From the NCBI GenBank assembly GCA_964016885.1, contig OZ024741.1:17298001-17362000 (forward strand): DNA of 64,000 bases, in the 5' to 3' direction. Below are positions 1-64,000 of this stretch, in pieces. How positions within the stretch are numbered: position 1 is the first letter of the stretch; every line of letters starts with the position of its first letter. Both the position numbers and the translations under genes were made by a program. The notes beneath the pieces were generated by a model, which worked only from the letters and a program-made list of their open reading frames with translations, did no database searches and was not told the DNA's origin. Source of the DNA: Eledone cirrhosa. Its lineage: Eukaryota.

Positions 1-57
1 CCAGTAATGCACTGGGTAATTTGCTGGCCTTGTGCCTAAAGTAGAAACAGTTATTAC
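1..57 (+). mobile_element. 3' part of a SINE (same family as 25700-25815, 26693-26810, 35567-35677)
   Basis: ccagtaatgcactgggtaatt(t)gctggccttgtgcctaaagtagaaaca is near-identical to three other copies in the window; it ends in a (TTA)-like tail. Confidence 0.7.
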
Positions 58-345
58 TGTTGCTCTTGTTATTGCTGTTATTGTTGTTGTTATTGCTGTT
101 GTTGTTATTGTTGTTGTTGTTGTTGTCATTGCTGTTGTTGTTATTGTTGTTGTTGTTGTTGTTGTTGTTATTGCTGTTGCTTTTGTTATTGCTGTTATTG
201 TTGTTATTGTTATTGCTGTTGTTGTTATTGTTGTTGTTGTCATTGCTGTTGTTGTTATTGTTGTTGTTGTTGTTGTTATTGCTGTTGTTGTTGTTGTTGT
301 TATTGCTGTTGTTGTTATTGTTGTTATTGCTGTTGTTGTTGCTGT
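58..345. repeat. degenerate (GTT)n/(ATT)n microsatellite
   Basis: direct reading; the poly-Val/poly-Leu ORFs over it are artefacts. Confidence 0.95.
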
Positions 346-456
346 TTTTTTTATTTCCACTTCAAGAAGTTTTCACGACAATGTTAAGATGCCGCGGAAG
401 ATATTCTGGGCTTCTACCATATATGTCCTTTAACAGAGCTTAATAAGAATATTTTA

Positions 457-546
457 TGTGTGTGTGTACGTGTGCGTTTGTGTGTGTGTCTGTGTATGTG
501 TGTGAGTGTATGTGTGTTTGAATGTGTGAGAGTGTGAATGTGTGTG

Positions 547-580
<34 letters not shown>

Positions 581-617
581 AATGTGTGAGAGTGTGAGTG
601 TGTGTGTGAGTGTGTGT
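457..617. repeat. (GT)n microsatellite
   Basis: direct reading. Confidence 0.95.
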
Positions 618-674
618 TGTAATCCTGTCTTGTGATCCGGTTGTATGATCAAGCCTCTTGTACCCTAAACATAG

Positions 675-850
675 ATCTCAGGGAGATTCAGTGTGATACA
701 GTGTGTAACAAGGCTGGTTCTTTCAATTACTCTGACAACTCATATTTGCCACCTGACTAGACTGAAGCAACGTAAAGGATTCAACACACTGCTGGGTATC
801 GAACTCTCGAACTCACCACCGTCAACTAAACACCTTAACCACTAAACCAC
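675..850 (+). mobile_element. SINE fragment(s)
   Basis: ctcagggagattcagtgtgatacagtgtgtaacaaggctgg matches 25629-25670 and, in reverse, 33381-33430. Confidence 0.55.
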
Positions 851-858
851 ACGTCTTT

Positions 859-1052
859 ACACACACCACACATACATGCATACGCACACACATGCACACA
901 AACATACACACACAAACACACACATGCACGCACCACACACACACATACACACACGCAAACATACGTAGGGTCACACGCACACACATACACACACACCACA
1001 CACACACCACACACACACACACACCACCCAACACACACCGCGCGCGCGCACG

Positions 1053-1083
<31 letters not shown>

Positions 1084-1190
1084 GCAAAAATCAAACAGAA
1101 ATAACAAAGCAAACAACACAGTACAATGAAGAAATATATTAGTTTAACGCTTGACATAGTAAGAAAAGTGTCTTAACATTTCGGACGCTG

Positions 1191-1231
<41 letters not shown>

Positions 1232-1360
1232 TTATAGTTTGTGTGTATGTATGAATGTTTGTATGTATGTATGTATGTATGTATGTATGTATGTATGTAT
1301 GTATGTATGTATGTATGTATGTATGTATGTATGTATGTATGTATGTATGTATGTTTGTAT
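859..1360. repeat. (CA)n/(TA)n tracts, then an (ATGT)n tract at 1240-1360
   Basis: direct reading. Confidence 0.9.
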
Positions 1361-2625
1361 GTTATCTCTTTCTCTTAATTTCGAGTATATTTTTTTGACT
1401 GGCCACCTTCCTGGTGGTAAGGTTGTAAAAGAAAAGAAATTGTCATTCCTTGAATCGCAAGAATGTTTTGCAAATTTTCAAGGTGCCAGCTATCGCAGCC
1501 ATTTGTAGACTATGAATTAGGGAGTTGCGCTCTTTGACCGCAAATCCAAGTTCAGTCATACTTTGGTCCAAGCGGGTTGGTATATAACCCGTAGCTCCAA
1601 TAATGATGGGTATGAAGCTAAAGGTGTATCTTGGATACTGGATTTGTAAACTCCTCATCAATGGTCCGTAGATGTCCTCCTTCTCCTGTATTTTTCTGAC
1701 AACGTTTACATCAAGTGGGCAGCTGATCTCCACAACATAACACGTTTTCAATGTGTGGTCCCAAACAACAATATCAGGCCGATTGTGCTTTAATTTGGTG
1801 GCAGTTTTTATATTCAGGTTCCACCAGTATTCCTTAGTGCCATCTGTCTCAACATATCCTTCCTCGTTTGTTGTTAATTTTGTTTTCCGAAGTGCGTTCC
1901 AGATGGTTCTAGCTATCCCATCGTGTCTCATGGGGAGGTAGTAGTGAGATGACATTCTTTCGCAGCTGGCAACAATGTGGCTTACATCCTCGATCTTTGT
2001 TTTACATAGCCTACATTTATTGTCAGCTGCTGGCCCTCCTCTTTTGTGCAGCAGATATTTGGTAGGGAGTTCTTGTTCCTGTATTGCATAGAGATATCCC
2101 TCAAGGTGTGATGTCATAAACTTGTCGGAACTCCATGCCAGGCTTTTTGAGTGGTTTATCCCCTCTATGGTCTGTGGTTTACGTCTCAAGTATCCATGCA
2201 CAACTTTTTCTGTAAATTGGTCAATTTTTTTATCTTGTTTGAATATTGAATAGGATCTTCCGATTTCTCTTGGTGAGAGATTTATATCAGGCTTTATTCC
2301 ATATCTCTCCTCCAGATCAGTCGCTATTCTAATGATATTTTTTTTTTCATGCTCATAAACCTGGGCAAGATGGTTGCCAACATTTTTCCTCTGTTGAAGG
2401 TGTTGCTTCAGTGTTACCATCCGGGTCTCATATGAAGTTAATATGGATTTTAGACCCCGGCCACCTTTCTTGCATGAGAAGTATAGCCTATCCACATCAC
2501 CATTGATGTTAAAGTTCCCAGTAACACTGAGAAGTTTGCGAGTTCTAACATCCATCTCACTTAGTTCTAGCAACGACCAGTTCAGCAGGCCAAATGTTGG
2601 CGAAGAATTGGCACAGCATATGTAT
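1361..2625 (-). mobile_element. 5'-truncated R4/Dong-like non-LTR retrotransposon (restriction-like endonuclease type) in (TACA)n
   Basis: post-RT region RLYFSCKKGGRGL, CCHC knuckle CRLCKTKIEDVSHIVASC, RHD motif and PD..E.S endonuclease (RPDIVVWD...VVEISCP); short 3'UTR; (ATGT)n on both flanks. Confidence 0.85.
1443..2622 (-). pseudogene. C-terminal fragment of the R4/Dong-like polyprotein (thumb, CCHC, RLE)
   Basis: the real portion of ORF 1443..2906; its N-terminus is translated microsatellite; 1-nt frameshift near 2602 (TYAVPIL / PTFGLLNW). Confidence 0.8.
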
Positions 2626-2810
2626 GTATGTTTGTATGTATGTATGTATATATGTATGTATGGACGTATGTATGTATGTATGTATGTATGTATGTATGTA
2701 TGTATGTATGTATGTATGTATGTGTGTGTGTGTGTAAGTGAGTAGCGTGTGTGTGTTTGTTTGTATGTATGCGTGTGTGTGCGCGCATATGTATGCGCGT
2801 GTGTGTATGT
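2619..2810. repeat. (ATGT)n/(GT)n microsatellite
   Basis: direct reading. Confidence 0.9.
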
Positions 2811-3169
2811 CGTACGTATAAATGTCAATAAGTGAGTTTTTTTTCTTTTTTCTTTTTGCGCGGGGACATAGAAATAATCGGGCTGGATGCCCGATCGCGC
2901 AGTCAAACCACTGGGAGTGAAGAACCCCTAGCCCTTGTCAGGGCATTCTTCTAGAAGAAGGCATCTCAGGAAACTGGGTTAACTCCGACATAAAACCTGC
3001 GGCTCAGTAGTTACCGATGATGTTGATCTTTTCTTCTTTTCGGGTTATAGCTACTGTCGCTCAGAGAGTGGGATTGGCTCAGTGCACAGTCTTTCCTCAC
3101 TTTAAAAATATTCGTCACGCACAGGCATTGCACGAGTGCATTAATAATTATTAATAGTGTACTATTATT

Positions 3170-5737
3170 AGAGAGATTAGAGTAACTTCGATAGAGTTCA
3201 GCAAAGAACTAGCGTTAGAGAAAAATAGAAAGGAGAGGGAGCTGGTAGATAAGTTAGACGAGGCTATTTGTAGTGGCATCGCAACTGACGTGCTAGCGGC
3301 GAGAATGGCATTAGACCATTTCTTCAATGCCAAACACGAAGGTTGCATTGTCAGAGCTAAGGCGCGTGCGTTGAGAAACGAGGGAACTAAAGCTGTTCGA
3401 TGGGCCCGCGTGGCGGAGGCGCAGCGTGGTAATAAAACCACAATTCGGTCTTTGGCGGACCGAGACGGACACGAGACAAGCGATTCCAAGCGGATGTGTG
3501 AGGCCTTTCGCCAGCACTTTGCTCGGTTGTTCAGGGAGAGTGGCGAGTCAGAGAGAGTAGCGGATTTCAGTCCCTACCTTGACGGCTTGCCGCGCATCTC
3601 GACGGTCGACGCTGAGCGCTGCGAAAGGCCGATTACTTCAGCCGAAATTCAGGACGCCCTTGTCGGCTGCATGAGGCGCAAGTCACCCGGTTTGGATGGC
3701 CTGCCCTACGAGCTTTACGTAAATATGCCAGACTTGTTCTCCGAACTCCTCGAAGCACTCTACTGCAACTGGCAGCAGAAGGGGAGTATTCCCAGTTCTG
3801 TGAGCAGGGGAGTGGTGATGCTGATAAGGAAAGACGAGAACGAGAGGGATACATTAGACAACTTCAGGCCCATAACTCTGCTCAACACAGAGTTTAAGAT
3901 TTTGGCCAAGGTGTTAGTAAAGAGATTGGCGCTTGTCGTCGAGGATTTGGTTGGAGAGGTGCAAACCTGCGCAATCCCAGCCAGGTCCATACACGACAAT
4001 CTCCACCACATGCGATACATCATAGAGAGGGTAGGGTGTAAACCTGGCTTCGGTGGGGCACTGATCAATTTAGATCAATCGAAAGCATTCGATAGGGTCG
4101 ACCATCGGTATCTGGAGTTTGTCCTCAAAGCAGCTGGCTTCGGCCCTGTCTTTAGAAGCTGGATCGTTGCAATGCACAGCGGCACACGCTCGGTGGTCAA
4201 GGTTAATGGCCACCTCTCGGAACCATTTCGGCTCTCCCGATCGGTCCGTCAAGGGTGCCCTCTCTCTTCCCTTCTGTACGTATTGACTCTCGAGCCTTTA
4301 CTGCGGAAGCTGGAGCTGTTGCAGGGCATCCCTCTCGAACCGGGACGTGGAAAGGCGGTGTCGGCTTATGCGGACGACATCACCGTGATGGTGTCGAACA
4401 CCTCAGAAATCGAGGTGGTCGGCACCTTATTGAAGGAATATGAAAGGTTGACAGGAGCCAAACTTAACCCGGAAAAGTCGGTGGGCTTGCAGCTCGGAAC
4501 CTGGAGAGGCAAGCCCATGCCGTCCAACAGCGTCGTGGGGCGCTGGACGGACGGACCGGTAAAGTTGCTCGGGGTTTGGTTCGGACCAGACCTCCAGGTG
4601 GAAAAGAATTGGGACGAGGTAACGAGCAGAGTAGCCAGTCTCACCCAAAAATGGGCTGGGAGGAAGCTATCACTGAAAGGTCGCGCGGAGGTGGCGAATG
4701 CGTACATCGCGTCCGTCATCTACTACCGCCTAACCGTCGTGCCTTGCCCCCGTCCGCGCCTCGTCAAGTTGGAACGGCTCCTCTTCAAATTCTTGTGGAG
4801 GGGACAAGTTCCGTTGGTGAGGCGGTCCATCTGCTTCCAGCACCCTCTACGCGGAGGGCTGGGCATGCCGTGGCTAATGATGCGCAGACATGCGTTGAAG
4901 CTGCGACATCTCCAGATATTCTGCCTCAATGGTGAACAGGTGTGGTCGCCGTTTATCAGACGGGCCTTTCCGCAGCTCATTTCTTTGACTGAGCTGCAGT
5001 CCTGGGTCAAGAAGAGACCGAGACTGGGTGACTGGCACCTGGAATGTTGCCAGGCACTCACTGCCCTCTACCAAGCGGGCAATGCGATCAGTGGAACTTC
5101 CACTCTCGAGTTCTATAGAGGATTAGTGGTGGGCAAGTGCGATGACATACTCGGAGAAGCTTTGGGCTTCGACGAAGTTGAACTGACCAGTCTGTACCGG
5201 AGGACTTTTGAGCCGGGGACGATGGACAATTTCCAGAAATCCCTCGCTTGGCAGTGCTACCGGGGGGCACTGCCGGTTCGGGATAAACTCTACAGGCACG
5301 GAAGTGCTGTCAGACGGACCTGCCCAAGATGCGCACAGAACGACGAAACCGTTCTGCACGCACTTGTCCAATGTCCGTGCATTACTGACCTGTGGAGTTA
5401 TGTCGAACAGCTACTGTCGCGTGTGGAACGAATCCGGCTATCGGCCGGGTCCATAGTGAAGATCGAGCCGCCACCTTCCTTAGGTCAGGAAGAGCAGGAA
5501 ATTTTCCTCTGTCTGGTGGCAGTTGCGAAAGAGATTATATGGTGGACCAGGTTGAAAGGACTAAAGACAGACACTTTTCTCTTCGGCCAATCCCTCATCA
5601 ACTTCTTCAAGTTTCACCTGGAAAGGAGGGTGAGGGTGGAGAGAGAAGTGCTGCCCCCCAGTACATTTGCTAAAAGGTGGGTGAATGTGGCGAGAATGGC
5701 TAGTGTGAATGGGCCTACTCTGACCATGCGCCTATAG
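3170..5737 (+). pseudogene. Tx1 ORF2 fragment (RT and C-terminal CCHC, APE domain missing)
   Basis: open frame starting REIRVTSIEFSKEL; SPGLDG, FRPITLLN, DQSKAFDRV, QGCPLS, AYADD, CPRC..ETVLHALVQC. Confidence 0.9.
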
Positions 5738-6032
5738 GCTGGCTAACTTAAGGAGAGGGGTGCTCTCCTGGGTGCCCTAGAAGCGCAGGGTGGTTCAGGA
5801 TTGGTGGGGTACCTGAAGCACCCCAGGGTCGTACACCCCCTATCGGGGAATTTATTTTGTTATATTTATGCATAGTTTATTTTATATTTTTATATTTTCA
5901 TTGTTAAATTAGTCTTGCTATTGTGCACTTTTACTCCACCTTATTGTAAACCCCCACTGTCCCTGTCTTTGTATTGTCCCCTACATGTCGGCCCTGGTGG
6001 CTAATAAATGAAATCATTATTATTATTATTGT
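3171..6032 (+). mobile_element. 5'-truncated Tx1/L1-clade LINE nested in the RTE 5'UTR
   Basis: ORF2 homologous to 18241..21669; AATAAA at ~6003 then (ATT)n; 11-bp TSD tactattatta at 3160-3170 and 6033-6043. Confidence 0.9.
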
Positions 6033-6071
6033 TACTATTATTATTACTTTTTTTTTTTTTTTTCCAATTCA

Positions 6072-9000
6072 ATGATGTTCCAGAACAATATAAAAGAGAT
6101 AATTGGCAATTTAGGTTCTGGAACAAAAAAGATAATTGGCAATAAGGGCAGGGGCCCCAGGTTATCACAGCCTGGGCCCACTCGTCATCGTGCCATTATA
6201 ATAGAGCCAAACAAGGCATTTAGTCTTGGCTGCTGGAACGTACGGACGCTGCTTGACGGGGATTCCTTGGAGCGTCCTGAACGAAGGACCGCTCTTGTTG
6301 CAAAGGAGCTTCGACGTTACGATCTTGACATCGTGGCTTTATCTGAGACGAGGTTAGCTGGAGATGGTCATCTTACGGAATTTTGTGGAGAATATACATT
6401 CTTCTGGAAAGGAAGAGATGAAGGAACCAGAAGAGAGGCTGGGGTAGGATTTGCTGTTAAGACTGTACTTGTGAATAAATGAGAAGAATTCCCAGTAGGG
6501 ATTAGTGAGCGTCTTATGTCCATGAGAGTTCCGCTGGACAGAGGAAGATATGCGACCCTGGTGAGTGTGTATGCTCCAACTATGAATTCTGTCGATGAAG
6601 AAAAACTGTCCTTTTACCATGCCTTGAAAGGTGTTTTAAGAAATATCCCTCAGGCAGACAAAGTCATCGTGCTTGGTGACTTTAATGCTAGAGTGGGTAG
6701 AGATTTTAACACATGGAATGTAATCGGAAGGCATGGGGTGGGAAAGTGTAACAACAATGGTATGCTCCTGCTGCAGATGTGTGAGGAGCTGGATCTGTGT
6801 GTTACCAACACCATGTTCCAACGAAAGAACAAATTCAAGACCACATGGATGCATCCTGCATCTAAGGAATGGCATCTTTTGGACTACGTCTTAGTCAGGA
6901 TGCGTGACAGACAGGATGTGCAGTGTGTTCGTGCTCTTGGTGGAGCTGAGTGCTGGACGGACCACCGCCTGGTACGCGCAAAAGTGAAACTAATCACTAA
7001 ACGTAAAATCCGGGCTCCTGGTGTTGCCCTGCCCAAAAGATTGAATGCTGCTCGTCTTAAGGATAAAAATGTGAAGAGGACATTGGAAGAAGAGATGCAG
7101 GCTGCAGATCTTGGTGAGGATTGGCCGACCCTTAAAAAGTCGGTTTATGATGTAGGCAGGCGTGTTCTGGGATTGGTGCAGAGAAAACATCAGGACTGGT
7201 TTAATGAGAATGATGTACATATAGAAGACTTGTTGGCTGATAAGAGGCGTGCTCTGTCACGCTACTTGACGGCAAAACCACAAGAGAGGAATACGTTGCA
7301 TGAGGAACTCAAGGATGTAAAATCACGTGTTAGGCGGAGTCTTTCTCAGATGAAGAATCAGTGGTGGAGTGAGAAGGCTGGTGAGATACAAACTGCGTCA
7401 GATTCCAATAACACAAAGCTGTTGTACAGTCTCTTGCGTGAGGTTTATGGACCGTCTTCTTCTCTGGTGACACCGCTTCGCAGTAAGGATGGCAAAGAAC
7501 TTCTTCGTGACTCACAAGGAATTCTACGAAGGTGGCGAGAGCACTTTGATGATCTTTTGAATCAGCCGTCTGTCGTGAGTGAAGATTTCCTCAATCTCAT
7601 TCCAGAAAGTCCCGTGAAAGTAGCTCTCGCAGAACCTCCGACGCTTGTGGAGGTTGCAGTGGCTATTTCGAAGCTGAACAGTGGAAGATCTCCAGGTATG
7701 GATGGCATACATGCTGAGCTCCTACAATATGGTGGTGAGAGACTCCTGCAACATCTTCACTCTTTGTTTGGCAGGATATTGGCTAATGAATCCGTACCTG
7801 AGGACTGGAGAGATGCAGTAATGGTGGTCTTGTACAAGGGAAAGGGTAACAGGAATGATTGTGGGAACTACAGAGGTATATCATTGCTTTCTGTCGTAGG
7901 AAAAGTTTTATGTAGGGTGCTTCTGGACCGTCTGCTGACACACATTGCAGATTGTGTTCTTCCTGAAAGTGAATCTGGTTTTCGTGCTGGACGCGGCACT
8001 ACTGATATGATCTTCTCAGCTAGACAGCTCCAGGAGAAGTGCATGGAACAAGATCTGTATCAGGTTTTTGTCGATCTGACAAAAGCTTTCGATACTCTTA
8101 ACAGAGATGCATTATGGAAGGTTCTCCAGAAACTTGGTTGCCCTGATAAGTTCCTTGCTTTAGTTAGGTCTTTCCATGACGACATGAAGGCTTGGGTTAA
8201 TGTCGGAGGTAACATGTCGGAGCCTATCTCAGTAAAAAATGGAGTGAAACAGGGGGATATTCCAGCACCGACCCTGTTTGCCATATACTTTGCAATGGTT
8301 TTCTGTATTGCATTCAGGAATTGCGAGCATGGTGTTTACATCCGATATCGAACCTCAGGCAGCATATTTAACATCAGGCGCTTTGCTGCAAAGACAAAAG
8401 TATTTACATCAATCATAAGAGACCTCTTGTATGCAGATGATTGCGATCTTGTAGCGCACACAGAGAGTGATATGCAGCACATTTTGAATGCATTTTCTGA
8501 CGCTTGCACTGCCCTAGGATTGACTGTCAGCCTCAAGAAAACCGTCGTCATGTACCAACCTGCCGCTGGTAAGCAGTACACTGAACCAAATATCTATGTG
8601 TATGGTAAACGGCTTGGAGTGGTTGATCAGTTTGTCTACATGGGAAGCACTGTCAATCGATACAGCAGCCTTGACATTGAAATCTCACTTAGGATTAGGA
8701 AAACAAGTGATGCTTTCGGAAAGCTAGAAAGGCGACTCTGGGGTTGGCGAGACATATGCAGGAGGACAAAGGTAAAGGTGTACAGGGCATGTGTGCTCTC
8801 TTGTCTTCTTTATGCCTGCGAGACTTGGGTCACATATCGACACCACCTTAAGCAATTGGAGCGTTTCCATCAGATGTGTCTCAGACGGAACCATGGCGTT
8901 CACTGGAGGGACCACATCAGTGATGTCGAGATTTTGGAAAGCTCTCTGTGTGACAGTATAGAAGCTCTTGTGCTTAAGCAACGACTCCGTTGGAGTGGTC

Positions 9001-9611
9001 ACCTTGCCAGGATGAAGGATTCTAGAATACCAAAACAACTCTTTTATGGAGAGTTGGTTAAAGGAAAACGACCGCCACATAAACCAAAAAAGAGGTATAA
9101 GGATTCCTTGAAAGCCTCTCTGAAAGACGCTAACATCTCTGCTGATACATGGGAAAATATTGCTGCTGATCGTAATAAATGGAGAAAGACTGTATATGAG
9201 GGAAAATTTGCTTTTGAGGCATCTCGAATCGCATACGAGAAAATAAAGCGGGATGTGAGGAAGGGCATTGCTGTTGCACTTCCAGACGGCGAGGGTCCTC
9301 CTATGGTGCTGACATGCAGCGTATGTGCGAGACTCTGCCTAAGCAAAGCTGGACTCGAAAGTCATCTTCGCAGTCATAAAGTAAGACCAGTGGTTGACTA
9401 CCAGGCTGCTGTTGGAGATGCTACTCATCATGCTTGCCAAACACGTGGTAGAGAATGTAAATCAGCAGGAGGGCTCAAGCGACATGCAAAAGTACACGAA
9501 CTCCAACCACAGCCGACTATTCCCAGTGAATGTTTTGGTTGCCAACTCTGTGCAAGACATTTTAGATCATTGGCTGGGCTAAAAACCCACATTCGATCGC
9601 AGCGCTGTTAG
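6072..9611 (+). pseudogene. RTE ORF (APE, RT, three C2H2 zinc fingers) with a single in-frame TGA at 6480-6482
   Basis: WNVRTL, LSETRL, LGDFNA, TDHRLV, YRGISLL, DLTKAFD, GVKQG, LYADD; ORFs 6072..6482 and 6516..9611 are in the same frame (VNK*EEFPVGISERLM). Confidence 0.9.
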
Positions 9612-10120
9612 TTGCTATCGTGTGTGTGTGTGTGTGTATAGATATGTTTATGTGTGTGCGTGTATGTGTATATATATATGTATATGTATATTATTATTGT
9701 TGTTGTCGTTATTATCATTGTTGTTATTATTATTGTTATTAATGTATATGTGTGTGTGTATGTGTGTGTGTATGTATGTATATGTATGTGTATGTATATA
9801 TATATATATGTATATATATACGTATATCTACTCCCAAAACTTGTCGAGTGCTTTATATCAGTTATAAAATATTTACTTCTTGTAACCCAACAATTTTAAA
9901 TGAAACTTTTGCATATATGTATATATATATATATATTTCTTTTTTTTATTTTAATTTTATTTTTTATTTATTTATTAATCTTTATTTTTTATTTTTTTAA
10001 ATTTATTTTTTTTTTTTAAAATTTATTTATGTATTTTTTTTTTCTCCTCGTGCAATGGACATACTCTATAACGAGGGGGCAGCCATCATGTATGTATGTA
10101 TGTATGTATGTATGTATGTA

Positions 10121-10790
10121 TGGTGCTACTGGTAACATGTATCCCAGTATAACGTGTCCCATGGTCGAGTCGTTGGCGACTAAACTGGCAACCCCACTAA
10201 GGTTTCTTGGTGAGGAGGGTGACTTTGGACATCCTGCAGGACTAAAAACAAAACCTGTCAAAAGGGCAAAGGAGCTCTTTAGAGTCAATGGCCATCCCAA
10301 ATCACTGGGAGAGATGACCCCCTTAGCCTTTGTCAAGGCAGAATTCTAGGAGAAGGAAAACTCTGATATAACACCTGCAACCCTGATGGTATCCAATGAT
10401 GTTGACTTGTTCTTCTTTTTGGTAAATATCATCTTGGTTGAGAGAGTGGGACTGGCTTTGTGCAGTGCCTTTACTCACTATAAAAGCTTCACGGCACAGG
10501 CATTGCTTTATATCTGGAGATCTCTGATCTCTCTGCACTTGTCGTCACATGGTACCATGGGCCCAGCACTATGTGTCAATAATTGTCACAGGTGTAGTGT
10601 TTGTACCAGAGTTTTCAAGTCGCTGGTTGGACTAAAAAGTCACACTCGTTGAGCGCATTGGTAGGGGTTCTCCTACATGGATATAAAGTAGTGGCCGTAC
10701 TCGAAAACGAGTTGGCAGCCACCATGTATGTATGTATGTATGTATGTATGTATGTATGTATGTATGTATGTATGTATGTATGTATGTATG
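10121..10790 (+). mobile_element. non-autonomous, internally deleted RTE derivative
   Basis: RTE-like 5'UTR joined to a last zinc finger (CSVCTRVFKSLVGLKSHTR*), 3' stem-loop ctcg-aaaa-cgag, ggcagccacc and an (ATGT)n tail. Confidence 0.75.
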
Positions 10791-11161
10791 TTCTTCTGGT
10801 TTTATAATTTCACAATTTTTTGTCAATAGAGAGAGAGTCGGTTTCTAACATAGACACAAGACTCTCTCTCATTGGAATTTACACAACATCAACTAGGTAA
10901 ATATGTATGTATGCATGCATGTGTAGGTATGGATGTTATTGTATGTGTGTATGTGTATGTTTTGAGTTGTATGTGTGCATGTGTATATGCTTTGCATCTG
11001 TACATGTGTATATGCAATTATTAGATGCAACATTTTTGGAATGCTTTACATATTTTTACTGTTCCATTAATGGATTGTACTTGTAGTTTCCTAATTAGTT
11101 GAGTTCCTTCTGTTCTTGTGAAGCCTAGCTTCTCAAGATTTGTATTGAGGCAGTTACTAAC

Positions 11162-11192
<31 letters not shown>

Positions 11193-11230
11193 TGTATGTA
11201 TGTATGTATGTATGTATGTATGTATGTATG

Positions 11231-11261
11231 TCAGGTCACCAGTTGGTGCTACTGGTAACAT

Positions 11262-11262
<1 letters not shown>
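11231..11262 (+). mobile_element. 5' head fragment of the same RTE-derived family, after (ATGT)n
   Basis: tggtgctactggtaacatgt is identical to 10121-10140. Confidence 0.6.
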
Positions 11263-11991
<729 letters not shown>

Positions 11992-12108
11992 TCACTCAAC
12001 AAACATTAGGAAATACGGGAGTATATTCCCACTTAAACGTTTGGGGTGCTGACTAGATTGTATTGTGGGGATAGTTGGCTGTATTATTTTATATGAGATA
12101 TATTAAAT

Positions 12109-12199
<91 letters not shown>

Positions 12200-12502
12200 C
12201 AACAGACAGATAGACATAGATAGTTTGACAGAGTGATAGATAAAAATAAAGATAGAGAGATACATAGATAAATTTCTATTTATTTGCCACGAGGGCACAA
12301 AAGAAGGGGACATTTACACAGTGGGGGAGTTTACATAAATCGAGTAAAGAAAAAAGGAATAACAATAATAATATAACAATAAAAAGTCCTCAAAAGGGAG
12401 GGGGCGTGTTGGGGATTGCACATACCCCCGAAAAGTGTGCAACTCTTTTCGCGGGGGAAGCCCAGAGAGGAGGCGCTCCCCCTTTCCTCTTCACTTCTTC
12501 AC

Positions 12503-15500
12503 CTACAGAACAATGTAGAGAGAAGGCCCATTTACACGGGCCATTCTCGCTTCTTTCACCCACCTTTCATAAAACTGTCTGGGACCAAGCACTTCTCTCT
12601 CCATCCTGATTCTTCTTCCGAAGTGGTATCGGAAGAAGTAAACCAGGTGATGGCCGGAGAGAAAGTCACCCGACCTCAGACCTTTCAGGCGCGTCCACCA
12701 CACAACCTCTTTCATCATGGCTATTACGCACAGAAAGACCGCCTCTGCTTCATTTCTGAAGGGAGGAGGCGGCTTGATGTTCACCACAGACTCGGCGGTT
12801 AATCGAATCGGCGCCACACGCGACAGCAGTCGTTCGACGTAGCCCCACAGATCGGCAACGCCCGGGTAGTGCACCAGTGCATGCGCAACGGTTTCCTCGT
12901 CGCGCACGCATCTGGGACAGATCTTTTTCGCGGGATCCCTGCCCGGGCGCCCGTGTCTGTAGAGCTTTTCTCGAACGGGCAGAGCCCCCCGGTAACACTG
13001 CCAGGCTAGGGACCTCTGGAAGTTGTCCATGGGTCCCGGGCCGAAAGTTCTACCGAACAGGCTGGCCAGTTCGTCCTCCTCCATGCCTAGCGACTCTCCA
13101 AGGGTGTCGTCGCCCCTGCTAGCCACCAACCCTCTATAGAATGTCGAGGTGGATTCTCCACTGACAGTCGGGTCCGCTTGCCAGATAGCCGTGAGCGCCT
13201 GGGCACACTCAGTGTGCCAGTTGCCCAGTTTTCTCGGTCTTTGCTTCACCCAGGATTGCAGTTCGGTGAGCGAGACGAGCTGTGGGAAGGCTCGCCTCAC
13301 AAACGGGGCCCACACCGGCTGACCGTTGAGGAATACCTGTAGATGCCGTAGCCTCAATGCGTGCCTACGCATCAACAGCCACGGCATACCCAGCCCTCCT
13401 TTCGAAGGGTGCTGGCAGCAGATGGATCTCCTCACCATGGGAGGCCGCTTCTTCCAGAGGAACTGGAAGAGCATGCGTTCCATGATGGTGAGCTTTTCCT
13501 TGGGGCAAGGCACGACGGTCAGGCGGTAGTAGATGACGGACGCTATGTAAGCGTTCGTCACCTCCGCCCGACCTTTCAGTGATAGTTTGCACTTGGCCCA
13601 CTTCTGGGTCAGCGCAAACACCCTGCTCGTCACCTCGCCCCAATTCTTCTCCACCTGGAGGTCCGGTCCGAACCAGACCCCGAGCAGCTTCACCGGGCCC
13701 TCCGTCCACCGCCCGACGACACCGTCTAACGGCATCGGTTTGCCCCTCCACGTTCCGAGTTGCAAACCGACTGACTTGTCCTGGTTCAGCTTAGCCCCCG
13801 TCAGCCTTTCGTATTCCTCCAGTAGGGTGGCGATCGCCCCGATTTCCGAGGCGTCCGCCACCATTACTGTTACGTCGTCGGCATAGGCCGAGACCGCTTT
13901 GTGCAATCCCGGTTCCAGGGGTATGCCCCGCAGCAACTCCAACTTCCGCAGCAGTGGCTCGAGAGTCAATACGTACAGAAGGGAGGAGAGGGGGCACCCC
14001 TGTCTGATGGATCGGGTGATTTGAAACGGCTCCGAGAGGTAGCCGTTTACTTTAATCCTAGAGTAGATGTTGCCACTGTGCATGGCAGAAATCCAGCCCC
14101 TGAAAACGGGTCCGAAGCCCGCCGCCGCTAGCACCGCATCCAGGTAACCATGGTCGACCCTATCGAACGCCTTAGATTGATCCAAGTTGATCAAGGCCCC
14201 ACCAAAGCCGGGTTCGTAGCCAACCCTCTCTATGATGTATCGCATGAGGTGGAGGTTGTCGTGAATGGACCTGGACGGGATAGCGCATGTCTGCGCGTCT
14301 CCCACCAAACCACCCACCACAAGCGCCAACCTCTTCGCCAACACCTTGGCCAAAATCTGTAACTCTGCATTCAGCAGAGTTATGGGCCTAAAGTTACTTA
14401 AGTCGTCCCCCTTGCTCTCGTCCTTCCTCACTAGCGTGACCACGCCCTTGGTCACAGAACAGGGAATTCTCCCGTTCTGTTGCCAGTTGCAATAGACAGC
14501 CTCGAGGAGTTCGGAGAACAAGACCGGCATAGCTAAATAAAGTTCGTATGGTAGACCATCGAGACCCGGGGATTTGCGTCTGCTGCATTGGCTGAGCGCT
14601 TCCCCGATTTCAGTGGCTGTGATTGGCCCTTCGCAGCACTCCGCTTCGCCGCTCGAAAGACGCGGTAGACCGTCGAGGTATGGACCGAAGTCCACATCCC
14701 CGTCCGGCCCCCCGCCACCTCCGAACAGTCGAGCAAAGTGCCTTTGAAAGGTCTCGCACATTCGCTCAGGTTCAAGGATCACCCGTCCATCCTGGTCTCG
14801 CAAAGACCGAATGGTGGATTTAATCCCACTCTTGGCTTCTGTCACGCGGGCCCAGCTAACAGCTTTGGTCCCCTCGTTTCCTAAAGCACGTATTTTACTT
14901 CGGACAACGCAGCCTTCGTGCTTCGCGTCAAAGAACTGGCTCAATGCCGTTCTCGTCGCTAACACTCTGGCTACGTCTCCGCTCCTAATCGCCTCTTCTA
15001 GTTTATCTGTTAACTCCCTTTCCCTCCTATTTCTATTCGCCGCTAGTTCCTTACTGTAACCTATCGAACTTACTCTAATCTCTCTCTTTAGAGATATCCA
15101 CCACCTACTGTTGACGATCGCTCCCGTCAACCGCATCTTAACTAAGCTACTAATCCGGTTTCTGTAATCTTTCTTTGTTGGTAAGGACAAGTTCATCTTC
15201 CAGTAACCGGGACCCTGTCTATGCGTTCTATCAAGGTTGACCACGCAGGTCACTAATTTGTGATCTGAATAGCCAACCATGATCAGTTCTGGACAACTAA
15301 ATACGTCCCTATCCTTACTCCTAACCAAAAACCTATCTAGGTACGATCTAGATTGTCCACTGCGGTTTGCCCAGGTCCAGGTTGGCGCAGTTGGACAATC
15401 TAGTCGAAATCTATCGACCAGGTCGAATCGATCGAGTAACCCCTTGAGGCTGCTACACCCCCCTCTATCGGGACATGCCCCTGCATAGTCCCAACGCGCA

Positions 15501-15932
15501 TCTAGGATTCCATTCCAGTCCCCCACTAAAAGCAGGGAACGCGACGTTCCTAGAAAAGTCTCCAGACGTTGGAAGAAGTCGGCTCTCTCCGCCCCGAAGG
15601 GAGCATAAAGACCGACCAGTCTGAAAGCCCCGCCTTCACCACCTCCGACGTCCAGCACCAGTAATCGACCCCCCGGGTCCGAGTGAACAATCTGTACGTC
15701 GAGAGTCAGACGTTTATCCAGCAGTACGGCAACTCCCCCCCCCGCCTCCGGGTTGACAGAGAGATGCGTGCATCTCAAAGTCATCGAAGGCGGGCGCCAG
15801 CTGTCTCACGCTGCTGATCCGACTCTCGCAAACAACCATCACATCTATACTTTGTGACCTGAGGTCACTTAGAAGCTTTGCTTGCTTCCAAGCTGAGCTC
15901 AGGCCACGCGCGTTCAAACAGCCAACTCTCAA
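12503..15932 (-). pseudogene. Tx1 ORF2 (APE-RT-CCHC), copy 1, frameshifted
   Basis: C9 run at 15735-15743 versus C8 in copy 2 splits the ORF into 15714..15932 and 12503..15784; last CCHC Cys changed to Tyr (HALVHYPG). Confidence 0.85.
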
Positions 15933-15937
15933 TTGAT

Positions 15938-17773
15938 CTATTTTGGTGTTGAAAGTGAAGAAAGAAAAGCACTTACCTCTCCGGGTTGCGTAATTTCCAT
16001 GGCATCAGGTGTGTTGGGTGGAGGGATGTTTTGTGGTGGTGTGGGGGTACACGTGTGTGGTGGGGTTGGGGTATTTGGAGTTGTGTCAGGGAGAGGGGCG
16101 GTTATGGGGAAATCTTTCAAGAGGACGCGATTCAACGGTTTTAAACAGGGGGGGCTCACGTCCCGTCTAAATTGTTCTTTTAAGGAACGATAAAGGTCCA
16201 GAGGGACCTTTATCATTTTTAAATGGGTGAAGTTCTCTGTTGAGATAAAGTTTGGCCCTTCGGTCTGCACCATAGGGTTATTGTTTATTAATTTAACCAG
16301 TTTTTTGTTTTCTTTATTTATATATGTGTATTGCAACGTCTTTTTTTGTGATGCTGTCAATGTTTCGGAGAGGGGAGGCGCAGATTTATTTTTGTTTGTT
16401 GAGGGTGGGGTGTTTTTGATTGGAGTTGGTGTTTGTGTGTGGGTTATTTGTGGTGTGCTGGGTGTGTGTTTTCTTTTTTTTCTTTTAACTTGTCTGAAGG
16501 CTTCTCCTCCTTCTTCTTCAGAAGTTGGGGGAAACTCTTCAGCGCTAGGTGGGAGGGACGTGTTGTGTGGTTGTTTTTTTTTTGCGGGAGGGGTAGATTT
16601 GTTACTGTTTTTTTTATTATTTGTTTGGAATGGGTTTTGTGGTGGTGGTGGTGGTAATGTTTGTGTCGTGCTTGTGGTTGGTAATGGTGGTGGTGATGTT
16701 TGTGTTGTGGTTGGTGGTGGTGATTTTTGTGTCGTGCTTGTGTTTGGTGCTGGTGGTGGTGATGTTTGTGTTGTGTTTGTGGTTGGTGGTGTCTGTATTT
16801 TGTTTGCTGTGTGTGGTATTAGTGTATTTTTGGAGGTGGGTGGTGCTGGTGTACTGTTTGTGGTGGGTGTGGGCAATAGTCCTTTTTGGGGGATACGTTT
16901 CGGGCAGTTAGCCTTAACGTGTCCCCTTTCCATGCATAAATAGCATGCTGGTCTTCTCCCCTCTACAATTATGTCTATTGGGGTAAGGTCATCCAGCCAG
17001 ATGCGATCCGGGATTTGTGCTATTCTTTCGGGCCTCATTTGGACTAGTATGTCGAGGCCCATTCCCAGGAACGCATCTCCAGTTGCCTTCCCCATTGACA
17101 GCATAGTGTCTTCGCCCATATCAATGAAGCCAGCAATAGCCCACCAGAAGTCCATTGTGGGCAGCATTGTTTTTACTTTTACCCTCTGTGTTCTTCTACC
17201 CATGTAGGAGGGATAGAAGCTATATGTTGTCGACGAGAGTGGGCTTAGGGAAAGCTGAACCGCCGTTTCTTTGTCTCTTGTTAGGACCGAAATGCTGCCA
17301 TAGAGTCGGTCCTTTCGTATGAAGAGAATATTCTTCATATAGTCTTTTAGGACTAACTCTATTTCCATTTGGCTGGGCTGTGCTGGCTTTCTTGACTGGT
17401 TTAGTATAGTTCTGTATATAACTGTGTTTTCTGCTCTGGCTTTCTTGAATTCTGGGGGGGAGTTAATGGAAAACATTCCGTTCTCCCCCAAAACAATATG
17501 TTTCTTTGCCTCGGCCAGTTTTTCTCTGGCGGCAGTTAGGTCAATTGGTGTGTATGTAATGGATTGCTTTGTTTTCTGGGCGAAAGTTGCCCTGTCGTTA
17601 TTTGTATTATTTTCTGTTTGTTTGTTTTCTGTTTGCTCATTTTCCTTAACATTTGTTTTTTCATTTTGTTTGTTTGTTTCAATGTCTAATTTTGTTGTAA
17701 TTATTTTTTGTTCTTCAGACTTGGGGGGCGTGGCAGAGCTAATGGCAGACATGTCTGCCATCTTTTCCGCCAT
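15938..17773 (-). CDS. Tx1 ORF1 gag-like nucleic-acid-binding protein, copy 1
   Basis: first ATG (MAEKMADM); zinc knuckle CYLCMERGHVKANC (CX2CX4HX4C); Pro/Thr-rich tract; basic KRKKRK. Confidence 0.85.
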   Translation of the reverse strand: MAEKMADMSAISSATPPKSEEQKIITTKLDIETNKQNEKTNVKENEQTENKQTENNTNNDRATFAQKTKQSITYTPIDLTAAREKLAEAKKHIVLGENGMFSINSPPEFKKARAENTVIYRTILNQSRKPAQPSQMEIELVLKDYMKNILFIRKDRLYGSISVLTRDKETAVQLSLSPLSSTTYSFYPSYMGRRTQRVKVKTMLPTMDFWWAIAGFIDMGEDTMLSMGKATGDAFLGMGLDILVQMRPERIAQIPDRIWLDDLTPIDIIVEGRRPACYLCMERGHVKANCPKRIPQKGLLPTPTTNSTPAPPTSKNTLIPHTANKIQTPPTTNTTQTSPPPAPNTSTTQKSPPPTTTQTSPPPLPTTSTTQTLPPPPPQNPFQTNNKKNSNKSTPPAKKKQPHNTSLPPSAEEFPPTSEEEGGEAFRQVKRKKRKHTPSTPQITHTQTPTPIKNTPPSTNKNKSAPPLSETLTASQKKTLQYTYINKENKKLVKLINNNPMVQTEGPNFISTENFTHLKMIKVPLDLYRSLKEQFRRDVSPPCLKPLNRVLLKDFPITAPLPDTTPNTPTPPHTCTPTPPQNIPPPNTPDAMEITQPGEVSAFLSSLSTPK

Positions 17774-18240
17774 GCTGCCAAGAAAGAAATTTTTCGGCAA
17801 AAATAGATATTTATTTTACCCCCTAAAAAGGGGGTAAATGCAAAAATGTTTCCCTAAATAACAGGGGTTAGTGTTCCAAATGTGTTGCACTAAAAAATTT
17901 ATCCGGTACTTACAATAGTAAGGGTAAATCCCGATGGAATAGCGGAGCCGATGCGAAGCGTGTCTTACTCTATCAAGATAGATAGATAGATAGAGAGATA
18001 CATAGATAAATTTCTATTTATTTGCCACGAGGGCACAAAAGAAGGGGACATTTACACAGTGGGGGAGTTTACATAAATCGAGTAAAGAAAAAAGGAATAA
18101 CAATAATAATATAACAATAAAAAGTCCTCAAAAGGGAGGGGGCGTGTTGGGGATTGCACATACCCCCGAAAAGTGTGCAACTCTTTTCGCGGGGGAAGCC
18201 CAGAGAGGAGGCGCTCCCCCTTTCCTCTTCACTTCTTCAC

Positions 18241-21200
18241 CTACAGAACAATGTAGAGAGAAGGCCCATTTACACGGGCCATTCTCGCTTCTTTCACCCA
18301 CCTTTCATAAAACTGTCTGGGACCAAGCACTTCTCTCTCCATCCTGATTCTTCTTCCGAAGTGGTATCGGAAGAAGTAAACCAGGTGATGGCCGGAGAGA
18401 AAGTCACCCGACCTCAGACCTTTCAGGCGCGTCCACCACACAACCTCTTTCATCATGGCTATTACGCACAGAAAGACCGCCTCTGCTTCATTTCTGAAGG
18501 GAGGAGGCGGCTTGATGTTCACCACAGACTCGGCGGTTAATCGAATCGGCGCCACACGCGACAGCAGTCGTTCGACGTAGCCCCACAGATCGGCAACGCC
18601 CGGGCAGTGTACCAGTGCATGCGCAACGGTTTCCTCGTCGCGCACGCATCTGGGACAGATCTTTTTCGCGGGATCCCTGCCCGGGCGCCCGTGTCTGTAG
18701 AGCTTTTCTCGAACGGGCAGAGCCCCCCGGTAACACTGCCAGGCTAGGGACCTCTGGAAGTTGTCCATGGGTCCCGGGCCGAAAGTTCTACCGAACAGGC
18801 TGGCCAGTTCGTCCTCCTCCATGCCTAGCGACTCTCCAAGGGTGTCGTCGCCCCTGCTAGCCACCAACCCTCTATAGAATGTCGAGGTGGATTCTCCACT
18901 GACAGTCGGGTCCGCTTGCCAGATAGCCGTGAGCGCCTGGGCACACTCAGTGTGCCAGTTGCCCAGTTTTCTCGGTCTTTGCTTCACCCAGGATTGCAGT
19001 TCGGTGAGCGAGACGAGCTGTGGGAAGGCTCGCCTCACAAACGGGGCCCACACCGGCTGACCGTTGAGGAATACCTGTAGATGCCGTAGCCTCAATGCGT
19101 GCCTACGCATCAACAGCCACGGCATACCCAGCCCTCCTTTCGAAGGGTGCTGGCAGCAGATGGATCTCCTCACCATGGGAGGCCGCTTCTTCCAGAGGAA
19201 CTGGAAGAGCATGCGCTCCATGATGGTGAGCTTTTCCTTGGGGCAAGGCACGACGGTCAGGCGGTAGTAGATGACGGACGCTATGTAAGCGTTCGTCACC
19301 TCCGCCCGACCTTTCAGTGATAGTTTGCACTTGGCCCACTTCTGGGTCAGCGCAAACACCCTGCTCGTCACCTCGCCCCAATTCTTCTCCACCTGGAGGT
19401 CCGGTCCGAACCAGACCCCGAGCAGCTTCACCGGGCCCTCCGTCCACCGCCCGACGACACCGTCTAACGGCATCGGTTTGCCCCTCCACGTTCCGAGTTG
19501 CAAACCGACTGACTTGTCCTGGTTCAGCTTAGCCCCCGTCAGCCTTTCGTATTCCTCCAGTAGGGTGGCGATCGCCCCGATTTCCGAGGCGTCCGCCACC
19601 ATTACTGTTACGTCGTCGGCATAGGCCGAGACCGCTTTGTGCAATCCCGGTTCCAGGGGTATGCCCCGCAGCAACTCCAACTTCCGCAGCAGTGGCTCGA
19701 GAGTCAATACGTACAGAAGGGAGGAGAGGGGGCACCCCTGTCTGATGGATCGGGTGATTTGAAACGGCTCCGAGAGGTAGCCGTTTACTTTAATCCTAGA
19801 GTAGATGTTGCCACTGTGCATGGCAGAAATCCAGCCCCTGAAAACGGGTCCGAAGCCCGCCGCCGCTAGCACCGCATCCAGGTAACCATGGTCGACCCTA
19901 TCGAACGCCTTAGATTGATCCAAGTTGATCAGGGCCCCACCAAAGCCGGGTTCGTAGCCAACCCTCTCTATGATGTATCGCATGAGGTGGAGGTTGTCGT
20001 GAATGGACCTGGACGGGATAGCGCATGTCTGCGCGTCTCCCACCAAACCACCCACCACAAGCGCCAACCTCTTCGCCAACACCTTGGCCAAAATCTGTAA
20101 CTCTGCATTCAGCAGAGTTATGGGCCTAAAGTTACTTAAGTCGTCCCCCTTGCTCTCGTCCTTCCTCACTAGCGTGACCACGCCCTTGGTCACAGAACAT
20201 GGAATTCTCCCGTTCTGTTGCCAGTTGCAATAGACAGCCTCGAGGAGTTCGGAGAACAAGACCGGCATAGCTAAATAAAGTTCGTATGGTAGACCATCGA
20301 GACCCGGGGATTTGCGTCTGCTGCATTGGCTGAGCGCTTCCCCGATTTCAGTGGCTGTGATTGGCCCTTCGCAGCACTCCGCTTCGCCGCTCGAAAGACG
20401 CGGTAGACCGTCGAGGTATGGACCGAAGTCCACATCCCCGTCCGGCCCCCCGCCACCTCCGAACAGTCGAGCAAAGTGCCTTTGAAAGGTCTCGCACATT
20501 CGCTCAGGTTCAAGGATCACCCGTCCATCCTGGTCTCGCAAAGACCGAATGGTGGATTTAATCCCACTCTTGGCTTCTGTCACGCGGGCCCAGCTAACAG
20601 CTTTGGTCCCCTCGTTTCCTAAAGCACGTATTTTACTTCGGACAACGCAGCCTTCGTGCTTCGCGTCAAAGAACTGGCTCAATGCCGTTCTCGTCGCTAA
20701 CACTCTGGCTACGTCTCCGCTCCTAATCGCCTCTTCTAGTTTATCTGTTAACTCCCTTTCCCTCCTATTTCTATTCGCCGCTAGTTCCTTACTGTAACCT
20801 ATCGAACTTACTCTAATCTCTCTCTTTAGAGATATCCACCACCTACTGTTGACGATCGCTCCCGTCAACCGCATCTTAACTAAGCTACTAATCCGGTTTC
20901 TGTAATCTTTCTTTGTCGGTAAGGACAAGTTCATCTTCCAGTAACCGGGACCCTGTCTATGCGTTCTATCAAGGTTGACCACGCAGGTCACTAATTTGTG
21001 ATCTGAATAGCCAACCATGATCAGTTCTGGACAACTAAATACGTCCCTATCCTTACTCCTAACCAAAAACCTATCTAGGTACGATCTAGATTGTCCACTG
21101 CGGTTTGCCCAGGTCCAGGTTGGCGCAGTTGGACAATCTAGTCGAAATCTATCGACCAGGTCGAATCGATCGAGTAACCCCTTGAGGCTGCTACACCCCC

Positions 21201-21669
21201 CTCTATCGGGACATGCCCCTGCATAGTCCCAACGCGCATCTAGGATTCCATTCCAGTCCCCCACTAAAAGCAGGGAACGCGACGTTCCTAGAAAAGTCTC
21301 CAGACGTTGGAAGAAGTCGGCTCTCTCCGCCCCGAAGGGAGCATAAAGACCGACCAGTCTGAAAGCCCCGCCTTCACCACCTCCGACGTCCAGCACCAGT
21401 AATCGACCCCCCGGGTCCGAGTGAACAATCTGTACGTCGAGAGTCAGACGTTTATCCAGCAGTACGGCAACTCCCCCCCCGCCTCCGGGTTGACAGAGAG
21501 ATGCGTGCATCTCAAAGTCATCGAAGGCGGGCGCCAGCTGTCTCACGCTGCTGATCCGACTCTCGCAAACAACCATCACATCTATACTTTGTGACCTGAG
21601 GTCACTTAGAAGCTTTGCTTGCTTCCAAGCTGAGCTCAGGCCACGCGCGTTCAAACAGCCAACTCTCAA
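18241..21669 (-). CDS. Tx1 ORF2: APE endonuclease, reverse transcriptase, CCHC (1142 aa counted from a TTG)
   Basis: LNARGL, CESR, VGDWN, YLDRFL, SDHK; QGCPLS, AYADD; CPRC..ETVAHALVHC; uninterrupted. Confidence 0.93.
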   Translation of the reverse strand: MRVGCLNARGLSSAWKQAKLLSDLRSQSIDVMVVCESRISSVRQLAPAFDDFEMHASLCQPGGGGGVAVLLDKRLTLDVQIVHSDPGGRLLVLDVGGGEGGAFRLVGLYAPFGAERADFFQRLETFLGTSRSLLLVGDWNGILDARWDYAGACPDRGGCSSLKGLLDRFDLVDRFRLDCPTAPTWTWANRSGQSRSYLDRFLVRSKDRDVFSCPELIMVGYSDHKLVTCVVNLDRTHRQGPGYWKMNLSLPTKKDYRNRISSLVKMRLTGAIVNSRWWISLKREIRVSSIGYSKELAANRNRRERELTDKLEEAIRSGDVARVLATRTALSQFFDAKHEGCVVRSKIRALGNEGTKAVSWARVTEAKSGIKSTIRSLRDQDGRVILEPERMCETFQRHFARLFGGGGGPDGDVDFGPYLDGLPRLSSGEAECCEGPITATEIGEALSQCSRRKSPGLDGLPYELYLAMPVLFSELLEAVYCNWQQNGRIPCSVTKGVVTLVRKDESKGDDLSNFRPITLLNAELQILAKVLAKRLALVVGGLVGDAQTCAIPSRSIHDNLHLMRYIIERVGYEPGFGGALINLDQSKAFDRVDHGYLDAVLAAAGFGPVFRGWISAMHSGNIYSRIKVNGYLSEPFQITRSIRQGCPLSSLLYVLTLEPLLRKLELLRGIPLEPGLHKAVSAYADDVTVMVADASEIGAIATLLEEYERLTGAKLNQDKSVGLQLGTWRGKPMPLDGVVGRWTEGPVKLLGVWFGPDLQVEKNWGEVTSRVFALTQKWAKCKLSLKGRAEVTNAYIASVIYYRLTVVPCPKEKLTIMERMLFQFLWKKRPPMVRRSICCQHPSKGGLGMPWLLMRRHALRLRHLQVFLNGQPVWAPFVRRAFPQLVSLTELQSWVKQRPRKLGNWHTECAQALTAIWQADPTVSGESTSTFYRGLVASRGDDTLGESLGMEEDELASLFGRTFGPGPMDNFQRSLAWQCYRGALPVREKLYRHGRPGRDPAKKICPRCVRDEETVAHALVHCPGVADLWGYVERLLSRVAPIRLTAESVVNIKPPPPFRNEAEAVFLCVIAMMKEVVWWTRLKGLRSGDFLSGHHLVYFFRYHFGRRIRMEREVLGPRQFYERWVKEARMARVNGPSLYIVL

Positions 21670-21674
21670 TTGAT

Positions 21675-23510
21675 CTATTTTGGTGTTGAAAGTGAAGAAA
21701 GAAAAGCACTTACCTCTCCGGGTTGCGTAATTTCCATGGCATCAGGTGTGTTGGGTGGAGGGATGTTTTGTGGTGGTGTGGGGGTACACGTGTGTGGTGG
21801 GGTTGGGGTATTTGGAGTTGTGTCAGGGAGAGGGGCGGTTATGGGGAAATCTTTCAAGAGGACGCGATTCAACGGTTTTAAACAGGGGGGGCTCACGTCC
21901 CGTCTAAATTGTTCTTTTAAGGAACGATAAAGGTCCAGAGGGACCTTTATCATTTTTAAATGGGTGAAGTTCTCTGTTGAGATAAAGTTTGGCCCTTCGG
22001 TCTGCACCATAGGGTTATTGTTTATTAATTTAACCAGTTTTTTGTTTTCTTTATTTATATATGTGTATTGCAACGTCTTTTTTTGTGATGCTGTCAATGT
22101 TTCGGAGAGGGGAGGCGCAGATTTATTTTTGTTTGTTGAGGGTGGGGTGTTTTTGATTGGAGTTGGTGTTTGTGTGTGGGTTATTTGTGGTGTGCTGGGT
22201 GTGTGTTTTCTTTTTTTTCTTTTAACTTGTCTGAAGGCTTCTCCTCCTTCTTCTTCAGAAGTTGGGGGAAACTCTTCAGCGCTAGGTGGGAGGGACGTGT
22301 TGTGTGGTTGTTTTTTTTTTGCGGGAGGGGTAGATTTGTTACTGTTTTTTTTATTATTTGTTTGGAATGGGTTTTGTGGTGGTGGTGGTGGTAATGTTTG
22401 TGTCGTGCTTGTGGTTGGTAATGGTGGTGGTGATGTTTGTGTTGTGGTTGGTGGTGGTGATTTTTGTGTCGTGCTTGTGTTTGGTGCTGGTGGTGGTGAT
22501 GTTTGTGTTGTGTTTGTGGTTGGTGGTGTCTGTATTTTGTTTGCTGTGTGTGGTATTAGTGTATTTTTGGAGGTGGGTGGTGCTGGTGTACTGTTTGTGG
22601 TGGGTGTGGGCAATAGTCCTTTTTGGGGGATACGTTTCGGGCAGTTAGCCTTAACGTGTCCCCTTTCCATGCATAAATAGCATGCTGGTCTTCTCCCCTC
22701 TACAATTATGTCTATTGGGGTAAGGTCATCCAGCCAGATGCGATCCGGGATTTGTGCTATTCTTTCGGGCCTCATTTGGACTAGTATGTCGAGGCCCATT
22801 CCCAGGAACGCATCTCCAGTTGCCTTCCCCATTGACAGCATAGTGTCTTCGCCCATATCAATGAAGCCAGCAATAGCCCACCAGAAGTCCATTGTGGGCA
22901 GCATTGTTTTTACTTTTACCCTCTGTGTTCTTCTACCCATGTAGGAGGGATAGAAGCTATATGTTGTCGACGAGAGTGGGCTTAGGGAAAGCTGAACCGC
23001 CGTTTCTTTGTCTCTTGTTAGGACCGAAATGCTGCCATAGAGTCGGTCCTTTCGTATGAAGAGAATATTCTTCATATAGTCTTTTAGGACTAACTCTATT
23101 TCCATTTGGCTGGGCTGTGCTGGCTTTCTTGACTGGTTTAGTATAGTTCTGTATATAACTGTGTTTTCTTCTCTGGCTTTCTTGAATTCTGGGGGGGAGT
23201 TAATGGAAAACATTCCGTTCTCCCCCAAAACAATATGTTTCTTTGCTTCGGCCAGTTTTTCTCTGGCGGCAGTTAGGTCAATTGGTGTGTATGTAATGGA
23301 TTGCTTTGTTTTCTGGGCGAAAGTTGCCCTGTCGTTATTTGTATTATTTTCTGTTTGTTTGTTTTCTGTTTGCTCATTTTCCTTAACATTTGTTTTTTCA
23401 TTTTGTTTGTTTGTTTCAATGTCTAATTTTGTTGTAATTATTTTTTGTTCTTCAGACTTGGGGGGCGTGGCAGAGCTAATGGCAGACATGTCTGCCATCT
23501 TTTCCGCCAT
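21675..23510 (-). CDS. Tx1 ORF1, copy 2
   Basis: as copy 1, one visible amino-acid change (KARA/KARE). Confidence 0.85.
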   Translation of the reverse strand: MAEKMADMSAISSATPPKSEEQKIITTKLDIETNKQNEKTNVKENEQTENKQTENNTNNDRATFAQKTKQSITYTPIDLTAAREKLAEAKKHIVLGENGMFSINSPPEFKKAREENTVIYRTILNQSRKPAQPSQMEIELVLKDYMKNILFIRKDRLYGSISVLTRDKETAVQLSLSPLSSTTYSFYPSYMGRRTQRVKVKTMLPTMDFWWAIAGFIDMGEDTMLSMGKATGDAFLGMGLDILVQMRPERIAQIPDRIWLDDLTPIDIIVEGRRPACYLCMERGHVKANCPKRIPQKGLLPTPTTNSTPAPPTSKNTLIPHTANKIQTPPTTNTTQTSPPPAPNTSTTQKSPPPTTTQTSPPPLPTTSTTQTLPPPPPQNPFQTNNKKNSNKSTPPAKKKQPHNTSLPPSAEEFPPTSEEEGGEAFRQVKRKKRKHTPSTPQITHTQTPTPIKNTPPSTNKNKSAPPLSETLTASQKKTLQYTYINKENKKLVKLINNNPMVQTEGPNFISTENFTHLKMIKVPLDLYRSLKEQFRRDVSPPCLKPLNRVLLKDFPITAPLPDTTPNTPTPPHTCTPTPPQNIPPPNTPDAMEITQPGEVSAFLSSLSTPK

Positions 23511-23853
23511 GCTGCCAAGAAAGAAATTTTTCGGCAAAAATAGATATTTATTTTACCCCCTAAAAAGGGGGTAAATGCAAAAATGTTTCCCTAAATAACA
23601 GGGGTTAGTGTTCCAAATGTGTTGCACTAAAAAATTTATCCGGTACTTACAATAGTAAGGGTAAATCCCGATGGAATAGCGGAGCCGATGCGAAGCGTGT
23701 CTTACTCTATCAAGATAGATAGATAGATAGAGAGATACATAGATAGATATATAGATAGATACACAGACAGGCAGATGTATAGACAGATAGTTAGATATAT
23801 AGATGGATAGATAGAGAGAGAGAGAGATAGATAGAGAGATAGAGAGATAGATA

Positions 23854-24500
23854 AATTTCTTTATTAGCCCCAAGGGCACAAAAGAAGGGGACAAATACAA
23901 ATGGGGAGTTTACATACAGGCATATGAAAATAAAACTATTAACAAAATAACACATAACAATTGAAATCCCCAATAGGGGGAGGTGTTACACAGGGGTTGT
24001 ACACACCCCGAAAAAATGTACAACCCTCATCTCCAGGAGCACCAAGAACGGGTACTCCCTTCCTCTCTTCCTCTTTTTCCTCAACCTACAGGCTTATATA
24101 GAGAGAAGGCCCAACCACTCGGGCCATCTTTGCCACATTCACCCACCTTTTATAAACTTTGCTGGGGTACAGCACCTCTCTCTCCATCCTGATTCTTCTT
24201 CCAAAATGATATTTGAAAAAACGAATCAGTTGCTCGCCGGAGAGAAAGGTGTCTGACCTCAGCCCTTTTAACCTCGTCCACCATATAACCTCTTTCATCA
24301 TAGCCATAACACATAGGAAAACCGCCTCTCCCTCGTTTTTGAAGGATGGTGGCTGTTTGATCATGACAATGGACTCGGTGGTCAATTGGATTGGTCCCAC
24401 CCGCGACAATAGTCGTTCTACATAGCCCCACAGGTCGGTAACGCCCGGGCAGTGTACAAATGCGTGCGCGACGGTTTCCTCGTCGCGCACGCATCTCGGA
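23854..24500 (-). mobile_element. 5'-truncated Tx1 relative (diverged subfamily)
   Basis: PRCVRDEETVAHAFVHCPG...GPSLYISL plus 3'UTR; (GATA)n on both sides. Confidence 0.9.
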
Positions 24501-24510
24501 TAGATAGATA

Positions 24511-24552
24511 ACTTTCTTTTTATTTGCCACCAGGGCATCAAAAGTGGGACAT
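24511..24552 (-). mobile_element. extreme 3' stub of a Tx1 element
   Basis: tttatttgccaccagggc...gggaca matches the family 3' end; ggatagatagata repeated at 24498-24510 and 24553-24565. Confidence 0.7.
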
Positions 24553-24623
24553 GGATAGATAGATAGAAGTGTGTATGAAGTTAAGTGAACAGGGAACAGT
24601 GAAAAGGACTGTCACTGATCATT

Positions 24624-24920
24624 GTTGTAGTGGTGGTGGTGGTGGTGGTGATGTGGGGTGGTGTGATGTGGGGTGGTGTGATGTGGGGTGGTGGTGATGT
24701 GGTGTGATGTGGGGTGGTGATGTGGGGTGGTGGTGTGGTGATGTGGTGTGGTGATGTGGTGTGGTGTGGTGTGTGGTGATGTGGTGTGGTGTGGGGTGCT
24801 GTGATGTGGGGTGGTGTGGGGTGGTGTGGGTGGGATGGTGTAGAGTGGTGGTGTGGGGTGGTGTGGTGTAGAGTGGTGGTGTGGGGTGGAGTGGGGTGGT
24901 GTGGTGTCATTGTTGTTGTT
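24624..24920. repeat. degenerate (GTG/GTGTG)n simple repeat
   Basis: direct reading. Confidence 0.9.
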
Positions 24921-25178
24921 GCTGAAAGGTTTATTGTTTTCAGAGCAACATGTGGTTATAATACACACACTTTCATATATCTATATCTATATCTATATGT
25001 GTGCGTGTATATATATATTTACATACATATATACACATACAATATCTATCACTCACATATGTGTGTGTGTGTGTACTTATACAAGTATGCGTGTGTGTGT
25101 TGGGCCTCCGTCGGTTCTGACTTCGACGATTCCACTTGTTCGAACCATGGAATAGAAAGACAGACAGACATATAGATA

Positions 25179-25537
25179 TGTTTCTTTATTAGCCACAGGG
25201 GCACAAAAGAAGGGGACAAATACAAAGGGGGAAGTTTACATACAATAAATACGTGTAAAATATCACAAATACAATTTAAAAGTTAATCGATTTTCCCCAA
25301 TAGGGGGAGACATTACATATGGGTAACACATACCCCCGAAAAAATATGTGCAACCCTAATCTCCAGGAGTACGAAGAGTTTGTACCCCTTTCCTCTCTTC
25401 CTCTTTTTCCTCAACCTACAGGCTGATATAGAGAGAAGGCCCATTCACTCGGGCCATTCTCGCCACTTTCACCCACCTTTCATAAAACTTGCTGGGGTAC
25501 AGCACCTCTCTTTCCATCCTGATTCTTTTTCTAAAGT
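25179..25537 (-). mobile_element. 5'-truncated Tx1 relative
   Basis: HFRKRIRMEREVL...GPSLYISL plus 3'UTR; 16-bp TSD gacagacatatagata at 25163-25178 and 25538-25553. Confidence 0.88.
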
Positions 25538-25560
25538 GACAGACATATAGATAGATAGAC

Positions 25561-25815
25561 TGCCTTCTCATGAAAATAATGTCCACGTGGCCGAGCATTC
25601 CACAATCACGTGTAGAATTAACGTAGTTCTCAGGGAGATTCAGTGTAATACAGTATGTAACAATGCTGGTTTCTTAGAATTACCTCCCTTTATGGTCTGA
25701 GTTCAAATCCCGTCGAGGTTAACTTTGCCTTTCATCCTTACGGGGTCGATAAAATAAAGTACCAGTAATACACTGAGTAATTGCTGGCCTTCTGCCACAA
25801 GTAGAAACAATTATT
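25561..25815 (+). mobile_element. SINE fragments (two families joined)
   Basis: matches 675-730 and 33381-33480; B-box-like gagttcaaatccc followed by tttgcctttcatccttacggggtcgataaaataaagtaccag. Confidence 0.65.
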
Positions 25816-25875
25816 TTACGCATACCTATATACACACTTCTCAAAACATTACTATTTATGTAAACAACAACATAT

Positions 25876-26196
25876 ACACACACGTACATACACACATCCT
25901 TACACACGTACATACACACATCCTTACACACGTACATACACACATCCTTACACACGTACATACACACATCCTTACACACGTACATCCACACATCCTTACA
26001 CACGTACATACACACATCCTTACACACGTACATACACACATCCTTACACACGTACATCCACACATCCTTACACACGTACATACACACACGCTTACACACG
26101 TACATACACACATCCTTACATACGTACATACACACATCCTTACACACATACATACACACATCCTTACACACGTACATACACACAAGCTTACACACA
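25876..26196. repeat. 24-bp minisatellite (acacacgtacatacacacatcctt), about 13 copies
   Basis: direct reading; CKDVCMYV periodicity in the ORF track. Confidence 0.92.
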
Positions 26197-26640
26197 TTTA
26201 TGTGTGTACATATAATCTAATATGTGTTAGCTATATTTGTGTGTGTGTGTGTGCTAACACCTGTAGAGCGCTTGCGTCTGTGTGTGTGTGTATGTGTCTG
26301 TGTCTGTGTGTGTGTGTGTGTGTGAGTGTGTGTGTGTGTGTGACACTACTATATGTGTAGAAGCACCTGTAGCGCATATATATATATACAATATATAGAG
26401 AGAAACACACAGATACATGCGGACACATACATATACATGAATATATCCACATATATCCCTGAGTTAGTGGTGCCAACCTCAACCGATGTTGCTCTATGAA
26501 TAACTGGGACAAACCAATCCGAATGGATTAGACTGATTCAGTATCAGAGCTATATAGTAGATTATGAAGAGAGAAGAAACATTAGATATAATTAGTAATA
26601 AGATATATCATACCTATATCTTATTATTAATTATATCTTG

Positions 26641-26810
26641 ATGTGTTGTTTCCTTGAGCAAGACACTTTATTTCACATTGCTCCAGTTTACTTGAGTTCA
26701 AATCCCGCCGAGGTTAACTTTGCCTTTCATCCTTACGGGGTCGATAAAATAAAGTACCAGTAATGCACTGGGTAATTGCTGGCCTTGTGCCTAAAGTAGA
26801 AACAATTATT
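26641..26810 (+). mobile_element. tRNA-derived SINE fragments
   Basis: tgtttccttgagcaagacactttatttcac, then gagttcaaatcccgccgagg and the body shared with other copies. Confidence 0.65.
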
Positions 26811-26844
26811 AATTATATCTAATGTTTCTTCTCTCTTCATAATG

Positions 26845-26847
26845 TAT

Positions 26848-26884
<37 letters not shown>

Positions 26885-27280
26885 ATGTGTGCGTGTGTGT
26901 GTGCGTGTAGATATGTGTGTATATTGAGTGCGTTTGGAGGCGTTTTTAGTGTGTGTCTGTGTATAAGCGCATTGTACTTGTGTGTATGTATATATGTTCG
27001 ATCGTATTTGTGTGTGTATATATAGTGTGTAATATTAGTACGTGTGTAGTATCTGTGTGTGTGTTTGCCTGTATGTATTGCATGAGTGTGTGTACCTCTC
27101 TGTTGGGTGTGTGTGGGTGTATGTAGTGTATATTTATGTGTACGTATGCACTGTATCATGTTTGTCATGTGTGTGAATAATGGGTTTCTAGTCGAGTGTA
27201 CTTGTACAGATGTGTGTATATATGTATATATGTATATATGTATATATACATATATATATATACATATATATATCTATATC

Positions 27281-27311
<31 letters not shown>

Positions 27312-27695
27312 TAGGAGGCCTTGGAAAGATGTATGTATATATTTCTGTGAGTGTTTATATGTGTATGTATGAGCGCGCACCTGTGACATACTTTGTGTGT
27401 GTGTGCGTGTGTGCGTGCGCGTGCGCGCGCGTGTGTGTGTGTGTGTGTTTCTACATGTGTGTAACATTATGCAAGTGTCTGTATAGTCTGAATGAGTACA
27501 CACAGTGTGTGTAGTGAGTGTGTGCATGTTAAATTGCCCGCGTTCCCACATGTCTCCGTAAAGTGCTTTAGTGTGTGTGTATGTGAGTTTGTGTGAGTGT
27601 GTGTGTATGTGTCTGTGTTTCTATGTGTGTGACTATGCCAGTGCCTATATATTCTATATGAGTATACACAGTGTGGCATGTGTGTGTGTGTGTGT

Positions 27696-27744
<49 letters not shown>

Positions 27745-28022
27745 TGTATGTGGGAGCTTGCCCCTGTAGCCAGCTGTATACGTCTGTGTCTGGGAGCGCA
27801 CCTGTAAAATATTTGTACATCTATCTGTAGGTGTATGTTTGTGTGTTTGTGCATGTGTGTGTCTGTGTGTGTGTGTGTGTGCATGTGTGTGTGTATGTGC
27901 GTATGTTCGTGCATGTGTATGTGTGTGTATGTTCGTGCATGTGTATATGTGTGAGTGTGTGCGTGTTCGTGCATTCGTGTGTTAGTGCATATGTACGTGT
28001 GTGTATGTGTGTGCGCGCGTGG
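26845..28022. repeat. mixed (GT)n/(TA)n low-complexity region
   Basis: direct reading. Confidence 0.85.
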
Positions 28023-28879
28023 GTCTCATTTGGATCCAAGTCAGCTCTAGATGTGTTGATCTATAATTTAAAGTATTCCATCCATGACCATCACTTAGTT
28101 ACATAAAATATAATATCCAACGAATCCTTCCTTAAAAAAACGATCAGTTAAATGTAAGGCAGATTTAGCTGCTATTTCTAACATGCTGTACGACCACTCT
28201 CTTGTGTCTGTGTGTTCGTGTTGGAGTAATCTCTCGCTACTTCAACTAAATGACACGGTTTCACTTCTGAGTCACAGCCAAGGGAATGATTAAACTTATT
28301 GTTTGTGCGGCAACGGAGGTGGATTGGCAGAATCGGTAGAGGGTCGGATACCATGTTTTGTGACATAATTACAGCACTTTACGTTCTCGCAATTAAGCTG
28401 GTGTTTGGGGCATAACTTAACAGTGTCTAACAAAAAATGATGATGGAAGCCTGTTAAGTATAAAACATAGAAACAGGGTTGGGTTGGTTTGGTATATAAA
28501 AGGTACGTGGATTAGTGACTTTAGTCTATAAATAGAATCATTAGAACATCTGACTGATAAAATGATAAGTCAGTCAATCATATTAGTGGCCTCCCCACAG
28601 CCCCGGGGGACAGAATGGAGAAGGTGTTTCCCCGGAGGACGGCAAGGGAGACGCGCTGGAAAAGCCACTCCAACTCGCGGGGCTCACACCTGCGGCTGGC
28701 CAGCTCAGCGCCTATGGTGGTGAGTAGGGAGGTAGCCCTAGGGCCGAGGATACAGAATTACTAAAGTTGCTACTTTTACAACTAGTAATTTGTATTCTTT
28801 AGTTTTCCTTACTAACCCTCATCTTCAATACAGTCCCCTACGTTTCCTGCTTTTCAGTGCCCTTCATGAGACCTCTAGC

Positions 28880-28920
28880 ACACCCAGTGGTACCGGTAGC
28901 GCCCACTTTGGGAATCACTG
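28880..28920. mobile_element. possible single terminus of a hAT (Charlie-like) DNA transposon
   Basis: cccactttgggaatcactg is the reverse complement of CAGTGATTCCCAAAGTGGG; it is followed by ctctacat; no partner TIR seen. Confidence 0.4.
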
Positions 28921-29269
28921 CTCTACATAGTCGTTTAACCAGCTAAAGATAGCAGCTAAGTATCGCCCAAATCACACCCCACTGTCTTAAAAGTAAAACT
29001 AAGAATATACTGGTTATGAAGAGGGGTGACCGTGTAAAGAACGCTGGAACGGCCACACATGTTGCATCATTGAGCACATGGTTCCTTTGTATGTTGGATC
29101 TAGGGATGGGAAAAACTTCTTTGACCACTGCCCAGTTATCGTCTAAGTCCACTTCCCCCGTGTCACTATAAAATGTATGTGTGTGTATATCTTTGTGTTT
29201 ATGGATGTGCCTGTCGGTGTATGCATGTATTGGTAACTTTGATAACTTTGATAAGTTTCGGAAAGTATT

Positions 29270-29760
29270 GGCCCAGGCCATGTCTAACTTAATAGCACCA
29301 CCTGGCGAAGTCTTACAAATCAGGATTTGGGCACCATGCCGACTCGAGCAGAGAGTTATTGTTTACGGAGGCATATCCGGGTGTAGGAGGCTTATCCGGG
29401 ATTTCTTGAAGGGATTTGTCCAAAGACTTCTTGAACTTGATGGGGTCTGTTTCTGCTTTGATGTGTCTTGGTGTAATGTTAAAGAGTGCAGGGCCAATTG
29501 AGGTGAAATAATTGTGCCGTATTGTTATTATGAGATGCGAGTGAGATTTTTGTCGTGGGAGGATAGCACGGGGCCCAACCTTGGGTGTACATTAAAGGTG
29601 ATGCCAACATCATTTGGGCAAAGCTGATGGAATATTTTCCATATCATGTAGATAATGTAGCGTTCACGGCGACGTTGGAGAGAATAAAGATTGAGCTTTT
29701 CTAATTGACTCCAATAGTCAAGGCCTGTCATGCCATCTATCTTTTTTAGTATGTACTTTG
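29270..29760 (-). mobile_element. decayed 3' fragment of a CR1-group LINE
   Basis: TKKIDGMTGLDYWSQLEKLNLYSLQRRRERYIIYMIWKI, typical of the post-RT region of CR1-like elements. Confidence 0.7.
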
Positions 29761-29922
29761 TGTATGAGTATATAGGTGTATATATATATATGCATACACA
29801 AATACACAGACACACACAGACACACACAGACACACACACACACACTCATATATATATGTATGTGTATATATGTATATATACATATATATACATAAATATA
29901 TGTGTATGTATATACGCCTACA

Positions 29923-30810
29923 TATTGTAGGTACATTATCTTATGCCTTTTTTATCTACAAATTATCTTTTCTAGGGTTTGTATTAACCGTTATTAAGCT
30001 GTTGGTAAACCGTTAGGTTGCTTAATTTTAAGAGTTTACCAACAGCTTAATAACGGTTAATACAAACCCTAGAAAAGATAATTTGTAGATAAAAATGCAT
30101 AAGAAATTATACCTACAATAACAACATAGCCAGTAATTCGGTGGAATTTACATTTAACAAACAAACACCTATTGACTATAAACGACTCAAAATAATCCCG
30201 TGGTTAATAGCTGTGAGTTACAAACAACATATACACATACGTACGAACTACAACACAAAAACACTTGAATGAAAATCACATATCCAACTCTATCACGTGC
30301 TTTACATTACACCTTACATAACAAATACCTACATTATCACCACATGCCTCTCTAACAACTTGCACATTGTCTTAAACATTTCTAACAAATATAACATGCT
30401 TTAACACCCCCCACAAAATATGTTTATTTCAACTGTATTATAACTCTTTCCTCATACATGCCTTATTGACTGTATTGACTCCTGCATTGTACACCAATTG
30501 TCCTTGCTTATAACTTTTTTTCCCTGAATATTTTTTTTGCCTGTGCTTTTCACTTATACCTCTTACACTCTCAACCAGCGCTGCCTGTAATTGTGTTCTC
30601 TCAAGCAAAACATCTTTTTAACTCCTGACTCTCCACATGATGCATATGACACTATCAACAATTATGTACCCTAAATGTTCTGAATGACTAAGATTTTAGT
30701 CACACGTTTCAACATTCCCTATGCTCTGATGATTCCAGAATTCCCCCTGGAAGAAACAATTCTCAGCAAATAAATGTTCTAAACTAAAATTTGATCGTTA
30801 TAACATTTTG
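29923..30810 (+). mobile_element. Penelope-like remnant with a 5' fold-back palindrome and a 3' hammerhead motif, ending at (TA)n
   Basis: inverted arms 29923-30010 / 30034-30120; hammerhead at 30722-30768; no RT or GIY-YIG recognised. Confidence 0.55.
30722..30768 (+). ncRNA. minimal type I hammerhead ribozyme motif (stem III mismatch)
   Basis: tgct CTGATGA ttccag-loop-ctggaa GAAA c-aatt-c TC agca. Confidence 0.7.
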
Positions 30811-30890
<80 letters not shown>

Positions 30891-31091
30891 AATATATACA
30901 TGTATATACAACCCAGCCAGCTCCCCTCAACTAATAAAACTATATAACCCATCAATCTAAGCCCCGCCGATGCTGTCACCCATCCTAATCCTACTTACCT
31001 TCCATCTTCTACCTATATATTACGCCTTAAAGGCTGACAATAATCCCACACAGAGAGACGGAGAGATGGATATATATATATATATATATAT

Positions 31092-31277
31092 GAAAAAGTA
31101 TGGCCCCGACGGCAGAGCTCAAGCCGTTTCGACGGCTATTTCAGGACTCAAATAGCCGTCGAAACGGCTTGAGCTCTGCCGTCGGGGTCATACTTTTTCC
31201 CATTTCCCACTCTACTACCTTAAGTATTGAGTACTCTGGTGCGTTATGGTCCATCTGGTTCCTTACCACACTTCCTT

Positions 31278-31280
<3 letters not shown>
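31092..31280 (+). mobile_element. Penelope-like pLTR stub: 50-bp-arm palindrome containing the 3' half of a hammerhead, between (TA)n tracts
   Basis: arms 31092-31141 / 31150-31199; right arm reads stem II-GAAA-cggc..gccg-TC-gggg. Confidence 0.6.
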
Positions 31281-31346
<66 letters not shown>

Positions 31347-31639
31347 TGGGAGAGATAGAGAGAGTGTGTGAGAGGGAGAGAGAGAGAGAGGGGGCGAGAG
31401 AGAGAGAGAGATAGAGAGAGAGAGAGAAGCAGATCCCTGCAGTTCTAGACTACACCTGCCCCACTATAATTTACAGGTAGGTATCCATTACCTGAGGTTC
31501 CTACTCAACATCCACCGTATCATTGTCACCAGTGTGGGAGTCACCTAAACAGACAAGGCCACTCTATCTTCACCACTAAATTAACACACCTTCACACCTT
31601 CACACCTTCACACCTTCACACCTTCATATGCAATACTCA

Positions 31640-33275
31640 CATATATGTGTCTATATGTGTATGTATTTATATATATCTATATCCACATATATATGTCTAT
31701 ATGTGTATGTATTTATATATATCTATATCCACATATATATGTCTATATGTGTATGTATTTATATATATATCTATATCCATATATATGTCTATATGTGTAT
31801 GTATTTATATATATATCTATATCCACATATATGTCTATATGTGTATGTATTTATATATATATCTATATCCACATATATGTCTATATGTGTATTTATATAT
31901 ATATCTATATCCACATATATATGTCTATATGTGTATGTATTTATATATACATCTATATCCACATATATATGTCTATATGTGTATGTATTTATATATATAT
32001 CTATATCCACACATATATGTCTATATGTGTATGTATTTATATATATATCTATATCCACATATATGTCTATATGTGTATTTATATATATCTATATCCACAT
32101 ATATGTCTATATCTGTATGTATTTATATATATATCTATATCCACATATGTGTCTATATCTGTATGTATTTATATATATATCTATATCCACATATATGTCT
32201 ATATGTGTATTTATATATATATCTATATCCACATATGTGTCTATATGTGTATTTATATATATATCTATATCCACATATGTGTCTATATGTGTATGTATTT
32301 ATATATATATCTATATCCACATATATGTCTATATGTGTATTTATATATATATCTATATCCACATATATGTCTATATGTGTATTTATATATACATCTATAT
32401 CCACATATATATGTCTATATCTGTATGTATTTATATATATATATCTATATCCATATATATGTCTATATGTGTATATATTTATATATATATCTATATCCAC
32501 ATATGTGTCTATATGTGTATGTATTTATATATATATCTATATCCACATATATGTCTATATGTGTATGTATTTATATATATATCTATATCCACATATATGT
32601 CTATATGTGTATATATTTATATATATATCTATATCCACATATATGTCTATATGTGTATGTATTTATATATATATCTATATCCACATATATGTCTATATGT
32701 GTATATATTTATATATATATCTATATCCATATATATGTCTATATGTGTATGTATTTATATATATATCTATATCCACATATGTGTCTATATGTGTATTTAT
32801 ATATATATCTATATCCACACATGTGTCTATATGTGTATGTATTTATATATATATCTATATCCATATATATGTCTATATCTGTATGTATTTATATATATAT
32901 CTATATCCATATATATGTCTATATGTGTATGTATTTATATATATATCTATATCCATATATATGTCTATATCTGTATGTATTTATATATATCTATATCCAC
33001 ATATATGTCTATATCTGTATGTATTTATATATATCTATATACACATATATGTCTATATGTGTATGTATATATATATCTATATCCACATATGTGTCTATAT
33101 GTGTATGTATTTATATATCTATCTATATCCACATATGTGTCTATATCTGTATGTATTTATATATATATATATCTATATCCACATATATGTCTATATGTGT
33201 ATGTATTTATATATATCTATATCCACATATATGTCTATATCTGTATGTATTTGTATATATATATCTATATCCATA
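31640..33275. repeat. AT-rich minisatellite, unit ~40-46 bp (atatgtctatatgtgtatgtatttatatatatatctatatccac)
   Basis: direct reading; roughly 35-40 units with variable TA runs. Confidence 0.93.
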
Positions 33276-33369
33276 ACTATTTATCTATATTTTAATATAT
33301 ATTTGTGAACATGTGTGTATATACACACGTTTGTTTTGTTATTTCTGTTTGCCATTTACACGCACACAC

Positions 33370-33500
33370 GTAATTCGCATGGCCAGCCTGGTCATATTCT
33401 GTGTCACGCTGGATCTCCCTGAGAACTACGTTAAGAATAAGCGTTTTTCTGGAATGCTCAGCCACTTGCACGTGAATTCCGAGAGAACTGTGTTCAGTTG
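33370..33500 (-). mobile_element. SINE fragment
   Basis: reverse complement of the family at 25585-25670. Confidence 0.6.
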
Positions 33501-33547
33501 ATCGTATATATATATATATATAGATTATATCACACCTAAATAGTGAG

Positions 33548-33597
33548 TCTTGTTACTCTGGAGTTTCGCCTATTTATCACAGGGTCATCTGACAAGA
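33548..33597 (-). ncRNA. degenerate hammerhead motif
   Basis: minus strand: tcttgt CAGATGA c-cct..agg-c GAAA ctc-ca-gag TA acaaga; core U changed to A. Confidence 0.55.
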
Positions 33598-34049
33598 ATA
33601 TTCAAACTCTACTTCGGTTTTGAGTATTCTTTTCTCGTCGTCAACCACATACGGATATATATATATATATATATTAAAAAATAGAGGTGTGACACACGAG
33701 TTGTGATATATTAGTAAAAAGGAAAAGAAAATGCTGACAAATTTTTCCCAGTGAAAAATAGTTTAATTAGGAATAAGTATAAATTAGTAATAAGTATTGG
33801 TTAGTATTCAGTTTTGGTTTTAAGTTTTTATCGGTTGCGCGTTTCTAATGCTTTTCAAAAATAATTTTGAGATAGAGCGCTCGTGATGTTTGCCTTTTTA
33901 CTAATATATATATATATGTAGACATTCTATTTAAATTGTTGGGATACAACAAGCAAATATTTTATCTGATGAAAGCACACCATAATTTAACTTGGTGTAT
34001 AATGAAATAAATATGGTTTTATAAATATAGATTCCATTTGTTAATATTG

Positions 34050-34111
<62 letters not shown>

Positions 34112-34330
34112 GGAAAACAACTTTGTTCTGTAATGAAACACAACCACCAACACAGCTGCTACTATCTTCACTACCACCTCTCTCTATTAACAAGAACTCA
34201 CTCTCCAACCCACTTTTGAGCAAGAAAGATGGAAGAAAACTCACTCCAACACTTGATTTTAATTTTACATCTTTAACTTTTAGTTTTTAACTCCTATTAA
34301 TTCTTTTTAATTTTTTATTTCAATACTCAA

Positions 34331-34374
34331 CATTTGATAAGATGAATTTTAGTAATACATCGAAACCGGTAATA
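34331..34374 (+). ncRNA. degenerate hammerhead motif
   Basis: TTGATAA gatg..catc GAAA ccgg TA; two core substitutions. Confidence 0.4.
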
Positions 34375-34525
34375 CTTTATATACTTTATACAACTTTTTT
34401 TAAAAGAATTGTCCCTCTCATTTTTTCAATAATGTCATCTTTTCAATAATGTCACTTTGACGAATCAAAGAAAGGATAAAAAAAGAAAAACAGACCCTTA
34501 AATATATTTTCCGTGCTATTTCCAG

Positions 34526-34568
<43 letters not shown>

Positions 34569-34570
34569 TA

Positions 34571-34608
<38 letters not shown>

Positions 34609-34737
34609 AATGTTCTAATTAAATTGTTGGGATACAACAAGCAAATATTTTTATAACTGTTATAAAGCACTCAACAAGTATTTGGAGTAAACATACGATA
34701 TTAACAAATGGAAACTATATTTATAAAACCATATCTA

Positions 34738-34798
34738 TTCTATTATACATATTTCAAGGACACCATGTTAAATTATGGTATGCTTTCATCAGATAAAA
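34738..34798 (-). ncRNA. minimal type I hammerhead ribozyme motif
   Basis: ttttat CTGATGA aagcataccat..atggtgtcctt GAAA t-atgt-a TA atagaa. Confidence 0.7.
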
Positions 34799-34906
34799 TA
34801 TAATATATATCGGTTTTATAAATAAATATTGACATACCCCCCTTACAAAATGCAACCATTACTGTTGGAAGACTCCGGGAGTCTTCCAACAGTAATGGTT
34901 GCATTC

Positions 34907-34967
34907 TTTTATCTGATGAAAGCATACCATAATTTAACATGGTGTCCTTGAAATATGTATAGTAGAA
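34907..34967 (+). ncRNA. minimal type I hammerhead ribozyme motif
   Basis: ttttat CTGATGA (34913-34919) stem II GAAA (34950-34953) t-atgt-a TA gtagaa. Confidence 0.7.
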
Positions 34968-35008
34968 TAGATATGGTTTTATAAATATAGTTTCCATTTG
35001 TTAATATC

Positions 35009-35076
<68 letters not shown>

Positions 35077-35099
35077 ACACACACACACATATATATATG

Positions 35100-35725
35100 A
35101 ATAAACTTAGTCCTTCATCAGTGATCTTCCAGCCTTCATTGGTATTTCATCGCTTTAAAGACCATATACCTCTGGTTGGTGCGAGCAACGGCTAAAGAAA
35201 GTCGTTGGGACACGTAAATAGGGGGAACGAGCGAGACAGTAAACAAACAAAGATGGTAATGCAACGAAAAGTGAGGAAAAAGGAGTCAAGTCCCTGAAAT
35301 CGATGAACATAAGTTCTGTGAAATCGTGGACGAGAGAGAATAAAGATCATCAAACCTGGTCGAAATGTGAGTAAGGAAAGAATTTCGCACAGGTCAAACG
35401 GGAGGAAGTAGGAGAGGGAGTAGCAGAGAGTGAGTGAGTAAAAGTGTGAGGAAGAGGCTAACAGAGAGAGTGACTGGTAGAGGGGGTAAAAGGAAGTGAG
35501 AGATACAGAGAAAAGGTGAAGCAGTAAGAAAGAAACAGACGCGTCACATATATATATATATTATTAAATCCCCCCGAGGTTGATTTTGCCTTTCATCCTT
35601 ACGGGGTCGATAAAATAAAGTACCAGTAATGCACTGGTTAATTGCTGGCCTTGTGCCAAAAGTAGAAACAATTATTATACATATACTTATATATATTCAT
35701 ATATAAACTGTAAATAAATATATCG

Positions 35726-35762
<37 letters not shown>

Positions 35763-35980
35763 AACAAGGGGAGAAGAATACTGCATGGTTGCACATGGAT
35801 TACATATTATACAATTAGTCCCTCGTCAGTGATTTTGCCAACCATCATTGGTATTTCATCGCATTAAAAATCAGATACCTCAGGTTGGTGCGAGCAATAA
35901 CTAAAATAAGCTATTGGGACAAGTGAAACGCGTAAAGCGAGTGAGATAAGTAAACAACAGAAGGAAAAGCAAACCGAAAT
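35100..35980 (-). mobile_element. two diverged copies (35105-35250, 35814-35965) of a probable Penelope-like fragment, with a SINE piece at 35567-35677 between them
   Basis: mutual similarity; minus-strand ctgatga-aggac / ctgacga-gggac half-hammerhead cores; (TA)n flanks. Confidence 0.45.
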
Positions 35981-35984
35981 ATAT

Positions 35985-36040
<56 letters not shown>

Positions 36041-36319
36041 ACAGACATACATATAAAATATATAATGATACGATATATTTATTTACAGTTTGTAAAGTTT
36101 TCTAAATGTTCAAATAAATATAAAACAAAGCTAGGTTTCTATAGCATTAATATCACCCTCAGCCATCCATCTGTGAAACGGCCGTAAATATGTATAATCA
36201 ATAAAGACCTTAATGTGAAACCTCCCCTTGTGTTCGATATATTTACTCTGCCCTAGCATAGAGTGCTGACTTTGGTACCCGTCTCAGTAAATCACGAATT
36301 TACTTAACCACTTAATATT

Positions 36320-36464
36320 ACATACATACGCACACACACAGGCACACACACACAGACACACGCAGAGACACAGACACACACACAGACACACACACAGAGA
36401 CAGACACACACACAGACACACAGACATACACACACAGACACACACAGACACATAGACACACATA

Positions 36465-36539
<75 letters not shown>

Positions 36540-36600
36540 AGACACACACACACACAAGCACGCACACAGACACACCCAGATACTTACACACATATATATA
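36320..36600. repeat. (CA)n/(CAGA)n microsatellite
   Basis: direct reading. Confidence 0.93.
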
Positions 36601-36882
36601 GCGAGAGATGTAAAATCCCCTTATTTTTAGACCGCGGTGCCAAGCGGTTTCGGTTTGTTCAGTAAGTAGGAGGCTGCCGTGATATTTGCAGAGTATAAAA
36701 TATAGGTCACTAGTCGAGGAGTGTATGTGTAAATATCTATACATAAATATAAATATTTGAACACACAATACAAATGAATATTTCTATCTGATATATAAAC
36801 CAGATAAATGACATGAATTGAAGATATTTCTGATATATCATATATCTCCTGTCTACTGTGGCTTCCATATTGGTCATTGTAA

Positions 36883-39800
36883 CATATAGACATACATAGA
36901 CATACATAGACATATATAGACATACATAGACATATATAGACATATATAGACATATATAGACATACATAGACATATATAGACATATATAGACATACATAGA
37001 CATACATAGACATACATAGACATACATAGACATATATAGACATACACAGACATACATAGACATACATAGACATACATCGACATATATAGACATATATAGA
37101 CATATATAGTCATAGATAGACATACATAGACATATATAGACATATATAGACATACATAGACATATATAGACATACATAGACATACATAGACATACATAGA
37201 CATATATAGACATACACAGACATATATAGACGCATATAGAAATACATAGACATACATAGACATATATAGACATATATAGACATATATAGACATACATAGA
37301 CATATATAGACATACATAGACATACATAGACATATATAGACATACATAGACATACATAGACATACATAGACATACATAGAAATACAGAGACATATATAGA
37401 TAGACATAAACATATAAAGACATACATAGACATATATAGACATACATAGATATACATAGACATATATAGACATACATAGACATACATAGACATACATAGA
37501 CATACATAGACATATATAGATAGACATAAACATATAAAGACATACATAGACATATATAGACATACATAGACATATATAGACATACATAGACATACATAGA
37601 CATACATAGACATACATAGACATACATAGACATACATAGACAAACATAGACATACATAGACATACATAGACATACATAGATATATATAGACATACATAGA
37701 CATATAAAGACATACATAGACATATATAGATAGACATAAACATATAAAGACAGACATAGACATATATAGACATACATAGACATACAAAGACATACATAAA
37801 CATACATAGACATACATAGACATATATAGACATACATAGACATACATAGACATATATAGACATACATATACATATAAAGACATATATAGACATATATAGA
37901 CATGCATAGACATACATAGACATATATAGACATACATAGACGTACATAGACATATATAGACATACATAGATATATATAAACATATATAGATATACATAGA
38001 CATACATAGACATACATAGACATATATAGACATATATAGATATATATAGACATATATAGACATATATAGACATACATAGACATATATAGACATATATAGA
38101 CATACATAGATATACATAGACATATATAGACATATATAGACATACATAGACATACATAGACATACATAGATAGACATATATAGACATATATAGACATATA
38201 TAGACATACATAGACATACATAGACATACATAGACATATATAGACATACATAGACATACATAGACATATATAGACATACATAGACATACATAGACATACA
38301 TAGACATACATAGACATACATACACATATATAGACATACATAGACATATATAGACATACATAGACATACATAGACATACATAGACATACATAGACATACA
38401 TAGATATATATAGACATTTATAGACATACATAGACATACATAGACATACATAGACATACATAGACATACATAGACATATATAAACATACATAGACATATA
38501 TAGACATACATAGACATACATAGATATATATAGACATATATAGACATATATAGACATACATAGACATAGATAGACATATATAGACATATATAGATATATA
38601 TAGACATACATAGACATACATAGACATACATAGACATACATAGACATATATAGACATATATAGACATATATAGATATACATAGACATATATAGACATATA
38701 TAGACATATATAGACATATATAAACATACATAGACATACATATATAGATATACATAGACATATATAGACATACATCGACATACATAGACATACATAGACA
38801 TACATAGACATATATAGACATATATAGACATACATAGACATATACATAGACATACATAGAAATATATAGACATACATAGACATGAATAGACATACATAGA
38901 CATACATAGACATACATAGACATATATAGACATACATAGACATATATAGACATATATAGACATACATAGACATATATAGACATATATAGACATACATAGA
39001 CATACATAGACATACATAGACATACATAGACATACATAGACATACATATACATATGTAGACATACATAGACATATATAAACATATATAGACATACATAGA
39101 CATATATAGACATACATAGACATATATAGACTTACATAGACATACATAGACATACATAGACATATATAGACATACATAGACATATATAGATATACATAGA
39201 CATATATAGACATATATAGACATATATAGACATATATAGACATACATAGACATACATAGACATACATAGACATATATAGACATATATAGACATATATAGA
39301 CATACATAGACATATATAGACATACATAGACATACATAGACATACATAGACATATATAGACATATATAGATATACATAGACATATATAGACATATATAGA
39401 CATATATAGACATATATAGACATACATAGACATACATAGACATACATAGACATACAAAAACATAGATAGACACAAATAGACATATATAGAATTATATAGA
39501 CATACATAGACATATATAGACATACATAGACATACATAGACATATATAGACATATATAGATATATATAGACATACATAGACATACATAGACATACATAGA
39601 CATACATAGACATATATAGACATATATAGACATACATAGACATATATAAACATATATAGACATATATAGATATATATAGACATACATAGACATACATAGA
39701 CATACATAGACATACATAGACATATATAGACATATATAGACATATATAGACATACATAGACATATATAGACATACATAGACATACATAGACATACATAGA

Positions 39801-42800
39801 CATACATAGACATACATAGACACATATAGACATACATAGACATATATAGACATATAGAGACATATATAGACATACATAGACATATATAGACATATATAGA
39901 CATATATAGATATATATAGACATACATAGACATATATAGACATACATAGACATATATAGACATATATAGACATACATAGACATATATAGACATATATAGA
40001 CATACATAGACATACATAGACATATATAGACATATATAGATATATATAGACATACATAGAAATACATAGACATACATAGACATACATAGACACACATAGA
40101 CATACATAGACATACATAGACATACATAGACATACATAGACATATATAGACATACATAGACATACATAGACATACATAGACATACATAGACATACATAGA
40201 CACAAATGGACATACATAGACATATATAGACATACATAGACATATATAGACATACATAGACATACATAGACATATATAGACATATATAGACATATATAGA
40301 TATACATAGACATATATAGACATATATAGACATATATAGACATACATAGACACACATAGACATACATAGACATACAAAAACATACATAGACACATATAGA
40401 CATATATAGAATTATATAGACATACATAGACATATATAGACATACATAGACATGCATAGACATATATAGACATATATAGATATATATAGACATACATAGA
40501 CATACATAGACATACATAGACATACATAGACATACATAGACATATATAGACATATATAGACATACATAGACATATATAAACATATATAGACATATATAGA
40601 TATATATAGACATACATAGACATACATAGACATACATAAACATACATAGACATATATAGACATATATAGACATATATAGACATACATAGACATATATAGA
40701 CATACATAGACATACATAGACATACATAGACATACATAGACATACATAGACACATATAGACATACATAGACATATATAGACATATATAGACATATATAGA
40801 CATACATAGACATATATAGACATATATAGACATATATAGATATATATAGACATACATAGACATACATAGACATACATAGACATACATAGACATATATAGA
40901 CATATATAGACATATATAGACATATATAGACATATATAGACATACATAGACATACATAGACATATATAGACATATATAGACATACATAGACATACATAGA
41001 CATACATAGACATACATAGACACACATAGACACACATAGACATACATAGACATACATAGACATACATAGACATACATAGACATATATAGACATACATAGA
41101 CATACATAGACATACATAGACACAAACGGACATACATAGACATATATAGACATACATAGACATATATAGTCATATATAGACATACATAGACATATATAGA
41201 CATACATAGACATACATAGACATACATAGACATACATAGACATACATAGACATATATAGACATACATAGACATACATAGACATACATAGACATATATAGA
41301 TTGACATATATACATAGACATACATAGACATACATAGACATATATAGACATATATAGATATACATAGACATACATAGACATACATAGACATATATAGACA
41401 TACATAGATATATTTTGACATACATAGACATATATAGACATACATAGACATACATAGACATATATAGACATATATAGACATATATAGACATACATTGACA
41501 TACATAGACATACATAGACATACATAGACATACATAGACATACATAGACATACATAGACATACATAAACATACATAGACATACATAGACATACATAGACA
41601 TATATAGACATACATAGACATATATAGACATATATAGACATACATAGACATACATAGACATACATAGACATACATAGACATATACATAGACATACATAGA
41701 CATACATAGACATATATAGACATACATAGACATACATAGACATACATAGACATACATACACATACATAGACATACATAGACATATACATAGACATACATA
41801 GACATCTATAGACATATATAGACATACATAGACATACATAGACATATATAGACAAACATAGACATATATAGACATATACAGACATACATAGATATACATA
41901 GACATACATAGACATATATAGATATACATAGACATACATAGACATACATAGACATACATAGACATACATAGACATACATAGACATACATAGACATATATA
42001 GACTTACATAGACATACATAGACATATATAGACATATATAGACATATATAGATATATATAGACATACATAGACATACATAGACATACATAGACATATATA
42101 GACATATATAGACATATATAGACATACATAGACATATATAGACATACATAGACATACATAGACATACATAGACATACATAGACATACATAGACACATATA
42201 GACATACATAGACATATATAGACATATAGAGACATATATAGACATACATAGACATATATAGACATATATAGACATATATAGATATATATAGACATACATA
42301 GACATATATAGACATACATAGACATATATAGACATATATAGACATACATAGACATATATAGACATATATAGACATACATAGACATACATAGACATATATA
42401 GACATATATAGATATATATAGACATACATAGAAATACATAGACATACATAGACATACATAGACACACATAGACATACATAGACATACATAGACATACATA
42501 GACATACATAGACATATATAGACATACATAGACATACATAGACATACATAGACATACATAGACATACATAGACACAAATGGACATACATAGACATATATA
42601 GACATACATAGACATATATAGACATACATAGACATACATAGACATATATAGACATATATAGACATATATAGATATACATAGACATATATAGACATATATA
42701 GACATATATAGACATACATAGACACACATAGACATACATAGACATACAAAAACATACATAGACACATATAGACATATATAGAATTATATAGACATACATA

Positions 42801-45800
42801 GACATATATAGACATACATAGACATGCATAGACATATATAGACATATATAGATATATATAGACATACATAGACATACATAGACATACATAGACATACATA
42901 GACATACATAGACATATATAGACATATATAGACATACATAGACATATATAAACATATATAGACATATATAGATATATATAGACATACATAGACATACATA
43001 GACATACATAAACATACATAGACATATATAGACATATATAGACATATATAGACATACATAGACATATATAGACATACATAGACATACATAGACATACATA
43101 GACATACATAGACATACATAGACACATATAGACATACATAGACATATATAGACATATATAGACATATATAGACATACATAGACATATATAGACATATATA
43201 GACATACATAGACATACATAGACATACATAGACATACATAGACATATATAGACATATATAGACATACATAGACATATATAAACATATATAGACATATATA
43301 GATATACATAGACATACATAGACATACATAGACATACATAGACATATATAGACATATATAGACATACATAGACATATATAAACATATATAGACATATATA
43401 GATATATATAGACATACATAGACATACATAGACATACATAAACATACATAGACATATATAGACATATATAGACATATATAGACATACATAGATATATATA
43501 GACATACATAGACATACATAGACATACATAGACATACATAGACATATATAGACATATATAGACATATATAGACATATATAGACATATATAGACATACATA
43601 GACATACATAGACATATATAGACATATATAGACATACATAGACATACATAGACATACATAGACACACATAGACACACATAGACACACATAGACATACATA
43701 GACATACATAGACATACATAGACATACATAGACATATATAGACATACATAGACATACATAGACATACATAGACACAAACGGGCATACATAGACATATATA
43801 GACATACATAGACATATATAGTCATATATAGACATACATAGACATATATAGACATACATAGACATACATAGACATACATAGACATACATAGACATACATA
43901 GACATATATAGACATACATAGACATACATAGACATACATAGACATATATAGATTGACATATATACATAGACATACATAGACATACATAGACATATATAGA
44001 CATATATAGATATACATAGACATACATAGACATACATAGACATATATAGACATACATAGATATATTTTGACATACATAGACATATATAGACATACATAGA
44101 CATACATAGACATATATAGACATATATAGACATATATAGACATACATTGACATACATAGACATACATAGACATACATAGACATACATAGACATACATAGA
44201 CATACATAGACATACATAAACATACATAGACATACATAGACATACATAGACATATATAGACATACATAGACATATATAGACATATATAGACATACATAGA
44301 CATACATAGACATACATAGACATACATAGACATATACATAGACATACATAGACATACATAGACATATATAGACATACATAGACATACATAGACATACATA
44401 GACATACATACACATACATAGACATACATAGACATATACATAGACATACATAGACATCTATAGACATATATAGACATACATAGACATACATAGACATATA
44501 TAGACAAACATAGACATATATAGACATATACAGACATACATAGATATACATAGACATACATAGACATATATAGATATACATAGACATACATAGACATACA
44601 TAGACATACATAGACATACATAGACATACATAGACATACATAGACATATATAGACTTACATAGACATACATAGACATATATAGACATATATAGACTTACA
44701 TAGACATACATAGACATATATAGACATACATACACATACATATACATACATAGACATATATAGACATATATAGACATATATAGACATACATAGACATACA
44801 TAGACATATATAGACATAGATAGACATACATAGACATATATAGACATACATAGACGTACATATACATATATAGACATACATATACATACATAGACATACA
44901 TAGACATACATAGACATATATAGACATATAATAACATATATAGACATACATAGATATATATAGATATATATAGACATATATAGACATATATAGACATATA
45001 TAGATATACATAGACATATATAGACATACATAGACATATATAGACATACATAGACATACAGAGACATACATAGACTTACATAGACATATATAGACATATA
45101 TAGACATACATAGACATATATAGACATACATAGACATACATATATAGATATACATAGACATATATAGACATACATCGCCATACATAGACATACATAGACA
45201 TACATAGACATACATAGACATATATAGACATACATAGACATATACATAGACATACATAGACATATATAGACATACATAGACATGAATAGACATACATAGA
45301 CATACATAGACATACATAGACATATATAGACATACATAGACATATATAGACATATATAGACATACATAGACATATATAGACATATATAGACATACATAGA
45401 CATACATAGACATACATAGACATACATAGACATATATAGAAATATATAGACATACATAGACATACATAGACATACATAGACATACATAGACATATATAGA
45501 CATATATAGACATACATAGACATACATAGACATACATAGACATACATAGACATACATAGACATACATAGACATATATAGACATATATAGACATATATAGA
45601 CATACATAGACATACATAGACATACATAGACATACATAGACATACATAGACATACAGAGACATATATAGACATATATAGATATACATAGATGTATATAGA
45701 CATATATAGACAAACATAGACATACATAGACATACATAGACATACATAGATATATATAAACATACATAGACATACATAGAGATATATAAACATACATAGA

Positions 45801-48800
45801 CATACATAGACATACATAGGCATACATAGACATATATAGACATACATAGACATACATAGACATGCATAGACATATATAGACATACATAGATATATATAGA
45901 TATACATAGACATACATAGACATATATAGACATATATAGACATACATAGACATACATAGACATACATAGACATACATAGACATACATAGACATATATAGA
46001 TAGACATATATACATATATAGACATACATAGACATACATAGACATACATAGACATACATAGACGTACATAGACATACATAGACATACATAGACATATATA
46101 GACATACATAGACAAACATAGACATACATAGACATACATCAACATACATAGACATACATAGACATACAGAGACATATATAGACATATATAGACATATATA
46201 GACATACATAGACATATATAGACATACATAGACATATATAGACATACATAGACATATATAGACATATATAGACATACATAGACATACATTGACATATATA
46301 GACATACATAGACATACATAGACATATATAGACATATATAGACATATATAGACATACATAGACATACATAGGCATACATTGACATACATAGACATGCATA
46401 GATATACATAGACATACATAGACATACATAGACATACATAGACATATATAGACATACATAGACATACATAGACATACATAGACATACATAGACATACATA
46501 GACATACATAGACATACATAGACATATATAGACATACATAGACATATATAGACATATATAGACATACATAGACATACATAGACATATATAGACATATATA
46601 GACATACATAGACATATATAGACATACATCGACATACATAGACATATATAGACATAAATAGATATATATAGACATACATAGACATACATAGACATACATA
46701 GACATATATAGACATACATAGACATATATAGACATATATAGACATACATAGACATACATGGACATACATAGACATATATAGACATATATTGACATATATA
46801 GACATACATAGACATACATAGACATATATATAGACATACATAGACATATATAGACATATATAGACATACATAGACATACATAGACATACATAGACATACA
46901 TAGACATACATAGACATATATAGACATATATAGACATATATAGACATACATAGACATACATAGATATATATAGACATACATAGACATACATAGACATACA
47001 TAGACATACATAGACATATATAGACATACATAAATATATATAGACATACATAGACATACATAGACATACATAGACATACATAGTCACACATAGACACACA
47101 TAGACATACATAGACATACATAGACGTACATAGACATATATAGATATATACAGACATATATAGACATACATAGACATATATAGACATACATAGACATACA
47201 TAGACATATATAGACATTTATAGACATATATAGACATACATAGACATATATAGACATACATATACATACATATATCGATATACATAGACATATATAGACA
47301 TACATCGACATACATAGACATACATAGATAGACATAGACATATATAGACATATATAGACATACATCGACATACATAGACATACATAGACATACATAGACA
47401 TATATAGATATATATAGACATACATAGACATACATAGACATGAATAGTCATACATAGACATACATAGACATACATAGACATACATAGACATACATAGACA
47501 TATATAGACATACATAGACATACATAGACATATATAGATATACATATATAGATATACATAGATATACATAGACATATATAGACATATATAGACATATATA
47601 GACATACATCGACATACATAGACATACGTAGACATATATAGACATATATAGACACATATAGACATACATCGACATACATAGACATACATAGACATACATA
47701 GACATATATAGACATATATAGACATATATAGATATACATAGACATATATAGACATATATAGACATATATAGACATATATAGACATATATAGACATACATA
47801 GACATATATAGACATACATAGACATATATAGATATACATAGACATACATAGACATACATAGACATACATAGACATACATAGACATACATAGACATATATA
47901 GATAGACATATATACATATATAGACATACATAGACATATATAGACATATATAGACATACATAGACATACATAGACATACATAGACATACATGGACATACA
48001 CAGACATATATAGATAGACATATATACATATATAGACATACATAGACATACATAGACATATATAGACATACATAGACATATATAGACATACATAGACATA
48101 TATAGACATACATAGACATACATAGACATACATAGACATACATATACATATATAGACATACATAGACATATATAGACATACATAGACATACATAGACATA
48201 CATAGACATACATAGACATATATAGACATACATAGACATATATAGACATACATAGACATATATAGACATACATAGACATATATAGACATACATAGACATA
48301 CATAGACATATATAGACATACATAGATATACATAGACATACATAGACATATATAGACATACATAGACATATAAAGACATACATAGACATACATAGACATA
48401 CATAGACATGTATAGACATATATAGACATATATAGACATACATAGACATACATAGACATACATAGACATATATAGACATACATAGACATATATAGACATA
48501 CATAGACATACATCGACATACATAGACATATATAGACATACATAGACATGTATAGACATATATAGACATACATAGACATATGTAGACCTATATAGACATA
48601 TATAGACATATATAGACATACATAGACATATATAGACATATATAGACATACATAGACATACATAGACATACATAGACAAACATAGACATACATCGACATA
48701 CATAGACATACATAGACATACATAGACATATATAGATATATATAGACATATATAGACATACATAGACATACATAGACATATATAGACATACATAGACATA

Positions 48801-51800
48801 TATAGAGATACATAGACATACATAGACATACATAGACATACATAGACATACATAGACATATATAGATATATATAGACATATATAGACATACATAGACATA
48901 CATAGACATACATAGACATACATAGACATATATAGACATATATAGACATACATAGACATACATAGACATACATAGACATACATAGACATACATAGACATA
49001 CATAGACATATATAGACATATATAGATATACATAGACATATATAGACATATATAGACATATATAGACATATATAGACATACATAGACATACATAAACATA
49101 TATAGACATACATAGACATACATAGACATATATAGACATATATAGACATATATAGACATACATAGACATACATAGACATACATAGACATACATAGACATA
49201 CATAGACATACATAGACATACAGAGACATATATAGACATATATAGATATACATAGACATATATAGACATATATAGACATATATAGACATACATAGACATA
49301 CATAGACATACATAGATATATATAAACATACATAGACATACATAGAGATATATAGACATACATAGACATACATAGACATACATAGGCATACATAGACATA
49401 TATAGACATACATAGACATACATAGACATACATAGACATATATAGATATACATAGACATACATAGACATATATAGACATATATAGACATATATAGACATA
49501 CATAGACATACATAGATATATATAGACATACATAGACATACATAGACATACATAGACATATATAGACATACATAAATATATATAGACATACATAGACATA
49601 CATAGACATACATAGACATACATAGTCACACATAGACACACATAGACATACATAGACATACATAGACATACATAGACATATATAGATATATATAGATATA
49701 TATAGACATACATAGACATATATAGACATACATAGACGTACATAGACATATGTAGATATATATAGACATATATAGACATACATAGACATATATAGACATA
49801 CATAGACATACATAGACATATATAGCCATTTATAGACATATATAGACATACATAGACATATATAGACATACATAGACATACATATATAGATATACATAGA
49901 CATATATAGACATACATCGACATACATAGACATACATAGATAGACATAGACATATATAGACATATATAGACATACATAGACATACATAGATATACATAGA
50001 CATACATAGACATACATAGACATATATAGATATATATAGACATACATCGACATACATAGACATACATAGACAAATATAGATAGACATATATACATATATA
50101 GATATACATAGACATACATAGACATACATAGACATACATAGACGTACATAGACATACATAGACATACATAGACATATATAGACATACATAGACATACATA
50201 GACATACATAGACATACATCAACATACATAGACATACATAGACATACATAGACATATATAGACATACATAGACATATATAGACATACAGAGACATATATA
50301 GACATATATAGACATATATAGACATACATAGACATATATAGACATACATAGACATATATAGACATACATATACATATATAGACATATATAGACATACATA
50401 GACATACATAGACATATATAGACATACATAGACATACATAGACATACATAGACATATATAGACATATATAGACATACATAGACATACATAGACATACATT
50501 GACATACATAGACATGCATAGATATACATAGACATACATAGATATACATAGACATACATAGACATATATAGACATACATAGACATACATAGACATACATA
50601 GACATACATAGACATACATAGACATACATAGACATACATAGACATACATAGACATATATAGACATACATAGACATATATAGACATATATAGACATACATA
50701 GACATACATAGACATATATAGACATATATAGACATACATAGACATATATAGACATACATAGTCATACATAGACATATATAGACATAAATAGATATATATA
50801 GACATACATAGACATACATAGACATACATAGACATATATAGACATACATAGACATATATAGACATATATAGACATACATAGACATACATGGACATACATA
50901 GACATATATAGACATATATAGACATACATAGACATACATAGACATACATAGACATACATAGACATACATAGACATACATAGACATATATAGACATATATA
51001 GACATAAATAGATATATATAGACATACATAGACATACATAGACATACATAGACATATATAGATATATATAGACATATATAGACATATATAGACATATATA
51101 GACATACATAGACATACATAGACATACATAGATATATATAAACATACATAGACATACATAGAGATATATAGACATACATAGACATACATAGACATACATA
51201 GGCATACATAGACATATATAGACATACATAGACATACATAGACATACATAGACATATATAGACATACATAGACATACATAGACATATATAGACATATATA
51301 GACATATATAGACATACATAGACATACATAGATATATATAGACATACATAGACATACATAGACATATATAGACATACATAAATATATATAGACATACATA
51401 GACATACATAGACATACATAGACATACATAGTCACACATAAACACACATAGACATACATAGACATACATAGACATACATAGACATATATAGATATATATA
51501 GACATATATAGACATACATAGACATATATAGACATACATAGACGTACATAGACATATGTAGATATATATAGACATATATAGACATACATAGACATATATA
51601 GACATACATAGACATACATAGACATATATAGCCATTTATAGACATATATAGACATACATAGACATATATAGACATACATAGACATACATATATAGTCACA
51701 CATAGACACACATAGACATACATAGACATACATAGACATACATAGATAGACATAGACATATATAGACATATATAGACATACATAGACATACATAGATATA

Positions 51801-54800
51801 CATAGACATACATAGACATACATAGACATATATAGATATATATAGACATACATCGACATACATAGACATACATAGACAAATATAGATAGACATATATACA
51901 TATATAGATATACATAGACATACATAGACATACATAGACATACATAGACGTACATAGACATACATAGACATACATAGACATATATAGACATACATAGACA
52001 TACATAGACATACATAGACATACATCAACATACATAGACATACATAGACATACATAGACATATATAGACATACATAGACATATATAGACATACAGAGACA
52101 TATATAGACATATATAGACATATATAGACATACATAGACATATATAGACATACATAGACATATATAGACATACATATACATATATAGACATATATAGACA
52201 TACATAGACATACATAGACATATATAGACATACATAGACATACATAGACATACATAGACATATATAGACATATATAGACATACATAGACATACATAGACA
52301 TACATTGACATACATAGACATGCATAGATATACATAGACATACATAGATATACATAGACATACATAGACATATATAGACATACATAGACATACATAGACA
52401 TACATAGACATACATAGACATACATAGACATACATAGACATACATAGACATATATAGACATACATAGACATATATAGACATATATAGACATACATAGACA
52501 TACATAGACATATATAGACATATATAGACATACATAGACATATATAGACATACATAGTCATACATAGACATATATAGACATAAATAGATATATATAGACA
52601 TACATAGACATACATAGACATACATAGACATATATAGACATACATAGACATATATAGACATATATAGACATACATAGACATACATGGACATACATAGACA
52701 TATATAGACATATATAGACATACATAGACATACATAGACATACATAGACATACATAGACATACATAGACATACATAGACATATATAGACATATATAGACA
52801 TATATAGACATACATTGACATACATAGATATATATAGACATACATAGACATACATAGACATACATAGACATACATAGACATATATAGACATACATAAATA
52901 TATATAGACATACATAGACATACATAGACATACATAGACATACATAGTCACACATAGACACACATAGACATACATAGACATACATAGACATACATAGACA
53001 TATATAGATATATATAGACATATATAGACATACATAGACACATATAGACATACATAGACGTACATAGACATATATAGATATATATAGACATATATAGACA
53101 TACATAGACATATATAGACATACATAGACATACATAGACATATATAGCCATTTATAGACATATATAGACATACATAGACATATATAGACATACATAGACA
53201 TACATATATAGATATACATAGACATATATAGACATACATCGACATACATAGACATACATAGATAGACATAGACATATATAAACATATATAGACATACATA
53301 GACATACATAGATATACATAGACATACATAGATATACATAGACATATATAGATATATATAGACATACATCGACATACATAGACATACATAGACATACATA
53401 GACATATATAGATATATATAGACATACATAGACATACATAGACATGAATAGTCATACATAGACATACATAGACATACATAGACATACATAGACATACATA
53501 GACATATATAGACATACATAGACATACATAGACATATATAGATATACATATATAGATATACATAAATATACATAGACATATATAGACATATATAGACATA
53601 TATAGACATACATCGACATACATAGACATACATAGACATATATAGACATATATAGACACATATAGACATACATCGACATACATAGACATACATAGACATA
53701 CATAGACATATATAGACATATATAGACATATATAGATATACATAGACATATATAGACATATATAGACATATATAGACATATATAGACATACATAGACATA
53801 CATAGACATACATAGACATACATAGATATACATAGACATATATAGACATACATAGACATATATAGACATACATAGACATACATAGACATATATAGATATA
53901 CATATATAGATATACATAAATATACATAGACATATATAGACATATATAGACATATATAGACATACATCGACATACATAGACATACATAGACATATATAGA
54001 CATATATAGACACATATAGACATACATCGACATACATAGACATACATAGACATACATAGACATATATAGACATATATAGACATATATAGATATACATAGA
54101 CATATATAGACATATATAGACATATATAGACATATATAGACATACATCGACATACATAGACATACATAGACATATATAGACATACATAGACATATATAGA
54201 CATACATAGACATATATAGACATACATAGACATACATAGACATACATAGACATACATATACATATATAGACATACATAGACATATATAGACATACATAGA
54301 CATACATAGACATACATAGACATACATAGACATATATAGACATACATAGACATATATAGACATACATAGACATATATAGACATACATAGACATATATAGA
54401 CATACATAGACATACATAGACATATATAGACATACATAGATATACATAGACATACATAGACATATATAGACATACATAGACATATAAAGACATACATAGA
54501 CATACATAGACATACATAGACATGTATAGACATATATAGACATATATAGACATACATAGACATACATAGACATACATAGACATATATAGACATACATAGA
54601 CATATATAGACATACATAGACATACATCGACATACATAGACATATATAGACATACATAGACATGTATAGACATATATAGACATACATAGACATATGTAGA
54701 CCTATATAGACATATATAGACATATATAGACATACATAGACATATATAGACATATATAGACATACATAGACATACATAGACATACATAGACAAACATAGA

Positions 54801-57800
54801 CATACATCGACATACATAGACATACATAGACATACATAGACATATATAGATATATATAGACATATATAGACATACATAGACATACATAGACATATATAGA
54901 CATACATAGACATATATAGAGATACATAGACATACATAGACATACATAGACATACATAGACATACATAGACATATATAGATATATATAGACATATATAGA
55001 CATACATAGACATACATAGACATACATAGACATACATAGACATATATAGACATATATAGACATACATAGACATACATAGACATACATAGACATACATAGA
55101 CATACATAGACATACATAGACATATATAGACATATATAGATATACATAGACATATATAGACATATATAGACATATATAGACATATATAGACATACATAGA
55201 CATACATAAACATATATAGACATACATAGACATACATAGACATATATAGACATATATAGACATATATAGACATACATAGACATACATAGACATACATAGA
55301 CATACATAGACATACATAGACATACATAGACATACAGAGACATATATAGACATATATAGATATACATAGACATATATAGACATATATAGACATATATAGA
55401 CATACATAGACATACATAGACATACATAGATATATATAAACATACATAGACATACATAGAGATATATAGACATACATAGACATACATAGACATACATAGG
55501 CATACATAGACATATATAGACATACATAGACATACATAGACATACATAGACATATATAGATATACATAGACATACATAGACATATATAGACATATATAGA
55601 CATATATAGACATACATAGACATACATAGATATATATAGACATACATAGACATACATAGACATACATAGACATATATAGACATACATAAATATATATAGA
55701 CATACATAGACATACATAGACATACATAGACATACATAGTCACACATAGACACACATAGACATACATAGACATACATAGACATACATAGACATATATAGA
55801 TATATATAGATATATATAGACATACATAGACATATATAGACATACATAGACGTACATAGACATATGTAGATATATATAGACATATATAGACATACATAGA
55901 CATATATAGACATACATAGACATACATAGACATATATAGCCATTTATAGACATATATAGACATACATAGACATATATAGACATACATAGACATACATATA
56001 TAGATATACATAGACATATATAGACATACATCGACATACATAGACATACATAGATAGACATAGACATATATAGACATATATAGACATACATAGACATACA
56101 TAGATATACATAGACATACATAGACATACATAGACATATATAGATATATATAGACATACATCGACATACATAGACATACATAGACAAATATAGATAGACA
56201 TATATACATATATAGATATACATAGACATACATAGACATACATAGACATACATAGACGTACATAGACATACATAGACATACATAGACATATATAGACATA
56301 CATAGACATACATAGACATACATAGACATACATCAACATACATAGACATACATAGACATACATAGACATATATAGACATACATAGACATATATAGACATA
56401 CAGAGACATATATAGACATATATAGACATATATAGACATACATAGACATATATAGACATACATAGACATATATAGACATACATATACATATATAGACATA
56501 TATAGACATACATAGACATACATAGACATATATAGACATACATAGACATACATAGACATACATAGACATATATAGACATATATAGACATACATAGACATA
56601 CATAGACATACATTGACATACATAGACATGCATAGATATACATAGACATACATAGATATACATAGACATACATAGACATATATAGACATACATAGACATA
56701 CATAGACATACATAGACATACATAGACATACATAGACATACATAGACATACATAGACATACATAGACATATATAGACATACATAGACATATATAGACATA
56801 TATAGACATACATAGACATACATAGACATATATAGACATATATAGACATACATAGACATATATAGACATACATAGTCATACATAGACATATATAGACATA
56901 AATAGATATATATAGACATACATAGACATACATAGACATACATAGACATATATAGACATACATAGACATATATAGACATATATAGACATACATAGACATA
57001 CATGGACATACATAGACATATATAGACATATATAGACATACATAGACATACATAGACATACATAGACATACATAGACATACATAGACATACATAGACATA
57101 TATAGACATATATAGACATAAATAGATATATATAGACATACATAGACATACATAGACATACATAGACATATATAGATATATATAGACATATATAGACATA
57201 TATAGACATATATAGACATACATAGACATACATAGACATACATAGATATATATAAACATACATAGACATACATAGAGATATATAGACATACATAGACATA
57301 CATAGACATACATAGGCATACATAGACATATATAGACATACATAGACATACATAGACATACATAGACATATATAGACATACATAGACATACATAGACATA
57401 TATAGACATATATAGACATATATAGACATACATAGACATACATAGATATATATAGACATACATAGACATACATAGACATATATAGACATACATAAATATA
57501 TATAGACATACATAGACATACATAGACATACATAGACATACATAGTCACACATAAACACACATAGACATACATAGACATACATAGACATACATAGACATA
57601 TATAGATATATATAGACATATATAGACATACATAGACATATATAGACATACATAGACGTACATAGACATATGTAGATATATATAGACATATATAGACATA
57701 CATAGACATATATAGACATACATAGACATACATAGACATATATAGCCATTTATAGACATATATAGACATACATAGACATATATAGACATACATAGACATA

Positions 57801-60800
57801 CATATATAGTCACACATAGACACACATAGACATACATAGACATACATAGACATACATAGATAGACATAGACATATATAGACATATATAGACATACATAGA
57901 CATACATAGATATACATAGACATACATAGACATACATAGACATATATAGATATATATAGACATACATCGACATACATAGACATACATAGACAAATATAGA
58001 TAGACATATATACATATATAGATATACATAGACATACATAGACATACATAGACATACATAGACGTACATAGACATACATAGACATACATAGACATATATA
58101 GACATACATAGACATACATAGACATACATAGACATACATCAACATACATAGACATACATAGACATACATAGACATATATAGACATACATAGACATATATA
58201 GACATACAGAGACATATATAGACATATATAGACATATATAGACATACATAGACATATATAGACATACATAGACATATATAGACATACATATACATATATA
58301 GACATATATAGACATACATAGACATACATAGACATATATAGACATACATAGACATACATAGACATACATAGACATATATAGACATATATAGACATACATA
58401 GACATACATAGACATACATTGACATACATAGACATGCATAGATATACATAGACATACATAGATATACATAGACATACATAGACATATATAGACATACATA
58501 GACATACATAGACATACATAGACATACATAGACATACATAGACATACATAGACATACATAGACATATATAGACATACATAGACATATATAGACATATATA
58601 GACATACATAGACATACATAGACATATATAGACATATATAGACATACATAGACATATATAGACATACATAGTCATACATAGACATATATAGACATAAATA
58701 GATATATATAGACATACATAGACATACATAGACATACATAGACATATATAGACATACATAGACATATATAGACATATATAGACATACATAGACATACATG
58801 GACATACATAGACATATATAGACATATATAGACATACATAGACATACATAGACATACATAGACATACATAGACATACATAGACATACATAGACATATATA
58901 GACATATATAGACATATATAGACATACATTGACATACATAGATATATATAGACATACATAGACATACATAGACATACATAGACATACATAGACATATATA
59001 GACATACATAAATATATATAGACATACATAGACATACATAGACATACATAGACATACATAGTCACACATAGACACACATAGACATACATAGACATACATA
59101 GACATACATAGACATATATAGATATATATAGACATATATAGACATACATAGACACATATAGACATACATAGACGTACATAGACATATATAGATATATATA
59201 GACATATATAGACATACATAGACATATATAGACATACATAGACATACATAGACATATATAGCCATTTATAGACATATATAGACATACATAGACATATATA
59301 GACATACATAGACATACATATATAGATATACATAGACATATATAGACATACATCGACATACATAGACATACATAGATAGACATAGACATATATAAACATA
59401 TATAGACATACATAGACATACATAGATATACATAGACATACATAGATATACATAGACATATATAGATATATATAGACATACATCGACATACATAGACATA
59501 CATAGACATACATAGACATATATAGATATATATAGACATACATAGACATACATAGACATGAATAGTCATACATAGACATACATAGACATACATAGACATA
59601 CATAGACATACATAGACATATATAGACATACATAGACATACATAGACATATATAGATATACATATATAGATATACATAAATATACATAGACATATATAGA
59701 CATATATAGACATATATAGACATACATCGACATACATAGACATACATAGACATATATAGACATATATAGACACATATAGACATACATCGACATACATAGA
59801 CATACATAGACATACATAGACATATATAGACATATATAGACATATATAGATATACATAGACATATATAGACATATATAGACATATATAGACATATATAGA
59901 CATACATAGACATACATAGACATACATAGACATACATAGATATATATAAACATACATAGACATACATAGAGATATATAGACATACATAGACATACATAGA
60001 CATACATAGGCATACATAGACATATATAGACATACATAGACATACATATACATACATAGACATATATAGACATACATAGACATACATAGACATATATAGA
60101 CATATATAGACATATATAGACATACATAGACATACATAGATATATATAGACATACATAGACATACATAGACATACATAGACATATATAGACATACATAAA
60201 TATATATAGACATACATAGACATACATAGACATACATAGACATACATAGTCACACATAGACACACATAGACATACATAGACATACATAGACATACATAGA
60301 CATATATAGATATATATAGACATATATAGACATACATAGACATATATAGACATACATAGACGTACATAGACATATGTAGATATATATAGACATATATAGA
60401 CATACATAGACATATATAGACATACATAGACATACATAAACATATATAGCCATTTATAGACATATATAGACATACATAGACATATATAGACATACATAGA
60501 CATACATATATAGATATACATAGACATATATAGACATACATCGACATACATAGACATACATAGATAGACATAGACATATATAGACATATATAGACATACA
60601 TAGACATACATAGATATACATAGACATACATAGACATACATAGACATATATAGATATATATAGACATACATCGACATACATAGACATACATAGACAAATA
60701 TAGATAGACATATATACATATATAGATATACATAGACATACATAGACATACATAGACACACATAGGCGTACATAGACATACATAGACATACATAGACATA

Positions 60801-63800
60801 TATAGACATACATAGACATACATAGACATACATAGACATACATCAACATACATAGACATACATAGACATACATAGACATATATAGACATACATAGACATA
60901 TATAGACATACAGAGACATATATAGACATATATAGACATATATAGACATACATAGACATATATAGACATACATAGACATATATAGACATACATATACATA
61001 TATAGACATATATAGACATACATAGACATACATAGACATATATAGACATACATAGACATACATAGACATACATAGACATATATAGACATATATAGACATA
61101 CATAGACATACATAGACATACATTGACATACATAGACATGCATAGATATACATAGACATACATAGATATACATAGACATACATAGACATATATAGACATA
61201 CATAGACATACATAGACATACATAGACATACATAGACATACATAGACATACATAGACATATATAGACATACATAGACATATATAGACATATATAGACATA
61301 CATAGACATACATAGACATATATAGACATATATAGACATACATAGACATATATAGACATACATAGTCATACATAGACATATATAGACATAAATAGATATA
61401 TATAGACATACATAGACATACATAGACATACATAGACATATATAGACATACATAGACATATATAGACATATATAGACATACATAGACATACATGGACATA
61501 CATAGACATATATAGACATATATAGACATACATAGACATACATAGACATACATAGACATACATAGACATACATAGACATACATAGACATATATAGACATA
61601 TATAGACATATATAGACATACATAGACATACATAGATATATATAGACATACATAGACATACATAGACATACATAGACATACATAGACATATATAGACATA
61701 CATAAATATATATAGACATACATAGACATACATAGACATACATAGACATACATAGTCACACATAGACACACATAGACATACATAGACATACATAGACATA
61801 CATAGACATATATAGATATATATAGACATATATAGACATACATAGACATATATAGACATACATAGACGTACATAGACATATATAGATATATATAGACATA
61901 TATAGACATACATAGACATATATAGACATACATAGACATACATAGACATATATAGCCATTTATAGACATATATAGACATACATAGACATATATAGACATA
62001 CATAGACATACATATATAGATATACATAGACATATATAGACATACATCGACATACATAGACATACATAGATAGACATAGACATATATAGACATATATAGA
62101 CATACATAGACATACATAGATATACATAGACATACATAGACATACATAGACATATATAGATATATATAGACATACATCGACATACATAGACATACATAGA
62201 CATACATAGACATATATAGATATATATAGACATACATAGACATACATAGACATGAATAGTCATACATAGACATACATAGACATACATAGACATACATAGA
62301 CATACATAGACATATATAGACATACATAGACATACATAGACATATATAGATATACATATATAGATATACATAGATATACATAGACATATATAGACATATA
62401 TAGACATATATAGACATACATCGACATACATAGACATACATAGACATATATAGACATATATAGACACATATAGACATACATCGACATACATAGACATACA
62501 TAGACATACATAGACATATATAGACATATATAGACATATATAGATATACATAGACATATATAGACATATATAGACATATATAGACATATATAGACATACA
62601 TAGACATACATAGACATACATAGACATACATAGATATATATAAACATACATAGACATACATAGAGATATATAGACATACATAGACATACATAGACATACA
62701 TAGGCATACATAGACATATATAGACATACATAGACATACATAGACATACATAGACATATATAGACATACATAGACATACATAGACATATATAGACATATA
62801 TAGACATATATAGACATACATAGACATACATAGATATATATAGACATACATAGACATACATGGACATACATAGACATATATAGACATACATAAATATATA
62901 TAGACATACATAGACATACATAGACATACATAGACATACATAGTCACACATAGACACACATAGACATACATAGACATACATAGACATACATAGACATATA
63001 TAGATATATATAGACATATATAGACATACATAGACATATATAGACATACATAGACGTACATAGACATATGTAGATATATATAGACATATATAGACATACA
63101 TAGACATATATAGACATACATAGACATACATAGACATATATAGCCATTTATAGACATATATAGACATACATAGACATATATAGACATACATAGACATACA
63201 TATATAGATATACATAGACATATATAGACATACATCGACATACATAGACATACATAGATAGACATAGACATATATAGACATATATAGACATACATAGACA
63301 TACATAGATATACATAGACATACATAGACATACATAGACATATATAGATATATATAGACATACATCGACATACATAGACATACATAGACAAATATAGATA
63401 GACATATATACATATATAGATATACATAGACATACATAGACATACATAGACATACATAGACGTACATAGACATACATAGACATACATAGACATATATAGA
63501 CATACATAGACATACATAGACATACATAGACATACATCAACATACATAGACATACATAGACATACATAGACATATATAGACATACATAGACATATATAGA
63601 CATACAGAGACATATATAGACATATATAGACATATATAGACATACATAGACATATATAGACATACATAGACATATATAGACATACATATACATATATAGA
63701 CATATATAGACATACATAGACATACATAGACATATATAGACATACATAGACATACATAGACATACATAGACATATATAGACATATATAGACATACATAGA

Positions 63801-64000
63801 CATACATAGACATACATTGACATACATAGACATGCATAGATATACATAGACATACATAGATATACATAGACATACATAGACATATATAGACATACATAGA
63901 CATACATAGACATACATAGACATACATAGACATACATAGACATACATAGACATACATAGACATATATAGACATACATAGACATATATAGACATATATAGA
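36883..64000. repeat. 10-bp satellite (GACATAYATA)n, >27 kb, with higher-order duplications; runs off the window
   Basis: direct reading; rare variants and ORF-track breakpoints recur at fixed offsets of 2652, 6114 and 2694 bp. Confidence 0.98.

What the first reader, a model, noticed from the sequence alone, without database searches (positions are those of the whole stretch)
12251..25553. Tx1-clade LINE lineage that repeatedly targets (GATA)n, always nicking after TAGATA
Seen: five insertions from at least two or three subfamilies, all on the minus strand. Their 3' junctions on the plus strand read TAGATA|aatttct (12270, 18008, 23853), TAGATA|actttct (24510) and TAGATA|tgtttct (25178). There is no poly(A). 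TSDs of 13-21 bp consist of degenerate GATA repeat, so the repeat pre-existed rather than being an element tail. Known: Tx1-clade APE elements include sequence-specific families (TC and TTC microsatellites, U2 snRNA, tRNA spacers). Inference: this APE is specific for GATA/TATC repeats, a target I do not recall for Tx1, though I cannot confirm novelty. Copy 2 encodes an intact enzyme that could be tested.
Basis: partly seen in the sequence, partly recalled or inferred. Interest (0 to 1): 0.78.

Follow-up and report, generated by a model that had tools for sequence, protein, structure and literature searches.

The report
Jumping gene family targeting GATA repeats
A young family of LINE retrotransposons in this (likely octopus) genome sits thousands of times inside GATA repeats, nearly always facing the same way, while close sister families sit in AAT repeats or at one spot of a 72-base repeat, which would let one test how such targeting changes.

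Summary
All five junctions are at the stated coordinates. GATA directly adjoins the 3' end of 689 of 722 copies of one subfamily and 5,197 of 5,752 of another (background about 0.6%). The reverse orientation gave 6 matches among 22,321 ends. The repeat is a target, not a tail: young 5'-truncated copies also end in it (19 of 22), and duplications of 13-21 bp copy unique flanking bases. 'Always TAGATA' overstates it: 72 of 90 sampled ends, with TATATA and GGTA also used. The nick cannot be placed closer than about 2 nt. The same lineage holds sisters that insert into (AAT)n (30 of 30; one copy is in the window) and at one site of a 72-bp minisatellite (30 of 30). The element is an L1-group APE-RT LINE; Tx1 membership is likely but was not tested on a tree. 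An AATAAA lies 6-8 nt from the junction in 145 of 145 ends, so read-through RNA pairing with the target may help targeting. Nine literature searches found no GATA-targeting Tx1; Repbase could not be checked. Verdict: new variant of a known kind.

The parts
12250..12270 (+). 21-bp target-site duplication, first copy (degenerate GATA tract)
12271..17975 (-). Copy 1, full length, subfamily A; ORF2 frameshifted by an extra base in the C run at about 15735
17976..18008 (+). 12-nt (AGAT)3 extension plus second copy of the 21-bp duplication
18009..23712 (-). Copy 2, full length (5,704 bp), subfamily A, both ORFs open
18017..18034 (-). Conserved 3' terminus: GCC-N5-GGC mini-hairpin followed by AATAAA 8 nt before the junction
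   Evidence: hairpin only 3-4 bp, little covariation
18241..21678 (-). ORF2: APE endonuclease, RT and C-terminal zinc knuckle; begins at ATA overlapping the ORF1 stop, no AUG
21708..21713 (-). Splice-donor-like AG|GTAAGT motif, conserved in all subfamilies examined, just before the ORF2 start
21675..23510 (-). ORF1, 611 aa, with a CCHC knuckle (CX2CX4HX4C) and a likely RRM-type region
   Evidence: no Pfam hit
23713..23745 (+). 12-nt (AGAT)3 extension plus third copy of the 21-bp duplication
23854..24499 (-). Copy 3, 5'-truncated, subfamily B; 9 exact duplicated bp
24511..24551 (-). Copy 4, 41 bp, C-like subfamily; 13-bp duplication that includes two bases of copy 3's end, so it inserted after copy 3
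25179..25537 (-). Copy 5, 5'-truncated, subfamily D; 16-bp duplication
3170..6015 (+). 5'-truncated sister element (74% DNA identity) with the same 3' terminus, inserted in (ATT)n/(AAT)n

Best explanation
This is a young, high-copy L1-group (likely Tx1-clade) LINE family whose copies sit in pre-existing (GATA)n tracts in one orientation with target-site duplications, and which likely inserts by target-primed reverse transcription after its endonuclease nicks at or within 2 nt of TAGATA^GATA. Shown: polarity, pre-existence of the target, duplications mostly 11-21 bp, no poly(A), and head-to-tail arrays of mixed subfamilies separated by short GATA tracts. Inferred: the APE domain nicks the GATA strand; the RNA is cleaved a few nt past the element end (AAUAAA lies 6-8 nt from the junction), so it carries some UAUC units that pair with the primer and fix the junction; full-length RNA also carries upstream repeat, which pairs with the second strand; each insertion regenerates the target and invites the next. 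Sister lineages with the same RNA end have moved to (AAT)n and to one site of a 72-bp minisatellite.
For: GATA at the 3' junction: 689 of 722, 5,197 of 5,752, and 16,827 of 22,321 for a degenerate terminus that also covers the non-GATA sisters. Reverse orientation: 6 matches. 5' side: 40 of 40 full-length A copies start AGATAG; 19 of 22 truncated copies at least 98% identical to a partner end in target-like repeat and the other 3 are internal rearrangements; control 45 of 5,600 points inside the element. Duplications with unique bases: L311 19 bp, L285 19 bp, L324 18 bp, L158 16-17 bp. T at -4 and G at -3 occur with the same repeat on both sides (L158, L285, L292), so these bases come from the target. 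APE catalytic residues are invariant in a 45-sequence alignment; the model (pLDDT 94) matches L1-type endonuclease best. Youth: 13 of 42 full-length copies have both ORFs open, median 31 substitutions per pair (sample biased to close copies). Precedent for RNA-target annealing in SART1 and R1Bm (PMC7265360 passages).
Against: Among truncated copies 85-98% identical, only 16 of 31 end in target-like repeat; 5 are rearranged and 10 unexplained. Among those with no close reference, 2 of 6. 18 of 90 sampled ends are not TAGATA. Some sites have a single GATA (L309), so a tract is not strictly needed. About 3,100 of the 22,321 ends fall in none of the classes I counted. No enzyme assay, no RNA data and no empty allele from another individual were obtained. 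Tx1 placement rests on architecture and recalled motifs.
Confidence: 0.8

Rival explanations
1. RNA-led targeting: the endonuclease is only loosely specific (alternating-A, TA-step DNA) and the target is chosen mainly by pairing of the read-through RNA end with the nicked strand, so a lineage inherits the target of its source locus.
For: AATAAA lies 6-8 nt before the junction in 145 of 145 ends, so cleavage should fall in the flank (general knowledge of poly(A) signals). The minisatellite lineage has the same hairpin-loop tip (NRSGTSRS) as GATA subfamily D and 82% endonuclease identity. Its site can be read as TATATA^GAGT, close to TA(G/T)ATA^GA, yet 30 of 30 copies are in the minisatellite although TA/GA junctions are common. 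At 21 reconstructed sites A is present at -1, -3 and -5 in all 21.
Against: GATA-lineage copies also insert where a UAUC tail would pair only 3-5 nt (L158, L285, L309). The minisatellite lineage has 15 lineage-specific endonuclease changes, one next to the catalytic Tyr, and the AAT lineages are only 57% identical. Isolated Tx1L endonuclease is site-specific in vitro (PMC1950540 passages).
Confidence: 0.25
2. The repeat is an element-encoded (TATC)n tail, as in LINEs with microsatellite tails, and insertion is not sequence-specific.
For: GATA adjoins the 3' end in 90-95% of copies; 15 of 59 truncated copies have neither target-like repeat nor recognisable element sequence at the 5' side or lack a close reference (10 + 3 'other', plus borderline rows).
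Against: Truncated 5' junctions lie in the same repeat (19 of 22 young copies); degenerate and unique bases are duplicated on both sides; copies in (TA)n or (GGTA)n have that repeat, not GATA, at the junction.
Confidence: 0.02
3. Insertion is random and copies survive mainly in GATA tracts by selection or passive accumulation.
For: The genome is very rich in microsatellites; passive accumulation was proposed for Drosophila Waldo-A/B (PMC3812793 passage).
Against: Base-precise phase and strict polarity; commoner repeats (AT, AC, ACC, ACAT) are not used by subfamily A; the youngest copies are the most specific.
Confidence: 0.02
4. Locally, copies 1 and 2 are one insertion doubled by unequal exchange or assembly, so the window holds four events, not five.
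For: Identical 33-nt 5' junctions and 99.84% identity.
Against: No shared private variant; copy 2 carries 23170T with five other loci while copy 1 has the majority base; each is as close or closer to unlinked copies.
Confidence: 0.15

Closest known systems
Kibi and Koshi (Tx1 clade, teleosts) and crocodilian Tx1 families in (TTCC)n/(TTTC)n
   Same: APE-type LINEs inserted in microsatellites (PMC4494074 and PMC3812793 passages).
   Different: Their targets are (TC)n, (TTC)n, (TTCC)n and (TTTC)n. Here the targets are (GATA)n, (AAT)n and a 72-bp minisatellite, in a mollusc. GATA was not found in the main text of PMC4494074; its Fig. 3 and supplement, which list more targets including satellites, could not be seen.
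Tx1L (Xenopus), Keno, Dewa, Mutsu
   Same: Sequence-specific APE-RT elements. The endonuclease model's top structural hits are the L1 endonuclease and its Tx1L-loop chimera, which score alike.
   Different: They target a transposon, U2 snRNA, a tRNA spacer or 5S genes. The betaB6-betaB5 loop here aligns without gaps to the L1 loop, whereas Tx1L's is longer (eleven residues, PMC1950540 passage).
Dong (TAA)n, Waldo (ACAY)n, Mino (AC)n
   Same: Microsatellite-targeted LINEs; Dong shares the (TAA)n target with the AAT sister lineage (PMC3812793 passage).
   Different: Different clades (R1 for Waldo and Mino; R4 for Dong, as labelled Dong-R4 in PMC13282606), so the shared target would be convergence.
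SART1 and R1Bm
   Same: RNA-target annealing helps accurate initiation (PMC7265360 passages).
   Different: R1 clade, telomere or 28S targets; SART1 has a poly(A) junction.
L1-Tx1 families of Octopus vulgaris (PMC13282606)
   Same: 13 recently active L1-Tx1 families with 421 insertions are tabulated; these may include relatives of this element.
   Different: The word 'target' does not occur in that paper's main text; its library sequences were not compared.

Membership tests
L1 group (APE-RT non-LTR retrotransposon) | ORF2 with N-terminal APE, RT and C-terminal Cys-His knuckle, no RNase H | tested here: met
   Pfam Exo_endo_phos, RVT_1 and zf-RVT (the last below its curated cut-off), no RNase H hit
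L1 group (APE-RT non-LTR retrotransposon) | ORF2 closer to L1 than to other solved retroelement proteins | tested here: met
   Human L1 ORF2p E=2e-49 over residues 11-861, R2 E=1e-22; fold search tops out at L1 endonuclease. Only solved structures were compared.
L1 group (APE-RT non-LTR retrotransposon) | 5' truncations and variable target-site duplications | tested here: met
Tx1 clade | RT phylogeny grouping with Tx1L, Keno, Kibi, Koshi | not testable with these tools
   No named Tx1 protein among the listed hits of three homolog searches, cluster look-up (27) or atlas (29). Motifs DQSKAFDRVDH and SAYADD resemble Tx1 as recalled, a lead only.
Tx1 clade | Target-sequence preference (paper's criterion: more than 20% of flanks) | tested here: met
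   90-95%; criterion from PMC4494074
Tx1 clade | ORF1 with RRM and CCHC knuckle (recalled as typical) | tested here: inconclusive
   CCHC motif is in the sequence; atlas neighbours carry zf-CCHC, RRM only on a minority; no Pfam hit
Kibi/Koshi sub-lineage | Pyrimidine-run targets (TC)n, (TTC)n, (TTCC)n, (TTTC)n | tested here: not met
   Targets are GATA, AAT and a minisatellite
Sequence-specific APE (as Tx1L-EN) | Isolated endonuclease nicks the target site in vitro | not testable with these tools
   Needs a bench assay
LINEs with an encoded microsatellite tail | Repeat on the 3' side only, not part of the duplication | tested here: not met

The most novel reading that the evidence does not exclude
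Target identity in this radiation is carried partly by the RNA. Transcripts read past AAUAAA into the flank, that tail pairs with the nicked strand, and a founder that lands in a new repeat (the 72-bp minisatellite) starts a new site-specific lineage with little change to the endonuclease: a natural, heritable RNA-assisted retargeting of an APE-type LINE.
Probability: 0.2. Interest if true: 0.85.

Novelty: new variant of a known kind. Interest (0 to 1): 0.6.

Why it matters
How APE-type LINEs recognise microsatellites is called 'not well understood' in a 2013 review (PMC3812793 passage), and grafting the Tx1L loop onto L1 did not transfer specificity (PMC1950540 passages). This genome holds closely related lineages with three different targets, endonucleases 57-82% identical and many open reading frames. 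That is a ready natural series for separating protein from RNA contributions to site choice, which also bears on using LINEs for targeted insertion. More than 22,000 such ends also make the family a real force on this genome's repeat landscape, and a caution for GATA microsatellite markers in these animals.

Tried and rejected
Poly(A)-primed copies: 6 matches, none a run abutting the element. A large further target class with A or C at -4: only 474 ends, the listed ones mostly single-base variants of GATA or TAAT. Rfam scan of the 5'/3' end region: nothing near a gathering score, no ribozyme. 3' hairpin covariation: weak, and one of 11 rows had wrong coordinates. Single-sequence fold: poor, pLDDT 54, replaced by the alignment-based fold. 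Sequencing runs: no RNA holder listed. A second read-laying on other species gave no result, so the cross-species junction evidence rests alone. No genome-wide GATA fraction for subfamily C; a 30-locus sample stands in. A mismatched-pair control for duplications was uninformative for pure repeats (831 of 1,056 pairs match), so only non-periodic duplications were used for length. A splice from the conserved donor to the nearby AG in subfamily A does not join ORF1 and ORF2 in frame (read from the sequence). Kojima and Fujiwara 2004 and Anzai 2005 are not held. Earlier scan findings: none.
Full report
Observation. The region holds two full-length elements (12271-17975 and 18009-23712) and three 5'-truncated relatives, all on the minus strand. 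Duplications are 21, 21, 9 (exact part), 13 and 16 bp. Copies 1 and 2 differ at 9 places; copy 1 has a frameshift in a C run inside the endonuclease region. Among 42 full-length copies they share no private variant, and copy 2 carries a base found at five other loci that copy 1 lacks. Two insertions at one site are therefore likelier than a duplication.

What the element is. ORF2 has APE, RT and zinc-knuckle domains. Its best solved relative is human L1 ORF2p, and an alignment-based model of the endonuclease (pLDDT 94) matches L1 endonuclease and its Tx1L-loop chimera equally. The catalytic Glu, Asp, Asn, Asp and His are invariant across 45 relatives. The closest named relatives are from Argonauta (68%) and a cuttlefish (52%), so the host is probably an octopod; I did not identify it further. 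No named Tx1 protein appeared among the listed hits, so Tx1 membership rests on architecture, target behaviour and motifs I recall. Subfamily A has ATA, overlapping the ORF1 stop, where the other subfamilies have CCAA(C/T)ATG; 0 of 65 junctions read had ATG (some copies were fetched twice). AUG-independent ORF2 translation is known for human L1 (recalled).

Genome-wide 3' junctions. Patterns made only of element sequence counted 722 subfamily-A ends, of which 689 have GATA two bases before the pattern. For subfamily D the figures are 5,752 and 5,197. A degenerate terminus gave 22,321 ends: 16,827 with GATA, 1,546 with TAAT, 474 with A or C at -4 and 6 matches with the repeat reversed. Background GATA frequency is 0.57% in 41,460 strand-positions of host DNA. 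In position-ordered samples of 30 loci each, TAGATA ended the flank in 26 (A), 25 (D) and 21 (C); C also had TATATA in 5, and GGTA tracts are used too.

Target, not tail. All 40 distinct full-length A copies begin their 5' flank with AGATAG. Of 59 truncated copies among 145 ends, those at least 98% identical to a partner end in target-like repeat in 19 of 22 cases, the other 3 being internal rearrangements. Those 85-98% identical do so in 16 of 31 (5 rearranged, 10 unexplained), and those without a close reference in 2 of 6; the control was 45 of 5,600. Non-periodic duplications copy unique bases on both sides, for example 19 bp at L311 and L285, 18 bp at L324 and 16-17 bp at L158 (18 of the 112 junctions were hand-picked, and lengths above about 21 are inflated by periodicity). 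Because TATA and GGTA sites show the same repeat on both sides, positions -4 and -3 come from the target. Positions -2 and -1 never varied informatively, so the nick is placed only to within 2 nt. One site (L309) has a single GATA in unique DNA.

Sister lineages. The element at window 3170-6015 has the same 3' terminus but lies in (AAT)n, as do 30 of 30 loci sampled from 116; 10 of 18 truncated ones end in (AAT)n on the 5' side (counted by eye). A third lineage of 325 copies sits at one position of a 72-bp minisatellite in 30 of 30 loci, with a 9-bp duplication in the one short copy; its listed places on the three longest contigs lie near their ends. In a quick RT tree of 31 rows it nests among GATA subfamilies (SH-aLRT 98, no bootstrap); the endonuclease tree of 26 rows leaves its position open; the AAT lineages branch apart, with midpoint rooting only (rows lacking a 90%-length match were left out). 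Endonuclease identity to copy 2 is 63-79% among GATA subfamilies, 73% for the minisatellite lineage and 57% for AAT.

Mechanism. The best reading is target-primed reverse transcription from a nick in the GATA strand, with the duplication regenerating the target, which explains the mixed head-to-tail arrays. All 145 ends have AATAAA 6-8 nt before the junction (the search required only an A/T spacer there), so the RNA probably ends in the flank and pairs with the primer. That would explain a precise junction without poly(A), as proposed for SART1 and R1Bm (PMC7265360 passages). The 5' repeat phase is fixed in 41 of 41 full-length A copies but spread over three phases in 20 truncated copies, which suggests pairing of co-transcribed upstream repeat with the second strand. 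These RNA steps are inferred; no RNA data were available.

Other species. Reads of another sample of the same species show a GATA loose end at the terminus (2,582 reads); one contig each from organisms C and E shows the same. This is thin evidence that the target is shared.

Literature. Passages only were read from PMC4494074, PMC3812793, PMC4640811, PMC1950540, PMC13282606, PMC7265360, PMC3706591, PMC5907723 and PMC3747384. The Tx1 microsatellite targets named there are (TC)n, (TTC)n, (TTCC)n and (TTTC)n; a figure legend also mentions satellites. Nine searches found no GATA-targeting non-LTR element. Repbase, Dfam, the 2004 primary paper and the figure and supplement of PMC4494074 could not be seen and may list one.

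Verdict. A real and strongly supported site-specific LINE radiation. Microsatellite targeting by Tx1-type elements is known; GATA appears to be a new target, and three targets in one closely related, probably active lineage make the basis of target choice testable. New variant of a known kind, interest 0.6.

Noticed in passing
window 21708-21713 (-) and 15971-15976 region of copy 1; loci L249-L303: A perfect splice-donor-like motif (AG|GTAAGT, GTGAGT or GTAGGT) followed by a pyrimidine tract sits 25-55 nt before the ORF2 start in every subfamily examined, whether ORF1 stops at +1, at +5 or about 36 nt later. It may be a real donor or a U1-binding site.
   Followed up: partly
window 21676-21678 (-): The young subfamily A has lost the ORF2 AUG (ATA overlapping the ORF1 stop) yet most of 150 scored copies keep an open frame of about 1,166 codons.
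   Followed up: partly
L269, L271, L273, L274, L277, L279, L282, L283, L296, L302, L303, L329-L358: Subfamily inserted at one site of a 72-bp minisatellite, in tandem arrays and near contig ends; full-length copies resume at a fixed point 9 nt further along the unit.
   Followed up: yes
window 36886-64000: 27 kb array of a 10-bp unit ATAGACATAC, about 2,700 copies, 90% matches; it resembles the GATA target but holds no copy of the element's terminus in this window.
   Followed up: no
window 6100-9611 (+): An unrelated APE-RT LINE with C2H2-type zinc fingers at the C-terminus.
   Followed up: no
window 1443-2600 (-): Fragment of another LINE with a zf-RVT match, bounded by (TATG)n tracts on both sides; a possible further microsatellite-associated family.
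   Followed up: no
window 15727-15735 and 21465-21472: The C run encoding a poly-Gly stretch of the endonuclease varies in length among copies; a frameshift hot spot or a homopolymer assembly error.
   Followed up: partly
L041, L053, L288, L307: Several loci of one subfamily share a degenerate repeat spacer at the 5' end, as if upstream target was co-transcribed and passed on.
   Followed up: partly
window 31643-33273: 46-bp AT-rich minisatellite, 36 copies.
   Followed up: no
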